Shown piece after piece: positions 1 to 64,000 of a DNA stretch of 64,000 bases. The DNA is from an uncultured Alphaproteobacteria bacterium (lineage in GTDB: Bacteria; Pseudomonadota; Alphaproteobacteria; Rhodospirillales; Rhodospirillaceae). Positions within the stretch are counted from its first letter, which is position 1, and each line of letters starts with the position of its first letter. Where the stretch lies: positions 20,660-84,659 of the forward strand of contig CACGTM010000003.1 in the NCBI GenBank assembly GCA_902575965.1, given 5' to 3'. Below the pieces are notes generated by a model. That model made no database searches, was not told the origin of the DNA, and was given only the letters and a program-made list of their open reading frames with translations. The translations under genes were made by a program, and so were the position numbers.

Positions 1-625
1 GTGGTATTATTTCTGCACTAATGACCTCATTATTTCGAATCAGATAAACTTCAACCAGATAAGTACCTGTAGGAACATTTGACTCAAATAATAGTTCAGT
101 TCTAAAAAGCTTGTTAGCAAGAAGAGATATATTTCCTTTGTCTTCTTGATATTTACCCATTTTCATTTTTAGACGCACTATTGCATCCTCATATTCTTTT
201 TTATTTTCCTCCGTTATTTTATTATTCTTAAATTTAAACTGTAGGTTATCTAAACCTATTTGATATCTCTTCAGTATCTGTTCAGGAATAAAGTCTTTTG
301 GGGATCTAATACTTACAACGCGATAAAAAGAGGGGATATCCTCCACAATAACTTCATTGGTATTAATCCAGATAGGACCAATTTTCTTTTTGCTAAGGAC
401 TTTTTTAGTTTCCGTAGGCCCCCTAATAACAATAACTACATCACCAGTTCCGTCAGTGGAGCCAAATAGAAGAACTTTACTGCCCTCAAAACCTGTGCTT
501 ATTGCAACTAGATGCTCTGAGAGGTCAGCTACTAAAGGTATTGTTTGTCCATTTAAATTATTAGTATTTATACTTAAGAACATTATGAATGTTGTTGTGA
601 AAATTATTATAGGACTCTTTATCAT
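1..625 (-). CDS. TIGR02186 (Alph_Pro_TM)-like putative membrane protein; 5' part only, runs off the window edge
   Basis: It is missing from the ORF track because there is no stop codon in the window. My minus-strand translation from the ATG at 625-623 gives MIKSPIIIFTTTFIMFLSINTNNLNGQTIPLVADLSEHLVAISTGFEGSKVLLFGSTDGTGDVVIVIRGP... and stays open to base 1. The N-terminus is hydrophobic. The start overlaps the upstream TauE stop as ATGA. The family assignment is from memory of the DUF81/TIGR02186 pairing in Alphaproteobacteria. Confidence 0.55.
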   Translation of the reverse strand, partial: MIKSPIIIFTTTFIMFLSINTNNLNGQTIPLVADLSEHLVAISTGFEGSKVLLFGSTDGTGDVVIVIRGPTETKKVLSKKKIGPIWINTNEVIVEDIPSFYRVVSIRSPKDFIPEQILKRYQIGLDNLQFKFKNNKITEENKKEYEDAIVRLKMKMGKYQEDKGNISLLANKLFRTELLFESNVPTGTYLVEVYLIRNNEVISAEIIP

Positions 626-1554
626 TTATTCACAATGCCAAAGGAGAAAGTATCGGATGGAGAAACAATTAGGTCAGCAACAAGCTTTAGGCATACAGTT
701 AGTACAATTACGGCTAAAAGACCTCTTAAGTACTCATTTTGAATCTTAGAAATTAATCTCGCTCCAATTTGCGCACCAATTACTCCCCCAGATAAAAGTA
801 AAACCGCTAAAACAATATCAACGGTCTGGTTAATTGTTGCTTGAAGAAATGTAGTGTTTGCAGTCACAAATATAATATTAAATAGAGATGTTCCAACAAC
901 AACATTCGTTGGCATACCAAGTAAATATATCATTGCAGGTACCATGACAAAACCACCACCGATCCCCATTATAGCTGCTAAAATACCTACAATAAAACCA
1001 ATAGAAATAGGAAGAATTGCTGAAATATAGAGTTTTGATTCTCTAAATTTGATTTTAAAGGGGAGATTTCTTATCCACTTTTGTCGGAGCGGTTTTTTCA
1101 TCGTCCATAATTTTCTGGCTCCATAGATCTTATTTTTATTAATTATACTTTGGACGCTTTCAAACCCCATAAAACAACCAATAATTCCAAGAAAGAAAAC
1201 ATAGCAGAGTGATATTACTAATTCTATTTGACCAACTTCTCTAAGTTGTTGAAAAATTATGACCCCTACAACAGATCCTACAAAACCTCCAATACTAAGT
1301 ATTAAGCCCATTCTGAAATCAACATTACCTCTTCTCCAATGGGCTAGGACACCAGAGACTGAATTAGCAAGAATTTGATTTGACTCTGTGGATACTGCAA
1401 CTGTTGGCGGTATTCCAATAAAAATGAGCAAGGGAGTCATTAAGAAGCCCCCGCCAACACCAAATAACCCAGATAGCACACCTACTGATGCGCCCATCCC
1501 TAAAATTAGAAATATATTCACCGACATTTCGGCAATTGGAAGATAAATTTGCAT
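622..1554 (-). CDS. TauE/SafE (DUF81) family sulfite/anion exporter membrane protein
   Basis: 310 aa and polytopic. It has duplicated GxGGG-type motifs (LSGLFGVGGGFLMTPLL and IMGIGGGFVMVPAMIYL) typical of DUF81. Confidence 0.85.
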   Translation of the reverse strand: MQIYLPIAEMSVNIFLILGMGASVGVLSGLFGVGGGFLMTPLLIFIGIPPTVAVSTESNQILANSVSGVLAHWRRGNVDFRMGLILSIGGFVGSVVGVIIFQQLREVGQIELVISLCYVFFLGIIGCFMGFESVQSIINKNKIYGARKLWTMKKPLRQKWIRNLPFKIKFRESKLYISAILPISIGFIVGILAAIMGIGGGFVMVPAMIYLLGMPTNVVVGTSLFNIIFVTANTTFLQATINQTVDIVLAVLLLSGGVIGAQIGARLISKIQNEYLRGLLAVIVLTVCLKLVADLIVSPSDTFSFGIVNK

Positions 1555-1636
1555 GCCGGCTTTCCGGCTTTCTCATAATTATGTATAAAGTCTTATTCTA
1601 ACTCTCCCATTAATATCCAATCAAGAAAAAAATAAT

Positions 1637-2956
1637 CTATATTAATCTCTTAAATCCTGAATGTGCTAAAGGCCCTCTAATTTTTTTATAAATTGAATTT
1701 GAATGCAGTGCAGATGCTAGTTCTTTGAATACTTCTTTGCATGCAAGATTATAATCACATATATCTTTTTCGGTGTGAGAGCCCATGGCATAGAAGGACT
1801 TGCCAGTTAGGAAGCCCCTATCTAACATTTCTTGGGTAAATAAAGTCATAAGCGCTGTTGCAGACTTTCCTGAGAATGACAAAGTTGCTAGAGGGTCAAT
1901 GCCTCGTATACTTATTTCTAAGCTATTTTCTTCAGCTGCATTCTTCCAAATATTTTTTACTGACGAACCAGTAGAAATAAGTTTCTGGGAAATGTTCTGT
2001 TTTTTATGTTTATCTATCATTGCAATTGCTGCTGCTGGACCTATACGTTCAGTCCACATTGTCGAACTAATAAAGCTATTTTGCGCAGCCTCCATTATTT
2101 CTCTTTTTCCAATAACAGCCGATATAGGGTAGCCATTTCCAAGAGCTTTTGCAAAAACAGCTATATCTGGGTAAATATCTACGGTTAAGTGAATTCCACC
2201 TGTGTTAATTCTAAATGCGGATGTAATTTCATCAAAAATTAATACTGCTGATGAACTACTTGCAACATCCTTTACATTATTTAGAAAATCCTTGTTTGGT
2301 AATTCACTTCTTGATGGTTCCAAAATAATTGCTGCAAGGTCATTTTTATGTTCGCTTACAATTTTACGTAATCCATCCAAGTCATTATAGGCAAAGGGAT
2401 AAGTTAATCCCTCGAGTTGTCTTGGCACTCCATTTGGCTCAAGTCCTGGTAATAAGTGTCCATCAAGTGCTTCAGATTTGGAGATATTTGCTGATAGGTA
2501 CCAATCATGCCAACCATGATATCCACAAAATGCTACCTTTGTTTTACCGGTATATGCTCGCGCTATTCTTACCGCAATCGCCATTGCTTCTCCTCCTGAT
2601 CTGCAGAATCTAGCCATCTCCGACCATGGATGAATTTCTATTAGTTTTTGCGCTAACTCGATTTCTTCGGGTGCATTCAAAGTACTCATTGAACCTTTCT
2701 TGATAATTTTTTTTACAGCGTTATCTACGTCGGTATCTGCGTATCCAAGAACGGTTGACCCTACCCCACCTATTGAAAAATCCCTGAAGGCATTCCCATC
2801 GAGATCAGTTAGTTCAATTCCTTGAGCACTCTCGTAATAAACTGGCCAGCCATCTGGAAGAAACATTTCAGGACGTTTAGAGAGCAATTGCGTTCCTCCA
2901 GGGATAACTTTTTTTGCATTTTTATAGGCGTTCATTCCTTTATGTAATACCTTCAT
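1637..2956 (-). CDS. Class III (glutamate-1-semialdehyde aminomutase-like) PLP aminotransferase
   Basis: Its motifs (GGTQLLSKRP, FCRSGGEAMAIAVRIARAYTGK, GYHGWHDWY) match aminotransferase class III. I prefer the ATG at 2956, which has a GGAG 6 nt upstream and overlaps the neuC-like stop as ATGA. The track's TTG at 2968 seems less likely. Confidence 0.8.
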   Translation of the reverse strand: MKVLHKGMNAYKNAKKVIPGGTQLLSKRPEMFLPDGWPVYYESAQGIELTDLDGNAFRDFSIGGVGSTVLGYADTDVDNAVKKIIKKGSMSTLNAPEEIELAQKLIEIHPWSEMARFCRSGGEAMAIAVRIARAYTGKTKVAFCGYHGWHDWYLSANISKSEALDGHLLPGLEPNGVPRQLEGLTYPFAYNDLDGLRKIVSEHKNDLAAIILEPSRSELPNKDFLNNVKDVASSSSAVLIFDEITSAFRINTGGIHLTVDIYPDIAVFAKALGNGYPISAVIGKREIMEAAQNSFISSTMWTERIGPAAAIAMIDKHKKQNISQKLISTGSSVKNIWKNAAEENSLEISIRGIDPLATLSFSGKSATALMTLFTQEMLDRGFLTGKSFYAMGSHTEKDICDYNLACKEVFKELASALHSNSIYKKIRGPLAHSGFKRLI

Positions 2957-4122
2957 TTTTCTCCCCAATTTAGATCATGAAAATTTTTTATTGAAATTTC
3001 TGATATATTTTCATTTGCTAAAATTTCTGCTATTTTTTTTGAAGCATTACGACCTTTAAGATTCTTCGATTTAAATACTTTTTTACGGAAATTGGGGCTA
3101 ATTGCTCTGTTTATTGCTTTGAGGATTTCTTCTTCCTTTTCTAAACAATTAATCACTGATGAACTTGTAATCCTGCCTTTTTGACGATCGCCAATATTAA
3201 CAGTTGGTACACCAAGTGCTGGTGCCTCAATCAGACCAGCGGAAGAATTACCAATTATAACGCTAGATATTTTCATAAGACTTAAATAATTTTCTTTATC
3301 CATAGTGTTAATAAATATTCTATTTTTTGGACTTAATTTTACAAATTCATTAATAATATTACTGATTGTATTATTCCCTGGGTCAGAATTAACCCCAGTA
3401 AACACTAAAGTGGTATCCTCAAATCCCCTAAGGGCATTGATAAGAGAATTTATAGATCTTTCTGTTTCATTTAGCTTTAAAGTTACGGGGTGATAACCAA
3501 TAACAAATATCCTATTCTTTAGATTAATTTTGAGCTTAGAAGATAGCTGTAGCGAGTTTAAATAATTAATGGTGTGAAGTTGGTCAAGGCCAGGCGCCCC
3601 AACTAAATGAATTCTCTCGGGATTTTCTCCCATTTGTCTGACTCGGTTAGCGTAAAGTTTTGCAGAGCAGAAGTGTATATGGGAAATCTTGGTTAAAGCA
3701 TGTCTAATTGCATCATCAAATGCAGCTACCGTCTCTTCACCTCCATGAATATGGGCTATCGGAATATTAAGTATGAGTGCTGCAATTCCAGCAGAAAAAG
3801 TTTCAAAACGATCTCCTAATAAAACAAGAATATCGGGATTAAGTTCACACAAGTTTTTAGAAATAAGTGAAACTGCTCGACCCATTGACTGAGTGGTTTC
3901 AAGAGGGGTATCAGAATTAAGTCTAATATCAATTTTTCTAGTTATTTTATGTCCATCATTTTTTATATTTTTCCATGTGCTTCCATATTTTTTATCAATG
4001 TGTTGACCGGTAACTATTAGTTGCATTGATAGTCCAGGATGTAGGTTAACTGCCTCAATTACAGGAGACAGATGTGAATAATCTGCTCTTGAGCCAGTTA
4101 AAATACATATTTTCCTAGTCAC
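2953..4122 (-). CDS. neuC: UDP-N-acetylglucosamine 2-epimerase (hydrolysing), NeuC/LegG type
   Basis: 389 aa. The N-terminus KICILTGSRADYSHLSPV, then HIHGGEET and GNSSAGLIEAPALGVPTVNIGDRQKGR, are characteristic of hydrolysing 2-epimerases found in nonulosonic acid clusters. Confidence 0.85.
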   Translation of the reverse strand: MTRKICILTGSRADYSHLSPVIEAVNLHPGLSMQLIVTGQHIDKKYGSTWKNIKNDGHKITRKIDIRLNSDTPLETTQSMGRAVSLISKNLCELNPDILVLLGDRFETFSAGIAALILNIPIAHIHGGEETVAAFDDAIRHALTKISHIHFCSAKLYANRVRQMGENPERIHLVGAPGLDQLHTINYLNSLQLSSKLKINLKNRIFVIGYHPVTLKLNETERSINSLINALRGFEDTTLVFTGVNSDPGNNTISNIINEFVKLSPKNRIFINTMDKENYLSLMKISSVIIGNSSAGLIEAPALGVPTVNIGDRQKGRITSSSVINCLEKEEEILKAINRAISPNFRKKVFKSKNLKGRNASKKIAEILANENISEISIKNFHDLNWGEK

Positions 4123-4867
4123 TTTTCACCTCCAGCCAGTCATTTATATCAAGATAATCATTTGATACCAGAAAACGTGCATATGCCAGGTCCTCACTTG
4201 TTTCGATTTCAATTGAGTTCAGCCTACTCATTAATAAACCATAACTTCTCTTTGGATTTGAATAGATTTTTTGAGTTTTCTTAAATTCTTCCCAGCTTAT
4301 CAAATATAAAGCACCATTTGGAGTAACTTCAGGTTTTTGATCTTGTCTTCTTGATGAATTTAAGTCACCGATTTTTTCAACTAAGTCTGAAATTGAGTTA
4401 TTATCTTCTATTTTTGATGCAAAAACAGAGGGTATTTCAATTTCTCGGACTCCTAGCACCAAAGAAGCCTTTTTTTCAATGAACAGTTCAATAGCCTTTG
4501 TGTAATGATCATTTGTTGCAAATGGGCTTGATGGTTCAAGTAGCATTATTGCGTCATAAGAATCATTTTCTTTTTCTTCAATCCACTCAATTAGATGCGA
4601 AATTACACTGTCTGACGAAGCCTGATCAGTTGCTAACGATTTAGGCCTAATAAACGGAGCCTCAACGCCATATTTATTTGCTTCATTAATGATGGAATTA
4701 TCATCTGATGATATAACAACTCTATTACAATATTTACATGATTGAGCTGAATTTGCTTTATAACCAATAAGGGATAGCCCCCCTATTTCTCTCAAATTTT
4801 TACCTGGTAGACCCTTTGATCCACCACGTGCTGTAATTACAAAAAGTACCCTGAAGTTATTACTCAC
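4115..4867 (-). CDS. neuA: Acylneuraminate (nonulosonate) cytidylyltransferase, NeuA/LegF type
   Basis: The motif VITARGGSKGLPGKNL is the CMP-sugar synthetase P-loop-like signature. The gene overlaps the neuC start by 8 nt. Confidence 0.8.
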   Translation of the reverse strand: MSNNFRVLFVITARGGSKGLPGKNLREIGGLSLIGYKANSAQSCKYCNRVVISSDDNSIINEANKYGVEAPFIRPKSLATDQASSDSVISHLIEWIEEKENDSYDAIMLLEPSSPFATNDHYTKAIELFIEKKASLVLGVREIEIPSVFASKIEDNNSISDLVEKIGDLNSSRRQDQKPEVTPNGALYLISWEEFKKTQKIYSNPKRSYGLLMSRLNSIEIETSEDLAYARFLVSNDYLDINDWLEVKSD

Positions 4868-4991
4868 TGAATTTCCATTTTTTTAGCTCTCACGATTTGT
4901 TATATTAATTTGTTTTTTCTATCTAATAAATAATGTTTATTTCCTATATTATGGTACTAGTCAAATCAGTTAGCGGGTGAACGAAGGAATT

Positions 4992-6071
4992 ATGGAAACT
5001 TTTATTATTGCCGAAGCTGGAGTTAATCACAATGGCGACATTAGACGGGCAATTAAAATGATTGAGATTGCAGCTGATTCTGGAGCAGACGCAATTAAAT
5101 TTCAGAGCTTCAAAGCAGATAAGATGGTATCACGTTTAGCTAAGAAGGCTGACTATCAGCTAAAAAATACAGGTAAGAGTGGCTCTCAGCTTGATATGTT
5201 AAGAGAATTAGAGCTTTCAGAGTCTGAGCAGGTGCTCCTTGCTGAAGAGTGCAGTAAAAACAATATTGAATTTATGTCAACTCCTTTTGATATTGAGAGC
5301 GCTGACTTTCTTGATAAAAAAATTAATATAAAAAGGTTTAAGGTTGGTTCTGGCGAATTAACAAATGCACCGCTGTTGCTAGATCTTGGTTGTTATAAGA
5401 AACCGATAATACTGTCAACGGGTATGTCTACAATACCAGAAATTCAAAATGCACTTAGTGTTTTAGCTTATGCCTATACAAAACAAAACAAAGAGTCAGC
5501 TTCTTCTGGTCAATTTAAAAAATATTATGATATAAAAATTATTCAGGAGGTGCTAAGTGATAGCATCACGTTATTACATTGCACATCACTATACCCAACA
5601 CAACCGGAGAGTGTTAATCTACTTGCAATTGAAACTCTAAAAAAGAAATTTAATCTAGAAGTTGGCTTTTCTGATCACAGCTTGGGTGTTTGTTTAGCAT
5701 TAGGTGCAGTTGCTTTAGGCGCAAAAGTAATTGAGAAGCACTTTACATTAGATAAATCTCTAAAAGGACCTGATCATAAAGCATCTCTCGAGCCAAATGA
5801 ACTCAGTAAAATGATTAGTATGATAAGAGTTTTAGAAAGTTCTCTAGGAAGTGGAGAAAAAATTCCTTTTTCAGATGAGCATGAAACAGCAATGGTAGCT
5901 AGAAAAAGTCTAGTTGCAATAGATAATATCAGCGAAGGAGATTTGTTTTGTAAACAAAATCTAGGTATAAAACGTCCTGGGACTGGTATTTCGCCATTTT
6001 CTTATTGGGATTACATTGGAAAAAAGGCAAAAAGAAATTATAAAATTGATGAGATTATAGAGCCTCAATGA
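4992..6071 (+). CDS. neuB: N-acetylneuraminate/legionaminate synthase, NeuB/LegI type
   Basis: It begins METFIIAEAGVNHNGD, contains FSDHSLG, and has a C-terminal SAF/antifreeze-like domain (ARKSLVA...IKRPGTGISP). I chose the ATG at 4992, which follows GAAGGA. The track starts at a GTG at 4977. Confidence 0.9.
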   Translation: METFIIAEAGVNHNGDIRRAIKMIEIAADSGADAIKFQSFKADKMVSRLAKKADYQLKNTGKSGSQLDMLRELELSESEQVLLAEECSKNNIEFMSTPFDIESADFLDKKINIKRFKVGSGELTNAPLLLDLGCYKKPIILSTGMSTIPEIQNALSVLAYAYTKQNKESASSGQFKKYYDIKIIQEVLSDSITLLHCTSLYPTQPESVNLLAIETLKKKFNLEVGFSDHSLGVCLALGAVALGAKVIEKHFTLDKSLKGPDHKASLEPNELSKMISMIRVLESSLGSGEKIPFSDEHETAMVARKSLVAIDNISEGDLFCKQNLGIKRPGTGISPFSYWDYIGKKAKRNYKIDEIIEPQ

Positions 6072-6721
6072 AAACTAGATTTGATTTATACATACTTTGT
6101 GCTGGAGGGCATACTAGTGTTCTAATGGATATTCTATCTAAATCCTCCGAGAAAGTTAAGGGAATCCTTGATGATAATAAAGATTTATTTGGTAAATCAG
6201 TAGGTGATACATCTATTATCGGTTCATTAGAGGATATTTTGTCTTTAGATAAAAATAAATTACTCCTTATTAATGGCCTAGGTAATATACCAAGCATAAA
6301 AAATTCTGATCTTAATAAGAGAGGAATGATATTCACTAACTATAAAAAACTTGGCTACACCTTTAAGACTATCATAAGTCCTGATGCCATAATTTCTGAT
6401 AGAACTGAAATTCAAGAAGGGGCGCAGGTTATCTCTTCTGCAGTAATAAACGCAGGGGTAATAATTGGCAAAAATAGTATTATCAATACCTCTGCAACCA
6501 TTGATCATAATTGTAAGATTGGTTTCAATACTCATATAGCGCCCGGGGCTGTTATTTGTGGAGGTGTAGTAATTGGAGATTCCTGCCATATAGGTGCAGG
6601 TTCCATACTAGTACCTGGTGTAAAAATTTCAAATGGTGTAGTTATTGGTGCTGGCGCTGTTGTTCTAAATGATGTATCAGAAAATGAAACAGTTGTTGGA
6701 AACCCTGCAAAAATAATTTAG
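6068..6721 (+). CDS. neuD: NeuD/PglD/LegH-family sugar N/O-acetyltransferase (left-handed beta-helix)
   Basis: It has an N-terminal Rossmann-like part (LYILCAGGH) and C-terminal hexapeptide repeats (IGKNSIINTSATIDHNCKIGFNTHIAPGAVICGGVVIGDSCHIGAGS). It overlaps the neuB stop by 4 nt. Confidence 0.75.
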   Translation: MKTRFDLYILCAGGHTSVLMDILSKSSEKVKGILDDNKDLFGKSVGDTSIIGSLEDILSLDKNKLLLINGLGNIPSIKNSDLNKRGMIFTNYKKLGYTFKTIISPDAIISDRTEIQEGAQVISSAVINAGVIIGKNSIINTSATIDHNCKIGFNTHIAPGAVICGGVVIGDSCHIGAGSILVPGVKISNGVVIGAGAVVLNDVSENETVVGNPAKII

Positions 6722-6754
6722 CACTTAATTTACATAAACTAGGAATTAGTTTTC

Positions 6755-7555
6755 ATGAGAACAATTTCAGAGCTATTTAATTTATCAGGAAGAAGTGCGC
6801 TGATTACCGGCGGCTCAGGACATTTAGGTTCTACTATTGGACTTGCTTTAGCCGAGTGCGGGGCTAAAGTTGGGTTACTTGACAAAGTTGACACAGAATT
6901 AGTTGATAAAAAATTTACTAATATAAACAAAGAGAATTATCAAAAAATAAAAATGGATCTTTCTGATAAACAAGAAGTAAGTAGAATTAGTGAAGTTGTA
7001 AAAGATACTTTGGGTAGTTTAGACATCTTAGTAAACTGCGCAGCTATGGTGGGAACTGACGAAGTTAAAGGCTGGGTAGACCCAGTTGAGAGCCAGAGTG
7101 AAGAGGTGTGGCGAGATGCATTAGAGATAAACCTAACGGTCCCATTTGTTATCACCAAACATTTAATTTCTGTACTTAATGAATCATCAAGCCCATCAGT
7201 TATAAACATTGGTTCTATATATGGAGTTTTAGGGCCAGATTGGTCTCTGTACAGCTCAGGTGATATAAAGGGCACACCCGCAGCTTATGCAGCCTCAAAG
7301 GGTGGACTAATGCAACTGACCAGGTGGTTAGCAACCTCTTTGGCACCAACCATAAGAGTAAATGCAATCGTTCCAGGGGGTGTAGAGAGAAATACACCCG
7401 TTAGATTTAAAAAAGAATACGAAAAAAAAACACCATTAAAGAGATTAGCTAAAGAAGAAGATATAAAAGGCATATCAGTTTTTTTGGCATCTGATGCATC
7501 AAGCTATATAACAGGCCAGTGTATTATGGTAGATGGTGGTTGGTCAGTCTGGTAA
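6755..7555 (+). CDS. Short-chain dehydrogenase/reductase (PtmA-like position in the nonulosonate cluster)
   Basis: It has the TGGSGHLG cofactor motif and the YAASK catalytic motif, and ends ITGQCIMVDGGW. Confidence 0.8.
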   Translation: MRTISELFNLSGRSALITGGSGHLGSTIGLALAECGAKVGLLDKVDTELVDKKFTNINKENYQKIKMDLSDKQEVSRISEVVKDTLGSLDILVNCAAMVGTDEVKGWVDPVESQSEEVWRDALEINLTVPFVITKHLISVLNESSSPSVINIGSIYGVLGPDWSLYSSGDIKGTPAAYAASKGGLMQLTRWLATSLAPTIRVNAIVPGGVERNTPVRFKKEYEKKTPLKRLAKEEDIKGISVFLASDASSYITGQCIMVDGGWSVW

Positions 7556-7612
7556 TATTTTATGAATTTTTTCTCACTAAGATTTTAAGATCTGCTTAAG
7601 AAAGTTAAAAGA

Positions 7613-9535
7613 ATGTTTGGTCACTCTCGGAGAATTTTGATTTTACTTCACGATACAATAATGGCCTTCTTTTCTATTTTACTTGCTTTTCTTCTCCGCT
7701 TAGGAGACCAGGTATTCTTGGACTCATACTATATTATATATACAGCGCTTGTCTTTTCAGGGATTTCACTATTTGTTTATCTATACACAGGTTTATATAG
7801 GCATACATGGCTCTATGTTTCTTTCTCGGAGGGCATTAATGTTGTAAAGACTGTTTCTTATATAGTCCTATTGTTTATACCATTACTCTTTCTATTTACT
7901 AGACTTCAAGATATACCACGATCTGTTCCTGTAATAAGTTGGTTTGTTCTTGTTGTATTATTATCTGCATCAAGGCTTGCCTGCAGATTTTATAATGATA
8001 AAAAACTCCCATTTTACGAGCCTAAAAACGAGGATTATGTACCTGTCCTTCTTGTAGGTTTTGGTAAAGTTGGTGAGCGTTTTCTTAGATCAACCCAAAT
8101 AGATACTGATAATAAATATAGGGTAGTAGGAATCTTATCAGACTCTTTAGAAAGAACAGGGCAACTTATACATGGTATAGAAGTTATAGGCCATATAAAT
8201 CAAGCACAATTGATTATTGAGAGCTTTAGCGCCTCTGGTAATAAGCTTGATAAAATGATCATTGGTTTAGATAGGGTAGAGCCTAAACAAATAAAGACAC
8301 TCCTTGAAATTTCCCAAAAAACTGGTTGTTCATTGGCAAAATTGCCTCCGCCTATGGATATTCAAATATTTGGAGACGAGAAGTTTTTACCACACCCAAT
8401 AGACCTTGGAGACTTGCTAGGAAGGAAACAGTTATCGTTAGATAGGGAGGCTATGACTAAGCTTATTAAGGGCAAGAGAGTTCTAATCACCGGTGCTGGT
8501 GGATCCATTGGTTCAGAGTTAACTAGGCAAATAGTAAAAGCTTCACCTATGCACCTATCTCTTTTAGATAATGGTGAATTCAATCTCTATAAAATAGATA
8601 ATGAGATAAGAGAAAAATATCCATCATCGTCAATAAATACTCTTATAGCTGATGTAAGAGATAGAGATAGAATTGAAAGTATATTTAATAATGAAAAGCC
8701 AGAAATTGTTTTTCATGCAGCTGCATTAAAGCATGTGCCCCTTGTTGAAACAAACCCTATTGAAGGGATACATACTAATTCACTAGGTACAAAGATTATA
8801 GCTGATATATGTCTGTTGTTTAAAGTCCAAAAAATGGTTCTAATTTCAACTGATAAGGCTGTAAATCCTATAAATGTGATGGGCGCCGCTAAAAGAGCTG
8901 CAGAAAAATACTGTCAAGCAGTTGACATTTCTCAAGACGTTACACGTTTTATAACAGTCCGATTTGGTAATGTTTTAGGGTCTGCAGGTTCTGTAATTCC
9001 CTTATTCCAAGAACAATTATCTAAAGGTGGTCCACTTACTGTAACTCACCCCGATGTTGAGAGATTTTTCATGACTGTAAGTGAGGCCGTTGAACTAGTA
9101 CTTCAGGCAGCGGCCTTAGGGCCTTATGAAGAGACTAAGGGGTCAGTATATGTTTTAGACATGGGAACTCCGATTAAGATTATAGATTTAGCAAGGCAGT
9201 TAATAACACTCGCCGGTAAGAAGCCAGACCAAGAAATTAAAATCAAGATTACGGGTTTACGGGCTGGTGAGAAAATAACTGAAGAGTTATTTTATGGAGA
9301 GGAGCCACCAGTAATGACAAAAATGGAAGGTGTTTTTGTAGCAAAGACTAATAGCCTTGGGTTTGAAGATATTAGAGAAAGTATGAATTCTTTACTGGAC
9401 TGTTGTAAAAAGCAAAATAAAAAAGATGCTCTAAAAATTCTTACTAAAATTGTGCCTGAATTATCAATTAATAATATAATTAGGGATTCTTCTTCTGACA
9501 AAGAGGCCTCTTCCTATTTGAAAGTTATAAAATGA
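7613..9535 (+). CDS. Membrane-anchored nucleotide-sugar 4,6-dehydratase, CapD/PglF/LegB type
   Basis: 640 aa. About four N-terminal TM helices are followed by VLITGAGGSIGSEL and the CapD signature FITVRFGNVLGSAGSVIPLF. Confidence 0.85.
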   Translation: MFGHSRRILILLHDTIMAFFSILLAFLLRLGDQVFLDSYYIIYTALVFSGISLFVYLYTGLYRHTWLYVSFSEGINVVKTVSYIVLLFIPLLFLFTRLQDIPRSVPVISWFVLVVLLSASRLACRFYNDKKLPFYEPKNEDYVPVLLVGFGKVGERFLRSTQIDTDNKYRVVGILSDSLERTGQLIHGIEVIGHINQAQLIIESFSASGNKLDKMIIGLDRVEPKQIKTLLEISQKTGCSLAKLPPPMDIQIFGDEKFLPHPIDLGDLLGRKQLSLDREAMTKLIKGKRVLITGAGGSIGSELTRQIVKASPMHLSLLDNGEFNLYKIDNEIREKYPSSSINTLIADVRDRDRIESIFNNEKPEIVFHAAALKHVPLVETNPIEGIHTNSLGTKIIADICLLFKVQKMVLISTDKAVNPINVMGAAKRAAEKYCQAVDISQDVTRFITVRFGNVLGSAGSVIPLFQEQLSKGGPLTVTHPDVERFFMTVSEAVELVLQAAALGPYEETKGSVYVLDMGTPIKIIDLARQLITLAGKKPDQEIKIKITGLRAGEKITEELFYGEEPPVMTKMEGVFVAKTNSLGFEDIRESMNSLLDCCKKQNKKDALKILTKIVPELSINNIIRDSSSDKEASSYLKVIK

Positions 9536-9553
9536 TTAATGTTGAGAGGATAA

Positions 9554-11131
9554 ATGGATAGTAATCTGATTACAAGAGCACTCATATCAGTTTCAGATAA
9601 AAGCGGCCTTATTGAGTTTGCAGAATTCCTTCAAGGTTTTGACATTGAAATTATTTCTACTGGTGGTACCGCTAAATATCTAAGGGACAACGGGTTAGCA
9701 ATCAAAGAGGTTTCGCAAGTAACAAGTTTTCCAGAAATGTTAGGTGGTAGAGTAAAAACACTGCACCCTTTAATACATGGTGGCCTTTTAGGAAAAAGAA
9801 ATGATCCAACGCATAAAAAAGAAATGTTAAGTAACGGGGTAGAACGGATAGATATGCTGGTTGTAAACCTTTACCCATTTGAAGAAAAAGTTAATAGCGG
9901 TGCATTGCAGGAGGAGTGTATAGAAAATATTGATATTGGTGGTCCGGCTATGATTCGTTCTGCAGCTAAGAATTTTAATGATGTAGTTGTAGTAACAAAT
10001 CCGTCTGATTATCTAAGCGTTATAAAAGAAATGAAAAGTCAAAAAGGTTCAATCTCTATGTCAATGAAGAGGAATCTTGCATCAAAAGCTTTTAGTCTCA
10101 CTGCCTACTATGATAGTAAAGTATCATCATGGTTCAATAAAAATGAAGAAAATTATTTTCCTGACCTCCTATCATTATCAGCTAAAAAGTCTAAAGATCT
10201 AAGATACGGTGAGAACCCTCATCAAGACGCAGCCCTTTATACAGTAGAAAGACATAAAGCAAGTATTTCAAATTCTGTCCAACTGCAAGGAAAAGAATTA
10301 AGTTATAATAATTATAATGATACCGATGCTGCATTCGAGCTTATAAAAGAATTTGATGATCCTGCAGTTGCTATAATAAAACATGCCAACCCATGTGGTG
10401 TGGCAACTTCTCAAGATCTTTTAAGCGCATATTCTAAAGCACTCCAATGTGACAGTGTTTCCGCCTTTGGTGGTGTAATAGCAGTGAACAGAGAGATTGG
10501 TAAGGAGCTAGCATCGATGATACTAGATGTTTTTACTGAAGTGATCATAGCCCCAGGCTTTTCCAAAGAGGCAAAATTACTTTTCTCAACCAAGAAAAAT
10601 TTGAGACTTCTAGTCATCAATAATGAGAACCTTGTTTCAACAGATGAAAGACAAATAAAACCTGTATCAGGTGGTTTCCTAGTTCAAAATAAAGATAGTT
10701 ATAAATTAACAAAAAATGATTTGGATGTTGTAACAATAAAATCTCCAACTGAAGAGCAAATTAAAGATATGCTATTTGCATTTAGAGTAGCAAAGCATGT
10801 TAAGTCTAATGCTATTATTTATGCTAAAGACGGAGCAACAGTTGGAATAGGAGCAGGGCAAATGAGTAGAGTAGACTCATCACGAATAGCTGCAGAAAAA
10901 GCTAAAGATGCAGCCTCTAAGGCAGGTAAATCAAAAAGTTTAACAATTGACTCCGTCGTAGCATCAGATGCATTTTTCCCTTTCCCTGATGGTTTAATTG
11001 CTGCGATAGAGGCTGGTGCAAATGCTGTTATTCAGCCAGGCGGTTCTATTAGGGATAAAGATGTAATTGAAGCTGCTAATGAAAGGAACATTACAATGGC
11101 CTTCACTGGAATTAGGCACTTTAAACATTAG
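9554..11131 (+). CDS. purH: Bifunctional AICAR transformylase / IMP cyclohydrolase
   Basis: 525 aa. It has ALISVSDKSGL, GGRVKTLHP and KHANPCG, and ends FTGIRHFKH. Confidence 0.95.
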   Translation: MDSNLITRALISVSDKSGLIEFAEFLQGFDIEIISTGGTAKYLRDNGLAIKEVSQVTSFPEMLGGRVKTLHPLIHGGLLGKRNDPTHKKEMLSNGVERIDMLVVNLYPFEEKVNSGALQEECIENIDIGGPAMIRSAAKNFNDVVVVTNPSDYLSVIKEMKSQKGSISMSMKRNLASKAFSLTAYYDSKVSSWFNKNEENYFPDLLSLSAKKSKDLRYGENPHQDAALYTVERHKASISNSVQLQGKELSYNNYNDTDAAFELIKEFDDPAVAIIKHANPCGVATSQDLLSAYSKALQCDSVSAFGGVIAVNREIGKELASMILDVFTEVIIAPGFSKEAKLLFSTKKNLRLLVINNENLVSTDERQIKPVSGGFLVQNKDSYKLTKNDLDVVTIKSPTEEQIKDMLFAFRVAKHVKSNAIIYAKDGATVGIGAGQMSRVDSSRIAAEKAKDAASKAGKSKSLTIDSVVASDAFFPFPDGLIAAIEAGANAVIQPGGSIRDKDVIEAANERNITMAFTGIRHFKH

Positions 11132-11141
11132 TTTAAAATCT

Positions 11142-12392
11142 TTAATTTTCTTCTTTTACATATTGAAGGATTACTAGACCTGATATTAAAAATATTAATA
11201 CAGTAGCTAGACCAATCCTCTGGTTAGAAAAAATTAATGTAATTGTTCCAACTAAGAATGGGCCAACAAAACTAGTAATTTTTCCAGATAATGCATAAAT
11301 ACCAAACATCTCATTTCTTTTATTTGATGGTGTAATTCTTAACATTAGCGTTCTGCTTGATGATTGGATTGGGCCAAAAAAACTGGTCATTAGAAGCGAC
11401 ATAATCCAAAATTGTTGAATGCTTTGAGCAAAAAGGACACCTATTGTTGTTATAATTAAAGATATTAAACAAATGTTAATAGACTTTTTTGAACCAATAT
11501 AATCGTCAATCCATCCAAATAAAATTGACCCTAATCCTGCTGTAATATTTAGGGTTATACCAAAAAGTAAAATGTCGGAAAATTCCATTCCGAAAGTACC
11601 AGCTGCATAAATTCCTCCAAAGGCAAACATAGTATTAACCCCATCTATGTAAACCATCCGTGAAACCAAAAAAATAAAAATATTGGAGTAGTTTTTGAGG
11701 TTTTTAAATGTACTCCTGATTGACTCTCTTGCATAAGCAATTGCTACAAAAATATTTACTCCAGTTTTATTTCTATCTTGTGTGTATAAAAATATTGGCC
11801 AGCTAAATAATGCAAACCATATCGCTGTTAGAATCATTGAGGCTCTCACAGGTTCTGCTTCCTCATGATCAAGTTCAAATAATTTGAAAGGGGGGTCTAT
11901 AAAAATTCCAAGAGCAAGAAATAAGCAAATCAATCCTCCAAAGTATCCAAGCCCCCACGCTTGACCAGACAATTTACCAATTTCATTTTTTGGAACTAGG
12001 TCTGCTAACATAGTGTTATAAAACACATGACCCATTTCGAGTGCAATCGTTCCTATGACTGTAAGGGATAACGCAAATAAAATAAAATCCTCATATGGCT
12101 CAACAAACCACATTAATGCGGTAGATACTATACACAAAATAGTAAAAAAGGCTAACCATGGTTTTCTCCTTCCAGTTTGATCGGCAATGGAGCCAATAAA
12201 TGGACTCATTAAAGCAATAATTAATCCTGCAATTCCAGTGGCAGTTCCCCATAATGCGGTGCCTTTCTCAGGTGATGGCGCAACTACTTGAGTGAAATAT
12301 GTTGAAAATAAGAAAGTTGTCACAATTGTGGGAAAACTAGAATTTGCAAAATCATAAAGTGCCCACGATATTTTTTCTTTTTTATTTGTCAT
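11142..12392 (-). CDS. MFS transporter, UMF1/Atg22-like family
   Basis: 416 aa with about 12 TM segments. The N-terminus is WALYDFANSSF, typical of UMF1. Confidence 0.8.
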   Translation of the reverse strand: MTNKKEKISWALYDFANSSFPTIVTTFLFSTYFTQVVAPSPEKGTALWGTATGIAGLIIALMSPFIGSIADQTGRRKPWLAFFTILCIVSTALMWFVEPYEDFILFALSLTVIGTIALEMGHVFYNTMLADLVPKNEIGKLSGQAWGLGYFGGLICLFLALGIFIDPPFKLFELDHEEAEPVRASMILTAIWFALFSWPIFLYTQDRNKTGVNIFVAIAYARESIRSTFKNLKNYSNIFIFLVSRMVYIDGVNTMFAFGGIYAAGTFGMEFSDILLFGITLNITAGLGSILFGWIDDYIGSKKSINICLISLIITTIGVLFAQSIQQFWIMSLLMTSFFGPIQSSSRTLMLRITPSNKRNEMFGIYALSGKITSFVGPFLVGTITLIFSNQRIGLATVLIFLISGLVILQYVKEEN

Positions 12393-13330
12393 TCTTTAAT
12401 AACTTTTTTACTAAATAATTTTCTAATTTTATTTATTACTGAGAGTGCTAAAAGTGCTTCTTCTGCAGATGCTATTAAATTATTTTTACCTTTAATTTTT
12501 TTTATAAAATGATCAAGCTGCATTTCTAAAGCATCATTCATGGTTAATGAATAATCTTTACTCTCTGAAATATTATTTTTCGATATATGCTTATTAAATA
12601 AATCAGCATGAATATTGTAACTATCATAGTTTATTATTATTTCTCTTTTAGTTTCTTTACAATTTCTAGATACATGTAATTTTAATTCAATATTATCATT
12701 GGTTACAATTTTTATTTCAGATTCTTCTTTTATATTATTGTCCTGATTAAAATAAAAACTTTTGAAAAAGAACGGTTCTGAAATTCCTAAAAAGTTTACT
12801 AAATCAATATCATGAATCATGAGATCTAATAATACATCATCAGTATAATTAAAGTTAGTTAGAGCGTTTAGCCTGGTTAGTTTTATACTAATAGGTTTAG
12901 CGTTACCCTTTATTATCTCTTTCAATTTTAGCACACATGGATTAAATCTTTCTGAATGCCCACTAGCTAAAACTACTTTTTTATCATCAGCAATCGAAAT
13001 TAATTCTTTTGCATCATTTTCATATAATGTAATAGGTTTCTCAACTAAACAGTGTATTCCGTTAGATAATAATATTTTGGCAATTTCAGCATGTTTGTCT
13101 GTGGGGGAAGCTATTATAGCTATATCAATATTTTTAGTGAAGTCTGAAATTTCCCTTATTGTTTTAATATTATACTCTAGTCCAATTTTATTCTCTATTT
13201 TTATATTTTTGTCGTGTACTGCAATTAAACTTACATCAGAGGAGTTAAGGCATGTTTTCATATGCTTTACTCCCATTCTACCTAGGCCAATGATTCCAAC
13301 TCTAAATTTTTTTCTTGGTTTTAAAGGCAC
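12389..13330 (-). CDS. Gfo/Idh/MocA family NAD(P)-dependent oxidoreductase (PtmF-like position)
   Basis: It has an N-terminal Rossmann motif (RVGIIGLGRMG) and LVEKP. Confidence 0.8.
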   Translation of the reverse strand: MPLKPRKKFRVGIIGLGRMGVKHMKTCLNSSDVSLIAVHDKNIKIENKIGLEYNIKTIREISDFTKNIDIAIIASPTDKHAEIAKILLSNGIHCLVEKPITLYENDAKELISIADDKKVVLASGHSERFNPCVLKLKEIIKGNAKPISIKLTRLNALTNFNYTDDVLLDLMIHDIDLVNFLGISEPFFFKSFYFNQDNNIKEESEIKIVTNDNIELKLHVSRNCKETKREIIINYDSYNIHADLFNKHISKNNISESKDYSLTMNDALEMQLDHFIKKIKGKNNLIASAEEALLALSVINKIRKLFSKKVIKE

Positions 13331-13333
13331 ACC

Positions 13334-14485
13334 TTATCCTTTAATAGCTTCACGTATTGCCGATATAATAAAATATTGCGTATCTTCATCCAAATATGGA
13401 TGCATTGGGAGGCTTAGAACTTGTGTTGCTAATTTTTCAGTAAAAGGCAAGCCTTTTTTCGGCATTGGATAACCTAAGAAGGGTTTTTGTAAGTGTAAAG
13501 GAAAAGGATAGAATAATGCTGAAGGAATACCTTTTCCTGATAAGTATGAAGATATACTGTCTCTTCTATCTGATATTATTGTATATTGGGCCCAGACTGA
13601 TTGAGCTTCTTCAATTACCACTGGTGTTTTGAGTATAGAACAAAGTTCTTTGGTGTATATCTCTGCAACCTTATTTCTCTGAACACATTCATTATTAAAT
13701 ATTTTTAACTTTTCAAGTAAAACCGCAGCTTGAATTGAGTCAAACCTTGACGTTAAACCGAGTGTCTCAGATTTTCTTAATTTATCTTTGTAGCCATGTG
13801 TTCTTATTGATTTCATTTTATTGAATAAATCTTCATCATTTGTGAGTATGGCACCTCCATCTCCGTAACATCCTAGAGGCTTTGAAGGATAAAAGCTTGT
13901 TGCGGTTACTTTTGCAAAAGACCCTATTGGTTTAGATTTATAATTTGCTCCAAAGCTTTGTGCAGCGTCATCAAGTATCCACAGATTATACTTCTCTGCG
14001 ACTGAGATAATAGAATCAAAGTCTACAGGTTGTCCAAATAAGTCAACTGTTATGATGGCTTTAGGCTTTCCTCCTGACCGAAGACATTCTTTTATTGATG
14101 ATTCTAGATTTTCTGCATCCATATTGAATGTACGGCTATCTATATCTACAAAGAATGGTATTGCTCCTCTTAAGGCAATAACTTCTGCCGATGAAGTAAA
14201 TGTAAATGATGGAACAAAAACTACATCATCTTTCTTAATATTTGCTGCCATTAAGGGAATTGTTAGCGCATCGGTCCCGCTACCACAAGTAATACAGAAA
14301 TTTGTATTACTTCTCTTTGCTAATTCTACCTCAACATTTAATACTTCTGGACCCATAATAAACTCGCCATGAGAAAGAACTCGTTTAATAGCCAAATCAA
14401 GGTTTTCTCTTATTAAATTTTGTTGAGAAGTTAGGTCAATAAATGGAAGATTAGTGACACTGGTTTTTTTCATGTACTTAGCCAA
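13334..14485 (-). CDS. DegT/DnrJ/EryC1/StrS PLP aminotransferase (PglE/LegC-like)
   Basis: 383 aa with FIMGPEV, CGSGTDAL, DAAQSFG and SFYPSKPLGCYGDGG. Confidence 0.9.
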   Translation of the reverse strand: MAKYMKKTSVTNLPFIDLTSQQNLIRENLDLAIKRVLSHGEFIMGPEVLNVEVELAKRSNTNFCITCGSGTDALTIPLMAANIKKDDVVFVPSFTFTSSAEVIALRGAIPFFVDIDSRTFNMDAENLESSIKECLRSGGKPKAIITVDLFGQPVDFDSIISVAEKYNLWILDDAAQSFGANYKSKPIGSFAKVTATSFYPSKPLGCYGDGGAILTNDEDLFNKMKSIRTHGYKDKLRKSETLGLTSRFDSIQAAVLLEKLKIFNNECVQRNKVAEIYTKELCSILKTPVVIEEAQSVWAQYTIISDRRDSISSYLSGKGIPSALFYPFPLHLQKPFLGYPMPKKGLPFTEKLATQVLSLPMHPYLDEDTQYFIISAIREAIKG

Positions 14486-14600
14486 TTTTAAATTTTAGAA
14501 TATTTATCTTGAAAATAAATATGTTAAGTGTCTCAATCAATTTGAATAATTTAATTATTTATAGCATGATAATTAAGACTTTTTATTGAGGTATTCGATA

Positions 14601-16346
14601 ATGGTATACAACAAAAAAAATCTCGAAAAAAGATCAATTTTTCAAAGACTCATTAGAGATGCAGTCTTTCCCTATAAAAATAAACTTATTTTAGCAGTTT
14701 TTTTTATGATAATCATAGCTATTACTACAGCAGTTTTAGCTTGGCTCATGGATCCAGTAGTAAACCAAATATTTATTCGTAAAGATACGTCTCTTCTATG
14801 GTATGTTGGAGGGGCAGTTTTCTTCTCTTTTGTAATCAAGGGGTTTTCAACATACGCGGAAGCTAAGATAATGGCTAATGTCGGACAATCAATACTTGCT
14901 GACATGCAAAACAGGTTATTTTCTCATTTAATTCTTCAAGATCTGGCCTTCTTTCAGTCAAACTCAATTGGAAGCTTAGTCTCAAGGTTTACAACCGATA
15001 TTGTAATGATGCGAAGAGTAGTTTCCACTGGCTTAACGGGTTTAGGGAAGGATACACTATCTGTATTATTTCTTGTTATTTTAATGTTTTATCAAGATTG
15101 GTTTTTAGCGACAATAGCGTTTATTGTTTTCCCTATTGCAATTATACCTATTGCTTTACTAGGTAAAAGAATAAAACAGGCAACAAAAAACACTCAAATT
15201 GAAACAGGAAACTTTTTATCCTTCTTACAGCAGGCTTTTGTTGGCATCAGAATGGTAAAATCATATAAAATGGAGGAGTACCAAAAATTAAAAGCCTCAG
15301 AAATAATTAATAAGATTAAGAAATATGCGATTACTGGTGATGGAGTCAAAGCAATTACATCACCGCTCATGGAAACGTTTGGAGGAGTGGCAGTAACAAC
15401 AGTAATAATTTATGGAGGTTGGGGCGTCATAAACGAGTCAACAACCCCAGGGGCTTTCTTTTCATTTATAACTGCTCTGATAATGGCTTATCGACCAATG
15501 AAATCTTTGGCAGGAATCCATTCACAGATACAGGAGGGCTTAGCGGGGGCAGAGAGATATTATAATATTATGGACACAAAGAGTGCAATTGTAACTCATA
15601 CAGATTCATTGCCCATATTTAAATTATCGGGTTCAATTAGTTTTGAAGATGTTTCTTTTGCATACGAAAAAGAAGAAGTTGTTTTAAAGAACTTGTCGCT
15701 TAATGCTGAGGAAGGAAAAACAACAGCCATAGTTGGTAAATCCGGTTCAGGTAAATCTACGATCTTGAATCTATTGGCAAGGTTTTATGATCCGAGCTCA
15801 GGAATAATTAAGATAGATGATAAAGATATTTCAAGTATTAATATTCACTGTTTGAGGGATTCAATTTCCATTATTACTCAGGATATAATTATCTTCGATG
15901 ATACAGTTGAGTCAAATATACGGTTTGGTGACCCCACTGCAGGTTTAGATAAGATTATTGAGGCGGCAAAAAGTGCAGGTGCGCATGATTTTATAAAAAA
16001 AATGTCTCAGGGTTATGATACTTATGTCGGCGAGAGGGGGGAGAAATTATCTGGGGGAGAAAAACAACGTATAGCTATCGCAAGAGCCATACTAAGGGAT
16101 GCGCCAATTCTAGTATTAGATGAAGCTACGAGTTCATTAGATCCTGAAACTGAGAAAATTGTTCAAGGAGCGATGAATAAGTTAAGAAGAGGAAGAACAA
16201 CTATTATTATTGCTCACAGACTAGAAACGATTAGGGACTCAGATAAAATAATTGTCATCGATAATGGTAAAGTTATTTGTTCAGGAACGCACGAGGAGTT
16301 AGTAAGCTTGAGTCAAGAATATCTTACCCTCTATGACATTCATTAA
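14601..16346 (+). CDS. ABC exporter with fused TMD-NBD, MsbA-like
   Basis: It has six TM helices, Walker A (GKSGSGKST), the signature LSGGEKQR and Walker B (ILVLDEATS). I prefer the ATG at 14601, 9 nt after GAGG, to the track's TTG at 14586. Confidence 0.85.
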   Translation: MVYNKKNLEKRSIFQRLIRDAVFPYKNKLILAVFFMIIIAITTAVLAWLMDPVVNQIFIRKDTSLLWYVGGAVFFSFVIKGFSTYAEAKIMANVGQSILADMQNRLFSHLILQDLAFFQSNSIGSLVSRFTTDIVMMRRVVSTGLTGLGKDTLSVLFLVILMFYQDWFLATIAFIVFPIAIIPIALLGKRIKQATKNTQIETGNFLSFLQQAFVGIRMVKSYKMEEYQKLKASEIINKIKKYAITGDGVKAITSPLMETFGGVAVTTVIIYGGWGVINESTTPGAFFSFITALIMAYRPMKSLAGIHSQIQEGLAGAERYYNIMDTKSAIVTHTDSLPIFKLSGSISFEDVSFAYEKEEVVLKNLSLNAEEGKTTAIVGKSGSGKSTILNLLARFYDPSSGIIKIDDKDISSINIHCLRDSISIITQDIIIFDDTVESNIRFGDPTAGLDKIIEAAKSAGAHDFIKKMSQGYDTYVGERGEKLSGGEKQRIAIARAILRDAPILVLDEATSSLDPETEKIVQGAMNKLRRGRTTIIIAHRLETIRDSDKIIVIDNGKVICSGTHEELVSLSQEYLTLYDIH

Positions 16347-16358
16347 ATAATAAAAAAA

Positions 16359-18536
16359 TTATAGTTTTAGCTTATCTAAAATTATGGACTCAAAAACATC
16401 AGATATTTCATCTATAGATTTTTTATCATCAAATAAAATATCTGAAGACTCTAGGATTTTATTTTTTATAGTTTCCCTAAAGCTTTGATTGTTTGCTAAT
16501 TTATAAGCAATGTCAACATATTCACTTGGAGTTTTTGCAACACAATCTAAGACTCTAATTCTTTTATAAAATGCTAATGTATGTCTTCCTCTCATGAACT
16601 CACCTGGCAAATGAACTACGGGTGTTCCAACAGCTAAACTTTCAAGTGTTGTTTTTCCACCAGACCATTCTGGTATATCTAATAAAACATCTGAGCATTT
16701 CAGAAGTGAAGGAAAGTCTGAAGAATAAACTCTATTAATTAATTTTACTCTTTGAATATTTTCTCCAATCTTTTTTTCAAGTCTGTTAATAAAATGCTCA
16801 TCAGATTGTGAATATAGTGATAAAAAATAAACTAAACCATTTGGATCTTTTTTTAATAAAGCATCTACTATTGAGTCAAAATCAGGATGAATTTTGAACA
16901 AAGACTGTGCACATAAGTAAGATTTTTTTTCTGGGTCAATACCAAATATTTTAGCATCAGGGTCTTTAATCGGCAATGCTGGTTTCTTAACGCATATTGA
17001 AAGTTGCTTTAGTCTAATCAGTTTCTCGGTGTAATGAGTTTTGGATTCCGGCGTTTCCATATTATCTACTGATAAGAAAAAATCTATATTTGGTATTCCG
17101 CTTGTAACTGGATGGCCCCAACCCATAATTTGTATAGGTGCAGAACGCGAGAATGACAGAAAATAAACAAGGTCTTCCATCCCAATTTCTGGGTAGTAGA
17201 GAATATGGGTTTTTTCATTTGCAATTAATTTCCTTGATTTATTTAGGTTGCTTGGCAGGTCTATTACTTGATCGGCTAATTTTGCAATTTTGGGGGCAAA
17301 TTTGTCTTCTACTGGAATAGGCGGAGCCCTGAAAAGAATTACTTCAAATCGTTTTCTGTCAAGATTTTCAATTAGGCCACTTGTAAGATATCCCACAGTA
17401 TGATCCCTTAAAAAGCTCGATACAATACCAACTCTATATTTATTTGTTGCTTTAATTTCTTTTATGTGTGGGGATTCATTTTCTAACTCTGGGCAGCATT
17501 TAATATAAAAATCTGAAATTTTCTTTTGTATTTCATTATCATTCAGCCCCTGATATCCAAGAAGGAAGTTTGAGAAACCACCAGAAGCTAGGGGGTCTTT
17601 TATTGATGTAGGCTTTATTTTCTCAATTTGGGCTAATGCATTTCTTCTGTCTTGAAGTATTTGTTTTTTACTAACAGATATTACTGGCAAGATTAATTCA
17701 TATTTTAAATGTATCAAAGTTCTAAAATCTGGAGATATATCAAGACTTAATAGGGACTTGTAATGTTTTTTGGCATTTACAATATTACCTCTTCTTTCTT
17801 CTGTTTTTGCTAGTAAATATATTCCTTTAATATCATCTTCTGCTAAAGAAATTAGTCTCTCAAGCTCATTGAATGCTAATTCCAATTTTCTACTTTCAAA
17901 ATAAGCTTGTGCTAGTGATCTTCTTGCATCGATATTTTCTGGTGAGCTTTCGACTGCTAGCTTACCTGAGTTGATAGCAAAATAAGGTTGACCCAATGCC
18001 AAACGGGCATCTGTAAGAAGTCTTAAAGTTTCTCCGTGGTTTTGCCTTGCCTTATCCGCTTGTACTAGCCATCTTTCAGCTTGCTCTGGATGACCATACA
18101 TAAGAAGTAGCCGACCACAATTAAACGCGGCTGCAGCTTGCGACGGATCTCTTGTACATATAGTCATAAAGGTATTAATTGCTGCTTTAATATTTCCAGA
18201 TCTTCCGTAAGCCGCGCCAAGGTTATTAAGTATCTGAGTGTTATTTGGTTGAGCTTGTGATGCTCTTGATAGGAAATATATAGCCAGTTTATCTTCTTTT
18301 TGATGGTAGTGGTAAGTACCAAGTCTAAATAGAATATCAGGAGAAGATGGATCTATAATGTATGCTTGATCATATAGGTCCTTAGCATCATCAAATACCC
18401 TAGCTCTAAATAACCAGTCAGCTCTTTCTATAAAATTCTTAAATGGGTCATAGTCTTCAGGGTGATTTTTTAAGTAATTATCTAGTATTTCATCATTCAT
18501 ATTATCTAAATAGATCAGATTTTTCTTTATGTCCAC
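16359..18536 (-). CDS. TPR-repeat protein with a C-terminal GT41 (O-GlcNAc-transferase/SPINDLY-like) glycosyltransferase domain
   Basis: 725 aa. TPR-like repeats fill the N-terminal ~300 aa. The C-terminal half resembles GT41 (YRVGIVSSFLRDHTVGYL..., GWGHPVTSG, GGKTTLESLAVGTPVV). Confidence 0.7.
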   Translation of the reverse strand: MDIKKNLIYLDNMNDEILDNYLKNHPEDYDPFKNFIERADWLFRARVFDDAKDLYDQAYIIDPSSPDILFRLGTYHYHQKEDKLAIYFLSRASQAQPNNTQILNNLGAAYGRSGNIKAAINTFMTICTRDPSQAAAAFNCGRLLLMYGHPEQAERWLVQADKARQNHGETLRLLTDARLALGQPYFAINSGKLAVESSPENIDARRSLAQAYFESRKLELAFNELERLISLAEDDIKGIYLLAKTEERRGNIVNAKKHYKSLLSLDISPDFRTLIHLKYELILPVISVSKKQILQDRRNALAQIEKIKPTSIKDPLASGGFSNFLLGYQGLNDNEIQKKISDFYIKCCPELENESPHIKEIKATNKYRVGIVSSFLRDHTVGYLTSGLIENLDRKRFEVILFRAPPIPVEDKFAPKIAKLADQVIDLPSNLNKSRKLIANEKTHILYYPEIGMEDLVYFLSFSRSAPIQIMGWGHPVTSGIPNIDFFLSVDNMETPESKTHYTEKLIRLKQLSICVKKPALPIKDPDAKIFGIDPEKKSYLCAQSLFKIHPDFDSIVDALLKKDPNGLVYFLSLYSQSDEHFINRLEKKIGENIQRVKLINRVYSSDFPSLLKCSDVLLDIPEWSGGKTTLESLAVGTPVVHLPGEFMRGRHTLAFYKRIRVLDCVAKTPSEYVDIAYKLANNQSFRETIKNKILESSDILFDDKKSIDEISDVFESIILDKLKL

Positions 18537-18590
18537 TTGTGTTTATATACCGAATTGGTAAGTTCATTGTATATTTTTTTAGGAAATAAA

Positions 18591-19361
18591 ATGGACTCTA
18601 AAGAGAAAGTAAATAATTACGCTAAAGGTTTTCCAATTGCTAGTTTAGCTTTTGAAGGTTCTGTTATGAAATATGGTGTTCCAAACAATGCCTCATTATG
18701 GAGGGTCTCAACATTTGAAACAAAGGAGCCAGAGACTATAAAATGGATTTCTAGTTTTAAAGAAGGCGAAGTTTTCTTTGACGTTGGAGCAAATATGGGA
18801 CTGTACACAATATTTGCTGCTGTGCATAAAAAAGTTAAAGTATTTGCATTCGAACCTGAGTCCCAGAACTATGCGCTTTTAAACAGGAATATAAGACTTA
18901 ATGACTTGGCTGATAATGTTGTTGCTTGGTGCTGTGCACTCTCAAATGCTTTTATGGTTGATAGGTTATATATGCGTGGGCTTGAAGTTGCTCAGTCAGG
19001 TCATGAATTTGGAGCAGAAGTTGATACTGCCTTAAGACCCAAAAAAGCTTTGTTTGCTCAGGGCAGTATTAGTTATAAGCTTGATTCTTTGGTTGAGTCT
19101 GGGGCCATCCCAATACCTAATCATGTAAAAATTGACGTTGATGGTATAGAGCATCTAGTAGTTGAAGGGGCTATAAAAACATTTACAGATAAAAAACTTC
19201 GGTCTGTTTTAATAGAAATTAGTCCCCATATTTCTGAGCATATCGAGATTTGTAGTAAAATGAAGACTCTTGGATTTACTTTTGACAGTGATCAAGTAGA
19301 GAGAGCTAGAAGAAAAGAAGGAAGCACGAAAAATTATGCAGAATATATTTTTAGGCGCTAA
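18591..19361 (+). CDS. FkbM-family SAM-dependent methyltransferase
   Basis: It has the FFDVGANMGLYT motif and IDVDGIEHLV. I chose the ATG at 18591, after AGGAAA. The track's start at 18537 would abut the divergent GT41 gene. Confidence 0.75.
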   Translation: MDSKEKVNNYAKGFPIASLAFEGSVMKYGVPNNASLWRVSTFETKEPETIKWISSFKEGEVFFDVGANMGLYTIFAAVHKKVKVFAFEPESQNYALLNRNIRLNDLADNVVAWCCALSNAFMVDRLYMRGLEVAQSGHEFGAEVDTALRPKKALFAQGSISYKLDSLVESGAIPIPNHVKIDVDGIEHLVVEGAIKTFTDKKLRSVLIEISPHISEHIEICSKMKTLGFTFDSDQVERARRKEGSTKNYAEYIFRR

Positions 19362-20061
19362 AAAATACATTTCTGAGCAGATTGAATTTTCAAAAATTAT
19401 TAATACGCCCTGCGAGTATTCTATTATTGATAATTTTTTACCGGAAAAGGTTTTTAATGAGATAGATTTAAATTGGCCTTCAGAGGTTATGGTTCCTATT
19501 CCAGAAACTGGGAGGACTAAAAAATATTCAGAGCGAAAAGTAATGTTATTTCAGTCCAAATTTTTAAATGGCCTCGACCAGTTTAAAAGAAATTTTTGGA
19601 TATTAATGCTGAATACATTAATATCAACCGAAGTTATTGACGCTTGCTATAATAAATTTAAGAATACACTCGATAAGCGAATCTCACATTTAGGTAAGAT
19701 AGGTAACATTAGTTCAGAGATGCTTATTGTTAGTGATAAAAATAATTATTCAATAGGACCGCATACTGACTCACGGTCCAGGTTTATCTCTTTGCTTTTA
19801 TACCTTTCAAAGGATAGTAAGTACCAAAATAGTGGCACATGCTTTTATCAGCCCAGGGATATAACAATGCCAGTTCAGCATTTAAAGCATCACAAATTTG
19901 ATGACTTCAACCTTTCTAAGAAAATAAAATATATACCCAATCGTTTAGTAATATTTCCGAGGACTGATGCGTCATATCATGGTGTTGAAAGCATAAATAT
20001 AAATGATTGTGATAGAAGGCTTATAATAATCAATATTAAGGCACCGGAAGGTGCAAAATAA
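19336..20061 (+). CDS. Putative 2OG-Fe(II) oxygenase-like protein
   Basis: It has an HxD (HTDSRS) plus a distal His (SYHGVE) pattern in a ~240 aa protein. The assignment is weak. It overlaps the FkbM gene by 26 nt. Confidence 0.45.
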   Translation: MQNIFLGAKKYISEQIEFSKIINTPCEYSIIDNFLPEKVFNEIDLNWPSEVMVPIPETGRTKKYSERKVMLFQSKFLNGLDQFKRNFWILMLNTLISTEVIDACYNKFKNTLDKRISHLGKIGNISSEMLIVSDKNNYSIGPHTDSRSRFISLLLYLSKDSKYQNSGTCFYQPRDITMPVQHLKHHKFDDFNLSKKIKYIPNRLVIFPRTDASYHGVESININDCDRRLIIINIKAPEGAK

Positions 20062-20087
20062 AAAAATCACATTTTAAATTTCCAGCT

Positions 20088-20162
20088 TGGAGCGGGCGAT
20101 GAGATTTGAACTCACGACCCCAACCTTGGCAAGGTTGTGCTCTACCCCTGAGCTACGCCCGC
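20088..20162 (-). tRNA. tRNA-Gly (anticodon GCC), CCA encoded
   Basis: The reverse complement reads GCGGGCGTAGCTCAGGGGTAGAGCACAACCTTGCCAAGGTTGGGGTCGTGAGTTCAAATCTCATCGCCCGCTCCA. The acceptor, D, anticodon (loop TTGCCAA) and T (GTTCAAATC) arms all fold. Confidence 0.9.
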
Positions 20163-20339
20163 ACTCTCCTGGCTATTATTAGAAGATATTTGAACTATAA
20201 CTGCTTAATATGACTTTGCAAATACTTTGAATATTTTTTTATATTATACAATCAAAATTCTAAGTGTTATTCTTGCTTTTAAAGCAGATTACGTGCATCT
20301 ATTCATATTACTTATTTAGAAACAAACTCAAGAGGCCAT

Positions 20340-21272
20340 ATGCTTGTAGGAGACTTAAATCCAAATTCTGATTCTACTAAAATATCAGGTGATAAGGGAG
20401 AATTAGTAAAGGATTGTACTACCCAGACATTTCAAAAAGATGTCTTGGAGCAATCTCTAGATGTACCGGTTATAGTCGATTTTTGGGCCCCATGGTGTGG
20501 TCCTTGTAAACAACTTGGACCATTGTTGGAGAAAGTTGTAAGAAGTTATGCTGGTAAGGTAAAAATGGTTAAGATTAATGTTGATGAGAATCAACAACTA
20601 GCTGCCCAAATGCAGGTTCAATCAATTCCAGCAGTTTTTGCTTTTAAAGATGGTAAGCCAATTGATGGGTTTATGGGCGCTCTACCTGAAAGCCAATTAA
20701 AAAGTTTTATTGAAAAGTTAACGGCTGGGAGTAGTCATAAGTCTGACGAGTTATTATCTGAAGCAACAAAGTTTTTTGAGGAAAGTAATTATGAGCAGTC
20801 ATTAGAATTATTTGATATGATTTTTAGTGAAGATAGTTCTAATATTAAAGCTTTAGAGGGTTTGTTAAGATCAAATATTAACCTTGGTAAAGATGACGCA
20901 GCAAAAAAGGTTATAGAAGAATTGCCGAAGGAGACACTTACTAAACCTGAAATCGCATCAGTGATAACAGCATTGGAATTAAAAGAAAATACTCTATCAA
21001 ATATTTCACATGATGAAATAGATAAGCTTATAAAACGTAGAGATGAGGAACCAGGAAATCCAACCGTGTTGTTTGACCTCTCAATGGCTTATTATGGAAA
21101 AGATAAATTTTCTGAGGCAGTGTATACTATGCTTGAAGTAATAAAACTTGATCGGGGATGGAATGATGATGCTGCCAGGAAACAGTTGATTAAGTTCTTT
21201 GAGGCTATTGGCCCAACAAATCCAATTACCGTTGAGGGTCGTAAGAAATTATCATCTATATTGTTTAGTTGA
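20340..21272 (+). CDS. Thioredoxin-domain / TPR protein (YbbN/CnoX-like co-chaperone)
   Basis: It has the WAPWCGPCK active site and a TPR-like C-terminal half. Confidence 0.85.
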   Translation: MLVGDLNPNSDSTKISGDKGELVKDCTTQTFQKDVLEQSLDVPVIVDFWAPWCGPCKQLGPLLEKVVRSYAGKVKMVKINVDENQQLAAQMQVQSIPAVFAFKDGKPIDGFMGALPESQLKSFIEKLTAGSSHKSDELLSEATKFFEESNYEQSLELFDMIFSEDSSNIKALEGLLRSNINLGKDDAAKKVIEELPKETLTKPEIASVITALELKENTLSNISHDEIDKLIKRRDEEPGNPTVLFDLSMAYYGKDKFSEAVYTMLEVIKLDRGWNDDAARKQLIKFFEAIGPTNPITVEGRKKLSSILFS

Positions 21273-21294
21273 TTATTTTATAAAGAAAAAAAGA

Positions 21295-21966
21295 ATGCAA
21301 ATTAGAGAGAGGAGCAGTATTATTTTTCCCAGAAAACTTCCGGTATTTCCTCTAAGTGGGGCTCTGCTACTACCTGGTGGCAGGTTGCCTTTAAATATTT
21401 TTGAGAAAAGGTATCTTAATTTAGTTTTAGACGCTCTCGCGCAGGGTAGGATGTTTGGGATGATACAACCTAACCCTGATACTTCAGATTTAGAAAAAGA
21501 TATTACTTCAGACCAGGAGTTGTATAAAATAGGATGTTTAGGAAAAATCGTGTATTTTGAAGAAGCTGATGATGGAAGATTTCTTATTGCGCTAAAAGGT
21601 TTGTCAAGATTTAGTATGGTTCGCGAAGAAGATAATATTAAAGGTTATAGAGTCTTGGAGGTTAATTATGATCAATTTCCGGATGATGTTTTAATGGATA
21701 GCGAATTGATACTTGATAGAAGTAGTATTTTTGATATCCTTCCAAAATATTTGGATTCTCAAGGGCTTAAGCTCAGAATTGACGCAATTGAAGCGCTTTC
21801 TGATTTAGATCTAATACTCACTTTATCAATGATATGCCCTTTCAATACTAGAGAAAAACAGGCTCTTCTTGAATCAAAAAGCTTCAGTGATAGAGCTGAT
21901 ATGTTATTAGCTCTACTACAAATGGGTGTTTTTGGTAATTCGGAAACTGATGAAGTGTTTCAGTAA
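21295..21966 (+). CDS. LON-protease N-terminal substrate-binding domain protein
   Basis: The motif LPVFPLSGALLLPGGRLPLNIFEKRYL is the LON N-domain signature. I prefer the ATG at 21295 to the track's 21199, which overlaps the preceding gene by 74 nt. Confidence 0.75.
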   Translation: MQIRERSSIIFPRKLPVFPLSGALLLPGGRLPLNIFEKRYLNLVLDALAQGRMFGMIQPNPDTSDLEKDITSDQELYKIGCLGKIVYFEEADDGRFLIALKGLSRFSMVREEDNIKGYRVLEVNYDQFPDDVLMDSELILDRSSIFDILPKYLDSQGLKLRIDAIEALSDLDLILTLSMICPFNTREKQALLESKSFSDRADMLLALLQMGVFGNSETDEVFQ

Positions 21967-21992
21967 CTTTAAATATTTAAGGAGAAGGTTCT

Positions 21993-22175
21993 TTGTCTAA
22001 TACATTAGTAGATCCTAAACTCATTGAAATTTTAGTATGCCCCTTAACCAAGGGGGCACTTGAATATGACAAAGAAAACAATGAACTAATTAGTCATCAA
22101 GCAAAATTAGCATACCCAATAAGAGATGGCATACCCATTATGTTGGTTGATGAAGCTAGAAAAATTGATGACTAA
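21993..22175 (+). CDS. Trm112/UPF0434 family protein
   Basis: 60 aa, [19 protein letters not shown]...[13 protein letters not shown]. It uses a TTG start after AAGGAG. Confidence 0.75.
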
Positions 22176-22207
22176 ATTTTACTAAATCTGTCAAGATTTT
22201 CAGTATT

Positions 22208-22579
22208 ATGAGCAAACAAAAATTTTATGACCCCTGGCCAAGTGATATTACTTATGAGAGACCGGATAGAATTCTTGTAATCAAATTCACTACCGGAGAA
22301 GAATTTTCTCTTCCAGCTGAATACTTAAGGGTCGAAAGTCCTTCTGCTGAGGTAGTTGGGCATAACGGAAAAAAAAATATTGTATACGGAAGAAAATATG
22401 TAGGAATAACTAGCATTGAAGAAGTTGGAAACTATGCAATTAGATTAATCTTTGATGACCTTCATGACACAGGTATTTACACATGGGAAACACTATATGA
22501 GCTTGGTCAGAAATATAATGAAAACTGGAGAAGATATATTTCTGAACTTAGTAATAGAGGCTTAAGCAGAGAGCCATGA
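22208..22579 (+). CDS. DUF971 (gamma-butyrobetaine hydroxylase-like N-terminal domain) protein
   Basis: 123 aa. The pattern LPAEYLRVESPSAEV...GNYAIRLIFDDLHDTGIYTWETLYELG is typical of DUF971. Confidence 0.65.
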   Translation: MSKQKFYDPWPSDITYERPDRILVIKFTTGEEFSLPAEYLRVESPSAEVVGHNGKKNIVYGRKYVGITSIEEVGNYAIRLIFDDLHDTGIYTWETLYELGQKYNENWRRYISELSNRGLSREP

Positions 22580-22592
22580 GGAAAATAGTAAC

Positions 22593-23774
22593 CTAGTTGC
22601 CGATAGCATGTCTAACAAATTTTTTCTTTAGAATTGGAATATTATTAGTTATCTCCAAGCCTAGGTCTCGAATGAGTTTTATAGAAAAACTATTATTAGA
22701 AAATAGTTTATTAAGTATATCTGTAGTAGCCGCCATTAAAAGATTATCACTTCTTCTTACTTTTTGGAATTCTTCCAAAACTTTTTGAGTGCCTATGTCA
22801 AGTCCATATTTTTTAGTAAAACTTAATATATCAATTAATGCTGAAATATCTCTTATACTTAAATTAAGTCCCTGGCCTGCAATAGGATGAATGGAGTGCG
22901 CTGCATCGCCAATTAAGATAAATCGGTCGCTTATATATTTTTCTGCTAATTGAAGCTTTAGAGGATAGTTAAATCTCCCCCCAAACGTTTCTATGGTTCC
23001 CAAGAAACTACCAATTTTGTCTGATAATTCTTTATTAAAATTTCTCTCATTTAATTTAAGGTATGCATTTGCATTTTCTTTTTTTTCAGTCCAGACAATA
23101 GATGAGTGATTTGGATTCTTTAGTGGGAGAATTGCAAGAGGGCCAGCTTCTAGAAACCTCTCATGGGCTATGTTGTTATGAGAAAACTGATGTTTTATAT
23201 TTGTAATTATAGCAACTTGATTATACTCCCAACCAAATGTAGAAATATTTAGATAATTTCTTAAGAAAGAGTCTTTCCCATCTGCAGCCACTACCAAATC
23301 ACATTCAATGTTTGTTCTGTTAGCTAATTTGATTTTTGCACGATCATTAGTTAAATTTAAATTTTCAATTGATGCTGGTGAAATTATTTTTATCTTTGGG
23401 TTTTTTTTTAAATTAGAAATTAATATTTTTCTCAGATAAGAGTTTTCTATCATGAAACCTAGTGGCTCACCAACAAGCCTGTCCTGTTCAAAATGTAAGT
23501 ATAAAGGTGAGTCACCATCCGACACTCTTATTTCATTTATTGCACCAATCTTGTCTTCCAAATCCTTCCATATGTTTATAAATGAGAGGACTTTTTTACT
23601 TGATGCAGCAAGTGCGGTAGTCCTTGAGTCATAATCAAAATGCTTAAGCTGGTTATAATTAATTTTTTCTATAACACATATATGAAAACCAAATTTTGCA
23701 AGAGCTAATGCCAAAATTGAGCCGGTAAGTCCTCCACCAACAACAGCGATTTCAGCATTTATATTTTTATTCAT
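22593..23774 (-). CDS. UbiH/UbiF/VisC/COQ6-family FAD-dependent ubiquinone-biosynthesis hydroxylase
   Basis: It has an N-terminal GxGxxG (VVGGGLTGS), VAADGKDS and GDAAHSIHPIAGQGLNL. Confidence 0.85.
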   Translation of the reverse strand: MNKNINAEIAVVGGGLTGSILALALAKFGFHICVIEKINYNQLKHFDYDSRTTALAASSKKVLSFINIWKDLEDKIGAINEIRVSDGDSPLYLHFEQDRLVGEPLGFMIENSYLRKILISNLKKNPKIKIISPASIENLNLTNDRAKIKLANRTNIECDLVVAADGKDSFLRNYLNISTFGWEYNQVAIITNIKHQFSHNNIAHERFLEAGPLAILPLKNPNHSSIVWTEKKENANAYLKLNERNFNKELSDKIGSFLGTIETFGGRFNYPLKLQLAEKYISDRFILIGDAAHSIHPIAGQGLNLSIRDISALIDILSFTKKYGLDIGTQKVLEEFQKVRRSDNLLMAATTDILNKLFSNNSFSIKLIRDLGLEITNNIPILKKKFVRHAIGN

Positions 23775-23897
23775 TCCGAGATAACTTATTTTAGTTAATT
23801 TGATAGTTACTTATATTATCTGTAATTAATTAATCAACCTTGGAAAGGATATAAACACTCAAAGTGGTTTTTGGAAATGAAATACTGATATTTAGAT

Positions 23898-23956
23898 AAA
23901 AAAAACCAGCCCTCTCTATTAGTAGGGGGGAGAGAGACTAAAGAAAAGGGCCGGTT
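23898..23956 (-). terminator. Candidate intrinsic terminator, or the 3' end of a structured RNA (minus strand)
   Basis: On the minus strand, AACCGGCCC...GGGCTGGTT forms a 9-bp stem with one mismatch. It encloses an inner CTCTCT/AGAGAG hairpin and is followed directly by T8 (the plus-strand A8 at 23898-23905). Confidence 0.4.
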
Positions 23957-24095
23957 ATAGTTGTGCTTATAAACTTACTGGAGGTAACCATCACCGCCCA
24001 CCGGTGAAAGTAAGTAAGTTTATTAGTATCAGCATTTTATACATGCAATTTACATGCCACTTATAAGCAAGAATCAATTAGTGAATTATTTATAG

Positions 24096-24998
24096 TTACC
24101 TTGAGTGTTTATAAACAAAAGAAGAGAGTTCTTTATTGAACCTAATTGGAGATTCCATGAAAGGAGCATGACCAATGTCATTATAAGTTGATAATTCAGA
24201 GTTAGGGAGGGCATTTGCAACCTTAATTACATCAGTATAATTGACTATCCTGTCATCTGTCCCATGGCTGATTAAAACAGGTATTGATAATTTATGAATT
24301 AAATCGCTATTGTCCTTCGGATAACCTAGCATTGCCTTTCTTACGTATGGGGGAGTAAGCATATTAAGTATAATGTTATTTTCTCTATCCGGATCTGATA
24401 ATTTTTTCTTTACCATTAAATCAACAAAATATTTAACACCTAACAAGTTTTCTTCAATATTAGGGGAGATTAGCTGTTGCATCCAAACTCTATTTTCTCC
24501 TGGCCGAGGTGGGGGTGGTGATATAGGACCCAACAGAGAAGTATTTGCACCAACAAGGTTTATACCTGAAATTTGTTCTATTCCATAATATCTTACATAA
24601 TTCATTATAACAAACCCAGCCCAAGACCAGCCAACAAGTATAGGTTTTTTTAGACCTAAAGCATTAATAATATTTGACACATCACTGGCCCAAAGTTCCT
24701 GCGATTGGTAAGCTTTGGGATTAATGGGTTTTTCTGAAGAACCATGTCCACGTAAATCAAAAGCAATTAATGAGAAATTGTTGGTTAGATTACTTGTGAA
24801 TTGCTTATTCCAGCTGAAATAAGATTGAGAGAATCCATGAATAAATAGTATATCAGGGCCGTCCTGATTTCCAAAACGAGCAACATTAAGATTTGTGCCA
24901 TCATCACTTTTCACATTTACAAAATTTGGTGACATGTTCCCTGCTGTTAGATCTAAAGATATTGCAGATACATAAAAGAAAAAGAAATATCGAAGCAT
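24096..24998 (-). CDS. Secreted alpha/beta-fold hydrolase
   Basis: It has an N-terminal signal-like segment, HGF (oxyanion), GWSWAG (nucleophile elbow) and a C-terminal GHAPF. Confidence 0.8.
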   Translation of the reverse strand: MLRYFFFFYVSAISLDLTAGNMSPNFVNVKSDDGTNLNVARFGNQDGPDILFIHGFSQSYFSWNKQFTSNLTNNFSLIAFDLRGHGSSEKPINPKAYQSQELWASDVSNIINALGLKKPILVGWSWAGFVIMNYVRYYGIEQISGINLVGANTSLLGPISPPPPRPGENRVWMQQLISPNIEENLLGVKYFVDLMVKKKLSDPDRENNIILNMLTPPYVRKAMLGYPKDNSDLIHKLSIPVLISHGTDDRIVNYTDVIKVANALPNSELSTYNDIGHAPFMESPIRFNKELSSFVYKHSR

Positions 24999-25234
24999 AT
25001 TTTCCTTTATTTGTTATTATTTAATATATTTTTGAGATTACACATAGGTTTAGCAAAATGCTATTTAAATAGTAATACGGAGTCGAACAATTTTCTTGGA
25101 GTATTCGTAATAAAAAAGTAGGTTTTCTATGTTACTAAAACATTGATATTAATCACTATTTTGTAAATTATTAGTATAAATCTAAATTTAAGCGTAACAT
25201 CGTTGTTCAGTTATATCTAAGGTCGAGTGCTTAT

Positions 25235-25738
25235 ATGGAATCGTTGCCTCAGGCTGGGATTACCCGATCAGGCGTAACTGCAACGGTCAAGTGGTTCAAC
25301 CCAGCAAAAGGATTTGGTTTTGTCGCTCCTTCTGACGGGACAGCTGATGCTTTTTTGCATGTATCAGTTTTACACGAGGCAGGTTTAAGAACCCTTCGTC
25401 AGGGTGCAACGATAAACTGCGATATTTCGGATGGTCCTAAAGGACCACAGGTAGCGAATATCAAAGATGTAGATAATTCCACTGTTAATGAAGAAAAAAT
25501 AGAGGGAAACGTATCGGAATTAAATTGCGAAATCAAATTCTTTGCTTCAGAAAAAGGTTATGGTTTCGGCGTTCCAGAGGAAGGCGGAAGTGATATTTTT
25601 ATTGGAATAAGTGCTCTTCAGAGATCAAATTTAGACCGTTTAGAACCCGGACAGAAAGTTAAACTAAAAGTTCAGGATGGAGAGAAAGGTCCTATGGCGA
25701 TAGAGATAGAGATCCTATCCGATAAAAACTCCAGTTAG
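25235..25738 (+). CDS. Cold-shock-domain protein with two tandem CSDs
   Basis: It has two RNP1-like motifs, KGFGFV (aa ~25) and KGYGFGV (aa ~107). A 236-nt leader lies upstream. Confidence 0.9.
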   Translation: MESLPQAGITRSGVTATVKWFNPAKGFGFVAPSDGTADAFLHVSVLHEAGLRTLRQGATINCDISDGPKGPQVANIKDVDNSTVNEEKIEGNVSELNCEIKFFASEKGYGFGVPEEGGSDIFIGISALQRSNLDRLEPGQKVKLKVQDGEKGPMAIEIEILSDKNSS

Positions 25739-25760
25739 CCTAGCTGTTTGATAAAAATGA

Positions 25761-26132
25761 TTATTCAGCATTCTTCCTGATATAATTTTTATCGAAATCA
25801 TTATTAAAAAGTCTTTCAAACCAATCTAGTATTAATGGTTTAGTATTTTTCTCATTTACACAGTCTATTTTAATATTTTTCCTAATAAATGGATTATAAA
25901 ACTCATTAGAAGGGTTATCATTAAATTTACATACAGATAGCACTTCTCCATTATCAACATTGTCATCATTTTCAATAAAGCCATTTAGCCACATTACAAA
26001 TATTCCAAGAAATAAAGTAATTAATATGGCTATGATTGAGGCTAAAATAATCCTGCGAAAATATGATTTGTAATTCATGAAGACAGTTACAATGAAATTG
26101 AATAACTTTGCAAGGTTTGATATTCTAATCAA
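25761..26132 (-). CDS. Hypothetical single-pass membrane protein
   Basis: I recognise no family. It has one TM helix (RRIILASIIAILITLFLGIFVMW). The start is ambiguous: TTG at 26132 or ATG at 26078. Confidence 0.4.
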   Translation of the reverse strand: MIRISNLAKLFNFIVTVFMNYKSYFRRIILASIIAILITLFLGIFVMWLNGFIENDDNVDNGEVLSVCKFNDNPSNEFYNPFIRKNIKIDCVNEKNTKPLILDWFERLFNNDFDKNYIRKNAE

Positions 26133-26228
26133 AATTAATAATTTTTGATAATTAATTAAAGTTATTATGTTTTGTATAATAATTAATCATAATGTTAATA
26201 TTTAGATATTAAACTTACAAAGTTTTTG

Positions 26229-26639
26229 ATGGAGTCTAAAAGAATGATAAATTTAGAGAAGAAACTCCGTGCAGCTGGTTTGCGTCCAACAAAACAAAGG
26301 TTATTGATCTCTAATTATCTTTTTTCAGGGTCACATATGCATGTAACTGCTGACTCACTTTATTCAGAGCTCTCAAAAAGTGGAGTTAATATTTCATTAG
26401 CTACAATTTATAATGTGCTAAACATTTTTACATCTCATGGATTATTGAGGGAGATTTCCATTGACTCATCACGCTCATATTTTGATACAAACACAAAAAA
26501 GCATTATCACTATTACTATGAAAAAACCGCTAAATTAGAAGATATTGATATTGAAAAACTTCAAATAAACCCATTACCAGAAAAAAGGAATGGATTTGAT
26601 GTTAGCTCCATAGACATAGTCATAAGGGTTAACGGCTAA
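26229..26639 (+). CDS. irr: Fur-family regulator, Irr (iron response regulator) type
   Basis: The winged-helix part reads LRPTKQRLLISNYLF...ATIYNVLNIFTSHGLLREI. The C-terminal half lacks the CxxC pairs of Fur/Zur. It has HYHYYYE where Irr proteins carry HHH. The ATG is at 26229. Confidence 0.75.
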   Translation: MESKRMINLEKKLRAAGLRPTKQRLLISNYLFSGSHMHVTADSLYSELSKSGVNISLATIYNVLNIFTSHGLLREISIDSSRSYFDTNTKKHYHYYYEKTAKLEDIDIEKLQINPLPEKRNGFDVSSIDIVIRVNG

Positions 26640-26643
26640 GGTT

Positions 26644-26660
26644 TTTAGAACTATTCTAAA
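26644..26660. promoter_or_regulatory. Perfect ICE (iron control element) / Irr box, TTTAGAA-N3-TTCTAAA
   Basis: The sequence TTTAGAACTATTCTAAA is an exact 7-3-7 palindrome. It lies 5 nt after the irr stop and 127 nt upstream of the rubrerythrin ATG. It matches the consensus described for Bradyrhizobium Irr targets. Confidence 0.7.
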
Positions 26661-26786
26661 CTAGTTGACTTTTATAATTAATCAATCCAGAATAAGATTA
26701 AATCAGATATTCAATGAATAAGAAAATTATAAACCAAAAAACCAAAATAAACGTAAAGATTATATAATTAACTATGAGGTGAAAAA

Positions 26787-27206
26787 ATGGCACAGCTTAA
26801 AGGAAGTAAAACAGAAGACAATTTGAAAGCTGCTTTTGCAGGTGAAAGTCAAGCAAATAGGAGATATTTATATTTTGCGCAAAAAGCTGACATTGAGGGC
26901 GAAAATGAAATCTCAGCACTTTTTAGAAGCACAGCTGAGGGTGAAACAGGTCATGCGCATGGACATCTTGAATATCTAGAAGAAGCCGGAGACCCTGCTA
27001 CTGGTTTACCTATCGGAAGTACAAAAATTAATTTAGAAGCTTCTGTTGCCGGTGAAACACATGAGTATACTGACATGTATCCAGGAATGGCAAAGACTGC
27101 AAGAGAAGAGGGTTTTGAAGAAATTGCTGATTGGTTTGAAACTCTAGCAAAAGCGGAAAAATCCCATGCAGGTAAATTTCAAAAGGCTTTAGATTCTATC
27201 AGTTAG
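26787..27206 (+). CDS. Rubrerythrin-family diiron protein (no rubredoxin domain)
   Basis: 139 aa. [23 protein letters not shown], ExxH pairs ([12 protein letters not shown]; AGETHEY) and [11 protein letters not shown] form a ferritin-like four-helix-bundle pattern. Confidence 0.85.
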
Positions 27207-27272
27207 AACTACAAGTCATTAGTAATTACCACCCGGTTATAAAAAACTTTTTTTCAATTTATTGAGGCCAAA

Positions 27273-28619
27273 ATGCGTGAAGGTAGTTTGGATGCACCCA
27301 CTCGCCTACCTATAGATTGGACGAATCCAGATTTTGTAGATGAAAATAAGCTAGATTCTGAAATGCGACGTCAATTTGAAGTTTGTCATGGGTGTCGAAG
27401 ATGCTTCAATTTATGTGACTCATTTCCGAGACTTTTCGACTTAATTGATGATAAGGAAGATGAAGAATTAAGTGGAGTTGCTTCTGCAGACTTTAAAGGT
27501 GTTGTTGATTCCTGCACTTTGTGTGATATGTGTTATTTAACAAAGTGTCCTTATGTCCCTCCCCATGAATTTAATATAGACTTCCCTCACCTAATGTTAC
27601 GTTACCGTGTATTTGAGAGGTCCAGAAATAAGATAAAGTTTTTTGATAAACAAATTATCCAGACTGATAGAAATGGTAGAATAATATCGAAATTTATGTC
27701 GTCAATATCAAACTGGGTTACAAGTAGAACTAATATTATAACTAGACGCTTAATGCAGTTAATAATGGGAATACACAAAAATGTAGAGCTGCCTAAATTC
27801 TTTAGCTACACATTTGATTCAAGGTCAAAACAAATTCCTCCATTAATAAATATTAATGCACCAGCATATGGAAAGGAAGTTGTATTTTTTACGACTTGTT
27901 TTATTAATTACAACGAACCTTCAATAGGTGACTCAGCTCTCAAAGTTTTGGCACACAATGGTATCAAATCTAATGTTGTGTATCCTCGTTGTTGTGGAAT
28001 GCCACAGCTAGAACAAGGTGATATCAAACGAGTTGCTGAAAGAGCCTATAAAACAGTGAGAGATTTAAAACCATTTCTTGATAAAAATATTCCAATAATT
28101 TCTTCAGTTCCATCTTGTACTTTAATGATGAAATCAGAATGGCCGCTTATTCTTCCGGAAAATAAAGAGGTTAAGAAGTTGTCAAAACTTACTTATGATA
28201 TTTCCGAATTTCTTGTTTTAGTGAATAAAGATGTTGGCTTGGTTTCTGGTATAAATCCGATAGAAGGTCCTATTTCCCTACATTTATCATGTCATGGAAG
28301 AGCCCAAAATATTGGAGCCAAGGGTGCTGAGATGCTGCGTCTTATACCAAATTCAGATGTAAAAGTAATAGAGAGATGTTCGGGTCATGGTGGGTCATGG
28401 GGTGTTAAAAAGGAAAATTTTGAAAAGGCTATGAAGTTTGCTAAAGGTACTATTAGAAAAATTAATACTACTAATCCCAAATATACCTGTTCAGAGTGCC
28501 CCTTGGCAGCTAAACATCTGTCTCAAGGCATAGAGAATATGAATACTAAAAGTGCGATTGAAAATAAAACTCTTCACCCAATCCAGCTTCTTTCTAAAGC
28601 GTATGGTTTAGAAAACTAA
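27273..28619 (+). CDS. (Fe-S)-binding oxidoreductase, HdrD/GlpC-like, with two 4Fe-4S motifs and CCG domains
   Basis: It has CHGCRRCFNLC and CTLCDMCYLTKCP ferredoxin-type motifs. The C-terminal part has Cys-rich CCG-type motifs (PRCCGMP and CSGHGGSWG). Confidence 0.8.
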   Translation: MREGSLDAPTRLPIDWTNPDFVDENKLDSEMRRQFEVCHGCRRCFNLCDSFPRLFDLIDDKEDEELSGVASADFKGVVDSCTLCDMCYLTKCPYVPPHEFNIDFPHLMLRYRVFERSRNKIKFFDKQIIQTDRNGRIISKFMSSISNWVTSRTNIITRRLMQLIMGIHKNVELPKFFSYTFDSRSKQIPPLININAPAYGKEVVFFTTCFINYNEPSIGDSALKVLAHNGIKSNVVYPRCCGMPQLEQGDIKRVAERAYKTVRDLKPFLDKNIPIISSVPSCTLMMKSEWPLILPENKEVKKLSKLTYDISEFLVLVNKDVGLVSGINPIEGPISLHLSCHGRAQNIGAKGAEMLRLIPNSDVKVIERCSGHGGSWGVKKENFEKAMKFAKGTIRKINTTNPKYTCSECPLAAKHLSQGIENMNTKSAIENKTLHPIQLLSKAYGLEN

Positions 28620-28636
28620 TTTAGGAACTTAATGTA

Positions 28637-29239
28637 ATGATTATTTTAGACGAAAAACCAAGGAAAATTATTCCTGACGATTTAATGCCGATCGATGAAT
28701 ATAGAAAAATAAGAAAAGAGCACAGAAAGTCTCTTATTGAAAAAAAGGCTATGAGACGTCTTCATGTTGGACCATTTGCACTTTTCCACTTTGAAAACTA
28801 TGTCACTCTATGGTCACAAATCCAAGAAATGCTTTTTATTGAGGGTGGTGGTGACGAACAGATAAAAGATGAGCTTGAGGCTTATAATCCCCTTATGCCA
28901 AACGGTGATGAGCTGGTAGCTACAATGCTTATTGAGATAGAAGATGCTGTTAGAAGAAAAAAACAATTACATTTGTTGGGGCATATTGAGGATAAGATTT
29001 CAATAAACCTTAATAATGAAAAAATTTTTGCAATACCAACGGATGATACTGAGCGAACCAACAGTGATGGTAAAACATCTTCAGTACATTTTTTGCACTT
29101 TAAGTTTAGTAAAGAACAGAAGGAGCTGTTTAAGGACAAAAACATTGTTGCTTATATTTCTATTGAACATGAAAATTATAGTCATTCAGCAATGTTAACG
29201 CATGATGTTAGGAAATCTCTAATCAATGATTTCAAATAG
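28637..29239 (+). CDS. DUF3501-like protein
   Basis: 200 aa. The pattern (RRLHVGPFALFHFENYVTLWSQIQEMLFIE...ELEAYNPLMPNG.ELVATMLIE) and its position after the rubrerythrin and Fe-S genes match my recollection of DUF3501. Confidence 0.55.
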   Translation: MIILDEKPRKIIPDDLMPIDEYRKIRKEHRKSLIEKKAMRRLHVGPFALFHFENYVTLWSQIQEMLFIEGGGDEQIKDELEAYNPLMPNGDELVATMLIEIEDAVRRKKQLHLLGHIEDKISINLNNEKIFAIPTDDTERTNSDGKTSSVHFLHFKFSKEQKELFKDKNIVAYISIEHENYSHSAMLTHDVRKSLINDFK

Positions 29240-29245
29240 GCTTAA

Positions 29246-29806
29246 CTAATCTATAAGCTCATCGGAATATATACCCCAAAGATTATTTTTCTTTATCCAT
29301 CCCTTAAGGTTACTCAACTTTACATTGCAGAAATCTATTTTTTGAGGGCAAGAAATTATGGATAAAACAACATTCTTCTCTATTTTTGCTAAAACTTCAC
29401 TACTGGAATTTAAACCTTTATATAACTCAGTTAAGTCATTAGTTATTATACCAGACCTTTTTCCCGATAGCATACTTTGGTGTATCCATCCCTCAGATCC
29501 ATTAGGATCTCTAACTTTTCTCCAGGTATTGAACTCTTCAATGATTTCTAGGGGCAAGCCTCTTTTTTGATATACCCACAAGATAGGATAGCGAATTCCT
29601 GGTCCTCTTCTCATATAAACTGGTTCTGTTTTGAGGGAAATAAACCTTGGGATTGGTAAAGAGGAAAATCTTCCAGTCGAAACATCACTAAAGGCATGTG
29701 GCATATAACCAAAGCTTAAACAAAGGCTCAACAAGGAAAAAATTAGTATTATGTAATTACGTAAGAGTAAATTTCTCTGAATGTTACTCATAAAGATAAT
29801 TTTCAA
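29246..29806 (-). CDS. Secreted bacterial SH3-like (DUF1058) protein
   Basis: It has a signal peptide, then LPIPRFISLKTEPVYMRRGPGIRYPILWVY...WRKVRDPNGSEGWIHQSMLS. Confidence 0.65.
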   Translation of the reverse strand: MKIIFMSNIQRNLLLRNYIILIFSLLSLCLSFGYMPHAFSDVSTGRFSSLPIPRFISLKTEPVYMRRGPGIRYPILWVYQKRGLPLEIIEEFNTWRKVRDPNGSEGWIHQSMLSGKRSGIITNDLTELYKGLNSSSEVLAKIEKNVVLSIISCPQKIDFCNVKLSNLKGWIKKNNLWGIYSDELID

Positions 29807-29888
29807 ATAAAGAAATTAGAAGTTAATATAGAATATATTTATATCATGATATAAAAACTATAGTTAAGAAAATATAATGAGTAAATAA

Positions 29889-30872
29889 ATGAAATTAACA
29901 AAACCATCTCTAGTTATAACCCGAAAACTACCGAAGTTAGTCGAAGATAGGATGGTAGAGCTGTTTGAGGATGTGAAGAAGAATTTTGATGACGCTCCTT
30001 ATTCACGCGATAGGTTGCAAAACATTCTAGAAACTTGCGATATTTTAGTTCCGACTTTAACAGACGAACTGGATGCGGAACTATTATCTAATCCAAAAAA
30101 TAGAGTTAAGTTAATTGCAAATTTTGGAAACGGAACGGATCATATTGATATTAAATGCGCACGCGATGCTGGAATTGTTGTTACAAATACTCCAAATGTT
30201 TTGACGAGTGATACTGCAGATATTGCAATGGCTTTAATTATCTCAATTCCTAGGAGATTAGTTGAGGGAACCCGAAGAGTTGCTAAGAATCAATTCTCTG
30301 AGTGGAAACCAACTCATATGCTTGGTAGTAGATTATTGGGTAAATCTTTGGGAATTATTGGTATGGGAAGGATAGGAATAGCAGTTGCTCAGCGGGCATA
30401 TTCCTTTGGTATGAAAGTTCACTATCACAACAGACGAAGGCTCGAAAAAGAAATAGAAGACGTTGTTCAGGCAACATTCTGGGGCAACCTTGATGAAATG
30501 CTTTCTGAAATGGATATCATCTCTATACATTGCCCGCATAATAAAGATACCCATCACCTACTTTCAAAAAAAAGAATGAAAATATTAAAGCCAAGTTCAT
30601 ACATAGTAAATGTCTCTAGGGCTGGTATAATTGATGAGGATGGACTAATTAGTAATCTAGAAGCTGGAAGAATTGCGGGTGCAGGCTTAGATGTTTTTGA
30701 ACATTATCCAAGTGTGAACAGAAAGTTACAAAAGTTAAAGAATGTTATATTATTACCACATATGGGTTCTGCAACTCTTGAAAGTAGAATTGAGATGGGC
30801 GAAAAGGTAATAATAAATATTAAAACATTCGTTGATGGTCATCGCCCCCCTGATCGTGTTATCTTTGAATAA
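29889..30872 (+). CDS. D-isomer-specific 2-hydroxyacid dehydrogenase (glyoxylate/hydroxypyruvate reductase-like)
   Basis: It has GIIGMGRIG (NAD binding), NVSRAGIIDE, GAGLDVF and LPHMGSAT. Confidence 0.85.
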   Translation: MKLTKPSLVITRKLPKLVEDRMVELFEDVKKNFDDAPYSRDRLQNILETCDILVPTLTDELDAELLSNPKNRVKLIANFGNGTDHIDIKCARDAGIVVTNTPNVLTSDTADIAMALIISIPRRLVEGTRRVAKNQFSEWKPTHMLGSRLLGKSLGIIGMGRIGIAVAQRAYSFGMKVHYHNRRRLEKEIEDVVQATFWGNLDEMLSEMDIISIHCPHNKDTHHLLSKKRMKILKPSSYIVNVSRAGIIDEDGLISNLEAGRIAGAGLDVFEHYPSVNRKLQKLKNVILLPHMGSATLESRIEMGEKVIINIKTFVDGHRPPDRVIFE

Positions 30873-32274
30873 AACAATAGTTGAAGAAAATAACCTTTTG
30901 GTTGTTAAAGGCATTCCTTGGGTTGATCCTATAATTGCCTTTGACCAATTTAGTAGAGAGCCCCGGTCATTTTTACTTCATGGTAATGGGAAAGAGAACT
31001 TTTCTCAATGGTCTTATATTGCACAATCTCCTTTTGCATCTGTAGAGGTAGATAGCGAACTTCGAACTTTTGTAAACGGAATTAGATCAAATGATGACCC
31101 TTTTTCAATTATCAGATCGATATGTACAACAAATTATAATAAAATTAAAAAATCCCCTGTCCCATTTTATGGTGGCGCAGTAGGTTTTATAGGGTATGAA
31201 GCTAATCAATTAATTGAAGTTGTTCCCAAGCCAAAGGGACCTGATAGTAATCCATTGTTATGTGTTGGGTTTTATGACCTGATAATAGCTTTTGACAGAA
31301 ATAATAAAAAAACTTTTTTGGTCGCTTCTGGATTACCAGAGACTTCTTTGGTTGATAGATTTGATTATGCAACAAAACGTATAGATTATTTTTACCAAAA
31401 AATTAATAAGGTCATACCAAGAGGAATCAAAACTTACATAGGTACATGGAAACCTGAGGTGTCACGACAGAGTGCGCAGAATAAAATTAGAGAAGCAATA
31501 GATTATATTTATAGTGGTGATATATTTCAGGTAAATATAACCCATAAATTTAAATCACCTAGACCCCCAGATTTAGATGCATGGGAATTATTTAGAAAGT
31601 TAAGGGCAACTAATCCATCTCCATTTGGGGCATATTTATCAATAAATAAAAATTTTAAAATTCTTTCATGCTCGCCTGAACGTTTTATCAAATTAGACTC
31701 AAATAAGAACGTTGAAACGAGACCTATCAAAGGAAGTCAAAGAAGGGACATAGATCGAGAAAAAGATGCCATTCTGGCTAATCAATTATTGAAAAGTGGA
31801 AAAAATTTCTCTGAAAACTTAATGATAGTTGATTTAATGAGAAATGATTTATCAAAAGTATGTGAGGTTGGGTCTATAAAAGTTGACGATTTATGTAAGT
31901 TAGAGAGTTTTGAAAAGATTCATCACTTAGTATCTGTAATAACAGGAAAATTGAGAAAGGATAAGGATGCAGTTCATTTACTAAAATTATGTTTCCCTGG
32001 AGGGTCTGTAACTGGCGCACCTAAAATAAGGGCTATGGAAATTATTAACGAACTGGAAACTTCTTCACGTGGTCCATATTGTGGTTCTATTTTTTGGATG
32101 GGTTTTGACGACCAATTTGACTCGTCTATTACTATTAGAAGTATTGTTGTTAGTGAAGATGAGATTATTGCTCAGGCAGGCGGAGCTATAGTAGCAGAGT
32201 CTGATCCATATGAGGAATACGAAGAAGCATTATTTAAGGCTAGTCCTCTACTTAATATACTGGAAGAAAGATGA
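30832..32274 (+). CDS. pabB: Aminodeoxychorismate synthase component I
   Basis: It has chorismate-binding-enzyme motifs (SPERF, RPIKGS, GGSVTGAPK, GPYCGSI). It is immediately followed by, and overlaps, a class IV aminotransferase gene. The start is uncertain: the track's start overlaps the upstream gene by 41 nt, and a TTG at 30898 is an alternative. Confidence 0.8.
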   Translation: MMVIAPLIVLSLNKTIVEENNLLVVKGIPWVDPIIAFDQFSREPRSFLLHGNGKENFSQWSYIAQSPFASVEVDSELRTFVNGIRSNDDPFSIIRSICTTNYNKIKKSPVPFYGGAVGFIGYEANQLIEVVPKPKGPDSNPLLCVGFYDLIIAFDRNNKKTFLVASGLPETSLVDRFDYATKRIDYFYQKINKVIPRGIKTYIGTWKPEVSRQSAQNKIREAIDYIYSGDIFQVNITHKFKSPRPPDLDAWELFRKLRATNPSPFGAYLSINKNFKILSCSPERFIKLDSNKNVETRPIKGSQRRDIDREKDAILANQLLKSGKNFSENLMIVDLMRNDLSKVCEVGSIKVDDLCKLESFEKIHHLVSVITGKLRKDKDAVHLLKLCFPGGSVTGAPKIRAMEIINELETSSRGPYCGSIFWMGFDDQFDSSITIRSIVVSEDEIIAQAGGAIVAESDPYEEYEEALFKASPLLNILEER

Positions 32275-33074
32275 TTATTGATCTAAATGGAAAAAACATG
32301 GAATCCACGCAGCCAGTAATAGGGCCTTTTGATAGGGGATTAGCTCTAGGTGATGGAATATTCGAAACAATTAGGATTAAGAATTTTATTCCGCAGTTTT
32401 TTAATCTCCACATGGAAAGATTTTTCAAGAGCGCCTCTTTCCTTAACATCAGTATAGAAGTATCTAAGAAAGAAATTGAAGCCAGAATAATAAATTTGCT
32501 GGAATTAAATCATCTACAAGACTCTGTTGTGAGACTGACATTAACTAGAGGGTTTGGAAAAAGAGGTTTATCTATTTTAGGTACAGAAACATCCAATCTA
32601 TTAATTACGATGAACCAATATGAGTCAAATAATAAGCCAGTTAATGCAATGGTTTCAAATATAACAAGGAGAAATGAGTTTTCTCCTTTGTCTAACATTA
32701 AGTCTATTAGTTATCTTGACAATATTATTGCAGCAAATGAAGCAAATAAGAAAGGTTTTGATGATTCCATATTATTGAACACATCATCAAGGGTTTGTGA
32801 GACTACAATTTCAAATATCTTTATCCTTAATGATGGTAAAATATTAACTCCTTCGTTAGAAGAGGGAGCTTTGCCTGGTACTATCAGGAGGCTTATTATT
32901 GAAAATTATGATGTGTTAGAAACAAAAATTACTTTAAAAGATATTCAAAGTGCGAAAGAGGCTTTTTTAACAAATTCATTAAGTGTTCGCCCCTTAATTT
33001 CTATAAATGGGAAAAAAATTGGTTCTAATGACGACTTGTGTTTTCATAAAGAGATCTTAGATAGATTCTTTTAA
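32271..33074 (+). CDS. pabC: Class IV aminotransferase-fold protein, aminodeoxychorismate lyase
   Basis: It has GDGIFETIR and a class IV fold pattern. It overlaps the pabB stop by 4 nt. Confidence 0.7.
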   Translation: MIIDLNGKNMESTQPVIGPFDRGLALGDGIFETIRIKNFIPQFFNLHMERFFKSASFLNISIEVSKKEIEARIINLLELNHLQDSVVRLTLTRGFGKRGLSILGTETSNLLITMNQYESNNKPVNAMVSNITRRNEFSPLSNIKSISYLDNIIAANEANKKGFDDSILLNTSSRVCETTISNIFILNDGKILTPSLEEGALPGTIRRLIIENYDVLETKITLKDIQSAKEAFLTNSLSVRPLISINGKKIGSNDDLCFHKEILDRFF

Positions 33075-33078
33075 TTAT

Positions 33079-33636
33079 TTATATTCCACAGGCCTGTGAA
33101 ATAATTTTATGAACGGCAGTGAAACCACTGAGTGAGTAAGAGTCAGTAGTTAGTGTGCCTCGTGAGGAGGTTCCTTTAACAACCATATTTGCTCCTCTTA
33201 TCATTGACCTAACCATTTTCTCGTCTGAGTTCTCATCCCTATTCCAGGCTCTCTGTCCTACAGTAAACATAATAAATTTTGAAGAACCGATCGAAATATT
33301 TACTTCACTATTTTCCTTATAAGGGTAACCAGTGATTATACTCACAACATTATTCGATTTGTCGTTAGGCCGGTGAGTCACTAGAGCCCAAATATCTCCC
33401 CTTTTTCTATAATTACCTTTAGCAGATTTAGGCTTGCTTGCCATGTAGCAAACTTTTCCTGATTCTTCTGTATAAGTGTATGCTGTCCAAGAACCTTTTT
33501 TTCCCAACTCTGTAATACTTTGACTAAAAACCGGACTAAAAGATAAAAGACAAAAGATGAATGGAAATATAAAAACTTGTCGTAGGATCATAATCACATT
33601 TCTTCTCCGATTGATTTTATAGTCTAAAATTTTCAT
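33079..33636 (-). CDS. Secreted protein, IalB (invasion-associated locus B)-like
   Basis: It has a signal peptide. It has an early Cys (GKVCY) and a terminal Cys (SQACGI). The pattern GSWTAY...GTSSRGTLTTDSYSLSGF resembles the IalB family. The assignment is from memory. Confidence 0.45.
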   Translation of the reverse strand: MKILDYKINRRRNVIMILRQVFIFPFIFCLLSFSPVFSQSITELGKKGSWTAYTYTEESGKVCYMASKPKSAKGNYRKRGDIWALVTHRPNDKSNNVVSIITGYPYKENSEVNISIGSSKFIMFTVGQRAWNRDENSDEKMVRSMIRGANMVVKGTSSRGTLTTDSYSLSGFTAVHKIISQACGI

Positions 33637-33720
33637 ACATATAATTTATTAATTCTACACTTCTAATATATAATACTAAGGATTTGCAAAGGTTTTATTT
33701 AATCGTATGACACAAATGAT

Positions 33721-34290
33721 TTATATAAGTGTTTCTGGTGGTTTAACTATGAAATCATTCATTTTCTTTTTTACTCGAATTCTTGTTTTGTTTGACTTAA
33801 TCATTAATTGACTTTCGGGCCCTCCTGGTCTCAGAGGCCTATTAGGAAATCTGGTTCTGGAAATTAACCTATCATACATGATGATCACTCCAGCTATTCC
33901 AACATTAAGACAAAATTTTGATGGTATTTTAACTAGAAAATCACATCTTTGTTTTGCTTTTTTTGAAAGATCTCCTTTTTCTGGTCCAAAAATATAAACA
34001 GCATTGGCTGGATGATGAAAACTTGGGAGTTCAATGGAGTTATCATCTATTTCTACACCAACAACTTTTATGTCCTTTGGCAGAACTACATCATTTAAAG
34101 TCGGAAATTCATAAAAAGGTATTTGTCCCAAAGCATCAGAGGTATCTGCGCCCTTCCCTATCTCTCTATTATAAGACGCAGAAATTGTAAAAACAAAACT
34201 TGCTCCAAATGCATTAGCAGTCCTAAAGATGTTGCCAACATTATATTGTTTGCTAATACCTTCTAGTCCTATTCCAAAATATCCTCTCAT
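33721..34290 (-). CDS. SpoU/TrmH-family RNA 2'-O-methyltransferase
   Basis: It has NVGNIFRTANAFGA, YIFGPEKGDLS and LNVGIAGVIIMYD (SPOUT knot motifs). Confidence 0.8.
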   Translation of the reverse strand: MRGYFGIGLEGISKQYNVGNIFRTANAFGASFVFTISASYNREIGKGADTSDALGQIPFYEFPTLNDVVLPKDIKVVGVEIDDNSIELPSFHHPANAVYIFGPEKGDLSKKAKQRCDFLVKIPSKFCLNVGIAGVIIMYDRLISRTRFPNRPLRPGGPESQLMIKSNKTRIRVKKKMNDFIVKPPETLI

Positions 34291-34391
34291 TTTGTTCCTT
34301 GTTATTATTAATAATAATATAACTATCTTAACCTGAGTAGTTTGGTTAAACTATAATTATTCAATATAGACTCTCATTGAAAGAAAAATAA

Positions 34392-35312
34392 TTGTCGGGT
34401 TTCCATTTTCTGAATCTTTCTAATAAAAACCTAGTAAGTGCAATTTGGATGTTGTTTGGAGTTATATTTTTTGCAATAACTGCGGTTTTAATAAAATTAC
34501 TTGGTGAATCTCTCCACATTTTTCAGATTGTTTTCTTTAGGTGTTTGTTTGGGCTCATAGTTGTTGGGCCTATAATACTTAAAACTGGTTCTAATATTTT
34601 TAAAATAGAAAAACCTATCCTGCATTTGATACGAGTGATTTGTGCAATATTAGGCATGTCATCTGGCTTTTATGCAATTTCTGTGTTGGAATTAGCAACG
34701 GCAACCGCTTTATCATTCACACGACCATTATTCATGATTGTTTTGGCAATATTCATTCTTAATGAGGTTGTGGGCTGGCGAAGAGGTATAGCCACTTCAA
34801 TAGGCTTTTTGGGTGTTGTAGTAATAATACAGCCGGGTACGACGGAGTTTAACCCAGCCATGTTTAGTGGTTTGTTTGCAGCCATAGCTGTTGGAGGGGC
34901 TTTAATTACTGTAAAGCTAATTGTTCCATACGACTCTCCTGAAAAAATAATGTTATCCTTCTCAATTGGAACGGTTATAGTGTCCTTTATACCTGCAATT
35001 TATGTATGGATTGAACCACAAACAAGTGATTTCATTTTTCTGATATCTTTGGGTATTTTTGCCAGTTTAGGACAGTATTGTACCATTAGGGCCTATGAGT
35101 TAGGTGAGGCAACGTTAATTAGCCCGATCGATTATTTGCAAATTATTTTTCTAACATTTGCAGGTTTTTATTTTTTTGACGAAGTGCCAATGATTACTAC
35201 ACTTATTGGATCTCTAATAATTATTCTTTCCACCTTGTATATTTTAATTAGGGGAGCAAAAAAAGGAGTATCTCAATCAGAAGCTCCTTCAAGCCCAGCC
35301 CTCATGAAGTAA
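34392..35312 (+). CDS. DMT-superfamily (EamA) transporter
   Basis: 306 aa with about 10 TM helices and a duplicated EamA architecture. Confidence 0.8.
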   Translation: MSGFHFLNLSNKNLVSAIWMLFGVIFFAITAVLIKLLGESLHIFQIVFFRCLFGLIVVGPIILKTGSNIFKIEKPILHLIRVICAILGMSSGFYAISVLELATATALSFTRPLFMIVLAIFILNEVVGWRRGIATSIGFLGVVVIIQPGTTEFNPAMFSGLFAAIAVGGALITVKLIVPYDSPEKIMLSFSIGTVIVSFIPAIYVWIEPQTSDFIFLISLGIFASLGQYCTIRAYELGEATLISPIDYLQIIFLTFAGFYFFDEVPMITTLIGSLIIILSTLYILIRGAKKGVSQSEAPSSPALMK

Positions 35313-35325
35313 CTTTTTTAATGAT

Positions 35326-35613
35326 TTATTTATTTTCGTTCATAAATTTAGCAAGAGAAATATCAAGATCTGTTAGTCCTCCTGCATCATGAGTAGTCAG
35401 CTTTACTTTAACAATATTGTAAACATTTGACCATTCAGGATGATGATCCATCTTATCTGATTGAGATGCACATATTGACATAAATTTAAATGCTTGGGTA
35501 AAATCTTTAAACTTGAATTCTTTTATAATTGCTGTGTTGTTGTTGATAAGTTTCCATCCATGTAGAATAGATTCTAATTGCTTAATTTTATTTTGAGAAA
35601 TTAATTTTTGCAT
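35326..35613 (-). CDS. phhB: 4a-hydroxytetrahydrobiopterin (pterin-4a-carbinolamine) dehydratase
   Basis: 95 aa with the DHHPEW...V...L.THD signature. Confidence 0.9.
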   Translation of the reverse strand: MQKLISQNKIKQLESILHGWKLINNNTAIIKEFKFKDFTQAFKFMSICASQSDKMDHHPEWSNVYNIVKVKLTTHDAGGLTDLDISLAKFMNENK

Positions 35614-35674
35614 AGAATTAATATAGTCCTAAAATTTATTGTTCTATATATAAAAATTAAAAAAAGGTGCATGG

Positions 35675-36163
35675 ATGAAAAAATATTCAGTTTTGTTTAT
35701 ATGTACGGGGAATATATGCCGATCACCCACTTTTGAAGGAGTTTTTAAATATTTATTATCTGAAAACAAGATCAGTCGTAATTTTTTCATAGATTCAGCA
35801 GGAACAAGGAGTTATCACATAGGTGAGACTGCAGATCTACGGTCAATTAATTATGCAGGAGAAAGAGGATATGATCTCTCAGAGATAAGGTCTAGGCAAG
35901 TTTGCAATAAAGATTTTAGTGAATTTGATCTTTTGTTGGCTTTAGATAGGAGCCATTATGATGAATTAATTAGTATTTCGCCAAGGAAATACACTAGTAA
36001 GATAAAGCTTATTTTATCATATATTAACTATGAATCTCTTCATGATGTTCCTGACCCATACTATGGAAAAAAAGAGGATTTTGAAAGAGTTCTTGATTTG
36101 GCAGAGGAATGCTGTGATAGGCTTTTAAAAAAGTTAATAAAAAAAGTAGAGTCATCAAAATAA
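35675..36163 (+). CDS. Low-molecular-weight protein-tyrosine phosphatase
   Basis: It has the CTGNICRSP P-loop and a DPYYG motif. Confidence 0.85.
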   Translation: MKKYSVLFICTGNICRSPTFEGVFKYLLSENKISRNFFIDSAGTRSYHIGETADLRSINYAGERGYDLSEIRSRQVCNKDFSEFDLLLALDRSHYDELISISPRKYTSKIKLILSYINYESLHDVPDPYYGKKEDFERVLDLAEECCDRLLKKLIKKVESSK

Positions 36164-36262
36164 ATTGTTTTTTTTATTTTTTTTATATTTTACTTGTTTA
36201 TTTTTATTATGATACTATATGAGAAATGTTCTCTTTTATCTTTAAAAAATGTGAGGAAAATT

Positions 36263-37006
36263 ATGACAACAGATTTAAGACGTAGAAATATCTCAGGAGC
36301 TGCCATTGACGATATAGCAGTTCATGAGGGGCTTCGCTCCTATATGTTGCAGGTTTATAATTATATGTCCTCAGGACTACTACTGTCTGGGATTGTTGCA
36401 ATGCTTGTCGCAAACACATCACTTGGTGCTATGTTCTACCAATTTAATGAAGCCGGAAGGATAGCTGGATATACAGGCCTTGGTTTGTTATCTATGTTCT
36501 TTCCTTTAGGCCTAATATTTTTTATGAGTTTTACCTGGCAGAATCGCTCACCTAAAACATTGCAAATGCTTTATTGGTTATTTGTGGGTACAATGGGTAT
36601 TGGCTTATCCACTATTTTAATGACTTACACTGGTGTTAGCGTTGCAAGGACTTTTCTAATTACAGCAAGTGCATACGCAGGCTTAAGCTTAGTTGGTTAT
36701 ACAACTAAAAAAGATCTCTCAGGTATGGGTACATTTCTTATCATGGGTCTAATTGGATTAATCATTGCCAGTATTATTAATATGATTTGGCCAACAGGAT
36801 TAATGGGTTTTGTTATTCCTGTAGTTGGTGTTCTAATTTTTGCTGGTTTGACTGTCTATGATACCCAAAGAATTAAGAGTCAGTATTTTATGGTCCAGGG
36901 TTCTGCTCTTGAGTCAAGTACTGCAGTAATGGGTGCTATAGCTCTTTATTTAAACTTTGTGAATCTTTTCCAGTTTTTACTTATGTTCTTGGGTAACAGA
37001 GAGTAA
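36263..37006 (+). CDS. Bax-inhibitor-1/YccA family membrane protein
   Basis: It has seven TM helices and LRSYMLQVYNYM at the N-terminus. I chose the ATG at 36263, after GAGGAAAA. The track's TTG extension looks spurious. Confidence 0.8.
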   Translation: MTTDLRRRNISGAAIDDIAVHEGLRSYMLQVYNYMSSGLLLSGIVAMLVANTSLGAMFYQFNEAGRIAGYTGLGLLSMFFPLGLIFFMSFTWQNRSPKTLQMLYWLFVGTMGIGLSTILMTYTGVSVARTFLITASAYAGLSLVGYTTKKDLSGMGTFLIMGLIGLIIASIINMIWPTGLMGFVIPVVGVLIFAGLTVYDTQRIKSQYFMVQGSALESSTAVMGAIALYLNFVNLFQFLLMFLGNRE

Positions 37007-37025
37007 TACTTAATTAATTATTGTA

Positions 37026-37772
37026 ATGAAGGATTCCCTTGGTTATAGGGCTAAGATTGGTATTCTTGTCCCAGCAACTAATACCATTGTAGAACCTGAA
37101 ATGGCTTTGCTTCAACCTGAGGGAATTACTAACCATATCTCAAGAATGAGCAGGGTTAAAAGACCTGCTCATGATCTTGAAAAATATAAAAAATTCCTTG
37201 GTTCGTCAGTTGACATGGAAGCTGCGATAGACGTTCTGGTAGCTTGTGAGCCAAATATAATTGTTCACGGTCATTCGGTTGATAGCCTGGCAAAGGGTCT
37301 TCCAGGGGCTGATATAATGAAAAAGTCCATGGAAAAAATGTCCGGAAATATTCCTGTAATGCTTCCATCTCATGCGATACTAAAAGCGTTGGAGTTTCTC
37401 GGGCACCCAAAAAAGATATCTATACTAACTCCATGGATGCCTCCTGCGGATCAAGCATGTGAAGCTTTTTTTCGTGAAGCAGGTTACGATGTTTCAGCTA
37501 TAAAAGGCTTGCAACATCTAACGCCTCTTGAAATTGCTACTGCTTCTCCAGAATTGTTGAATAATGCAGTAGATGAGATAAACACCAAAGATACAGAATG
37601 TATTATTAAAGTGGGCACTAATTCAGCTATGGCAAATTTAGTTGAAGATATGGAATTGCGCATAGGGAAGCCGGTTTTGACTGTTAATGTAATTACTTAT
37701 TGGGCTGGTCTTAGGTCTATAGGTATAAATGATAAAATTTACGGGTATGGGCAATTAGTTTCTAATTACTAG
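37026..37772 (+). CDS. Asp/Glu-racemase-superfamily protein (maleate isomerase / arylmalonate decarboxylase-like)
   Basis: IGILVPATNTIVEPE at the N-terminus is typical of the maleate cis-trans isomerase family. Confidence 0.65.
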   Translation: MKDSLGYRAKIGILVPATNTIVEPEMALLQPEGITNHISRMSRVKRPAHDLEKYKKFLGSSVDMEAAIDVLVACEPNIIVHGHSVDSLAKGLPGADIMKKSMEKMSGNIPVMLPSHAILKALEFLGHPKKISILTPWMPPADQACEAFFREAGYDVSAIKGLQHLTPLEIATASPELLNNAVDEINTKDTECIIKVGTNSAMANLVEDMELRIGKPVLTVNVITYWAGLRSIGINDKIYGYGQLVSNY

Positions 37773-37844
37773 AATTTTACTCTGAAACAATTTTAATATA
37801 GTCTTTTAATAGAGGTTATTATTTATTGGTTTAGGAATTTAAAA

Positions 37845-38681
37845 TTGATTAAATTTGTTTCATACGAATTTGATAAGGGTATTAGTTTTGGTGCCTTAAA
37901 AGGTGATATAATTATTGATTTATCTGATATTGCTCAAAGCCTTAAAGATGTTCTAATAAGAGGCCCCTTAGATAGGTTAATTGATATTGTTGAAAGCAGG
38001 TCAGAAGGAATTGATCTTAATAAAGTAATTTTTCACCAAGTTATTCCTAATGCATCAAGAGTTATCTGTGTTGGAAAAAACTATAAAGACCATGCCATTG
38101 AAATGGGTGGCAATATTCCTAAGAATATTAATTTATTTATTCGCACCTCACAATCACTCGTAGGTCATAAGCAATCACTAATAAAGTCTAGAGTATCTTC
38201 TCACTATGATTATGAGGGGGAACTTGCCTTGATTATTGGTAAAGGTGGAAGGCATATTAGTGAAAAAGATGCGATTAAACATATAGCTGGATATAGTTGT
38301 TTTTTGGATGGGTCTATGCGTGATTTTCAGAATCATTCTATCACAGCTGGGAAAAATTTTGACTCATCAGGTTCCTTTGGTCCGTGGCTTTTACCATCAA
38401 CTTATATTACGGATCCGCAGGATTTGAAAATCATTACAAGAGTCAATGGCAATATCGTTCAAAGATCCTCAACTAAGAATATGATTTTTTCGATAAAAAA
38501 AATAATAGAGTATGTATCAAGCTTTACATTCCTCAACCCAGGTGATGTTATTTCTACTGGAACCCCTGATGGAGTTGGATATGCTCACACCCCCCCTCTT
38601 TGGCTCAAGGACGGTGATTTAGTTGAAGTTGAGATTGAAAAAGTTGGAATATTGTCAAATTATATTAAGACAGAAATGTAG
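37845..38681 (+). CDS. Fumarylacetoacetate hydrolase (FAH) family protein
   Basis: It has VICVGKNYKDH, YEGELALIIGK, ISTGTPDGVG and a GDLVEVEIEKVG ending. Confidence 0.85.
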   Translation: MIKFVSYEFDKGISFGALKGDIIIDLSDIAQSLKDVLIRGPLDRLIDIVESRSEGIDLNKVIFHQVIPNASRVICVGKNYKDHAIEMGGNIPKNINLFIRTSQSLVGHKQSLIKSRVSSHYDYEGELALIIGKGGRHISEKDAIKHIAGYSCFLDGSMRDFQNHSITAGKNFDSSGSFGPWLLPSTYITDPQDLKIITRVNGNIVQRSSTKNMIFSIKKIIEYVSSFTFLNPGDVISTGTPDGVGYAHTPPLWLKDGDLVEVEIEKVGILSNYIKTEM

Positions 38682-38690
38682 GCATTGAAT

Positions 38691-39626
38691 ATGTGGTTTT
38701 ATTTTATCAAGCGTATCTTAATTGCATTCCCAACATTACTTGCTGTTGTAACATTCTCATTTTTCCTGATGAGGTTAGCCCCAGGTGGACCTTTTGATCA
38801 GGAAGCTCCTTTACCGCCAGAAATTATGGAGAACTTAAGAGTCGCTTATGGTTTTGATAAACCTCTAATTAATCAATATTTAGATTATTTAGTTAATTTA
38901 TTGCATGGGGATTTTGGTCCCTCGTTTAAATACAAGGATTTTACAGTTACAGAACTAATTGCACAGGGGCTTCCTGTAAGCGCATCGAATGGTTTTTTAG
39001 CATTGGTATTATCAGTTTGTTTTGGTATTCCTGTTGGAATAATTGCTGCCTTAAATCAAAATAAAAAAGTTGATCATTTAATTATGAGTTTTGCAATGAT
39101 TGGAATAGTGATACCTACCTTTGTTATAGGTCCACTGTTAGCATTATTCTTTGGTATCATTTTAAAAGATACAATTTTTGCGCTCCCAGTGGGAGGCTGG
39201 GAAGATGGTAAATTGGAAAATAGGATTCTTCCTGTAATTTGCCTTTCATTACCATTTATTGCATACATCTCGCGTATTACTAGGGCTAGTATGATTGAAA
39301 CTATGAGGACAAATTATATTAGAACTGCAATTGCAAAAGGGCTGCCTTACCATAAAGTAGTTATTAATCATGCTTTAAAAAGTTCAATGATTCCTGTTGT
39401 AACATTTCTTGGCCCTGCAACAGTGGCCTTGCTAACGGGTTCAATGATTATTGAGACCATTTTTGGTCTGCCAGGAATTGGAAGATATTTTGTTCAAGGG
39501 GCATTAAATAGAGACTATACGCTTGTTATGGGTGTAACAATACTAGCTGCATTTTTGGTAATAATAATTACGCTGATTGTAGATATTATATATGCATGGC
39601 TAGACCCAAAGATGAGGTACGATTAA
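38691..39626 (+). CDS. Oligo/dipeptide-type ABC transporter permease (OppB/DppB-like)
   Basis: It begins FIKRILIAFPTLL, has LDKPLINQY, and an EAA-like loop (YIRTAIAKGL). The ATG is at 38691; the track uses the TTG at 38685. Confidence 0.85.
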   Translation: MWFYFIKRILIAFPTLLAVVTFSFFLMRLAPGGPFDQEAPLPPEIMENLRVAYGFDKPLINQYLDYLVNLLHGDFGPSFKYKDFTVTELIAQGLPVSASNGFLALVLSVCFGIPVGIIAALNQNKKVDHLIMSFAMIGIVIPTFVIGPLLALFFGIILKDTIFALPVGGWEDGKLENRILPVICLSLPFIAYISRITRASMIETMRTNYIRTAIAKGLPYHKVVINHALKSSMIPVVTFLGPATVALLTGSMIIETIFGLPGIGRYFVQGALNRDYTLVMGVTILAAFLVIIITLIVDIIYAWLDPKMRYD

Positions 39627-39628
39627 AA

Positions 39629-40552
39629 ATGGACTACACTAAGTCATTTTTTCCATTTAATACTAAAAATTCAAAATCTCTTGATGCCTTAAAGGATATT
39701 GAAGAAAGAAGTCTTTGGACTTCTGCAATGCAAAGACTTATTCAAAACAAAGCAGCTTACATAAGTGCTTTATTAATTTTATTTCTTGCATTTGTTTGTT
39801 TTGTAGGGCCTTATTTTTTATCTTGGTCCTATGATGAAATTGATTGGGACCTAATAGAAGCTACCCCTCCAAGTATTAATAATGGTCATTTTTTAGGAAC
39901 AGACTCCTTAGGTAGAGATTTATTGGCAAGAATCCTTCAAGGTGGGCAGGTTAGTTTTCAGGTAGGCTTACTCGCCACAATGGTTGCAGTCTTGATTGGT
40001 GTAACAGTTGGCTCATTGGCAGGCTTTCTGGGTGGTTGGGTTGATCAGGTTCTTATGCGTATTGTTGATATTTTATATGTAATACCTTTGATGTTTTTTA
40101 TTATTATTTTAATGGTAATCTTTGGAAGAAATTTTTACCTAATGTTCATCGCTATTGGTTTTGTTGAGTGGTTGACAATGTCTAGGATAGTAAGAGGCCA
40201 AACAATGACTTTAAGGCATAAAGAGTTTATAGATTCTGCAAGAGTCTCTGGAAGTTCAAATACAAGAATTATTTTTAAACATATAATACCAAATATTCTT
40301 GGTGTAGTTGTTGTATATGTAACTTTAACGATACCACAGGTAATACTTCTTGAAAGTTTTCTAAGTTTTCTTGGTTTGGGAGTTCAACCGCCGATGACAA
40401 GTTGGGGTGCGCTAATTTCAGAAGGGGCAAGGGAGATGGAAATTACCCCTAGAACTTTAATAATACCTGCATTATTTCTCTCAACTGCATTGTTCTGTTT
40501 CAACTTTCTTGGAGATGGATTAAGAGATGCATTAGATCCAAGAGATCGTTAG
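39629..40552 (+). CDS. Oligo/dipeptide-type ABC transporter permease (OppC/DppC-like)
   Basis: It has HFLGTDSLGRDLLARIL and FIDSARVSG, and ends GDGLRDALDPR. The ATG at 39629 follows the upstream stop. Confidence 0.85.
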   Translation: MDYTKSFFPFNTKNSKSLDALKDIEERSLWTSAMQRLIQNKAAYISALLILFLAFVCFVGPYFLSWSYDEIDWDLIEATPPSINNGHFLGTDSLGRDLLARILQGGQVSFQVGLLATMVAVLIGVTVGSLAGFLGGWVDQVLMRIVDILYVIPLMFFIIILMVIFGRNFYLMFIAIGFVEWLTMSRIVRGQTMTLRHKEFIDSARVSGSSNTRIIFKHIIPNILGVVVVYVTLTIPQVILLESFLSFLGLGVQPPMTSWGALISEGAREMEITPRTLIIPALFLSTALFCFNFLGDGLRDALDPRDR

Positions 40553-40556
40553 TTAA

Positions 40557-41525
40557 ATGAATAGATTACTTGAAATAAAAGATCTATCAGTTGTTTTTGA
40601 TACACCTGACGGAAGTGTAAAGGCAGTAAATAATATTTCTTTGGATGTAGATCGTGGAGAGTGTCTCGCAATTGTTGGAGAGTCTGGCTCCGGTAAGAGT
40701 CAAACTTTTCTTACAGCAATGGGCTTACTTGCGGATAATGGCAGGTCAGCCGGTATCATCAACCTTAATGGCTCCGATCTTTTGAATATGCAACGAAATG
40801 ATCTTAATAAATTAAGAGGTAATAGAATTGCAATGATTTTCCAAGACCCAATGACTGCTTTAACTCCTCATATGAAGGTTGGAGAGCAAATTAGAGAGGT
40901 GTTAGACCATCATCAAGGGCTAGGAAAGAAAGCTGCATGTGAGATAATCAGAGAAATGTTCAACAAAGTAAATATTCCTGAACCAGATAGACGGATGGAA
41001 ATGTACCCTCATGAACTATCTGGCGGTCTAAGGCAGAGAGTAATGATAGCAATGGCGCTTATATGTAAGCCTGATGTAATTATTGCTGATGAGCCTACAA
41101 CAGCACTTGATGTGACAGTTCAGGCACAAATTATGGATCTTCTCAATGAAATCAAAACTGAGATAGGAGCAGCAATTATTTTAATTACTCATGATCTTGG
41201 TGTTGTTGCAGGTATAGCAGATAGAGTGGCAGTTATGTATGCTGGTTCAATCGTCGAGAGTGGTGAAGTTTTTGATATTTTTTATAATACCAAGCACCCG
41301 TATACTTTGGGGCTGCTGAATTGTTCTCTAAGCCTTGAAAAAAAGATAGACTTTCTTGAAGCAATTGATGGTCATCCCCCAAACCCAAATAATCTTCCTA
41401 ATGGCTGCCCTTTTAACCCAAGGTGTAAAAATGTAAGAGATATCTGCAGGGAAGAAAAGCCTGAAATAAAAATAAAAAAACAAAACCACTCATCTGCATG
41501 TCATTTTGAACTTGGTGTGAAATAG
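40557..41525 (+). CDS. Oligo/dipeptide ABC transporter ATPase (OppD/DppD-like)
   Basis: It has Walker A (GESGSGKS), LSGGLRQR, Walker B (IIADEPTTALD) and a C-terminal Cys-containing oligopeptide tail. Confidence 0.9.
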   Translation: MNRLLEIKDLSVVFDTPDGSVKAVNNISLDVDRGECLAIVGESGSGKSQTFLTAMGLLADNGRSAGIINLNGSDLLNMQRNDLNKLRGNRIAMIFQDPMTALTPHMKVGEQIREVLDHHQGLGKKAACEIIREMFNKVNIPEPDRRMEMYPHELSGGLRQRVMIAMALICKPDVIIADEPTTALDVTVQAQIMDLLNEIKTEIGAAIILITHDLGVVAGIADRVAVMYAGSIVESGEVFDIFYNTKHPYTLGLLNCSLSLEKKIDFLEAIDGHPPNPNNLPNGCPFNPRCKNVRDICREEKPEIKIKKQNHSSACHFELGVK

Positions 41526-41526
41526 A

Positions 41527-42522
41527 ATGAGAGAAAACCTCCTTGATGTGGAAAACCTAACCATTAAATATAAAGTGAAAAATGGTAATCTTTTTTTCAA
41601 CAGATATAGAGAATTTAAAGCTATAGACCAGGTTAGTTTTAATATTGGTCCTTCTGAGACATTGGGTCTTGTCGGTGAGTCTGGTTGTGGCAAATCATCT
41701 TTAGCAAGGGCCATAGTAAAGCTAGTTGGCTTAGATAGTGGTAAAGTTACATGGTTAGGAAAAGACTGGACCTCCAGTCATGCAAGTACTGATAGAAAGT
41801 TTAGAGAAAATTTACAATTAGTCTTTCAGGACCCTTTGGCTAGTTTAAATCCGCGGATGACCGTCTCTGAAATAATTTCCGAGCCTCTTGAAAATTACAG
41901 AAAAGATTTAAGTGTTTTAGAAAAAATAGAATTAGTTAAAAAATCGATGGAGACAGTTGGCTTATCTACTTCAATGATTAATAGATATCCGCATGAGTTT
42001 TCAGGCGGTCAATGCCAAAGGATTGGTATTGCTAGGGCTATAATTCTTAAGCCAAAATTAATAATTTGTGATGAGCCAGTTTCAGCTTTAGATGTTTCAA
42101 TTCAGGCTCAGGTCATTAATCTGCTTAAGGATCTTCAAAAAAGATTTAGTATAGCTCTATTATTTATCAGCCATGATCTATCAGTTGTAAAGCATATCAG
42201 TGACCGAGTAATGGTTTTATACTTAGGTAGAATCATGGAGATAGCTAACGTAAATGATTTATTTTCAAACCCTAGCCATCCCTATTCTCAGGCTTTATTA
42301 TCAGCAATACCAATTCCTGATCCGATAAGGGAAAAAGAAAGAAAAAGGGATAATCTAGTTGGAGATGCGCCATCACCTATATTCCCACCTTCAGGATGTG
42401 TATTTAGGACTCGTTGTAAAAAATCAACAAATATTTGCTCAATCAAAGAGCCTAGGGAAAAGATAGTTAAATTGGGTCACCGTGTGGCATGTCATCACGT
42501 TTCTGATGAAGAAAGTAAATAG
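41527..42522 (+). CDS. Oligo/dipeptide ABC transporter ATPase (OppF/DppF-like)
   Basis: It has Walker A (GESGCGKSS), FSGGQCQR and LIICDEPVSALD. Confidence 0.9.
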   Translation: MRENLLDVENLTIKYKVKNGNLFFNRYREFKAIDQVSFNIGPSETLGLVGESGCGKSSLARAIVKLVGLDSGKVTWLGKDWTSSHASTDRKFRENLQLVFQDPLASLNPRMTVSEIISEPLENYRKDLSVLEKIELVKKSMETVGLSTSMINRYPHEFSGGQCQRIGIARAIILKPKLIICDEPVSALDVSIQAQVINLLKDLQKRFSIALLFISHDLSVVKHISDRVMVLYLGRIMEIANVNDLFSNPSHPYSQALLSAIPIPDPIREKERKRDNLVGDAPSPIFPPSGCVFRTRCKKSTNICSIKEPREKIVKLGHRVACHHVSDEESK

Positions 42523-42630
42523 AAGTTAATATATGTTTAGAAAGATAATCTTTCATAATAAGAGTAATATGTTATAAATATTTTACTAGATTAATTAAAC
42601 CTTAAGTTAAATAATATTAGGGGGTTTGAA

Positions 42631-43782
42631 ATGGACAGACACTCTGGAAAAGAAGTATACTTACATCCAACGCACGATGAATTGTCAAGACAAGCTTTCA
42701 TTATTAAATTCAAGCAAAAAGTAAATTTTAACCTCCAAGATAAAATTAAGGACCATTTTAACAATAAAATTAAAGATGACCTTGAATTAGAAATAAAAGA
42801 ATCACTTGATGATTTAAATAGAGAGCATAGAAAGTTTGTGAAGGACAAGCTTTCAGAAGAATACTTGTTCAAAGCATGGTCTTCTCTCACATGGATTAGT
42901 CAGGGTATGATGTGGAATTGTGTTGAGGATACAATTGATCATGATTTACCACGTTTAAATAAATTGGCGTCAGAAGTATTAGATAAGAACGATCCAAAAG
43001 GGTCAATTTTACTAAAAGATAATTTCACCCCACCCTCGAATATTGCGAAAGTTGAAATACATAGACAGCCAGGTGGTTTTTGTTATGAGAGGGATAATGA
43101 GGATTTTGATATAATGGCAGGAGCCAGATATACCGGTGGAAGTATGGTTTACGGTGCTGGAAAGGGAAGGACAGCTAATGCTGGTTACCCCCCAACTCCT
43201 TATCTAATTGAAATTTTAGAAAAAGAGTTTGGTGAACAAAAGCCAAAGAGAATTTTAGATATTGGCTGTGGTACTGGTTTGACTACTATTTCTTACGCCA
43301 AACACTTTCCAGAGTCAGAGGTTTATGGGATTGATGTTGCTAAGGGATTATTACGTTGGGGGCATATAAAAGCAGAAAGCGAAGGAATCCCAGTTCATTT
43401 TGTTCAAATGAATTCTTCGGAAATGGATTTTGAGGATGAATCTTTTGATTTAGTAGTTTCAACAATATGGGGACATGAAACTACTCCAACTATACTTAAG
43501 AACTCAATTGCTGAGATTTGGAGAATATTAAAACCCGGGGGGATTTCTTTTCATGTAGACGTCCCTAACCAAGCAGGATATCAAGGATTAGTTGACCAAG
43601 TTCTTAATGACTGGCAAATTCGGAATAACGGGGAACCTTTTTGGATGGGCTGGGCTGACTCAGATTTATCTAAACTCATGGACTTAGCTGGTTATCCTAA
43701 AGAAAGCCAGATTACGGGATACAGGGCAAGGCCTTTTGGGACTGGTGAGTGGTTTGTTCATGGGGCAAAAAAACATAATTAA
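42631..43782 (+). CDS. Class I SAM-dependent methyltransferase with a ~200-aa N-terminal extension (paralog A)
   Basis: It has motif I (ILDIGCGTG) and post-I/II motifs (VYGIDV; FDLVVS; LKPGG). It is collinear with the ORF at 57321-58505. Confidence 0.7.
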   Translation: MDRHSGKEVYLHPTHDELSRQAFIIKFKQKVNFNLQDKIKDHFNNKIKDDLELEIKESLDDLNREHRKFVKDKLSEEYLFKAWSSLTWISQGMMWNCVEDTIDHDLPRLNKLASEVLDKNDPKGSILLKDNFTPPSNIAKVEIHRQPGGFCYERDNEDFDIMAGARYTGGSMVYGAGKGRTANAGYPPTPYLIEILEKEFGEQKPKRILDIGCGTGLTTISYAKHFPESEVYGIDVAKGLLRWGHIKAESEGIPVHFVQMNSSEMDFEDESFDLVVSTIWGHETTPTILKNSIAEIWRILKPGGISFHVDVPNQAGYQGLVDQVLNDWQIRNNGEPFWMGWADSDLSKLMDLAGYPKESQITGYRARPFGTGEWFVHGAKKHN

Positions 43783-43786
43783 AAAC

Positions 43787-44773
43787 CTATGTTATAATTT
43801 CTTTGAATTTATCAGTTGCACTTACTAAAGCGCTTTTAATTCCAGGTTCCATTGAAGAGTGACCTGCATCTGGAATAGTTATAAATTCAGAACCTGGCCA
43901 ATTTTCATGCAAAAGCATTGCCGTAAATATGGGGCAAATTACATCATATCTTCCATTAATTATGATAGCAGGGTGTGATGAGATTAAATTTAAATTGTCT
44001 ATAATTTGATTTTCTCTCAGAAAACCTTTGTTCATCATATAGTGAGCTTCTATACGAGCCATTGCAAGGTCTTCTTGTCTTATGTTCTGTAAAGAAAGGC
44101 GATAAAAGTCCTTTGCTATAAGTCTTGAGCATGCATTTTCATAATTACACCAGGCTACAGCCGCTGCATTACGCTCTTTTCGGTCACTACTGTTCAATCT
44201 TGTATAGTATTCATGAAGTATATTTTCAGTTGTAGTCTCACCAACATGGTTTTTAAAATCATTCCACTCTCTAGGAAAAATTTTTTTTATACCATGTAAA
44301 AACCATTTAACTTCGTCATCTGAAAAAAGAAAAACACCTCTTAATATGAAGCCAATGCAAAACTGAGGGAAACATTGTCCATATATCAATGCGAGTGTTG
44401 AGCCCCAAGAACCTCCAAAGATTATCCATTTTTTTATACTCAAAAATTTTCTTATTGTTTCAATGTCATTAACTAGTTGTTGTGTATTATTTTTTCTGAT
44501 TTCCCCTGATGGCCTAGACCTTCCTGCACCTCGTTGATCAAAAATTATTATTTTGTAAAAATCAGGATCAAAGAATCTTCTTACATTAGGAGAAGTCCCT
44601 GCACCCGGACCCCCGTGAAGAAAAAGTATTGGAGTTCCCTTTTGGTTTCCGCTTTCCTCCCAGTATATTTCATGTATTTCGTCAACCTTGAGGTATCCAC
44701 TTCTATTAATATCTAATGAAGGATAAAGCTCTGTAGTATTGGAAAGTGTATTTCTGTTATTATTTAAAGTTAT
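43787..44773 (-). CDS. pip: Proline iminopeptidase (prolyl aminopeptidase); start codon is non-canonical or disrupted
   Basis: The track ORF (43787-44443) is only the C-terminal two thirds. The same frame stays open upstream and reads ...TELYPSLDINRSGYLKVDEIHEIYWEESGNQKGTPILFLHGGPGAGTSPNVRRFFDPDFYKIIIFDQRGAGRSRPS...IKKWIIFGGSWGSTLA. There is no ATG/GTG/TTG in that frame. An in-frame ATA at 44773-44771 lies 6 nt after GGAGG. Confidence 0.75.
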   Translation of the reverse strand: MTLNNNRNTLSNTTELYPSLDINRSGYLKVDEIHEIYWEESGNQKGTPILFLHGGPGAGTSPNVRRFFDPDFYKIIIFDQRGAGRSRPSGEIRKNNTQQLVNDIETIRKFLSIKKWIIFGGSWGSTLALIYGQCFPQFCIGFILRGVFLFSDDEVKWFLHGIKKIFPREWNDFKNHVGETTTENILHEYYTRLNSSDRKERNAAAVAWCNYENACSRLIAKDFYRLSLQNIRQEDLAMARIEAHYMMNKGFLRENQIIDNLNLISSHPAIIINGRYDVICPIFTAMLLHENWPGSEFITIPDAGHSSMEPGIKSALVSATDKFKEIIT

Positions 44774-44826
44774 TTTTTTCCTCCATATATAAAAATTTAT
44801 ATTTATAAAAAGTATTTGCTCGCTAA

Positions 44827-45105
44827 TTAATTTATATTCAACTCATCTAGATAAGAATTAATGATCTTATAAATATTTTCAGAATGATTTTCTGGTGATA
44901 TGACTAAGTTGCAATTATCACCATAAATATTTATTACATATCCCCTAGATCCACACACGTCAATTAGAGCTTTTGTGAAAGGTTTTATAAAGTTTTTGTT
45001 AAGATCTTCTGCTGTTTGACATTTATTCATGTCTTGAAAGATTTTTTTTTCATCAAGAGTTACCAAACTTTCTTTTCTGTTATATTTTTTCTTTTCTGAC
45101 ATCAT
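44827..45105 (-). CDS. Hypothetical protein (92 aa)
   Basis: The ORF is the only evidence, and I recognise no family. It lies directly upstream of pip on the same strand. Confidence 0.35.
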   Translation of the reverse strand: MMSEKKKYNRKESLVTLDEKKIFQDMNKCQTAEDLNKNFIKPFTKALIDVCGSRGYVINIYGDNCNLVISPENHSENIYKIINSYLDELNIN

Positions 45106-45187
45106 ATTTTCCTAATAATTTTTTTATTACTCCTAATGTGAGATAGTATATAATTAATTCATACTGTCATTTTAGGAAAGTATCATT

Positions 45188-46333
45188 ATGGATAGTCTGA
45201 TAGACCAAGTTTATAAACTTATGGGCCTTGTTAACGAAGTTTGGCATATAGGTGTTGCTGGCCAGGGGTTTAACAGGATCTTGATATCACTAATTATTAT
45301 ATCCTTTTTTATCATCCTAAGAGGTCTATTTAGCCGTTTTGTTATTACTTTTGCAAAGAAAATTGCAAAAAGAACTGACACAGACTTTGACGATAAACTA
45401 ATTGATGCTCTTGAGGACCCAATCAAGTTGATACCAGTAATACTAGGACTATTTTTTGCTATAAATTATATTCATCTTAATGATAACTATGAAAATGTTG
45501 CAAATTTGTTTATTCGGTCATTAATCGTATTTGCAATATTTTGGGGCTTATATAAGGTTATTCTTCCAGTAATTCTAGTTTTTAGAGGTTTAGAGAGCAT
45601 CCTTACTAGAGAGATGATTTCATGGTTAGTCAAGTTTCTTCACCTTGCAGTACTTTTCATTGGAGGAGCAGCGATTCTGGAAATATGGAATATTAAAGTC
45701 GGACCAATATTAGCCGGCTTTGGGTTATTTGGTGTTGCATTCGCATTGGGAGCCCAGGATTTATCCAAAAATTTAATTGCTGGGATATTAGTTATAGCTG
45801 AGAAAAGAATGCATGAGGGCGACTGGATATTTGTTGACGGCGTCGTTGAGGGCGTTGTTGAAAATATTGGGTTTCGTTCAACGCTTGTCAGACGATTTGA
45901 TAAAGCCCCAGTTTATATTCCAAATGCAAAATTAGCAGATAATGCAGTTGTGAATTTTAGTGGCATGACGCATAGAAGGATTAAATGGTTAATTGGTCTA
46001 GAGTATAATACTTCCACCGACCAATTGCGCGTGATTAGAAAAAAGATTGAAGAGTATATAAGTTCTAACCCAAACTTTGCTTCTCCAAAGGACGCATCAA
46101 CCTTTATAAGGGTTGATAGCTTTAATGATTCTTCCATAGATTTATTACTTTATTGTTTTACCAAAACTACAGATTGGGGGGGGTGGCTTGAAATTAAAGA
46201 AGATCTTGCATTTGCTGTTAAGGACATTGTTGAGACATCGGGGTCAGGATTTGCTTTTCCCTCACGTTCAATTTATTTCCAGCAATCTAAAAATGATTTT
46301 CCAGAAGTGTTTATCCCTCCCAAAAAAGTCTGA
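45188..46333 (+). CDS. Small-conductance mechanosensitive channel (MscS family)
   Basis: It has N-terminal TM helices and the MscS beta-domain pattern (GAQDLSKNLIAGILVIAEKRMHEGDWI...G.VE.IGFRST). Confidence 0.85.
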   Translation: MDSLIDQVYKLMGLVNEVWHIGVAGQGFNRILISLIIISFFIILRGLFSRFVITFAKKIAKRTDTDFDDKLIDALEDPIKLIPVILGLFFAINYIHLNDNYENVANLFIRSLIVFAIFWGLYKVILPVILVFRGLESILTREMISWLVKFLHLAVLFIGGAAILEIWNIKVGPILAGFGLFGVAFALGAQDLSKNLIAGILVIAEKRMHEGDWIFVDGVVEGVVENIGFRSTLVRRFDKAPVYIPNAKLADNAVVNFSGMTHRRIKWLIGLEYNTSTDQLRVIRKKIEEYISSNPNFASPKDASTFIRVDSFNDSSIDLLLYCFTKTTDWGGWLEIKEDLAFAVKDIVETSGSGFAFPSRSIYFQQSKNDFPEVFIPPKKV

Positions 46334-46412
46334 AATCAAACTTTTGGTACTTTAATGATAGCTAACAAATGACTATATACTATTTAATAGTAATTTTAAT
46401 AAGAGGTTATTT

Positions 46413-46862
46413 ATGGCACGTATGTCGGTATTTTCAAGCCCCCTTTTGCTTGGTTTTGAACATATTGAGCAAATGATAGACCGGGCTAATAAGTCTTCTG
46501 CTGAGGGTTATCCGCCGTATAATATCGAGCAAATCGACCAGAATGCTCTGCAAATAACTCTCGCAGTTGCAGGTTTTTCTGAGAATGATTTAGCGGTTAC
46601 AGTTGAGGACAATCAATTATGTATTAGAGGAAAGACTCCAAGTAGTTCAGGAGAAAGAGTTTATCTACATAGAGGGATAGCTTCACGGAATTTTACTAGA
46701 AGCTTTGTTCTGGCGGAAGGTATAGAAGTAAAGAATGCAAGGCAAGAAAATGGACTTTTACATATAGAATTACAAAGAAAGATATTGGAGTCCAAGATTA
46801 AAAAGATAAAGATCAATTCGGATGAAAACCTTTCTAGTCAAAAAACAATAAATTTGGATTAA
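46413..46862 (+). CDS. Hsp20/alpha-crystallin small heat-shock protein (IbpA-like)
   Basis: It has YPPYNIE, LAVAGF, L.I.G and FTRSF.L, and ends on LLHIEL. Confidence 0.9.
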   Translation: MARMSVFSSPLLLGFEHIEQMIDRANKSSAEGYPPYNIEQIDQNALQITLAVAGFSENDLAVTVEDNQLCIRGKTPSSSGERVYLHRGIASRNFTRSFVLAEGIEVKNARQENGLLHIELQRKILESKIKKIKINSDENLSSQKTINLD

Positions 46863-46883
46863 AGTTCTAAATTAATTCTTATT

Positions 46884-46959
46884 GATCCCGTAGTTAAACT
46901 GGATATAACCAAGGATTCCTAATCCTTAATTCTGAGTTCGAGTCTCGGCGGGATCACCA
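46884..46959 (+). tRNA. tRNA-Arg (anticodon CCT), CCA encoded
   Basis: The sequence is GATCCCGTAGTTAAACTGGATATAACCAAGGATTCCTAATCCTTAATTCTGAGTTCGAGTCTCGGCGGGATCACCA. It has a 7-bp acceptor stem, an anticodon stem AAGGA/TCCTT with loop TTCCTAA, and a T arm CTGAG-TTCGAGT-CTCGG. Confidence 0.9.
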
Positions 46960-46977
46960 CTTTTTTCCAATAAAATC

Positions 46978-47014
46978 AACCACTTACACAGCATTCAGTG
47001 TAAGTGGTTTTTTC
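46978..47014 (+). terminator. Intrinsic terminator downstream of tRNA-Arg
   Basis: A perfect 11-bp stem (AACCACTTACA / TGTAAGTGGTT) with a 10-nt loop runs into a T tract (GGTTTTTTC). Confidence 0.6.
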
Positions 47015-47019
47015 TTAAA

Positions 47020-47031
47020 AAATCCGAACAC
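47020..47031 (+). repeat. AAATCCGAACAC motif, left inner end of the island
   Basis: This 12-mer also occurs twice in tandem at 56368-56391. The extended match is TTAAAAA(A)TCCGAACAC. Confidence 0.7.
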
Positions 47032-47105
47032 TTTGTGGACAGTGTGATGACACTCAGTCAGATAAATTACTTTTCTTTTAAAATACCCTCTGGCAAAATC
47101 ATTAT

Positions 47106-47498
47106 ATGAAGAAACTCATTACCACACTTACACTTCTCCTGATGTTCTCATCACCTTCCTATGCGGAATGGGAGAGAGTGACTAAAAATACAGATGGAGA
47201 CACCTTCTATGTAGATTTTGACAGAATCAGGAAAGTGGATGGTTTCGTATATTATTGGGTGTTGCACGATTACTTGAAACCAGAGTCAAATGGAAACTTT
47301 TCTGGCAAAGGATATTATCAAGCGGACTGTAAGTTGTTTGGGTTCAAGATATTGAGTTTCTCGTTTCACACTCAACCAATGGGGAACGGAAAACCTCGTG
47401 CAAGTTTACCTTATAAATCGAAAGAATCGAAAAAATGGATAAACCCTCCTCCTAACTCTGGGAGTGAAACTCTCTTAAACGCAGTCTGTAATCGGTGA
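47106..47498 (+). CDS. Small secreted protein, surface-adhesin-E-like (paralog 1)
   Basis: The signal peptide is MKKLITTLTLLLMFSSPSYA. The mature part (EW.RV....G..FYVDFDRIRKVDGFVYYW...DC......NAVC) resembles the Adhesin_E family pattern, including a Cys pair. The family call is from memory. Confidence 0.5.
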   Translation: MKKLITTLTLLLMFSSPSYAEWERVTKNTDGDTFYVDFDRIRKVDGFVYYWVLHDYLKPESNGNFSGKGYYQADCKLFGFKILSFSFHTQPMGNGKPRASLPYKSKESKKWINPPPNSGSETLLNAVCNR

Positions 47499-47506
47499 AA
47501 GAAGTT

Positions 47507-47731
47507 ATGAAGAAACTGATTACCGCACTTACACTTCTAATAATGTTCTCCACACCTTCCTATGCGGAATGGAAGAGAGTGGGTAACACTACAAATGGAG
47601 ACTCATTCTATGTTGATTTTGACAGAATCAGAAAAGTTGATGGTTTTGTGTATTGGTGGCAGGTGACTGATTTCCTGAAACCAGATTACCGTGGGGACTT
47701 TTCATATAAAGCATATAGAAAAGGAGAGTAG
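47507..47731 (+). CDS. Truncated tandem paralog of the preceding secreted protein
   Basis: The signal peptide and first ~55 mature residues are near-identical to paralog 1 (MKKLITALTLLIMFSTPSYAEWKRVGNTTNGDSFYVDFDRIRKVDGFVYWW). It stops after 74 aa and lacks the Cys-containing C-terminal half. Confidence 0.45.
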   Translation: MKKLITALTLLIMFSTPSYAEWKRVGNTTNGDSFYVDFDRIRKVDGFVYWWQVTDFLKPDYRGDFSYKAYRKGE

Positions 47732-47733
47732 TC

Positions 47734-48261
47734 ATGTCAGATGACAAGAAGATGAGTCAAGAGGAACTTGAAAAACTATTTGGCAAAGGAACAATCCTTT
47801 TTAACCAGGCGCCATCAGATAAAAACCAGACGAATGAATCCAAATTTATAGAAGATCATGAGTCTATATTTAAAAAATTATTTGTTGATGATGCTTCAGA
47901 TGATATTGATTTTTCTAATTATTATAATTTCGGTAAAATTTATGTATTAAATCCCTCAGATGCAAGAGAAGTTGAGGTATATACCTCTCAAACAGATAAT
48001 ATGACTACTACTTGGGTGTCAGAAAAACACTTTTGTGTGTGTAGAGTGCCGTTTAAAAAAAATACGTATCTTTTATTTTGTATAGACTGGGATGATAATT
48101 TTGGGTGTTGGACTAGATATTCTTGTTGTGCTGTTGAGGGAGAGAGTTCTTATGAAAGTGCTGAAAAAGAACTTTTAAATAATTATTATGAAAAAAATAT
48201 AAAAAATTCTGGAGATGGACGAAGCAAATGGAGTAGGTTTTTAAAAAGTCTTAAGAAATAA
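47734..48261 (+). CDS. Hypothetical Cys-rich protein (175 aa), no recognised family
   Basis: It starts 2 nt after the upstream stop. It has an acidic N-terminal half and a Cys cluster (HFCVCRVPF...LFCIDWDDNFGCWTRYSCCAVEG). Confidence 0.5.
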   Translation: MSDDKKMSQEELEKLFGKGTILFNQAPSDKNQTNESKFIEDHESIFKKLFVDDASDDIDFSNYYNFGKIYVLNPSDAREVEVYTSQTDNMTTTWVSEKHFCVCRVPFKKNTYLLFCIDWDDNFGCWTRYSCCAVEGESSYESAEKELLNNYYEKNIKNSGDGRSKWSRFLKSLKK

Positions 48262-48320
48262 CCGAAAAAAATTGAACGGGTTTAAATTAAAAAAAATATA
48301 CTTTTTAGGATACTGCATTA

Positions 48321-49892
48321 ATGAAAAATAAAACAAAAAATAATGAAGATATGATTGGTGCTCTATGGAAATCAGCGAATAAACTTCGCGATCAAATGGA
48401 TGCTGCAGAATATAAGCATATAGTACTAGGTTTGATTTTTCTAAAATATATTTCGGACTCTTTTTTAGAACAAAAGGAAAAGATTAAAAAAATAGTTACC
48501 AACCCAGAATCAGATTATTTTATAAGTGAGAATATAACTGATATTAATGAAAAAGATTTAGAGGATCGAGACTATTATACTAAAGATAATATCTTTTGGG
48601 TTCCTGAATCCGCAAGATGGGAAACTATAAGAAATCAAGCAAAACAATCTGATATAGGTTCAATTATTGATCGTGCCTTGGGTGAATTAGAAGGTAAAAA
48701 CAGGTCTCTAAAAGGTAAGTTAGATAAACGTTTTGGTAGAACACAACTTCAGGAAGGAAGGTTGGGTGAACTTATTGATGTTATTTCAACTATTGGTTTT
48801 TCTGATAAGCAAAAGGCAGGTGATATATTAGGTGAAGTCTATGAATACTTCCTTGGTCAATTTGCAACTCAAGAAGGTAAGAAAGGAGGTCAGTTTTATA
48901 CACCTAGGCATATAGTTAAAATTCTTGTTGAGGTTATATCTCCTCTTAAAGGGAGAGTTTATGACCCTTGTTGCGGTTCGGGCGGAATGTTTGTGCAAAG
49001 TGAGTCGTTTGTTAACGCGCACGGTGGTCGAAGGGATGATATTTCCATCTATGGGCAGGAGAGCAATCCAACTACTTGGCGATTAGTTGCAATGAACTTG
49101 GCAATTAGAGGTATCGCTGCTGACTTGGGTAAAGAACCCGCAGACACCTTTGCCCGTGACCAGTTTCCGGATGTGAAGTTCGACTACATCATGGCAAATC
49201 CACCCTTCAACATCTCTGACTGGGGTGGCGAGAAATACGAGAGTGACCCCCGTTGGCAGTTCGGTAGACCCCCAGTAGGCAATGCGAACTACGCATGGTT
49301 GCAACACATGTTGTGGAAATTGCGCCCGGGCGGTCAGGCAGGGGTTGTTCTTGCAAACGGTTCGATGAGTTCCAATACCGGTGGTGAAGGACAGATACGT
49401 GAAGCAATGGTGCGAGGTGACGTGGTTGAGGTCATGGTCGCATTGCCCGGTCAGTTGTTCCTGAATACGCAGATTCCTGTGTGTCTCTGGTTCCTCACCA
49501 ACGACAAGACAATGAACGGACGAGACCGCAGAGGTGAAACTCTGTTCATTGATGCACGGCAGTTGGGAACCATGGATACCCGTGTTCTTAAGGTCTTCAC
49601 CGATGAGGACATCGCAAAGATTCAAGAGATTGTTCAGTCTTGGAAGACGGGTGAAGATTACGAGGACATTGCGGGGTTCTGTAAGTCAGCGTCTTTGGAA
49701 GAGATTGAGAAGAATGGGTTCATATTAACGCCCGGAAGATACTGCGGTTCTGCAGAATCGTCAGTGAACGAAGAGGAGTTCCTCTCCGTCTTTGAGGCAC
49801 TGACATCTCAACTTAAAAATCAAAGAGAAATCTCATCACAACTGGATAGTGAAATTGAACGCAACCTAAGCGCACTGAGAGGTTCATCGTGA
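48321..49892 (+). CDS. hsdM: Type I restriction-modification system, N6-adenine DNA methyltransferase subunit
   Basis: It has an HsdM N-terminal domain (LWKSANKLRD...YKHIVLGLIFLKYISD), motif I (VYDPCCGSGGMF) and motif IV (NPPFN). Confidence 0.95.
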   Translation: MKNKTKNNEDMIGALWKSANKLRDQMDAAEYKHIVLGLIFLKYISDSFLEQKEKIKKIVTNPESDYFISENITDINEKDLEDRDYYTKDNIFWVPESARWETIRNQAKQSDIGSIIDRALGELEGKNRSLKGKLDKRFGRTQLQEGRLGELIDVISTIGFSDKQKAGDILGEVYEYFLGQFATQEGKKGGQFYTPRHIVKILVEVISPLKGRVYDPCCGSGGMFVQSESFVNAHGGRRDDISIYGQESNPTTWRLVAMNLAIRGIAADLGKEPADTFARDQFPDVKFDYIMANPPFNISDWGGEKYESDPRWQFGRPPVGNANYAWLQHMLWKLRPGGQAGVVLANGSMSSNTGGEGQIREAMVRGDVVEVMVALPGQLFLNTQIPVCLWFLTNDKTMNGRDRRGETLFIDARQLGTMDTRVLKVFTDEDIAKIQEIVQSWKTGEDYEDIAGFCKSASLEEIEKNGFILTPGRYCGSAESSVNEEEFLSVFEALTSQLKNQREISSQLDSEIERNLSALRGSS

Positions 49893-49893
49893 A

Positions 49894-51174
49894 ATGACGC
49901 TGCAGTCGCTCAACGAACTAATAGAAAAAGTTATAGACAATCGTGGGAAAACTCCGCCCCTTTCAGAGGTGCCTACGGAATATCCGTTAATCGAGGTAAA
50001 TGCGGTTCGAGGATCATCGCCGATTCCAAACAGATCGGTGTTTTCTAAGTGGGTCAGCAAAGATACTTATGGCAGTTGGTTCCGGAGCGGTCACCCCCAA
50101 CCCGGAGATGTATTAACTAGCACTGTGGGTTCTATAGGTGAATTTGCACTGCATGATGGCGAAGGAGCAATAGCGCAAAACATAGTCGGTCTGCGCTTTG
50201 ATCCTGCGAAATGCCACCCCAAATATGCTTATTACCTCTTCACAAATCCCACTAATAGAGAGCGAGTCAAAAACTTAGACATCAGTTCTGTTCAACCCAG
50301 CGTCAAAGTACCTCATCTCTTGTCGCTAGAGTTTGATTTGCCGCTTATCTCCGACCAAAAAGCAATTGCTCACATCCTTGGCACCCTTGACGATAAGATC
50401 GAACTAAACAAAAAAATAAACCAAACCCTTGAAGACATCGCCAAGGCAATCTTCAAGTCATGGTTTGTGGACTTTGATCCCGTGCGAGCAAAGGCAGAGG
50501 GTCGCCCCACAGTTCTTCCCCCTGAAATCAGTGACCTGTTTCCTGAGGAGTTGGTGGATTCGGAGATTGGGGAGATTCCGAAGGGATGGAACGTTGGGGC
50601 ACTATCAGATGTCGCTGACATTACTATGGGACAGTCACCGCCCGGAGATACCTACAACGATAATGGCGTTGGACTACCCTTTTACCAAGGCAGCACTGAT
50701 TTTGGATTTAGATTTCCGTCACTGAGAAAATACTGCTCAGAACCCAAACGACTCGCAGATGCAGATGATGTGTTAATTAGTGTCAGGGCACCTGTAGGTG
50801 ATCTGAATCGTGCAAAAGACGATTGTTGTATCGGACGAGGGTTAGCGTCATTGCGAGCGAAAAATTCGCTGCAAACTTGGGTTTTTTACAGATGCAAATT
50901 TCTGTCTCAGCAATTGGAAACATTCAACTCTGAGGGCACAGTATTCGGTTCGATTAACGGAAAGGACTTGAAGGGTCTTCCAACTATTCTTCCGCCTGAG
51001 GTCTTGTGCAAGGCGTTCGATGAAATTGGTAAACCGATGGATGACGCTGTGAGAAACAGAACTTTGGAAATCGAAGTTTTAACTGAACTCAGAGACACAC
51101 TCCTGCCCAAACTCATCTCCGGTGAACTCCGCATCCCTGACGCAGAGAAGTTCCTTGAAGAGGCGGGTATCTGA
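49894..51174 (+). CDS. hsdS: Type I R-M specificity subunit, copy 1
   Basis: 426 aa with two target-recognition domains. These are separated by the conserved helical spacer (ILGTLDDKIELNKKINQTLEDIAKAIFKSWFVDFDPVR) and followed by the C-terminal conserved helix (LTELRDTLLPKLISGELRI). It starts 1 nt after the hsdM stop. Confidence 0.9.
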   Translation: MTLQSLNELIEKVIDNRGKTPPLSEVPTEYPLIEVNAVRGSSPIPNRSVFSKWVSKDTYGSWFRSGHPQPGDVLTSTVGSIGEFALHDGEGAIAQNIVGLRFDPAKCHPKYAYYLFTNPTNRERVKNLDISSVQPSVKVPHLLSLEFDLPLISDQKAIAHILGTLDDKIELNKKINQTLEDIAKAIFKSWFVDFDPVRAKAEGRPTVLPPEISDLFPEELVDSEIGEIPKGWNVGALSDVADITMGQSPPGDTYNDNGVGLPFYQGSTDFGFRFPSLRKYCSEPKRLADADDVLISVRAPVGDLNRAKDDCCIGRGLASLRAKNSLQTWVFYRCKFLSQQLETFNSEGTVFGSINGKDLKGLPTILPPEVLCKAFDEIGKPMDDAVRNRTLEIEVLTELRDTLLPKLISGELRIPDAEKFLEEAGI

Positions 51175-51182
51175 TGGCGTTG
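50536..51182 (+). repeat. 647-bp perfect direct repeat, copy 1 (TRD2 plus the hsdS 3' end plus 8 nt past the stop)
   Basis: My base-by-base visual comparison with 51822-52468 (offset 1286) found no mismatch. Confidence 0.85.
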
Positions 51183-52460
51183 GTAACCGAAGATAAATAC
51201 GTTCACAGTCTATCTGACGTAATTAACTTAATTGGAGGCGGCACTCCCAAACGTTCAATCAGTGAATATTGGAATGGCGATATACCATGGTTATCTGTTA
51301 AAGATTTTAACCATGGCGGCAGGTATGTTGAAGAATCTGATGAAACCATTACCCAACTGGGACTGAAGAAGAGTAGCACTAAATTATTAAAACCTGGAAT
51401 GCTAATAATTTCAGCGAGAGGCACAGTTGGTGAACTCGCACAACTTAAGACTGAAATGGCATTTAACCAATCCTGTTACGGCATAGATGCAAAGACGCAA
51501 TACCTTGATAATAACTATCTATATTATCTGCTCAAATTAAAGATAAGAGAATTAAAGTCGATCGCTCACGGGTCTGTTTTTGACACAATAACAAGAGACA
51601 CTTTTGAAAATATTGAAGTCGAGATTCCCAGCAAATATGACCAAGAAGCAATCGTCCACATCCTTGGCAGTCTAGACGATAAGATCGAACTCAACCAAAA
51701 GATGACCCAAACGCTTGAGGAGATCGCCAAGGCAATCTTTAAGTCATGGTTTGTGGATTTTGATCCCGTGCGTGCAAAGGCAGAGGGTCTTCCCACACGT
51801 CTTCCCCCTGAAATCAGTGATCTGTTTCCTGAGGAGTTGGTGGATTCGGAGATTGGGGAGATTCCGAAGGGATGGAACGTTGGGGCACTATCAGATGTCG
51901 CTGACATTACTATGGGACAGTCACCGCCCGGAGATACCTACAACGATAATGGCGTTGGACTACCCTTTTACCAAGGCAGCACTGATTTTGGATTTAGATT
52001 TCCGTCACTGAGAAAATACTGCTCAGAACCCAAACGACTCGCAGATGCAGATGATGTGTTAATTAGTGTCAGGGCACCTGTAGGTGATCTGAATCGTGCA
52101 AAAGACGATTGTTGTATCGGACGAGGGTTAGCGTCATTGCGAGCGAAAAATTCGCTGCAAACTTGGGTTTTTTACAGATGCAAATTTCTGTCTCAGCAAT
52201 TGGAAACATTCAACTCTGAGGGCACAGTATTCGGTTCGATTAACGGAAAGGACTTGAAGGGTCTTCCAACTATTCTTCCGCCTGAGGTCTTGTGCAAGGC
52301 GTTCGATGAAATTGGTAAACCGATGGATGACGCTGTGAGAAACAGAACTTTGGAAATCGAAGTTTTAACTGAACTCAGAGACACACTCCTGCCCAAACTC
52401 ATCTCCGGTGAACTCCGCATCCCTGACGCAGAGAAGTTCCTTGAAGAGGCGGGTATCTGA
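51174..52460 (+). CDS. hsdS: Type I R-M specificity subunit, copy 2 (different TRD1, identical TRD2)
   Basis: 428 aa. The N-terminal TRD is unrelated to copy 1. From LFPEELVDSEIGE to the C-terminus it is 100% identical to copy 1. It has TGATG start/stop overlaps on both sides. Confidence 0.9.
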   Translation: MALVTEDKYVHSLSDVINLIGGGTPKRSISEYWNGDIPWLSVKDFNHGGRYVEESDETITQLGLKKSSTKLLKPGMLIISARGTVGELAQLKTEMAFNQSCYGIDAKTQYLDNNYLYYLLKLKIRELKSIAHGSVFDTITRDTFENIEVEIPSKYDQEAIVHILGSLDDKIELNQKMTQTLEEIAKAIFKSWFVDFDPVRAKAEGLPTRLPPEISDLFPEELVDSEIGEIPKGWNVGALSDVADITMGQSPPGDTYNDNGVGLPFYQGSTDFGFRFPSLRKYCSEPKRLADADDVLISVRAPVGDLNRAKDDCCIGRGLASLRAKNSLQTWVFYRCKFLSQQLETFNSEGTVFGSINGKDLKGLPTILPPEVLCKAFDEIGKPMDDAVRNRTLEIEVLTELRDTLLPKLISGELRIPDAEKFLEEAGI

Positions 52461-52468
52461 TGGCGTTG
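51822..52468 (+). repeat. 647-bp perfect direct repeat, copy 2
   Basis: It is identical to 50536-51182. Near-identity continues for 12 more nt into hsdR with one mismatch. Confidence 0.85.
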
Positions 52469-55400
52469 ATAACCGAAGATCAAGTTGAACTGCAGAGTAT
52501 CGAATGGTTCAAAGACCTTGGTTACCAGTACGTTTGTGGGTATGACATTGCGGTTGATGGAGAGACACCAGAACGCACCGACTACCGCTCAGTAGTCCTT
52601 AAAGATCGACTGCTCTCTGCACTGACCCGGATCAATCCAGATATTCCTAAGTCAGCGATAGACACTGCTCTGTCTCAACTGATGAACCCCAACATCCCTG
52701 CCCTCATGTCGTGCAATCGACAGGTGCATTCGTGGTTAACCAAAGGAGTGAAGGTCACCTATCAGGAAGGTAACGAGACCGTTGGTAAGCAACTCAAGGT
52801 CATCGACTTCGATAATCCTGAGAACAACGACTGGTTGGTAGTGAATCAATTCACCATTCACGGTCAGAAACCCAGAAGACCAGACATTATAGTTTTTATA
52901 AATGGACTGCCTCTTGGAGTTATAGAACTTAAAAATCCTGCTGATGTAAATGCAGATATTTGGTCTGCTTTTAATCAACTTGAAACTTATAAAGAAGATA
53001 TTCCTGATTTGTTTAATTCAAATGGAGTCTTAGTAATATCTGATGGTGTACAGGCACGTATGGGTTCCATTACAGCATCACAAGAAAGGTTTATGAGGTG
53101 GAGAACGATCGATGGCGAAACTGTGGATCCTTTGGGTTCCTATCAAGATCTAGAAACTTTAATTAGAGGACTATTTAGTAAAGAAACATTTCTAAACTTT
53201 ATTAGATATTTTTGTATCTTTGAAAGTAAAGAAAACATCATTAAGAAGATTGCTGGGTATCATCAGTTTTACGCTGTTCAAAAAGCACATGAGAAAATAG
53301 TTGATGCATCAAAAATAGACGGAAGCAAAAAAGGTGGTGTGGTGTGGCACACCCAAGGTGCGGGAAAAAGTTTAGAAATGACCTGTCTTGCAGGTAGGAT
53401 AATCTCTGATCCCCGATTAAAAAACCCAACCATAGTTATGATAACGGACCGACAAGATTTAGATGGACAATTATTTGGGGTCTTTAATGATGCTGGTAAT
53501 TTATTGGGGGAAGAACCTAAACAAGCAGACACTATTAAAGACCTAAAAGACCTTCTTTTGAATAGACCTTCTGGTGGAATTATCTTTACTACCATTCAAA
53601 AATTTAAACCTGATAAAACTGAAGAAAAATTTCCCGTATTAACTGACCGTCATAACGTTATAGTAATGTGTGATGAGGCACACAGAACTCAATACGGATT
53701 CAAAGGTGTTATTGACCAAAAGACAGGTCAAATTAGGTATGGTTTGGCGCGTGCATTAAGAGATGGTCTTCCCAATGCAACCTTTATTGCTTTTACAGGG
53801 ACGCCAATTTCTCAGGATGACAGAGATACGCAAGCAGTCTTTGGTGAGTATGTCGATGTCTATGACATTCAACAAGCAGTTGAAGATGGCGCGACGGTTC
53901 CTATCTATTATGAGTCGCGACTTGCTAAGATAAAAATAGATGAATCCAAATTACCCGAGATTGACGAAGAAGTAGAAGAAATATTCGAAGATGGAATTGA
54001 AGATTATGAACAGCAAGAAAAAGCAAAAATTAAATGGTCACAAATTGAAGCATTGGTAGGGGCACAACCAAGATTAAAAGAAGTTGCAGAGGATATTATT
54101 GAACATTTTCACATACGGCAAAAGACACAACCAGGAAAGGCACTGATTGTTGGAATGAGTCGTGATATTTGTGCTCGTCTTTATGATGAATTGATCAAGA
54201 TAAAACCTCAATGGGGAAATGATGATCATAATTCAGGTGTAATTAAAGTAGTGATGACGGCATCTGCAAGTGACGAAAAATATTTACAGAAGCATAATAC
54301 GTCTAAACAGCAGAAAAAAGATTTAGAAAAAAGATTTAAAGATCCTTCTGATGAATTACAAATAGTAATCGTTCGAGATATGTGGTTAACAGGTTTTGAT
54401 GCGCCATGTTTATCGACAATGTATGTTGATAAACCAATGAAGGGAGCAAACCTGGCACAAGCAATTGCTAGGGTAAACAGGGTTTTCGCTGATAAACCTG
54501 GTGGTTTAATAGTCGATTACATCGGCATTGCACCCCAACTTAAAGATGCACTGGCAACGTATAGTGCAAGCAAAGGCAGAGGAAAACCAACTATTGATGC
54601 AGACGAGGCACTTAATTTGCTCAAAGAGAAATTAGATGTTGCAAGAGATTTGCTTTATCCTGTTAACTGGTCAGAATATCAAACAAAAGCACTTCAACTT
54701 TTGCCTGAGTGTATCGAACATATCTTAGAATTAGAAGATGGAAGAAAAAGATACTGTGATGTAGTTTTACAAATGACTAAAGCATTTGCTTTATGCGGCG
54801 CTATGGATGATGCTTTAGTTTTTGCAGAAGAAGTTGCATTTCATCAAGCGATTAGAGCGCCACTCATCAAGACAGCGAGAAAAGGTGGAAGAGGTCAGTT
54901 CAAAGACACCGATTTTGAACTTAAACAATTAGTTTCTGAGTCACTTGTGTCAAGTGGGGTCACAGACTTGTTTGAGGTTGCAGGAATAAAAACCCCGGAT
55001 ATTTCAATTCTTTCTGACGAATTTTTAGCAGAAGTACAAAAAATAAAATATAAAAATGTTGCGGTAGAGTTATTAAATAAATTGCTTAATGATGAAGTGA
55101 AGTCAAAGTTTCGAACAAATATGGTCAAGCAAAAAAAATTCAGTGATCGACTTAAGGTTTCTCTTTCTAAATATCAAAATAGATCTATTGAAGCAGCGCA
55201 GGTTATTGCCGAACTGATTGAAATGGCAAAAGACTTTAAGAATGATTTAGAAAAGTCAAAAGAACTCAATTTAAGTCCGGACGAAAATGCTTTTTATGAT
55301 GCACTTTGTAATAATAAGTCTGCGGAAGAACTTATGGGTGAGGATGTTCTTATACAAATTGCTAGAGAGATTTCTGAGAAATTAAGACAAAATGTGACTG

Positions 55401-55561
55401 TTGATTGGTCTCAAAGAGAGTCTGTCCGTGCAAGACTGAGGTTATTGGTGAAAAATCTCCTTAGAAGATATAAATACCCACCCGATGACCAAGATGAGGC
55501 AACTAAGTTAATTTTATCTCAGGCAGAAGTAATTTCAGAAAACATGCTGTCCAATAATTAA
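52460..55561 (+). CDS. hsdR: Type I restriction enzyme, endonuclease/translocase subunit
   Basis: 1033 aa. It has an N-terminal PD-(D/E)xK-like region (RPDIIVFINGLPLGVIELK), helicase motif I (HTQGAGKS), a DEAH box (MCDEAHRTQ), FTGTP and a later QAIARVNR. Confidence 0.95.
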   Translation: MALITEDQVELQSIEWFKDLGYQYVCGYDIAVDGETPERTDYRSVVLKDRLLSALTRINPDIPKSAIDTALSQLMNPNIPALMSCNRQVHSWLTKGVKVTYQEGNETVGKQLKVIDFDNPENNDWLVVNQFTIHGQKPRRPDIIVFINGLPLGVIELKNPADVNADIWSAFNQLETYKEDIPDLFNSNGVLVISDGVQARMGSITASQERFMRWRTIDGETVDPLGSYQDLETLIRGLFSKETFLNFIRYFCIFESKENIIKKIAGYHQFYAVQKAHEKIVDASKIDGSKKGGVVWHTQGAGKSLEMTCLAGRIISDPRLKNPTIVMITDRQDLDGQLFGVFNDAGNLLGEEPKQADTIKDLKDLLLNRPSGGIIFTTIQKFKPDKTEEKFPVLTDRHNVIVMCDEAHRTQYGFKGVIDQKTGQIRYGLARALRDGLPNATFIAFTGTPISQDDRDTQAVFGEYVDVYDIQQAVEDGATVPIYYESRLAKIKIDESKLPEIDEEVEEIFEDGIEDYEQQEKAKIKWSQIEALVGAQPRLKEVAEDIIEHFHIRQKTQPGKALIVGMSRDICARLYDELIKIKPQWGNDDHNSGVIKVVMTASASDEKYLQKHNTSKQQKKDLEKRFKDPSDELQIVIVRDMWLTGFDAPCLSTMYVDKPMKGANLAQAIARVNRVFADKPGGLIVDYIGIAPQLKDALATYSASKGRGKPTIDADEALNLLKEKLDVARDLLYPVNWSEYQTKALQLLPECIEHILELEDGRKRYCDVVLQMTKAFALCGAMDDALVFAEEVAFHQAIRAPLIKTARKGGRGQFKDTDFELKQLVSESLVSSGVTDLFEVAGIKTPDISILSDEFLAEVQKIKYKNVAVELLNKLLNDEVKSKFRTNMVKQKKFSDRLKVSLSKYQNRSIEAAQVIAELIEMAKDFKNDLEKSKELNLSPDENAFYDALCNNKSAEELMGEDVLIQIAREISEKLRQNVTVDWSQRESVRARLRLLVKNLLRRYKYPPDDQDEATKLILSQAEVISENMLSNN

Positions 55562-55653
55562 AAAGTTTTTAGAATATTGAAAAAGGACAGACAAATATGA
55601 TTAAGTAATAACTTGAATGTGTTTAAATAAAAAATTTCTACAAGGTTAGTAAC

Positions 55654-56328
55654 TTGATAATTTATCTTATTTTATTATTTATTTATTTTTCTCCAATAAT
55701 TTGGTTTAATTTCATCTTCAACAAGTATGATAAAATCCTAGAAAATATGCCCTTCAATGGGTTGGAGTTTGGAGAGCAAATTCTAAAAGAAAATAATCTA
55801 AATGATGTTGCTATAGAAGTAACGGACAAAGGGGACCACTATGACCCAAATGAGAAAAAAGTTAAAGTTAAGCAAGAGAGATTAGACAATAAAAGTATTA
55901 CTGCTATTTCCGTAGTTTGTCACGAAATTGGACATGCTATCCAAGATAATGAAAATTACAAACCTCTTGAGAGAAGACAAAAATTACTCAAGAGAACAGC
56001 ATGGGTTTCTTGGTTGGGGAGAGGAATTATTTTCATAGGACTGCCAGCAATTTTTGCCACTGGTTTATTTCCTCTTATTAGAGTTTGTATAATTCTAGTT
56101 ATATTGAGTATTGTAATAGATGTATTAATACATTTAGTTACATTACATGTAGAAATCGATGCAAGTTTTAATAGAGCATTGCCAATTCTAAAACAAAAAA
56201 TTCCCCCCGAATATCACAAGGAATGTAGATCTGTTTTAAGAGCAGCAGCATATACTTATGTAATTTCTGCACTGAGTAAGGTTATAAATTTGAGGAATAT
56301 ATGGTTATTAATTGCGCGATTAAGATAA
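55654..56328 (+). CDS. Membrane zinc metallopeptidase, YugP-like (Zn_peptidase_2 family)
   Basis: It has an N-terminal TM helix, GDHYDP...V.V...L...SITAISVVCHEIGHAIQ (HExxH) and two C-terminal TM helices. It uses a TTG start. Confidence 0.7.
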   Translation: MIIYLILLFIYFSPIIWFNFIFNKYDKILENMPFNGLEFGEQILKENNLNDVAIEVTDKGDHYDPNEKKVKVKQERLDNKSITAISVVCHEIGHAIQDNENYKPLERRQKLLKRTAWVSWLGRGIIFIGLPAIFATGLFPLIRVCIILVILSIVIDVLIHLVTLHVEIDASFNRALPILKQKIPPEYHKECRSVLRAAAYTYVISALSKVINLRNIWLLIARLR

Positions 56329-56367
56329 GAGGGATGGATTGTTGATTATGGACATAAAATTGATTAA

Positions 56368-56391
56368 AAATCCGAACACAAATCCGAACAC
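56368..56391 (+). repeat. Two abutting AAATCCGAACAC motifs, right inner end of the island
   Basis: The sequence AAATCCGAACACAAATCCGAACAC carries the same 12-mer found at 47020-47031. Confidence 0.7.
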
Positions 56392-56472
56392 TCGTTTTTA
56401 AGGAATTTTAAAAAGTTAGATAAAGTATTGATCTTATTGCATGAAATAGGAATATACATTGAAGTCATTTTT

Positions 56473-56528
56473 TATAACAAAGGATTCCTAATCCTTAATT
56501 CTGGGTTCGAGTCCCGGCGGGATCACCA
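56473..56528 (+). repeat. Displaced 3' fragment of tRNA-Arg(CCT) (attR-like direct repeat)
   Basis: The sequence is TATAACAAAGGATTCCTAATCCTTAATTCTGGGTTCGAGTCCCGGCGGGATCACCA. It matches 46904-46959 at 53/56 positions. It has no 5' half, so it is not a functional tRNA. Confidence 0.8.
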
Positions 56529-56686
56529 TTTTTCTGCTTTTTAATACTTTAATTTAATAATTGTAAATTAATTATCAAAAATTTAATAATTATACTATTC
56601 AATATCAGATTATTTTTGGGTAAAGATTGACAGATTTAGATATTTATTTTCAGGATATATTTAGAATACTCACTAGAGGTAATATT

Positions 56687-57265
56687 ATGAGACATTTTGT
56701 TTTTTTAATTATTTTTTTCTTTGTCTCTTTTGACTCATTATCAAAGGAGCTTACAAAGCCCGTTATTAACCTTGATGACGCTATCATGAAGCTAGAGTCA
56801 GGAAATGATCTTGAGGCTCTCCTAGATTTCCAGATTTTAGCTACAGAGGGAAATATAGTAGCTCAGACTTATTTGGGGCAAATGTACAGGACTGGTAGGG
56901 GATTAAGTCAAAATTTCACCAAAGCTGCAATGTGGTTAGGCAAAGCTGCCAAGGCAGGTAATGCTTCTGCAAACCATAGGCTTGGTTGGATGTATTCACG
57001 AGGCCAGATAGACGGTAAAAGAGATGATAAAATGGCAGTTAAGTACTGGAAAAAGGCTGCTGAATTGGGTGATCCTTATGCACAGTCTGACCTTGGAGTA
57101 ATGTATTCGAGGGGAGATGTTGTTGATAAGGATATGGTTCTTGCTTATTATTGGCTTGTAAAATCTTCTAATCAAACAGGCCAGAAAAGTATGAATCTCT
57201 CAAAAGTTCAGAATGAAATGACTCCTGATGAATTTGATAAGGCCCTAAGGTTACTAGAGAAATAA
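56687..57265 (+). CDS. Secreted Sel1-repeat (TPR-like) protein
   Basis: It has a signal peptide (MRHFVFLIIFFFVSFDSLS) and three or four Sel1 repeats (AQTYLGQMYRTGRGLSQNFTKAAMWLGKAA; HRLGWMYSRG; QSDLGVMYSRGD). I prefer the ATG at 56687 to the track's TTG at 56627. Confidence 0.8.
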   Translation: MRHFVFLIIFFFVSFDSLSKELTKPVINLDDAIMKLESGNDLEALLDFQILATEGNIVAQTYLGQMYRTGRGLSQNFTKAAMWLGKAAKAGNASANHRLGWMYSRGQIDGKRDDKMAVKYWKKAAELGDPYAQSDLGVMYSRGDVVDKDMVLAYYWLVKSSNQTGQKSMNLSKVQNEMTPDEFDKALRLLEK

Positions 57266-57320
57266 TATAATTTAATCTATTGTTGTGTTTATCAGAAATT
57301 TAATAAATAAAGGATGATAT

Positions 57321-58505
57321 ATGCCTCATCGTTTAAGACACGGATTAGCTGTAGAAAGTACAAGAGAAGAAGAGTCCAGGCAAGACTTTGTTACTGGGAT
57401 GAGAAGGTATGTTCTTGGTGATTTAGCATCACATATGAAATCTATTTATGAAAATAAAGTTAAAATTAATTATCAAAGAAAACATGGTTTTATTCCACAA
57501 GATGGTCCTGCAATTCATAAGGAGATGAGAAAAGAAACTTTATTTAAATTTTATTCTTCGATACGTAATTCAACTCAAGAAATGGTTTGGAGATCTGTTC
57601 TTCCATCGATTTCTAGATCAGATAAAGAGTTGGCGTCAAAAGTATCAGACTGTAATCAGGGCATGGACTCAATCCATGTTGATCCGAAGCTTGAAATTCC
57701 AAAGTACATTAGTTCTCTTGATGTACATATGATGCCAGGGTGCTATGACACGGAAAGGTACGATGGAGACGTAGCACAAGGAGCACTATATGATAATGGT
57801 TTATCTGTTTTCTTAATGGGTTTTCTTGGGCCAGAGATGGATGATACTGGGCGATCAGTTTCACAATTTATTAGTAAAAGGTACCCAGATTTTCGACCAG
57901 AAAAAATGCTGGATATAGGAGCTACAATTGGCTTTAACACGTTACCATGGCTAGAAACATGGCCTGATTTGGAAATTCATGCAATTGACCCAGCTTTACC
58001 AAACGTAAATTATGGACATGCTAGATGTAAAGAAATGGGAAAGCCAATTAATTTTCATCAAATGGATGGTACTAAGCTTAATTTCGATGATAACTCCTTT
58101 GATATTGTATGGTCTGCAATGGTTTTACATGAGCTTCCCAAAAATAAGGTGAGTAAGGTTTTTTCTGAAAGTAAAAGAGTTCTTAAGCCTGGTGGTTTAA
58201 TGATTCATATGGAGCTTCCTCTCAACAGTATAGTTGAGCCTTATGAACAGTTTTATCTTGATTGGGATTCTTACTACAATAAGGAACCTTTTTATAAGTC
58301 TTTCAGGGATTCAGATGTAAGGCAAATGGTTTTAAATGCGGGGTTCAGACATGAAAATTACTTTCAGTACATAATCCCAAGCCATTTTAATCATGGTGCT
58401 GATGCAGTAACTTTAGCAGCCAGGGATTCTCAAGCAACTTCTACTAAGAATATTGGAAAGCTTCAAGACGGAATAAATTGGTTTACTTTCGGAGCTTGGA
58501 AGTAG
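57321..58505 (+). CDS. Class I methyltransferase-fold protein with an N-terminal extension (paralog B, atypical motif I)
   Basis: It is collinear with 42631-43782 (SRQ.F..., E.LFK..SS, PG...ER, LDIG, FD.V.S, LKPGG). Motif I reads MLDIGATIG instead of the canonical GxGxG. Confidence 0.65.
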   Translation: MPHRLRHGLAVESTREEESRQDFVTGMRRYVLGDLASHMKSIYENKVKINYQRKHGFIPQDGPAIHKEMRKETLFKFYSSIRNSTQEMVWRSVLPSISRSDKELASKVSDCNQGMDSIHVDPKLEIPKYISSLDVHMMPGCYDTERYDGDVAQGALYDNGLSVFLMGFLGPEMDDTGRSVSQFISKRYPDFRPEKMLDIGATIGFNTLPWLETWPDLEIHAIDPALPNVNYGHARCKEMGKPINFHQMDGTKLNFDDNSFDIVWSAMVLHELPKNKVSKVFSESKRVLKPGGLMIHMELPLNSIVEPYEQFYLDWDSYYNKEPFYKSFRDSDVRQMVLNAGFRHENYFQYIIPSHFNHGADAVTLAARDSQATSTKNIGKLQDGINWFTFGAWK

Positions 58506-58507
58506 AG

Positions 58508-59695
58508 CTAGAGTTGATTAGACAATGCAATTACTTCTTCAACTAATGGTAACCCGCATGGCCCAGGCCCAATACCCATGTGCATAAAATTATGACTGTA
58601 AGCAAAGCTCATCTTTAACTCAGGGTCAGCAAACGCAATTGATCCACCGGCTCCTAAATATCCAAAGCTTTTATTACTTGGCCCCATTGGGGTGGCTGGG
58701 GGGCAATTCATTTCAAAGCCTAATGAAAAACGCATTTCATAGGCCTTTGTTAAGTTATCAATCCCTTTAATGCTTTGTGTTGAGATCATTTCTAATATTT
58801 TATCTGAGAATAAAGTTGTTCCATTATCTGTTTTTCCTGAGGATAACATGCTGTAGAGCCTCCCCATTGCTCTTGCATTTGTATGCCCCGTTCCTGATCC
58901 ATTCTCTGCTTTATGCCATGAGACATTATTGTAGTCTTCATGAGGGTTTCTACCTTTCATACTTTTTGAAAAAAAGCTATCTGGTTCTTTCAAGATCATT
59001 TCGTTAAAAAGTTCAGGTTCAGATTGAAAAACTTTAGCTACTCGAGGGAGGGTTTGGTCATCAAGAGAAAAATGCCAATCTATATTATATGGATTCGATA
59101 AATCATCTTTGAAGTGTTGAGAGAGCTTCCTACCCCCGTTAACTCTCCTACATATTTCACCAAGTAAAAAACCAAAAGTCATATTAAGGTAACCAATTTT
59201 TTTTCCAGGCACCCAATTTGGTGAGGTATTCTCTATTGCCCTCACCATTTTTTCCCAATTTAGAATTTCACCGGGAAGTAATTCGTCATCAACATATGAA
59301 AGCGCAGCTGTATGATTGAGTATATGCTTAATTAAGATATTTTCTTTATTATTTTTTCCAAATTCTGGCCAATAATACGCAACAGGTTTTTCAATATCTA
59401 ATAAACCTTTATCTATAAGCATAAGAGTTAATAGTGCTGGAATAGTTTTTGATACTGACCAACAACAGCATATTGTATCTTCCTTCCAATCTTTTTCTAG
59501 CAAAGGGTCTTGATACCCGCCATAAAGGTCAACTAGTGCTTCACCATTTATTGATAGGTAAATACTTGCACCAATATCACTATCTGCTCCCCTTTTCAGA
59601 AGATTATCTTCAAAGATATTAAATAAAGAGGTACATTTACTATCATAAAAACCTTTTATTTCAGGCGTTTTTCCCTCAAGTATAGGGTTTGCCAT
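58508..59695 (-). CDS. Beta-lactamase-fold serine hydrolase (class C / EstB-like esterase family)
   Basis: It has an SxxK motif (WSVSKT) and a YxN-like region. I chose the ATG at 59695, after AAGGAAAG. The track's TTG is at 59713. Confidence 0.8.
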   Translation of the reverse strand: MANPILEGKTPEIKGFYDSKCTSLFNIFEDNLLKRGADSDIGASIYLSINGEALVDLYGGYQDPLLEKDWKEDTICCCWSVSKTIPALLTLMLIDKGLLDIEKPVAYYWPEFGKNNKENILIKHILNHTAALSYVDDELLPGEILNWEKMVRAIENTSPNWVPGKKIGYLNMTFGFLLGEICRRVNGGRKLSQHFKDDLSNPYNIDWHFSLDDQTLPRVAKVFQSEPELFNEMILKEPDSFFSKSMKGRNPHEDYNNVSWHKAENGSGTGHTNARAMGRLYSMLSSGKTDNGTTLFSDKILEMISTQSIKGIDNLTKAYEMRFSLGFEMNCPPATPMGPSNKSFGYLGAGGSIAFADPELKMSFAYSHNFMHMGIGPGPCGLPLVEEVIALSNQL

Positions 59696-59795
59696 TTTTC
59701 TTTCCTTGATCAAAATAGGTTCCTTTTCTATTGTAAATAATATTAAGGGTCTAAATTAGAAATATTATATTAAAATACGGGGGGGTGTTATAACT

Positions 59796-60545
59796 ATGAT
59801 GCTGTTTTATTCTCCAATTCATGGCTTTATACATAAGGTTCTTGTTGTTGCTCATGAGGCAGGACTTTGGGATGAATTAGATTTCGTTCCAGTTTATCCC
59901 GTTAAAGATGGTTACTCCATATCTGCCATCAATCCACTTCATAAAGTTCCTACTCTCGTTTTAGATGATTATACAGTTCTTTATGGCAGTCAAACAATTG
60001 TAGAATATTTAGATGATAATTCTATATCAGGAAAAAAGCTCTATCCTGTCGACAAAAAGTCCCGTTGGGACGCACTTAGGCGATTGGCATTGGCTGATAC
60101 AGTTTTTGAAGTTACGGTTGTAATGGCATTGGAACGTTTACAGTCACCCCCAAGAGATACAGTATTTAGTTGGAATTGGCCAAAGGTTGTTAGGTCAGTT
60201 GATCAAATGAATGAAGACTCAAATGGAGATTCTAAAGATTTCGATATTGGTCATGCATCAACTCTTCATGCGCTGTCATATTTAGACCGACAGACGAAAC
60301 GCGGTTTGCACAAGTCTATCCCAAAGGATTGGGATTGGAGAGACGGAAGATTAAACCTGCATAAATGGTTTGATGAAGCAATTCAGCGGCCTTCAGTTAC
60401 TTCACATTTTAATAAAGAATATGACGGTGATGACAGCCCAGAGTTCTGCCAAAGAAAAATAGCCGAAGTTTTAAAATCACAAGGTAAAACACTTCCTAAG
60501 AAGTTTACTTCACATTCTGTTGATTTTGTACCACCAGGAGATTGA
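59796..60545 (+). CDS. Glutathione S-transferase-like protein
   Basis: It has a thioredoxin-like N-domain pattern (NPLHKVPTLVLDDYTVLYGSQTIVEYL) followed by a helical C-domain. Confidence 0.65.
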   Translation: MMLFYSPIHGFIHKVLVVAHEAGLWDELDFVPVYPVKDGYSISAINPLHKVPTLVLDDYTVLYGSQTIVEYLDDNSISGKKLYPVDKKSRWDALRRLALADTVFEVTVVMALERLQSPPRDTVFSWNWPKVVRSVDQMNEDSNGDSKDFDIGHASTLHALSYLDRQTKRGLHKSIPKDWDWRDGRLNLHKWFDEAIQRPSVTSHFNKEYDGDDSPEFCQRKIAEVLKSQGKTLPKKFTSHSVDFVPPGD

Positions 60546-60548
60546 AAG

Positions 60549-62504
60549 ATGAATAACAAAGATTTTCCAATTTTGACTTCTCCATATGACTTGGGCCCAG
60601 TGCACCTCCGTAACAGGGCAATTATACCAGGACACTCAATGGTTCATGGTGATTCATCCGGTTTAGTCTCAGACAAGTACAAAGCTTATTTGGTTGAGAG
60701 AGCTAAAGGGGGTGTGGCTATGGTTGGGATGGAGTCTGCTCCAATTCATCCAGATTCAGGAACCTGGGTTGGGCAAATTGAGTTATGGAGAGATGAGATA
60801 GTGGATTCTCTCTCTCAAACTGCAATGGAGATACATGATGAGGGAGCTAAGCTTTCAATAATACTTTGGCACGGCGGTCATAATGTAAGTTATAGACGCC
60901 ATATCAACCCCGCAGTTGCGCCATCAGTAGTTCCATCAGTGCAAATTGGTGAAATACCGAGAGAAATTAGAACAGATGAAATCATATCCCTTATAAGATA
61001 TTATTCAGAGGCTGCAAAGAGGTGTGCAGATTCTGGAGTAGACGTAATAGAAGTTCAGACGTCCTCAGATTATCTCCTAGGTTCATTTTTAAATCCTCAA
61101 TTAAATCGAAGAACAGATAAATATGGGGGTTCCATTGAAAAGCGTTGTAGAATTATTATTGAGATACTTGAGGGGATTAGAAAAGTTATTCCTTCAAACA
61201 AAGCTCTTGGAATTCGAACTTCTATTTTTCATGCTATACCAGGAGAACCTGAGGGCTATACAATCAAAGAGTCTCTTCCTGCAGTACAGCATATAGCATC
61301 AACAGGGCTTATAGATTATGTCAGTGTTATGGCAGGATCAAATGCCAACTTTTCTGAAACCATACCACCGATAACATATCCTAGACCGCAAATTGCAAAC
61401 TTATCTCAAGAGTTTAAAAAATCTCTTGATATTCCTGTTACTGTTGCTGGAAGGATTATTACACCAGAAGACGCAGAGACTATACTAAGTAAAGGTGAAG
61501 CTGACCTTGTTGGTATTGCAAGGGCAGTTATTGCTGACGCAAATTGGATGAAAAAAGTTATTTCTGGTGAGCCAAATAGGATTCGTCTATGCAGTGGATG
61601 TAATCAAGTATGCCTTGGATTTGCAGCTAGAAGTCTTCCTGCAGGGTGTAATATTAACCCTGAAGCTGGCTATGAATTAGAGCTCCCTGAATTAAAGAGA
61701 GTTAATCAACCGAAAAAAATTGCCATAGTTGGAGGAGGGCCTGCAGGCCTAGAATGTTCACGTGTTTGTGCGGAGAGAGGACACAGTGTAACTTTATATG
61801 AGTCATCTCCATATCTAGGTGGTATGCTGAAAGTTATTTCAGATTCTCCAAATAGAGAAGAAATGGGCCAGACAATAGATTGGTGGGAGAACGAATTGAG
61901 GCATAACTCAGTAAACATAGCCCTTAATAGAAGTATTGAAAAACCTGAAGAATTAGATGCAGATAAGATTGTCTGGGCTACAGGGGCAAAAGCTTCTTCT
62001 GTATGGCAAATGAGGTTTAGGCCAAGTCTGGTGAATGGTATTCCGGGCACTGACGATTTTCTTCATGGAAGAGATGTTCTTCAAGAGAACCACAACTTAG
62101 AAGGTTCAATTGCTATAATTGATGAGGAGGGTAGTTGGCCTTTATTGAATTTAATAGAGGCACAAATTAATTCAAGTAAAGTAAAAAAAATTACAGTAAT
62201 ATCAAATAGTCTTTTATTGGGAATGCCTGACTTATTTATGACAGGTGAGTTTCCTCTTTTTTCAAAACGAATATCAGATGCTGGTGTAGTTCTTAATTTG
62301 GGACAGTTTGTTAAATGCGTAAATAAGGGAATAGTTGAAACAACAAGCGGAAACAAATTTGGCCCATTTGATAGAATTATTTTATCAATGGGTTCTGCTA
62401 GTAGAAATGTTCCTGATGGCGTAAATGCAATAGGAGATTGTGTAGCACCAAGAGATATTTGGGCGGCAGTACAGGAAGGCAATAGACTGGGTAGAAATTT
62501 ATAA
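60549..62504 (+). CDS. Old-yellow-enzyme-family FMN oxidoreductase fused to an FAD/NAD(P)-binding domain (2,4-dienoyl-CoA reductase-like)
   Basis: It has an OYE N-domain (LRNRAIIPGH...GGHN...), a 4Fe-4S linker (CSGCNQVCLG...GCNINP) and then GxGxxG (IVGGGPAGLE). Confidence 0.85.
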   Translation: MNNKDFPILTSPYDLGPVHLRNRAIIPGHSMVHGDSSGLVSDKYKAYLVERAKGGVAMVGMESAPIHPDSGTWVGQIELWRDEIVDSLSQTAMEIHDEGAKLSIILWHGGHNVSYRRHINPAVAPSVVPSVQIGEIPREIRTDEIISLIRYYSEAAKRCADSGVDVIEVQTSSDYLLGSFLNPQLNRRTDKYGGSIEKRCRIIIEILEGIRKVIPSNKALGIRTSIFHAIPGEPEGYTIKESLPAVQHIASTGLIDYVSVMAGSNANFSETIPPITYPRPQIANLSQEFKKSLDIPVTVAGRIITPEDAETILSKGEADLVGIARAVIADANWMKKVISGEPNRIRLCSGCNQVCLGFAARSLPAGCNINPEAGYELELPELKRVNQPKKIAIVGGGPAGLECSRVCAERGHSVTLYESSPYLGGMLKVISDSPNREEMGQTIDWWENELRHNSVNIALNRSIEKPEELDADKIVWATGAKASSVWQMRFRPSLVNGIPGTDDFLHGRDVLQENHNLEGSIAIIDEEGSWPLLNLIEAQINSSKVKKITVISNSLLLGMPDLFMTGEFPLFSKRISDAGVVLNLGQFVKCVNKGIVETTSGNKFGPFDRIILSMGSASRNVPDGVNAIGDCVAPRDIWAAVQEGNRLGRNL

Positions 62505-62520
62505 TGTTTGGAGTTTTAGA

Positions 62521-63447
62521 ATGAAGTTATATCATACCTTAATTTTAATAATTTTTTTTAGTTTTTTCTCGCAAGTTGCAAGATCTGATTCAAACCTTCC
62601 TGAAGAGAGTAGTTTTAAAGACTGTCCAGAATGCCCAGAGATGGTTACCATCCCGCCTGGAAAGTTTTCTATGGGCTACTATGGAGGTGTAAGTAAAGAG
62701 AGATATGAAGGTCCAGTAAGGCGCGTTAGCATAGATTATACTTTTTCTCTTGGTAAAACTGAGATTACAAATTATCAATATCAGCGTTTTGTTGAAGATA
62801 CTGGTTATGTTTCTGGAACAGGTTGTGCAATATGGGATGGAAAAACTTTTTTTCATACTAAGGGAAAAGATTGGAAAGACCCAGGTTACGGTCGTGCTCC
62901 TCTCCCAGAGGAGCCAGTTGTCTGTGTTACATGGTATGATGTAAAAGAATATGTAAGTTGGTTGGCAAACAAAACTAATAAACCCTATAGATTGCCTAGT
63001 GAGGCTGAGTGGGAATATGCATCTCGAGCTGGCACCTCTGGAAAATTTACATGGGGAAATGACCCAAATGGAGGTTGTGATGTTGCAAATATTTACGACT
63101 CTTCAGCATTTACTCCTAATAGACCATGGGAACCCGTAAAATGTGATGATGGTTTTTCTACTGTTGCGCCAGTCGCGTCTCTTAAACCTAATAGTTTTGG
63201 ATTATACGATATGTCTGGAAATGTTTGGGAATGGGTTCAAGATTGTTATTTTATGCCTATTCCACTTTTTCCTAGAGACGGATCACCTGTCGAGGCCGAG
63301 GGAACTTGTGATAGAAGAGCTGTTAAGGGTGGTGGTTGGTCATCTCCTTTATCATGGCAGAGGCCGACATTCAGAGGGCGTGACCCTCTTGATAGAATAA
63401 GCCATCTCTTTGGTTTTAGAGTAGCTCTTGATTTGGTTGATAGATAA
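62521..63447 (+). CDS. Secreted formylglycine-generating-enzyme (FGE/SUMF1) domain protein
   Basis: It has a signal peptide, CPEMVTIPPGKFSMG, YRLPSEAEWEYASRAG, GNVWEWVQDC, and ends GFRVA. Confidence 0.85.
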   Translation: MKLYHTLILIIFFSFFSQVARSDSNLPEESSFKDCPECPEMVTIPPGKFSMGYYGGVSKERYEGPVRRVSIDYTFSLGKTEITNYQYQRFVEDTGYVSGTGCAIWDGKTFFHTKGKDWKDPGYGRAPLPEEPVVCVTWYDVKEYVSWLANKTNKPYRLPSEAEWEYASRAGTSGKFTWGNDPNGGCDVANIYDSSAFTPNRPWEPVKCDDGFSTVAPVASLKPNSFGLYDMSGNVWEWVQDCYFMPIPLFPRDGSPVEAEGTCDRRAVKGGGWSSPLSWQRPTFRGRDPLDRISHLFGFRVALDLVDR

Positions 63448-63462
63448 AAAAAGGTTCAAACT

Positions 63463-64000
63463 ATGAAAAACATACTTATATTTTTATTTACTATTATAGC
63501 ATCTTCTAGTTTGTATTCTCAGGAGGTAAGTCTTAATCCTGGAGCTATTTTTTCTGAATGCGAGCATTGTCCTGAGATGGTAGTTGTACCTCCTGGTAAA
63601 TTTACAATGGGTTATGATGGAGGCGTGAATGAAGAAAGGTATGAGGGTCCTCCTCATGAAGTGCAGATATCTTATACATTTGCTATTGGAAAATATGAAA
63701 TTACAAATTCACAATTCAAAAAATTTATAGACTCGACAAACTACAAGCCCGGAACAAACTGTAGAATGTGGACAGGAAAAACTGTGGAGTTGGTTAAAGG
63801 GCTTGATTGGAGAAACCCAGGTTACGGTAAGCCGATAGATGATAATGAACCAGTTGCGTGCGTTTCTTGGTATGACGCAAAAGCATATGTTGAATGGCTA
63901 AGTGATTTTTCAGGAAAAAGTTACAGACTTCCATCTGAAGCGGAATGGGAATATGTTGCTCGAGGTGGCACTGATACTCTATGGGCTTGGGGAAATGATC
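63463..64000 (+). CDS. Second secreted FGE/SUMF1-domain paralog; 5' part only, runs off the window edge
   Basis: It is missing from the ORF track because there is no stop in the window. My translation is MKNILIFLFTIIASSSLYSQEVSLNPGAIFSECEHCPEMVVVPPGKFTMGYDGG...YRLPSEAEWEYVARGGTDTLWAWGND, collinear with the preceding gene. Confidence 0.8.
   Translation, partial: MKNILIFLFTIIASSSLYSQEVSLNPGAIFSECEHCPEMVVVPPGKFTMGYDGGVNEERYEGPPHEVQISYTFAIGKYEITNSQFKKFIDSTNYKPGTNCRMWTGKTVELVKGLDWRNPGYGKPIDDNEPVACVSWYDAKAYVEWLSDFSGKSYRLPSEAEWEYVARGGTDTLWAWGND

Follow-up and report, generated by a model that had tools for sequence, protein, structure and literature searches.

The 64,000-nucleotide stretch of DNA analysed here (hereafter the window), from an uncultured low-GC marine alphaproteobacterium, contains a genomic island that very probably entered the tRNA-Arg(CCT) gene through a tyrosine-integrase-type insertion. 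The island carries a type I restriction-modification (R-M) system as its payload and, in its present integrase-less form, resembles a cis-mobilizable element (CIME). The features on which this reading is based are collected in Table 1.

Table 1. Features of the island and its junctions, with positions in the window
Feature	Position	Strand	Evidence or remarks
Intact hybrid tRNA-Arg(CCT), attL	46884..46959	+	ARAGORN; Rfam 58.7 bits; alignment with empty sites
Strand-exchange interval	46911..46934	+	attL: C 46910 chromosomal, A 46935 island
Island left arm	46960..47031	+	missing in all empty sites; present in related island junction L004
22-mer CAATAAAATCAACCACTTACAC in left arm	46968-46989	+	
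Terminator hairpin in left arm	46978-47009 + T tail	+	12 bp; folding energy z = -5.9
12-mer AAATCCGAACAC, single copy in left arm	47020-47031	+	
Adhesin_E-like secreted protein, 130 aa	47106..47498	+	Pfam PF16747, E=1e-21
Adhesin_E-like second copy, truncated, 78 aa	47495..47731	+	PF16747, E=1.5e-6, profile positions 1-50 of 109
ORF175, 175-aa protein of unknown function	47734..48261	+	small family found beside defence genes
hsdM, type I methyltransferase	48321..49892	+	Pfam N6_Mtase 1.6e-105, HsdM_N; PADLOC MTase_I 4.9e-178
hsdS1, type I specificity subunit	49894..51174	+	Pfam Methylase_S; PADLOC Specificity_I 4.5e-92
hsdS2, second specificity subunit	51174..52460	+	Pfam Methylase_S; PADLOC Specificity_I 6.3e-95
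hsdR, type I endonuclease/helicase	52460..55561	+	Pfam HSDR_N, SWI2_SNF2, T1R_D3-like, T1RH-like_C; PADLOC REase_I
Putative membrane zinc metallopeptidase	55654..56328	+	Pfam Zn_peptidase_2, 1.1e-51
12-mer AAATCCGAACAC, two tandem copies in right arm	56368..56391	+	
attR, displaced tRNA 3' fragment: D-stem 3' strand to CCA, plus 5 nt	56473..56533	+	tRNA part 56473-56528
Strand-exchange interval, attR equivalent	56480-56503		attR: A 56479 island, G 56504 chromosomal

The target tRNA gene and its displaced 3' repeat

A repeat search identified a 61-nt direct repeat (46904-46964 and 56473-56533; 93% identity; spacing 9569 nt) made up of the last 56 nt of tRNA-Arg(CCT) and 5 nt of flanking sequence. 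It is the sole repeat pair of such length in the 16 kb examined and, judged by that length, cannot be a chance match; nor is it dispersed, as a repeat unrelated to integration might be. The initial annotation, made from the sequence and its open reading frames, had recorded three differences within the tRNA part, and the same three can be read off directly: 46910 C/A, 46935 A/G and 46945 T/C, which are tRNA positions 26, 52 and 62, respectively. A fourth difference between attL and attR lies directly 3' of the CCA (46960 C versus T). In the cloverleaf, CTGAG (46932-46936) pairs with CTCGG (46944-46948) to form the T stem, in agreement with the earlier observation that 46935 and 46945 face each other, as an A-U pair in the intact gene and as G-C in the fragment. 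ARAGORN additionally called a "tRNA-Met(cat)" at 56430-56528; we regard this as a false call built on the tRNA fragment, because Rfam sees no tRNA there (E≤0.1).

Empty sites and the mosaic junctions

Nine of ten contigs with an identical Hsp20 have an empty site: in these marine-metagenome contigs (L001-L003 and L005-L010) the order hsp20-tRNA-Sel1 is uninterrupted. Samples with the empty site include ERZ23498644 and the Tara samples from which L002 and L006 come. The same three genes are adjacent in L012, a metagenome-assembled genome (MAG) of a sister species (MED667), in which the tRNA is identical and has G52-C62. The unoccupied arrangement that the initial annotation had suggested looking for thus exists in nine contigs and L012. 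The in-silico excision product, 1,284 nt obtained by joining the flanks of the island in the window, aligns without gaps to eight of the empty-site contigs at 99.1-99.4% identity, and the flank ACCATTTTTCTGC, located 3' of attR in the window, is also present in the empty sites.

Comparison of the junctions with the empty site (attB) reveals a mosaic: attB has C26 with G52-C62, attL has C26 with A52-U62, and attR has A26 with G52-C62. This is the pattern predicted by reciprocal recombination, and the attL/attR differences are fully accounted for by polymorphism between attP and attB, with both repeats intact. Since the empty sites have G52-C62 followed by the ACCATTTTTCTGC flank and are without the hairpin, the A52-U62 T stem and the hairpin are island-derived, as first proposed for the working tRNA 3' half and terminator, whereas the 3' part of attR is ancestral. 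The parallel proposal that the whole displaced fragment is ancestral survives for the part 3' of the crossover (G52-C62) and has to be given up for its 5' end: all the empty sites have C at tRNA position 26, so that A 56479 must have come from the island. With A26 in attR coming from the island and G52-C62 from the chromosome, the crossover lies between positions 26 and 52. The resulting interval covers the anticodon stem-loop and the variable loop and takes in 3 nt at the start of the T stem, with the T loop outside it; the anticodon loop is the class A sublocation, seen in 2083 of 3919 Islander islands (PMC4383910).

The island arms look like parts of one attP. Its tRNA half reads CTGAGTTCGAGTCTCGGCGGGATCACCAC and is followed by the hairpin, and the attP junction sequence could be reconstructed as the consecutive blocks GAAGTCATTTTT, TATAACAAAGGATTCCTAATCCTTAATTCTGAGTTCGAGTCTCGGCGGGATCACCAC and TTTTTTCCAATAAAATC, with further arm sequence on either side. 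The 12-mer AAATCCGAACAC has three exact copies in the window, where 0 would be expected, in identical orientation throughout: once 61 nt past attL and twice 82-105 nt before attR. It is missing from all 28 other loci compared, and its copies are candidate arm-type recombinase-binding sites.

A complete type I R-M system and its companion genes

Eight ORFs, all intact, lie between the repeats, one fewer than the nine counted initially. The hsdM, hsdS and hsdR genes are adjacent and full length, with complete Pfam domain sets, as expected of a type I R-M system; the PADLOC REase_I profile covers HsdR over its full length (residues 3-1028, E=0). The identity profile shows that the last ~640 nt of hsdS2 are identical to hsdS1. 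When the cassette was compared with plasmids, identity reached at most 65-68%, to assorted type I systems.

The two Adhesin_E-like copies share 80% identity over 211 nt. We considered this gene as an island core gene; however, its closest relatives (L042) lie in unremarkable chromosomal surroundings where no integrase gene is called, and it is therefore not one. ORF175 has no match in Pfam or PADLOC. Its relatives number 38 among 1.8 billion representative proteins, and a relative adjoins another type I R-M system (L039-L041). The AlphaFold2 model of ORF175 is confident (pLDDT 90.6), and the matches that Foldseek found for it in the PDB and BFVD were no better than E=0.007, with TM<0.4.

The third-position GC content (GC3) of hsdM and hsdS is 0.39-0.45, versus 0.27-0.33 in the flanking genes. 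An empty-site variant and a compositional contrast, whose joint absence had been named in the initial annotation as grounds against an island, are thus both present. All island proteins form singleton clusters at 90% identity among 15 billion proteins; the flanking proteins, by contrast, are found on 10-20 or more contigs. By these measures the island appears as foreign and rare in the population. Exact-protein look-ups of ORF175, HsdR and Sel1 returned no record. P0005, the nominal representative of the HsdM cluster, is an unrelated 38-aa peptide and a clustering artefact, and the contigs attached to it are irrelevant.

Absence of recombinase genes

A six-frame Pfam scan of 46960-56472 recovered no integrase, excisionase, transposase or relaxase at E≤1, its only domains being Adhesin_E, HsdM, HsdS, HsdR and Zn_peptidase_2; this bears out the initial description of the island as integrase-less. 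The tycheposon recombinase, primase and helicase-replication domains are likewise absent from the island in Pfam searches, a phmmer search with a P4-like integrase as query found no match, and the intergenic gaps in the island are ≤146 bp. No trans-acting integrase was detected elsewhere in the 64-kb window among 30 ORFs (622-37006, Pfam), a scan that left out four large ORFs (7613-9535, 9554-11131, 14586-16346 and 16359-18536), or in the syntenic part of L001 corresponding to ~36.4-64 kb (precomputed Pfam); both sets consist of housekeeping genes only.

Relatives of the island

The one contig with an identical Hsp20 that is not empty, L004 (GCA_036337565.1, a separate assembly), shares the island-type tRNA 3' half and the hairpin with the window; beyond them its sequence is different, and the contig stops 167 nt into the island. 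As a second independent junction, it indicates that a family of elements uses this attP. A second contig of the same MAG (L036) begins 116 nt upstream of Sel1, and the L004 island therefore falls between two assembly breaks, those of JAYZEA010000007.1 and JAYZEA010000026.1. The source of the window is itself probably a metagenome-assembled contig, and its long-range contiguity rests on assembly.

Searches of viral, metagenome and phage collections yielded no integrase-bearing relative with the same att site and arms. In viral contigs there were 0 matches to the left-arm 21-mer and 0 to the attP-type T-arm 28-mer and the doubled 12-mer; among GenBank phages the similarity to the reconstructed attP was limited to 43 nt within the tRNA-Arg genes of Enterococcus phages. 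The left-arm 21-mer had one match in metagenome contigs, L011, where a 22-nt identity lies in the sequence after a tRNA-Phe and adjoins a P4-like integrase. Because similarity to the island is weak beyond about 35 nt, we treat L011 only as a lead, and the identity may be due to chance. Two viral contigs that encode relatives of the L011 integrase, L034 and L035, were rejected as integrase-bearing relatives of the island, as they have no tRNA and no common arm sequence.

A second integrase-less islet was found in the orthologous tRNA-Arg(CCT) of L013, a different, high-GC Rhodospirillaceae genome. It spans 3.1 kb and contains two ORFs; the repeat on either side of it is 50 nt long, perfect, and begins within the anticodon loop. 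It has no arm motifs in common with the window island.

Proposed origin and present mobility

We propose that the 9,569-bp island arrived through site-specific recombination of the tyrosine-integrase type, with the chromosomal tRNA-Arg(CCT) serving as attB and the attP borne by the element. This attP would have carried a close copy of the tRNA, beginning at the 3' strand of the D stem and ending at the CCA, with A26 and A52-U62, and would also have brought its own rho-independent terminator. Strand exchange in the anticodon-arm region (46911-46934) left a hybrid working tRNA at attL, its 5' part chromosomal and its T arm, acceptor 3' strand and terminator island-derived, while displacing the native 3' part 9.6 kb downstream to attR. 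The payload is the complete type I R-M system (hsdM, two hsdS, hsdR) with four accessory genes, and phage defence is its likely benefit to the host.

Genes for an integrase, an excisionase, a transposase or transfer are all missing from the island, which is therefore incapable of moving unaided; to be excised or transferred again it would depend on a cognate integrase from elsewhere. The "immobilised" and "mobilised in trans" states put forward by the initial annotation are a reasonable pair of alternatives. As to how the integrase may have gone missing, we lean towards loss of the integrase module, either by clean deletion or replacement inside the element, or by excision of an integrase-bearing partner that left the remainder behind.

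Alternative origins

One alternative is that the island never had an integrase and was from the outset a non-autonomous, att-bounded cargo cassette with arm-type repeats, the integrase acting in trans, or that it was dropped by a partner element; such a cassette would be the site-specific-recombination counterpart of a MITE. We consider this unlikely, although it draws support from the want of gradual-decay scars: the eight ORFs and both att sites are intact, the gaps are short (≤146 bp) and the three 12-mers identical. The L013 islet at the orthologous tRNA-Arg(CCT) points the same way, as does a tycheposon study proposing that cargo is left in tRNA-linked islands after the mobile part excises (bioRxiv 10.1101/2020.12.28.424599). 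However, two cases do not make a class, the L013 islet and the window island are without common arm motifs, and no trans-acting integrase occurs among the scanned ORFs of the 64-kb window. Moreover, the GC content is mosaic and a truncated Adhesin_E copy lies directly against ORF175, which shows that the island was rearranged internally; a clean deletion of the integrase gene is therefore equally plausible. The wider form of this idea, namely a whole class of integrase-free cassettes, with a tRNA-Arg att core and conserved arm repeats, at a tRNA-Arg(CCT) hotspot of marine Rhodospirillaceae and served by an integrase located elsewhere or in a transient partner, seems to us quite doubtful. If true, streamlined planktonic bacteria would routinely gain defence genes without keeping mobility machinery, and the L013 islet would be another instance.

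It is most improbable that the island is an assembly artefact, in which a foreign fragment was joined at the shared tRNA sequence during metagenome assembly. The source contig does appear MAG-derived and several metagenome contigs break exactly here, but an artefact would need two chimeric joins, both in register. Furthermore, attR is a partial tRNA following island-specific sequence, with an A26 found in no chromosomal copy; the reciprocal attL/attR mosaic is the product of recombination and not of a mis-join; and the independent assembly L004 has the same attL-type junction. That the repeat came from duplication of part of the tRNA gene, or from homologous recombination in which no integrase took part, with the genes between the copies gathered later, would fit the lack of an integrase in the island, but is equally far-fetched in view of an insertion exact to the nucleotide against the empty sites, a repeat that is the typical attP-attB identity block (direct orientation, anticodon-arm region to just past the CCA), and a compensatory 52-62 change with a new terminator, which show that the tRNA 3' half brought in was functional and foreign and not copied locally.

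Significance

Under the favoured reading, insertion by a tyrosine-integrase-type enzyme followed by loss of the integrase, the window island is a clean but ordinary example of a decayed or passenger genomic island, a kind already known. It overturns nothing: integrase-less att-flanked islands (CIMEs and degenerate islands) and post-integration hybrid tRNAs are already established. Its value is that of a clear example: the empty site, taken with the hybrid junctions on the two sides and the compensatory pair in the T stem, shows the foreign tRNA half and the place of strand exchange directly. It also documents a population-rare defence island (a type I R-M system with two specificity subunits) at a tRNA hotspot of an uncultured low-GC marine alphaproteobacterium. 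The occurrence of integrase-less att-bounded inserts at the same tRNA in two lineages bears on how the flexible islands of streamlined marine genomes are filled.

Comparison with known systems

Integrase-less staphylococcal SCC-like elements (psi-SCC, ACME) are moved by ccr recombinases from another element. Like the window island, they are cargo cassettes that occupy a fixed place in the chromosome between target repeats of a recombinase encoded elsewhere; they differ in using serine recombinases and the orfX site rather than a tRNA and tyrosine-integrase-type att sites.

The tycheposon-associated islands of Prochlorococcus (bioRxiv 10.1101/2020.12.28.424599) share with the window island a marine planktonic host, a hotspot that is hypervariable, linked to a tRNA and marked by partial tRNA repeats, defence or adaptive cargo, and a rare element with an empty site in most cells; there too, "island genes" are proposed to stay after the mobile part leaves. 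In contrast, the window island is without the hallmark genes (tyrosine recombinase, primase/helicase module), belongs to another host phylum, and forms one clean unit between its att sites where those islands are long composites.

The Islander islands (PMC4383910; classes of Williams 2002, cited therein) likewise split a tRNA gene that is regenerated by island sequence, have a displaced 3' fragment at the far end and an anticodon-loop crossover interval, and are distinct in composition. Among the Islander criteria, the window island shows an intact tRNA and a same-orientation displaced fragment at its bounds, an uninterrupted target in close relatives (nine contigs and L012), and a canonical crossover sublocation (confined to 46911-46934). 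A tyrosine integrase gene inside the island is obligatory there, whereas the window island has none.

CIMEs are defined by att sites that are kept and mobility genes that are absent (PMC5704250), and the window island, with attL and attR kept and no integration or transfer genes, falls within this definition. The known examples, such as CIME19258 and CIME302 of Streptococcus thermophilus (PMC5704250), are demonstrably related to specific Firmicutes ICEs/IMEs and shown to be mobilised by accretion, whereas for the window island, which resides in a low-GC marine alphaproteobacterium, the viral, metagenome and phage collections yielded no parent element. In both, attL and attR stem from integration into the 3' end of a gene, integration and transfer genes are lacking, the cargo is adaptive, and movement is in principle possible only with an integrase-bearing helper.

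The integrase-less island at tRNA-Arg(CCT) and its att sites

The island is an exact insertion with reciprocal mosaic att sites, it gives the tRNA-Arg(CCT) gene a foreign 3′ half and terminator, and it carries a complete R-M cargo and no recombinase gene, all of which are established directly. A repeat search of 44-60 kb reported one long direct repeat only, in which 46904-46964 recurs at 56473-56533 (61 nt, 93% identical, 9,569 nt apart). By direct reading, the tRNA part of the attL and attR copies differs at three positions (46910 C/A, 46935 A/G and 46945 T/C), with a fourth difference just 3′ of the CCA (46960 C vs T). The T stem of the cloverleaf is CTGAG (46932-46936) paired with CTCGG (46944-46948); hence, 46935 and 46945 are the mutually paired positions 52 and 62, which form A-U in the intact gene and G-C in the fragment. 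The repeat, its three differences and the compensatory pair described in the initial annotation were thus borne out in all details. Rfam gave no tRNA match at the fragment (E<=0.1), indicating that it is not a gene. The 99-nt "tRNA-Met(cat)" called by ARAGORN at 56430-56528 is a false prediction built on this displaced 3′ fragment, with no Rfam tRNA there.

When the upstream Hsp20 (46413-46862) was looked up by exact sequence, it was located in 10 places in marine metagenomes and MAGs. A Sel1-repeat gene directly follows the tRNA in nine of these ten contigs (L001-L003, L005-L010), and in the window it comes after the displaced fragment. When aligned, all nine empty-site contigs show C at position 26, the G52-C62 pair and the 3′ flank ACCATTTTTCTGCTTTTTAATAC..., which is the sequence following attR in the window. 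The sister species Rhodospirillaceae MAG MED667 (L012; Hsp20 87% identical) has the empty arrangement too, with an identical G52-C62 tRNA, so that the uninterrupted hsp20-tRNA-Sel1 order, which the initial annotation had proposed as the empty site in relatives, is found in both the nine contigs and the sister species. Joining 46413-46934 to 56504-57265 in silico yields a 1,284-nt product that aligns ungapped and end to end to eight empty-site contigs (99.1-99.4%); therefore, the island is an exact 9,569-bp insertion. Three empty-site contigs (L001, L003 and L010) differ at tRNA position 6 (GATCCTG vs GATCCCG), with an acceptor-stem G-U replacing G-C, and these variants are a natural polymorphism of tRNA-Arg(CCT) within the population.

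The empty site (attB) combines C26 with G52-C62, attL combines C26 with A52-U62, and attR combines A26 with G52-C62. This is the reciprocal mosaic expected of recombination between attB and an element-borne attP that would have had A26 and A52-U62. The exchange point is bounded by positions 26 and 52 (46911-46934), an interval that includes the anticodon stem-loop. Among the standard crossover sublocations of islands that integrate into tRNA genes is the anticodon loop (Islander class A, PMC4383910). The terminator hairpin is missing from all empty sites, which also have G52-C62, which bears out the proposal that the T arm and the hairpin are island-derived. The companion proposal that the displaced fragment is ancestral stands for the part with G52-C62 but not for the first nucleotides including A26, which came from the island.

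The remaining Hsp20 contig, L004 (GCA_036337565.1), has an island-type junction: A52-U62, "ACCAC" and a hairpin closely resembling that of the window. It then departs from the window sequence and stops 167 nt beyond the tRNA. Within the same MAG, the contig that matches on the downstream side (L036) starts 116 nt before Sel1, and thus a different island lies between these two assembly breaks; several further contigs break just upstream of Sel1. This attP is used by a family of elements, and tRNA-Arg(CCT) is a hotspot at the level of the population. In L013, from a Rhodospirillaceae genome of high GC content with conserved synteny (Hsp20 72% identical), a 3.1-kb insert (L013 10906-14103) follows the orthologous tRNA-Arg(CCT) and is flanked by a perfect 50-nt direct repeat running from the anticodon loop to 10 nt past the CCA. 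One of its two ORFs codes for a P-loop/TPR protein of 817 aa and the other for a product of 133 aa, and the insert likewise has no integrase-sized ORF. Thus, integrase-less, att-bounded inserts occur at tRNA-Arg(CCT) in two lineages.

Gene content and the search for a recombinase

All six frames of 46960-56472 were searched against Pfam with stop codons masked as X (E<=1). The three plus-strand frames returned the domains of the annotated genes only and the three minus-strand frames returned no match; Phage_integrase, resolvase, transposase, relaxase and excisionase/AlpA domains were found in none of the six, as the initial annotation had judged for the ORFs between the repeats. With a P4-like integrase as the query, phmmer gave no match among all stop-to-stop ORFs of the window that are >=40 aa long. 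Only housekeeping genes were recovered outside the island, both among 30 ORFs within 622-37006 (Pfam; four large ORFs left out) and in the precomputed Pfam annotation of the syntenic L001 (equivalent to ~36.4-64 kb). Thus, "integrase-less" holds for the island, and there is no integrase among the window ORFs scanned.

Features of the island, its att sites and a further locus in the window
Feature	Coordinates	Strand	Evidence or remark
tRNA-Arg(CCT), intact hybrid (attL)	46884-46959	+	ARAGORN; Rfam RF00005, 58.7 bits
Terminator hairpin	46978-47009		12 bp + T tail; z = -5.9
AAATCCGAACAC, copy 1	47020-47031		61 nt after tRNA end
Adhesin_E-like protein	47106-47498	+	Pfam
Adhesin_E-like protein, truncated second copy	47495-47731	+	Pfam
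ORF175	47734-48261	+	no Pfam or PADLOC match
hsdM	48321-49892	+	PADLOC MTase_I, 4.9e-178
hsdS1	49894-51174	+	PADLOC Specificity_I, 4.5e-92
hsdS2	51174-52460	+	PADLOC Specificity_I, 6.3e-95
hsdR	52460-55561	+	PADLOC REase_I, E=0, full length
Zn_peptidase_2 protein	55654-56328	+	Pfam, 1.1e-51
AAATCCGAACAC, copies 2 and 3	56368-56379, 56380-56391		82-105 nt before attR
Displaced tRNA fragment (attR)	56473-56533
Sugar and nonulosonic-acid biosynthesis cluster	1637-14485		probable surface-glycan locus

Eight ORFs, all on the plus strand and separated by gaps of <=146 bp, fill the island, and the type I R-M system among them is complete. The composition is mosaic: GC3 is 0.39-0.45 in hsdM, hsdS1 and hsdS2, 0.29 in hsdR and 0.22-0.23 in ORF175 and the peptidase gene, against 0.27-0.33 in flanking chromosomal genes. 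At 90% identity each island protein forms a singleton cluster (among ~15 billion proteins) and occurs on one 86,060-nt NCBI contig only, whereas exact copies of the flanking proteins are present on 10-20 or more contigs. On these grounds the island is both foreign and rare.

The second Adhesin_E-like gene (78 vs 130 aa) matches the Pfam profile over its first half only and abuts ORF175, a boundary that looks like an internal rearrangement junction. Elsewhere such genes form tandem intact pairs in an ordinary chromosomal context (L042). The tandem hsdS1 and hsdS2 (49894-52460) have a 100% identical 3′ stretch of ~640 nt (~800 nt at >=84%) and unrelated 5′ halves (20-40% identity), and accordingly constitute one R-M system with two specificity subunits sharing the second target-recognition domain. 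Homologous recombination across this long direct repeat could delete or swap one copy.

An exhaustive phmmer search of 1.8 billion representative proteins recovered 38 relatives of ORF175, mostly on short contigs. One of these, P0031 (36% identical; L039 3923-4396), is the neighbour of a type I R-M system other than that of the island (HsdR 31% identical). Both are inside a satellite-like element next to a tRNA-Ser(GGA); AlpA, AAA_25 and small-terminase genes are also part of it. This element (L039 1-12633; also L040 and L041) adjoins the tRNA-Ser(GGA), an SRP RNA gene and dnaX, and also codes for a MORN-repeat protein; no integrase was seen between tRNA and AlpA, and the element runs past the contig start. 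Another relative (L038 2292-2735), from a Porticoccaceae MAG, is beside helicase and nuclease genes. The ORF175 family appears to be linked to defence genes, and these neighbours suggest a defence-associated accessory protein. AlphaFold2 gave a confident model of ORF175 (pLDDT 90.6), which has no meaningful structural match in PDB or BFVD.

Elsewhere in the window, the cluster at 1637-14485 codes for a class III aminotransferase, UDP-GlcNAc 2-epimerase, cytidylyltransferase, NeuB, hexapeptide acetyltransferase, short-chain dehydrogenase, GFO/IDH/MocA oxidoreductase and DegT aminotransferase. Surface-glycan loci are typically variable in marine bacteria.

Candidate arm-type sites

The 12-mer AAATCCGAACAC has three exact copies in the 64-kb window, in one orientation, against 0 expected, and was not found in 28 other loci compared; at the equivalent place in L004 there is a related motif, also doubled, GTTGAACAC TGTTGAACA. 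The layout is the one that arm-type integrase-binding sites on both arms of one attP would have, making these candidate sites as judged from their placement. This arrangement argues for a single-element origin of both island ends rather than a captured donor chromosome at the left.

The left-arm 21-mer AATAAAATCAACCACTTACAC was absent from viral contigs and matched once among metagenome contigs, in L011, directly after a tRNA-Phe(GAA) and before a 375-aa P4-like tyrosine integrase. The location is striking, though the alignment to the island is weak beyond ~35 nt, and relatives of this integrase have nothing further in common with the island. The 22-mer CAATAAAATCAACCACTTACAC (window 46968-46989) is likewise present in L011 (1304-2589) after the tRNA-Phe(GAA), with the integrase 85 nt on, and is either an arm motif shared by the two or coincidental. 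Further searches for a parent element, by pattern and by BLAST, were negative.

Origin of the integrase-less state

We propose that a tyrosine integrase would have recombined attP with attB within the anticodon arm and that the island would now be non-autonomous. The integrase could have been lost when its gene was cleanly deleted or replaced inside the island; that internal rearrangement did happen is evident from the mosaic GC content and from the truncated Adhesin_E copy directly next to ORF175. The island may equally have come as a passenger or have been dropped off by an integrase-bearing partner, consistent with its intact arms, the lack of decay scars and the repetition of the pattern in L013. 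The latter route would parallel CIME-ICE accretion and the tycheposon "left behind" model put forward for tycheposon-associated islands (bioRxiv 10.1101/2020.12.28.424599). That the island at no time had an integrase of its own is a stronger claim, and seems unlikely to us. An assembly chimera is very unlikely: it needs two in-register joins and would produce neither A26 nor a reciprocal mosaic, and an independent assembly has the same attL type. Duplication without an integrase is equally improbable, as it does not account for a tRNA half that is foreign and compensated and has a terminator of its own.

Relationship to known systems

Islands that have att flanks but no integrase are already established, as are hybrid tRNAs left by integration. 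This island is of value because it is very clean and fully polarised, and because it points to a hotspot of defence genes in a marine lineage that is uncultured. It works like an Islander-type tRNA-integrated genomic island but lacks the internal integrase required by Islander, and it has both structural hallmarks of a CIME. Without the hallmark genes it is not a tycheposon; rather, it resembles the non-mobile "island genes" of tycheposon-associated islands, which are thought to have been deposited by tycheposons.

Follow-up and report, generated by a model that had tools for sequence, protein, structure and literature searches.

A type I restriction-modification operon of a marine alphaproteobacterium with a probable mosaic structure: a recognition core of one clade between gene ends of another

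Overview

The hsdM-hsdS1-hsdS2-hsdR operon is very probably a mosaic (probability roughly 0.85) of a clade-B recognition core and clade-A gene ends, as judged from sequence comparison. The clade-A outer parts would comprise the first ~212 codons of hsdM and hsdR from codon ~146 to 1033. The clade-B inner ~3.8-3.9 kb would hold the remainder of hsdM, hsdS1, hsdS2 and the first ~137 codons of hsdR. In the simplest history, a clade-A operon would have received its clade-B specificity core through a double crossover. The import looks recent: identity of the core to sampled clade-B DNA is 92-98%, and its codon composition is still that of a foreign sequence. In a separate event, hsdS2 would have been added in tandem by fusion of a TRD1b-type hsdS after hsdR codon 7. 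Composition, discordant relatives, breakpoints, island limits and the hsdS2 fusion junction are direct observations, from which we infer the direction of transfer, the number and order of events, the mechanism of recombination and the activity of the system. Throughout, the window is the whole 64-kb stretch of DNA that was analysed, and coordinates are positions in it.

Gene content of the operon

48321-49892, + strand: hsdM, intact ORF
49894-51174, + strand: hsdS1, intact ORF, Pfam Methylase_S twice
51174-52460, + strand: hsdS2, intact ORF
52460-55561, + strand: hsdR, intact ORF

HsdM matched HsdM_N (PF12161, E = 4.6e-24) and N6_Mtase (PF02384, E = 1.6e-105), with the SAM motif I VYDPCCGSGG at aa 213 and the catalytic NPPF at aa 293; its score against TIGR00497 was 161 bits, under the cut-off of 243. 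Both HsdS proteins matched PF01420 in two stretches and showed two TRDs split and trailed by conserved regions, with closest relatives that differ from module to module. HsdR matched PF04313, PF18766, PF22679 and PF11867 and scored 628 bits against TIGR00348 (cut-off 285). The motifs RRPD...ELK of the PD-(D/E)xK nuclease, GAGKS and DEAH were kept. Judged by the domains of HsdM, HsdS and HsdR, the operon is a type I restriction-modification system. The M-S-R gene order would fit type IC, and HsdR matched the EcoR124I/II chains (type IC) over aa 112-479 only (E ~1e-32).

Segments and their closest relatives

48321-48956, + strand: hsdM 5' part, clade A; GC 0.318, GC3 0.184; nucleotide identity 0.76 to L009 vs 0.63 to L016
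48957-49114, + strand: hsdM left junction zone, over SAM motif I; GC 0.47; alternating A-like and B-like sites; identity 0.80 to A, 0.77 to B
49115-49892, + strand: hsdM 3' part, clade B; GC 0.503, GC3 0.543; nucleotide identity 0.92 to L016, 0.85-1.00 to L012
52460-52869, + strand: hsdR 5' part, clade B; GC 0.48, GC3 0.547
52870-52896, + strand: hsdR right junction, directly before the RRPD / PD-(D/E)xK segment, placed by alignment, informative sites and max-chi-square
52897-55561, + strand: hsdR 3' part, clade A; GC 0.363, GC3 0.251; nucleotide identity 0.77 to L009 vs 0.63 to L016

The closest relatives of these segments differed, as the first-pass annotation had expected of a mosaic, and identities, trees and breakpoints were all discordant. 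The low-GC clade A was nearest to the hsdM 5' and hsdR 3' parts at about 77% nucleotide identity, and clade B (45-50% GC) to the hsdM 3' part, the hsdS conserved regions, TRD2 and the hsdR 5' part (92-98%). The discordant placement had an NJ bootstrap of 200/200 in all four segments. The two parents are ~35-40% diverged in DNA and ~12 GC points apart.

HsdM aa 1-200 was 77-79% identical to clade A and 60-65% to clade B; for aa 261-460 the values were 81-85% and 95-97%, respectively. Informative sites in 48321-48956 were nearly all of type A. The hypervariable C-terminal tail of HsdM travels with hsdS, and the match to L098 was unbroken over the M/S boundary (49100-50618). HsdR aa 1-147 was 94-96% identical to proteins that share just 69% over the remainder, and aa 148-1033 was 85-86% identical to proteins that share just 58-62% over the N-terminus. 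The hsdR 5' part showed 94-96% aa identity to P0183/P0185/P0186/P0193 and 0.90-0.98 nucleotide identity to L011-L013, with 122 B against 9 A informative sites. The hsdR 3' part encodes the catalytic ELK of the nuclease as well as GAGKS and DEAH of the helicase and the C-terminal domain; it showed 85-86% aa identity to P0180/P0122-P0126 vs 69% to clade B. It had been proposed that the C-terminal part of HsdM, the S genes and the HsdR N-terminus came from a higher-GC lineage; clade B indeed covers the hsdM 3' part, hsdS1, hsdS2 and hsdR up to codon ~137. The N-terminus of HsdR is probably carried along through its linkage to hsdS.

Clade A is known from genomes of low-GC marine picoplankton; its operons are present in Gammaproteobacteria MAGs, a Ca. 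Actinomarina SAG and the present alphaproteobacterium. The sampled clade-A sequence nearest to the AT-rich ends was ~77-80% identical in nucleotides (85-86% aa), and the recipient parent is not among the sampled sequences. Clade B lies on integrase-bearing islands in at least three fetched loci, one of them in a Luminiphilus MAG; integrase or resolvase genes adjoin L011, L013 and L016.

Base composition

Mean GC of the window was 0.353, and in 1-kb bins values of 0.44-0.49 were reached only at 49-53 kb. The core (48960-52900) had a GC of 0.466 vs 0.344 ± 0.014 (maximum 0.391) in 523 other 3.94-kb windows. GC3 rose in hsdM from 0.184 (48321-48956) to 0.543 (49115-49889) and fell in hsdR from 0.547 (52460-52870) to 0.251 (52897-55558); host ORFs (n = 19) had a GC3 of 0.254 ± 0.023. 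These GC3 steps, at ~48960-49000 and ~52880, and the core GC bear out the GC mosaic inside hsdM and hsdR that had been read from six 60-nt samples. Exact counts for five of the samples (0.250, 0.517, 0.567, 0.417 and 0.300) agreed with the earlier hand counts, and the sixth was 0.350 against a claimed 'about 37%'. The suggested breakpoints near VYDPCCGSGG (48957-48986) and RPDIIVFINGLP (52877-52912) both fell at the compositional steps, inside intact ORFs; the left step lies ~150 nt ahead of the phylogenetic break. The AT-rich island flanks of the operon had a GC of 0.29-0.35.

A GC-rich middle could also arise without transfer, from amino-acid composition or from selection on conserved catalytic or interface parts. 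GC1 and GC2 were slightly raised in the conserved catalytic part of hsdM, and the low-GC relatives L009, L017 and L097 also had local GC peaks (about 0.46-0.53 at 49221-49400). Against this explanation, GC3 accounts for most of the step (0.18 to 0.54 and 0.55 to 0.25), and GC over the same four segments was uniform within each of the 23 related operons checked, where the step is missing. This comparison disposed of the concern, raised with the original proposal, that orthologous hsd genes might show the same shift. Parent-like operons were non-mosaic (L009/L010/L017 low in GC throughout, L011-L016 0.43-0.50 throughout), and the GC-poorest part of low-GC operons was the 5' end of hsdR. An amino-acid effect is refuted by the uniform relatives, the max-chi-square breaks and the 200/200 segment trees, and composition without transfer is almost certainly not the explanation.

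Tandem hsdS genes

49894-50352, + strand: hsdS1 TRD1a
50353-50600, + strand: hsdS1 central conserved region
50601-51070, + strand: hsdS1 TRD2
51071-51174, + strand: hsdS1 C-terminal conserved region
50536-51194, + strand: 659-nt direct repeat, copy 1 (TRD2, C-terminal conserved region and 21 nt past the stop)
51174-51194, + strand: hsdS2 codons 1-7 (MALVTED)
51195-51638, + strand: hsdS2 TRD1b, followed by its own central conserved region and by a TRD2 and C-terminal region identical to those of hsdS1
51822-52480: 659-nt direct repeat, copy 2

TRD1a of hsdS1 showed 93% aa identity to P0251/P0264, and TRD2 was 100% identical to P0248 and 98% to P0260. Over 50387-51197, hsdS1 was 95.6% identical in nucleotides to L016. 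The two repeat copies were 100% identical over 639 nt, followed by 21 nt with one mismatch.

The first seven codons of hsdS2 were copied from the clade-B hsdR start (MALVTEDQVE), while native TRD1b-type S proteins begin with MVDQVHRLSD. The TGATG stop/start overlap at the hsdS1/hsdS2 junction is the same as at the S/R junction. Because a TRD1b-type hsdS was joined after hsdR codon 7, hsdS2 starts from the hsdR start codon with TGATG coupling. TRD1b was 96% identical in aa to P0275 and 85% in nucleotides to L015, and its nearest relatives (91-96% aa) include members on clade-B contigs. TRD1 of hsdS2 was less GC-rich than that of hsdS1 (0.374 vs 0.466), as had been noted. The further suggestion that it has another origin holds for a separate event, which the fusion junction supports; the compositional argument for it fails, as this TRD family is GC-poor in the clade-B pool too. 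The L015 TRD, the only one with DNA fetched, likewise had a GC of 0.33-0.39.

By their position in the sequence, both hsdS genes are placed for co-expression. One M/R pair is predicted to serve two S subunits with a common TRD2, which would give two bipartite targets sharing a half-site. No inverted repeats of at least 20 nt were found in 47500-56500, and no integrase or recombinase similarity in the 64-kb window; a phase-variable inverting hsdS locus was rejected on these two results. The 659-nt direct repeat would allow deletion or amplification, and not inversion.

Breakpoints and junction structure

Max-chi-square breaks were located at 49112/49115 (114) and 52869/52870 (239), each with 0/2000 permutations. 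Sliding DNA identity profiles crossed at the compositional steps, and the informative-site strings agreed. Each crossover lies within or next to one of the most highly conserved stretches, namely the region of SAM motif I in hsdM and the part of hsdR just ahead of PD-(D/E)xK. The hsdM junction is a patchy zone of ~160 nt with A, B and some unique sites and no single switch. At the hsdR junction there is one codon fewer than in both clades, and the sampled parents share identities of ~8 nt at most. The exchange proposed at the outset is upheld. Its assignment to homologous recombination is not, given the hsdR codon deletion, the ~8-nt identities and the patchy hsdM zone; the hsdR junction fits classical RecA-dependent exchange poorly.

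The same junctions bear on whether the contig is an assembly chimera that joined reads of clade-A and clade-B populations via shared conserved stretches, so that the mosaic existed in no cell. The relatives of the window are all metagenome, MAG or SAG sequences, and a 659-nt perfect repeat is hard for short reads. The two junctions coincide with conserved motifs, and at such motifs a graph assembler can pass from one sequence to the other. Neither the hsdR nor the hsdS1/hsdS2 junction had an exact match in JGI metagenome contigs, and the chimeric HsdR was found on a single contig only, with no second case in the protein collection. However, two joins would have had to exit and re-enter the same AT-rich operon in frame, with four ORFs left intact and all motifs kept. 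Exact A/B matches at the right junction (~8 nt) are far under an assembly k-mer, and the codon deletion occurs in neither clade. The left junction is an A/B patchwork with unique sites, and the hsdS1/hsdS2 junction (hsdR codons 1-7 with TRD1b) is a new sequence, which the reads must contain. L097 has a second A/B mosaic hsdM with another breakpoint, and P0003 and P0004 are similar proteins from other assemblies; A/B mosaic HsdM proteins of this sort, with another breakpoint, were present in three other assemblies. We therefore regard a chimera as very unlikely.

The tRNA-Arg island

46884-46959, + strand: tRNA-Arg(CCT), island integration site (ARAGORN; compared with the native sequence in L001)
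46904-46964, unstranded: left 61-nt direct repeat, attL-like; 57/61 identical to 56473-56533; L001/L002 alignments overlap by exactly this stretch
46965-56472, unstranded: strain-specific island of ~9.5 kb with an Adhesin_E-like gene, ORF175, hsdM-hsdS1-hsdS2-hsdR and Zn_peptidase_2
56473-56533, unstranded: right 61-nt direct repeat, attR-like; partial tRNA-Arg 3' copy, identical to the native allele

The 3' part of tRNA-Arg(CCT) is the copy that the island carries, and its T-arm has a compensating G>A / C>T pair. A 99-nt 'tRNA-Met' called by ARAGORN at 56430-56528 rests on the right repeat. The island was missing from seven contigs (L001-L003 and L005-L008), in which the sel1 gene comes directly after hsp20; L004 stops at hsp20. 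The flanks of four contigs were aligned, with identities of 98.5-99.5%. With three integrases from related loci as tblastn queries, no match at E<=1e-3 was obtained in the window, and Pfam detected no integrase among the island ORFs. The island may be fixed in place, or its movement may depend on functions in trans or on homology of the flanks.

The operon had been described as a resident locus, which does not agree with its position on a ~9.5-kb tRNA-Arg(CCT) island with 61-nt repeats that conspecific contigs lack. Likewise, a swap of the core rather than acquisition of a whole operon had been proposed. The swap stands; since the operon lies on an island missing from seven contigs, the whole operon was acquired as well.

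The same recombinant may have formed elsewhere before integration, whether on the mobile island or in a different host, or from a clade-B operon with both ends replaced by clade A, so that this chromosome never held an unrecombined resident operon. We give this alternative only a little less than an even chance. It is favoured by the absence of the island from near-identical conspecific contigs and by the distinct tRNA 3' end that the island brought along. The presence of clade-A operons in three differently named groups points to clade A itself being mobile, and A/B mosaics recur. The reversed direction would call for a separate replacement at each end, and the AT-rich composition of the gene ends carries on into the island flanks; for these reasons clade A as the recipient is the simpler reading. 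As to timing, exchange may have come before or after integration, and nothing in the data counts against the earlier date.

Comparison with known systems

Type I specificities arise by recombination that swaps TRDs and conserved hsdS modules within a family with common M and R, and unequal crossing-over in the central conserved region and hybrid S subunits with hybrid specificities are known from type IA and IC systems of E. coli and Salmonella (PMC3874165). The present operon resembles this classical reassortment in the exchange of hsdS modules. It differs in that hsdM contributes ~780-940 nt and hsdR ~410 nt to the exchanged tract, giving chimeric M and R, and in the distance between the parents, through which the tract stands out as a block of different composition. 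In Xylella fastidiosa, hsdS alleles with shuffled TRDs lie between conserved hsdM and hsdR in M-S-R order, and earlier reports of recombination within hsdM and hsdR are cited in that study (bioRxiv 10.1101/2022.09.01.506293). There, exchange stays inside a single species, M and R are highly conserved and each system has one hsdS, whereas here it is between diverged lineages of differently named marine bacteria, with two tandem hsdS genes.

SpnD39III and REBASE-catalogued loci have duplicated hsdS genes with shared and different TRDs, which provide alternative specificities for one M/R set (PMC7394358). Those loci have inverted repeats, usually a locus-encoded recombinase, and one hsdS expressed at once; the present operon, in contrast, has two full-length hsdS genes as direct tandem copies. 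The island resembles tRNA-integrated defence islands in its insertion at a tRNA 3' end, direct repeats of the tRNA 3' part, presence/absence among strains and defence cargo, but differs in having no integrase gene in the island or the 64-kb window. The kind of event, recombination of hsd alleles and TRDs, is already known, and nothing in it is new in principle about type I systems.

Implications

A wider reading, which we consider unlikely, is that the clade-B hsdM 3'-hsdS-hsdR 5' block is a recurrent specificity cassette that invades diverged type I operons of low-GC marine bacteria, anchored at the hsdM motif I and hsdR pre-PD regions, with co-option of the hsdR start as a regular way of stacking tandem hsdS genes. 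If true, specificities would spread across differently named marine groups without movement of whole systems.

The mosaic would be a natural example of specificity change in which the recognition core was replaced together with adjoining parts of the methylase and nuclease genes, across lineages ~35-40% diverged in DNA. The chimeric HsdM and HsdR frames are intact and motifs are kept at the junctions, which makes these junctions candidate positions for engineered subunit joins. Use of the hsdR translation start is apparently one way in which an operon can gain a second hsdS. The operon is one more piece of evidence that small islands spread defence specificities among abundant, uncultured marine picoplankton.

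Composition of the hsd operon

The four closely packed hsd ORFs carry the expected Pfam domains and the motifs VYDPCCGSGG, NPPF, RRPD...ELK, GAGKS, and DEAH.

Open reading frames of the hsd operon
hsdM: 48321–49892, intact ORF
hsdS1: 49894–51174, intact ORF
hsdS2: 51174–52460, intact ORF
hsdR: 52460–55561, intact ORF

The mean GC of the window is 35.3%, and 1-kb bins reach 44–49% only across 49–53 kb. The interval 48960–52900 has 46.6% GC, compared with 34.4 ± 1.4% (maximum 39.1%) in 523 other windows of equal length; the step is far outside chance expectation. The shift is carried by the third codon positions.

GC3 by segment
hsdM, 5′ part: 0.18
hsdM, 3′ part: 0.54
hsdS1 / hsdS2: 0.42–0.46
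hsdR, first ~410 nt: 0.55
hsdR, remainder: 0.25
19 host ORFs: 0.254 ± 0.023

The first-pass annotation had described a compositional mosaic within hsdM and hsdR from six 60-nt samples. Five of these equal the exact counts and the sixth (0.350 against "about 37%") is at most two points off; GC bins, the 523-window comparison, and GC3 all confirm the mosaic.

A GC-rich middle could also arise from amino-acid composition or compositional selection on these genes, in which case the same shift would be seen in orthologous operons. Related operons were obtained by protein searches and contig look-ups, and the hsdM 5′, hsdM 3′, hsdR 5′, and hsdR 3′ segments were compared within each. The shift was absent from all 23 family operons (genome GC 31% to 66%), the four segments being alike in composition inside each operon, and where operon GC was low, the 5′ end of hsdR was the part poorest in GC, not the richest. 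Operons of the low-GC lineage, clade A (L009, L010, and L017), are low in GC over their full length, and those of the higher-GC lineage, clade B (L011–L016 and L098), have 43–50% GC throughout. As the 23 operons are uniform across the same segments, the step is not intrinsic to the gene family. Compositional selection is refuted by this uniformity, by the position of the step in GC3, and by the discordant segment trees described below; an effect of amino-acid composition is rejected on the first two grounds.

Discordant relatives of the segments

HsdR residues 1–147 are 94–96% identical to a clade-B protein set, including proteins of a Luminiphilus MAG and of Pseudomonadales MAGs, that is only ~69% identical across residues 148–1033. 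Residues 148–1033 are 85–86% identical to a second set (clade A), itself just 58–62% identical over residues 1–147. In HsdM, residues 1–200 showed 77–79% identity to clade A vs. 60–65% to clade B, and residues 261–460 showed 95–97% to clade B vs. 81–85% to clade A. The C-terminal ~60 residues of HsdM are hypervariable (best match 79%). The nucleotide identities followed the same pattern.

Nucleotide identity to clade A and clade B
hsdM 48363–48956: clade A 0.76 (L009); clade B 0.63 (L016)
hsdM 49115–49740: clade A 0.70 (L009); clade B 0.92 (L016), with L012 up to 1.00 per 60 nt
hsdR 52460–52870: clade A 0.65 (L009); clade B 0.925 (L016)
hsdR 52897–55540: clade A 0.77 (L009); clade B 0.63 (L016)

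Maximum chi-square analysis of triplet informative sites placed the breaks at 49112/49115 in hsdM and 52869/52870 in hsdR, and in neither gene was the observed value reached in any of 2000 permutations. In neighbour-joining trees built for each of the four segments and rooted on picocyanobacterial operons, the window fell in clades A, B, B, and A, with a bootstrap of 200/200 each.

A better clade-A recipient parent was sought by scanning GTDB representative genomes with the AT-rich HsdR part; a single close relative was found (80% amino acid identity), the rest being ≤69%, and so the scan gave no improved candidate for the recipient. This relative, L017, lies on contig CACPJC010000001.1 of Ca. 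Actinomarina SAG AG-913-G17, labelled a marine actinobacterium. The other clade-A relatives are labelled Gammaproteobacteria (MAGs and SAGs), and the host of the window is alphaproteobacterial, its cluster mates at 90% identity carrying the labels Alphaproteobacteria bacterium TMED87 or Rhodospirillaceae bacterium. The L017 HsdR suggests either that clade A has spread across phyla in low-GC picoplankton or that the SAG is contaminated.

Junctions and the question of assembly

The right junction (52870–52896) lies immediately upstream of the RRPD segment of hsdR, where the window is one codon short relative to both clades and exact identities between the sampled A and B sequences are only ~8 nt long. 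The left junction is a zone without a single point. GC climbs at ~48960, where motif I begins, and across 48957–49114 A-type and B-type sites alternate (identity 0.80 to A, 0.77 to B). This patchy zone could be heteroduplex with patchy mismatch correction, or could reflect an unsampled donor variant.

Exact-pattern searches of JGI metagenome contigs gave no match to the hsdR junction or the hsdS1/hsdS2 junction, so the junctions have no independent confirmation; the HsdR of the window was likewise not on record when assemblies were queried for an exact match. An assembly chimera of A and B operons would produce a similar mosaic. It is nevertheless unlikely: two in-frame joins would be needed, the right junction has no identity of k-mer length common to A and B and carries a codon deletion unique to it, the left zone is patchy, and the hsdS1/hsdS2 junction is novel sequence.

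Modules of the core and the tandem hsdS pair

The hsdM tail, the first target recognition domain (TRD1) of hsdS1, and the central conserved region match clade-B L098 contiguously (85–97% over 49100–50618), and L014 matches the start of this block. From the central conserved region through TRD2 and the C-terminal region to the hsdR start, the match is to L016 (95.6% over 50387–51197). The closest protein relatives are 93% identical for the hsdS1 TRD1, 98–100% for TRD2, and 91–96% for the hsdS2 TRD1, and in each case they are combined with other partners, the usual pattern of TRD reassortment (cf. PMC3874165). The TRD1 of hsdS2 is the GC-poorer of the two (0.374), from which a separate origin had earlier been proposed. 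It has close relatives on clade-B contigs, however, and L015, the only one with DNA fetched, has a TRD of 0.33–0.39 GC within an operon of 0.43–0.47. The low GC thus belongs to the module itself and does not count as evidence that a third donor contributed to this window.

hsdS1 and hsdS2 are 100% identical across their final 639 nt, and the identity extends 21 nt beyond the stop codon with one mismatch. Native S proteins with the hsdS2-type TRD1 begin MVDQVHRLSD; hsdS2 begins MALVTED-KYVHSLSD, its first seven residues being those with which clade-B HsdR starts. Codons 1–7 of hsdS2 (51174–51194) are a copy of the hsdR start (52460–52480), the TGATG stop/start overlap included. One codon of the copy retains the clade-B consensus GTA (Val), and the same hsdR codon is now ATA (Ile). 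Since MALVTED is shared with clade-B HsdR, hsdS2 was formed by joining an hsdS of this TRD1 type behind hsdR codon 7. The fused gene thereby took over the TGATG overlap through which, in this family, hsdR is coupled to the hsdS before it.

The 9-nt sequence GATCAAGTT is common to clade-B hsdR codons 7–9 and to codons 3–5 of the one native hsdS of this type with DNA read (L015). A clean microhomology crossover was ruled out, the actual junction being GAT-AAATAC-GTT; because the junction is not clean, microhomology is only a suggestion. Inverted repeats and a recombinase were searched for at the hsdS locus and neither was found, so the pair, unlike the inverting phase-variable loci of PMC7394358, is not such a locus. 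Both hsdS genes are placed for co-expression, and two specificities with a common TRD2 half-site are predicted from the sequence.

Island context and direction of exchange

Outside 46965–56472 the window is 98.5–99.5% identical to four aligned marine metagenome/MAG contigs (L001–L003 and L005). Seven contigs of this kind lack the extra 9.5 kb and have the sel1 gene immediately after hsp20. The island carries an Adhesin_E-like gene, ORF175, the hsd operon, and a Zn_peptidase_2 gene.

Features of the island
46884–46959: tRNA-Arg(CCT), inside which the extra 9.5 kb begins
46904–46964: left 61-nt direct repeat
47106–47498: small Adhesin_E-family gene (surface lipoprotein E-like)
47734–48261: ORF175 (175 aa)
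56473–56533: right 61-nt direct repeat, which copies part of the tRNA 3′ end (57/61 identical)

The T-arm of the left tRNA copy carries two mutually compensating substitutions (G>A / C>T); the native allele is the one on the right. For ORF175, neither Pfam nor NCBIfam gave a family match at a useful E-value. No integrase was found in the island or anywhere in the 64-kb window, and a search of the island for remnants was also empty. ARAGORN calls a 99-nt "tRNA-Met" at 56430–56528, overlapping the partial tRNA-Arg copy (an attR-like repeat); the call is most likely an artefact. Just inside the left end, right after the tRNA, a strong 12-bp hairpin with a trailing T-run (46978–47009) is terminator-like on both strands. 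Promoter and terminator scans gave nothing informative above shuffled expectation.

The locus had been taken as resident. The absence of the ~9.5-kb tRNA-Arg(CCT) island from the near-identical contigs contradicts this and shows that the hsd operon was itself acquired. We infer, as the simpler reading, that a clade-B core moved into a clade-A operon, because the AT-rich gene ends run on into AT-rich island flanks. The exchange may have come before or after island integration.

Recurrence and significance

An independent A/B mosaic, with a left breakpoint unlike that of the window, was observed in L097 (GCA_001757085.1, AT-rich contig MDSZ01254686.1). Its hsdM (1110–2678), directly downstream of a tyrosine-recombinase (integrase) gene, changes to clade B at about window position 49260 and back near the 3′ end. 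Similar proteins are P0003 and P0004, from other assemblies, which are 87–90% identical to P0001. The hsdM of L011 (5091–6638) departs strongly from every other clade-B hsdM beyond residue ~330, in the part adjacent to hsdS, and looks like another intragenic replacement; L011 was dropped as the hsdM donor model for this reason, and L012, L013, and L016 were used instead. Together, these cases show that exchange within hsd genes is common in this type I family.

The clade-B operons L011, L013, and L016 lie on islands that encode a resolvase or an integrase of phage type. Two clade-B operons lie beside the GMP synthase gene guaA, with L011 and L013 adjoining guaA/guaB. Also present in L016 are a type IV restriction gene resembling GmrSD and a regulator resembling AlpA.

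That type I systems recombine TRDs, conserved modules, and hsd alleles is textbook knowledge (PMC3874165), and the operon studied here shares this behaviour; for Xylella, recombination inside hsdM and hsdR is also on record (10.1101/2022.09.01.506293). The operon is thus a well-resolved new example of a known process. Its less common features are parents that are strongly diverged and unlike in composition, M and R proteins that are both chimeric, and a tandem hsdS whose start is derived from hsdR.

What the first reader, a model, noticed from the sequence alone, without database searches (positions are those of the whole stretch)
49894..52484. Two full-length tandem hsdS genes share a 647-bp perfect direct repeat, and the copy-2 start codon region is derived from hsdR
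**Seen in the sequence:**
- The operon is hsdM-hsdS1-hsdS2-hsdR.
- S1 and S2 have unrelated N-terminal target-recognition domains (TRD1).
- From 50536/51822 onward, the whole of TRD2 and the C-terminal helix are identical base for base over 647 nt.
- The ~165 nt just before that point (the central conserved spacer, 50372-50535 vs 51658-51821) carry about 19 mismatches by my manual alignment.
- Identity therefore jumps abruptly from about 88% to 100%.
- The repeat runs past the hsdS stop. The first 21 nt of hsdS2 (ATGGCGTTGGTAACCGAAGAT, MALVTED) are a 20/21 copy of the first 21 nt of hsdR (ATGGCGTTGATAACCGAAGAT, MALITED). This preserves the junction of the duplication.
- Both copies keep the TGATG stop/start overlap.

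**Inference:**
- Both S subunits are probably co-translated with one M and one R. That would give two bipartite recognition sequences that share one half-site.
- RecA-dependent recombination between the direct repeats could delete or amplify one specificity.
- Classical phase-variable hsdS shufflons use inverted repeats and a recombinase. Neither is present here.
Basis: partly seen in the sequence, partly recalled or inferred. Interest (0 to 1): 0.8.

Follow-up and report, generated by a model that had tools for sequence, protein, structure and literature searches.

The report
Two tandem hsdS genes, one operon
A type I restriction-modification operon carries two complete specificity genes in a row that share an identical second half, and the sequence preserves the joint where the second gene was made, but loci with several specificity genes are already well known.

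Summary
hsdM (48321-49892), hsdS1 (49894-51174), hsdS2 (51174-52460) and hsdR (52460-55561) form one operon. A perfect 647-nt direct repeat (50536-51182 = 51822-52468) covers the second recognition domain (TRD2) and the C-terminal helix. It is preceded by a central conserved region that is only 87-88% identical.

The first 21 nt of hsdS2 do come from hsdR:
- HsdR starts MAL[V/I]TED in 10 of 11 relatives (MPLVTED in L084).
- Twelve natural HsdS proteins with the same first domain start M[V/I]xQ/K.
- Natural single-copy loci carry the 9-nt GATCAAGTT at both the hsdS start and the hsdR start, exactly at the joint.

Independent TRD2 alleles are 87-96% identical in DNA, so the 100% identity reflects a recent event inside this lineage.

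New here: the whole block 49114-52869 is a recombinant patch. It is 92-93% identical to Tara Oceans scaffolds and has foreign codon composition, and it sits inside a resident hsdM/hsdR.

None of about 130 related loci has a tandem pair. However, REBASE holds thousands of type I loci with two or more hsdS genes, and same-orientation arrays have been described.

Function is inferred, not shown: two enzymes sharing one half-site. This is a neat evolutionary snapshot of moderate interest.

The parts
48321..49892 (+). hsdM (523 aa). The 5' part up to about 49113 has resident, host-like composition. The 3' part from about 49114 belongs to the imported patch.
   Evidence: ORF. Pfam HsdM_N and N6_Mtase. 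Change point at 49114, with 36% versus 7% divergence from L128. GC3 is 0.15-0.20 before it and 0.45-0.68 after it.
49894..51174 (+). hsdS1 (426 aa): TRD1a (49894 to about 50352), central conserved region a (50353-50535), then the shared TRD2 and C-terminal helix.
   Evidence: The N-terminus MTLQSLNELIEKVIDNRGKTPP matches native homologues such as P0125. TRD1a has only about 50%-identical relatives.
50536..51182 (+). Direct repeat, copy 1: end of the central conserved region, TRD2, C-terminal helix, stop codon and the first 9 nt of the next gene.
   Evidence: 647-nt perfect match at offset 1286.
51174..51194 (+). hsdR-derived start of hsdS2 (ATGGCGTTGGTAACCGAAGAT, MALVTED). The ribosome-binding region upstream lies inside the repeat and is identical to that of hsdR.
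   Evidence: Matches 20 of 21 nt of the hsdR start in the window and 21 of 21 in L128. The hsdR start is conserved in 10 of 11 relatives.
51195..51200 (+). Six-base filler AAATAC at the joint, where native genes have CAA.
   Evidence: Comparison with the native starts of L120 and L135, ATGGTTGATCAAGTT(C/T)AC.
51174..52460 (+). hsdS2 (428 aa): chimeric start, TRD1b (51201 to about 51638), central conserved region b (51639-51821), then the shared TRD2 and C-terminal helix.
   Evidence: TRD1b is 88-89% identical in DNA to L120 and L135. AlphaFold2 model has mean pLDDT 85.4, with residues 1-5 below 50 and the first strand at residue 10.
51822..52468 (+). Direct repeat, copy 2.
52460..55561 (+). 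hsdR (1033 aa). The first 410 nt belong to the imported patch and the rest is resident. The A at 52469 is derived, because relatives and the hsdS2 copy have G.
   Evidence: Change point at 52870, with 7% versus 38% divergence from L128. GC3 is 0.47-0.62 before it and 0.10-0.35 after it.
49114..52869 (+). Recombinant patch: a specificity cassette imported by homologous exchange within hsdM and hsdR.
   Evidence: Its hsdM, TRD2 and hsdR parts are 92-96% identical to L128-L131 and L107. The flanks are nearest to L101, L106 and L002, at only 74-80%.
46884..46964 (+). tRNA-Arg(CCT) (46884-46959), and the left copy (46904-46964) of the 61-nt repeat that bounds the island carrying the operon.
   Evidence: ARAGORN, Rfam, repeat family D4.
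56473..56533 (+). Right copy of the tRNA-Arg 3' repeat (57 of 61 nt). It resembles an attachment-site remnant.
   Evidence: D4. Not a tRNA by Rfam.

Best explanation
This is a real type I restriction-modification operon, hsdM-hsdS1-hsdS2-hsdR, with two full-length specificity genes in direct tandem.

**Origin (inferred)**
1. In an ancestor of the form hsdM-hsdS(TRD1b-TRD2)-hsdR, an illegitimate exchange took place between sister copies. It occurred at the short homology GATCAAGTT, which natural loci carry both 6 nt into hsdS and 18 nt into hsdR.
2. This exchange duplicated a unit running from the hsdS start to hsdR nucleotide 21. The downstream copy therefore begins with hsdR's ribosome-binding region, its ATG and its first seven codons, joined in frame through a 6-nt filler.
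3. An ordinary allelic recombination then replaced TRD1 and most of the central region of the upstream copy with a different allele (TRD1a). Its right-hand crossover lay in the central conserved region, at or just after 50535/50536.
4. That crossover explains the abrupt step from 88% to 100% identity.
5. The whole cassette lies in a patch that entered a resident operon by crossovers inside hsdM and hsdR.

**Function (inferred from the modular rules of HsdS)**
- Both S subunits are translated by coupling. Each assembles with the single HsdM and HsdR.
- This gives two methyltransferase/endonuclease specificities with different first half-sites, the same second half-site and the same spacer length.
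- Homologous recombination between the 647-nt repeats can delete S2 or amplify it.
For: **Shown**
- Gene order, intact ORFs and domain content.
- Perfect 647-nt repeat, and 19 mismatches just upstream of it.
- The central regions have equal length, because the offset stays at 1286 from 50353 onward.
- S1 versus S2 central regions are 87.4% identical. That is the same range as unrelated natural alleles (73-90%). TRD2 is 100% identical here against 87-96% among natural alleles.
- The hsdR start MAL[V/I]TED is conserved in 10 of 11 loci.
- Twelve native TRD1b-type HsdS proteins start M[V/I]xQ/K.
- L120 carries GATCAAGTT at both its hsdS start and its hsdR start. L135 carries it at its hsdS start. 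L128, L107 and the window carry it at the hsdR start.
- L128 has G where hsdR has A at 52469, so the hsdS2 copy keeps the ancestral base.
- Patch boundaries at 49114 and 52870, with matching jumps in GC3 and in nearest relatives.
- The S2 model is a normal two-TRD, two-helix HsdS with a disordered residue 1-5 tail.

**From the literature**
- Each TRD sets one half-site, and crossovers in the central region swap TRDs (PMC3874165).
- Extra HsdS subunits are reported to co-purify with the BlihIA complex, and S. aureus and L. lactis are cited as carrying additional hsdS genes away from hsdR (PMC12429846, PMC6241649).
Against: - No expression, methylation or restriction data exist for this organism.
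- The order of the two events cannot be fixed. They may have happened in the donor lineage before import.
- The joint itself reads GAT-AAATAC-GTT, not GATCAAGTT. The microhomology is seen only in relatives, so a filler or later mutation must be assumed.
- None of about 130 related loci shows an intermediate, such as a tandem of two identical copies.
- The sequence is a single draft contig of an uncultured organism, and no reads were available to check it.
Confidence: 0.6

Rival explanations
1. The structure is the same but the history differs. Two different alleles (S_a and S_b) were joined directly by one illegitimate event between hsdR nt 21 of one DNA molecule and the start of hsdS_b on another, for example incoming DNA. 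The two 3' halves were later made identical by gene conversion over 50536-51182.
For: - Both central regions are about equally distant from L128, at roughly 8% each.
- The perfect tract ends at a single mismatch (51183), only 12 nt before homology ends. That could be the edge of a conversion tract.
- Gene conversion between close direct repeats is a well-established process (general knowledge).
Against: - It needs two different alleles in one cell, plus a conversion tract that happens to cover the whole 3' half up to the end of homology.
- The mismatch at 52469 is explained more simply as a later substitution in hsdR, because relatives have G there.
Confidence: 0.2
2. The tandem is real but it is a very young, neutral or mildly harmful duplication on its way to being lost. 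Only one S subunit matters. For example, S2 with its foreign N-terminus may assemble poorly, or S1 may dominate.
For: - Zero differences in 647 nt, and one in 659 nt, indicate a very recent event.
- None of about 130 related loci keeps a tandem.
- Long perfect direct repeats are unstable in recombination-proficient cells (general knowledge).
Against: - Both ORFs are intact, and both keep the coupled stop/start overlap.
- The borrowed residues lie before the first structured element of the model and before the Pfam domain, which starts at residue 9.
- Acquiring a different TRD1 in the upstream copy is what would be expected if two specificities were useful.
Confidence: 0.12
3. Assembly artefact. 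The tandem, the mosaic, or both were created when a metagenome or single-cell data set containing several hsd alleles was assembled.
For: - The proteins occur in one NCBI contig only.
- The host appears uncultured.
- A 647-nt perfect repeat exceeds short-read length.
- Huang et al. excluded metagenome-derived hsdS loci from their survey for fear of misassembly (PMC7672463).
- The two patch boundaries lie in conserved parts of hsdM and hsdR, where contigs of two populations could be cross-joined.
Against: - The joint 'hsdS 3' end + hsdR nt 1-21 + AAATAC + TRD1b' is a novel sequence. It shares at most 9 nt with any native hsdS start, which is too short for k-mer assembly to invent. Reads must therefore contain an hsdS 3' end directly upstream of TRD1b.
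- Given the four observed junctions, the tandem is the only path that uses all segments.
- The fusion is in frame, and the G/A difference distinguishes the two copies.
- The mosaic cannot be cleared in this way.
Confidence: 0.08

Closest known systems
Type I R-M loci with two or more hsdS genes ('S+ systems' in REBASE; for example Moraxella catarrhalis Mca25240ORF1547P with hsdS1 and hsdS2)
   Same: - One hsdM and one hsdR are served by more than one hsdS in the same locus.
- TRDs are shared and exchanged between the copies.
- Most such loci (3292 minus 827) have no invertase (PMC7672463, PMC6241649).
   Different: - Here both genes are full length, directly adjacent and translationally coupled between hsdM and hsdR.
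- Their whole 3' half is identical base for base.
- The downstream copy starts with codons taken from hsdR.
- I did not find this exact layout described, but I did not search REBASE itself.
Mycoplasma faucium hsdM-hsdS-hsdS'-hsdS''-hsdR array (PMC11062135)
   Same: Tandem hsdS genes, all in the same orientation, between hsdM and hsdR. Direct repeats lie at their 3' ends, gene ends overlap, and no inverted repeats are present.
   Different: - There the downstream copies are 5'-truncated pseudogenes with 28-bp repeats, proposed as a reservoir for recombination.
- Here the downstream copy is a complete gene with its own start, and the repeat is 647 nt long.
Pneumococcal tvr locus (SpnIV), excision-reintegration at direct repeats (PMC6265443)
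   Same: Direct rather than inverted repeats lie within hsdS sequences. The longer repeats also recombine, inefficiently, without the dedicated recombinase.
   Different: - tvr has a dedicated recombinase (TvrR), a toxin-antitoxin pair and half-gene TRD cassettes that are shuffled.
- None of these is present here. With an identical TRD2 in both genes, no new combination can arise.
Classical TRD exchange by crossover in the central conserved region (StySB/StySP giving StySQ; EcoR124I/EcoDXXI hybrids; reviewed in PMC3874165)
   Same: The step from 88% to 100% identity lies in the central conserved region, the known site of crossovers that swap TRD1 against a constant TRD2. Two enzymes sharing one half-site are the expected product.
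   Different: In the classical cases the two parents and the hybrid are alternative alleles in different strains. Here both combinations sit side by side in one operon.
Inverting hsdS shufflons (SpnD39III/ivr, Mycoplasma pulmonis hsd, Bacteroides fragilis; PMC7394358, PMC7672463)
   Same: Several hsdS sequences that share conserved segments lie in one type I locus.
   Different: Those systems need inverted repeats, oppositely oriented silent copies and usually an invertase. All three features were tested here and are absent.

Membership tests
Type I restriction-modification system | HsdM with an N-terminal HsdM domain and an N6-adenine methyltransferase domain | tested here: met
   PF12161 (E = 4.6e-24) and PF02384 (E = 1.6e-105) in 48321-49892.
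Type I restriction-modification system | HsdS with two target recognition domains separated by, and ending in, long conserved helices | tested here: met
   PF01420 matches twice in both S1 and S2. PDB S subunits 1YF2, 3OKG and 5YBB match. The S2 model has helices 154-194 and 371-411.
Type I restriction-modification system | HsdR with an N-terminal nuclease domain, an SF2 motor and a C-terminal domain, encoded next to hsdM and hsdS | tested here: met
   PF04313, PF18766, PF22679 and PF11867 in 52460-55561. The genes are contiguous.
Type I restriction-modification system | Bipartite m6A methylation and ATP-dependent restriction activity | not testable with these tools
   Needs a methylome or biochemistry.
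Multi-hsdS ('S+') type I locus | At least two hsdS genes in one hsd locus | tested here: met
   Two full-length hsdS ORFs lie between hsdM and hsdR.
Inverting hsdS shufflon (epigenetic inverton) | Inverted repeats (15-20 bp or longer) within or between hsdS sequences | tested here: not met
   No exact inverted repeat of 16 nt or more between 49894-52460 and any part of the window. The best imperfect one is 22 nt at 82%.
Inverting hsdS shufflon (epigenetic inverton) | Site-specific recombinase (invertase) in or beside the locus | tested here: not met
   No recombinase or integrase domain in the 24 ORFs scanned between 37.8 and 63.4 kb. A recombinase encoded elsewhere in the genome cannot be excluded.
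tvr-type excision-reintegration locus | Direct repeats flanking half-gene TRD cassettes, plus a locus-encoded recombinase and toxin-antitoxin regulators | tested here: not met
   Direct repeats are present. However, the genes are complete, and no recombinase or toxin-antitoxin genes lie in the locus.

The most novel reading that the evidence does not exclude
The tandem may be a recombinase-independent specificity switch based on copy number, rather than a passing accident. RecA-mediated unequal exchange between the 647-nt repeats would continually produce one-specificity (S1 only), two-specificity and S2-amplified cells in the population. This would tune which half-site pair is restricted and methylated. 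It would be a direct-repeat counterpart of hsdS phase variation, in a free-living marine bacterium.
Probability: 0.08. Interest if true: 0.55.

Novelty: new member of a known kind. Interest (0 to 1): 0.3.

Why it matters
The locus shows, step by step, how a type I system can acquire a second specificity without a second methyltransferase or endonuclease.

- A short-homology tandem duplication gives the new hsdS copy the translation start of the downstream gene.
- A crossover in the central region then supplies a different first recognition domain.
- The cassette as a whole moves between lineages by recombination within hsdM and hsdR.

This offers a concrete model for the origin of the many multi-hsdS loci in REBASE that lack invertases. 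It also yields a simple testable prediction: two m6A motifs with one common half-site and the same spacer length.

It does not reveal a new kind of system or a new mechanism of DNA recognition.

Tried and rejected
- **Exact-protein look-ups** of S1 and S2 found no contig. The proteins are singletons from one 86,060-bp NCBI contig, so no independent assembly of this locus could be examined.
- **P0122**, a 38-aa cluster-mate of HsdM, proved unrelated to the locus.
- **P0032**, the closest TRD1b/central-region-b relative, has no retrievable DNA.
- **Search for other tandem pairs.** I looked in 80 species-representative genome loci plus L001, 44 metagenome loci with HMM hits out of 45 fetched, 96 plasmid records and five close relatives' contigs. 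No tandem pair was found. Apparent doubles turned out otherwise:
  - L017 and L022 have a partial match in another ORF.
  - L112 and L115 have frameshifted single genes.
  - The two matching places in plasmid hit H9 were not both resolved; the place inspected is a single hsdS.
  - L120 has an hsdS interrupted by a transposase-carrying insertion.
- **Population-level conservation** of TRD2 as the reason for the 100% identity is rejected. Independent alleles are 87-96% identical.
- **GC content** as a way to order the two events is rejected, because the whole patch has the same composition.
- **Promoter and terminator scan** gave numbers near those of shuffled sequence and no convincing internal promoter for S2.
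- **Recognition sequences** were not predicted, because REBASE was not available.
Full report
**1. What is in the sequence**

Four contiguous plus-strand ORFs form one operon:
- hsdM, 48321-49892
- hsdS1, 49894-51174
- hsdS2, 51174-52460
- hsdR, 52460-55561

Pfam assigns them as follows:
- hsdM: HsdM_N and N6_Mtase.
- Each S gene: two Methylase_S domains.
- hsdR: HSDR_N, SWI2_SNF2, T1R_D3 and T1RH-like_C.

S2 also matches solved S subunits (1YF2, E = 3e-49; 3OKG and 5YBB).

At a constant offset of 1286 nt, the two S genes are identical over 647 nt (50536-51182 = 51822-52468). The 164 nt before that carry 19 mismatches. Further upstream, identity is at the random level. After one mismatch (51183 G, 52469 A), 11 more bases agree, and similarity then ends at 51194/52480.

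Both gene boundaries keep the TGATG overlap. The two N-terminal TRDs are only distantly related, with 24% identity over 82 residues.

**2. The start of hsdS2 comes from hsdR**

- In 10 of 11 related loci, hsdR begins MAL[V/I]TED followed by [Q/L/H][V/L]E; L084 begins MPLVTED.
- Twelve natural HsdS proteins with the same TRD1 as S2 begin M[V/I][D/E/N/K][Q/K][V/A]xRL[S/T]DV. None begins MALVTED.
- S1 has the N-terminus that is native for its own TRD type.
- The related Tara Oceans scaffold L128 has exactly the hsdS2 version of the 21-mer, with G at the variable position. The A in the window's hsdR is therefore a later substitution.
- Because the repeat includes the end of hsdS, hsdS2 also inherits hsdR's ribosome-binding region.

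**3. How the joint may have formed**

- In the natural locus L120, the hsdS start is ATGGTTGATCAAGTTCAC and the hsdR start is ATGGCACTGGTAACCGAAGATCAAGTTGAA.
- The 9-mer GATCAAGTT thus occurs 6 nt into hsdS and 18 nt into hsdR.
- L135 has the same 9-mer at its hsdS start. L128, L107 and the window have it at the hsdR start.
- By my own estimate, a 9-nt match between two 30-nt stretches is expected by chance about 0.002 times.
- An unequal exchange at this homology in an hsdM-hsdS-hsdR locus would give exactly the observed architecture.
- The actual joint reads GAT-AAATAC-GTTCAC where GAT-CAA-GTTCAC is predicted. A 6-nt filler or later change must therefore be assumed. This step is inference.

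**4. Why identity jumps from 88% to 100%**

- The two central conserved regions are 87.4% identical. That is no closer than those of unrelated natural alleles, which are 73-90% identical.
- The TRD2 parts are 100% identical. Natural TRD2 alleles of the same type are 87-96% identical in DNA: L082-L084 at 90-93%, L128 at 96%, L132 at 96%.
- The 5' parts therefore come from two independent alleles, and the 3' parts come from one recent copy.
- The simplest history has two steps. First, a tandem duplication of a TRD1b-type gene. Second, replacement of TRD1 and the central region of the upstream copy by allelic recombination. The left crossover was in hsdM. The right crossover was in the central conserved region, the classical site of TRD exchange (PMC3874165).
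- The alternative is an illegitimate joining of two alleles followed by gene conversion. It cannot be excluded.

**5. The cassette is itself imported**

- Against L128, divergence is 36% before 49114 and 7% after it in hsdM. In hsdR it is 7% before 52870 and 38% after it.
- Third-position GC is 0.15-0.20 in the hsdM 5' part and mostly 0.20-0.35 in the hsdR 3' part. Ordinary genes of the window have 0.25-0.29. Between the breakpoints it is 0.45-0.68.
- Nearest relatives change as well. The patch is closest to L128-L131 and L107 (92-96%). The flanks are closest to L101, L106 and L002 (74-80%).
- So about 3.76 kb was exchanged by recombination inside the conserved genes: 780 nt of hsdM, both S genes and 410 nt of hsdR. 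Alternatively, the contig is a chimera of two populations. This cannot be decided without reads.

**6. Context**

- The operon lies in a 9.6-kb segment between tRNA-Arg(CCT) (46884-46959) and a 57/61 copy of the tRNA's 3' end at 56473-56533. No integrase is present in this segment.
- In relatives (L001, L128, L132, L134), single-copy hsdM-hsdS-hsdR operons lie within a few kilobases of phage-type integrase genes.
- No recombinase domain was found in the 24 ORFs scanned between 37.8 and 63.4 kb.
- No exact inverted repeat of 16 nt or more touches the hsdS genes.
- The host is probably an uncultured marine alphaproteobacterium. The best named hits to MsbA, at 52-58% identity, are Rhodospirillaceae metagenome-assembled genomes.

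**7. Is the tandem real?**

- The joint sequence cannot be produced by k-mer assembly from native alleles, because they share 9 nt at most.
- Reads must therefore contain an hsdS 3' end directly upstream of TRD1b.
- Given the four junctions, the tandem is the only path through the repeat that uses all segments.
- I estimate the risk of artefact for the tandem at about 8%. The risk is higher for the mosaic.

**8. Likely function**

- Both ORFs are intact.
- The S2 model (mean pLDDT 85.4) is a normal HsdS. Residues 1-5 are disordered and the first strand begins at residue 10. The borrowed residues lie outside the fold.
- The central regions have the same length.
- By the established modularity of HsdS, the operon should specify two enzymes with different first half-sites, a common second half-site and equal spacers. 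This is inference.
- Recombination between the repeats can only remove S2 or multiply it. It cannot leave S2 alone and cannot create a new combination.

**9. Rarity and novelty**

No other tandem pair was seen in any of these sets:
- 81 genome loci
- 44 metagenome loci with HMM hits
- 96 plasmid records
- five close relatives' contigs

Short-read assemblies may under-represent such repeats, so this absence is weak evidence.

In the literature:
- 3292 REBASE type I loci have two or more hsdS genes, and only 827 of them have invertases (PMC7672463).
- A same-orientation hsdS array with direct repeats is described in Mycoplasma faucium (PMC11062135).
- Direct-repeat shuffling is described in the pneumococcal tvr locus (PMC6265443).
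- Two hsdS genes in one locus occur in Moraxella catarrhalis (PMC6241649) and in the Bacillus licheniformis BlihIA system, which has one full-length and one half-size copy (PMC12429846).

The locus is therefore a new member of a known kind. Its value is that the steps of its formation are still legible in the sequence.

Noticed in passing
window 49114-52869: The centre of the hsd operon is a recombinant patch: the 3' part of hsdM, both hsdS genes and the first 410 nt of hsdR. It is 92-96% identical to Tara Oceans scaffolds and has third-position GC of 0.45-0.68. The rest of hsdM and hsdR is only about 60-65% identical to those scaffolds and has host-like composition.
   Followed up: yes
window 46884-46964 and 56473-56533: The 3' 61 nt of tRNA-Arg(CCT) is repeated (57 of 61 nt) 9.6 kb downstream. 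The two copies bracket the hsd operon, two Adhesin_E-like genes, an unknown ORF and a zinc peptidase gene. The segment looks like an integrated island that has lost its integrase.
   Followed up: partly
window 56430-56528: ARAGORN calls a 99-nt 'tRNA-Met' here. Rfam finds no tRNA, and the 3' part is the tRNA-Arg repeat. It is probably a false call on an attachment-site remnant.
   Followed up: partly
window 47106-47498 and 47495-47731: Two adjacent Adhesin_E (PF16747) paralogues share a 211-nt repeat at 80% identity. The second is truncated to 78 aa.
   Followed up: no
window 50018-50040: A terminator-like hairpin followed by a T-run lies inside the TRD1a coding part of hsdS1, on the plus strand. 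It may be a chance match.
   Followed up: no
L120 3966-8180 (protein P0104): A related TRD1b-type hsdS is interrupted within its second half by an insertion of about 2.5 kb that encodes a Tn5-like transposase domain. The hsdS C-terminal end resumes just before hsdR.
   Followed up: partly
homologues P0024, P0027, P0043, P0058, P0064, P0066; plasmid locus L127: Many family members fuse HsdS to nucleotidyltransferase (PF18765/PF01909) or DUF559 (PF04480) domains. An Acetobacter plasmid has a pair of nucleotidyltransferase genes (substrate-binding protein and nucleotidyltransferase domain protein) between hsdM and hsdS.
   Followed up: no
L001, L128, L132, L134: Single-copy relatives of this operon lie within a few kilobases of phage-type integrase genes. 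L128 and L134 each carry a nearby PF04326 (SLFN/AlbA_2) gene, fused to a GmrSD_N domain in L128. This suggests the system travels on integrative islands.
   Followed up: partly
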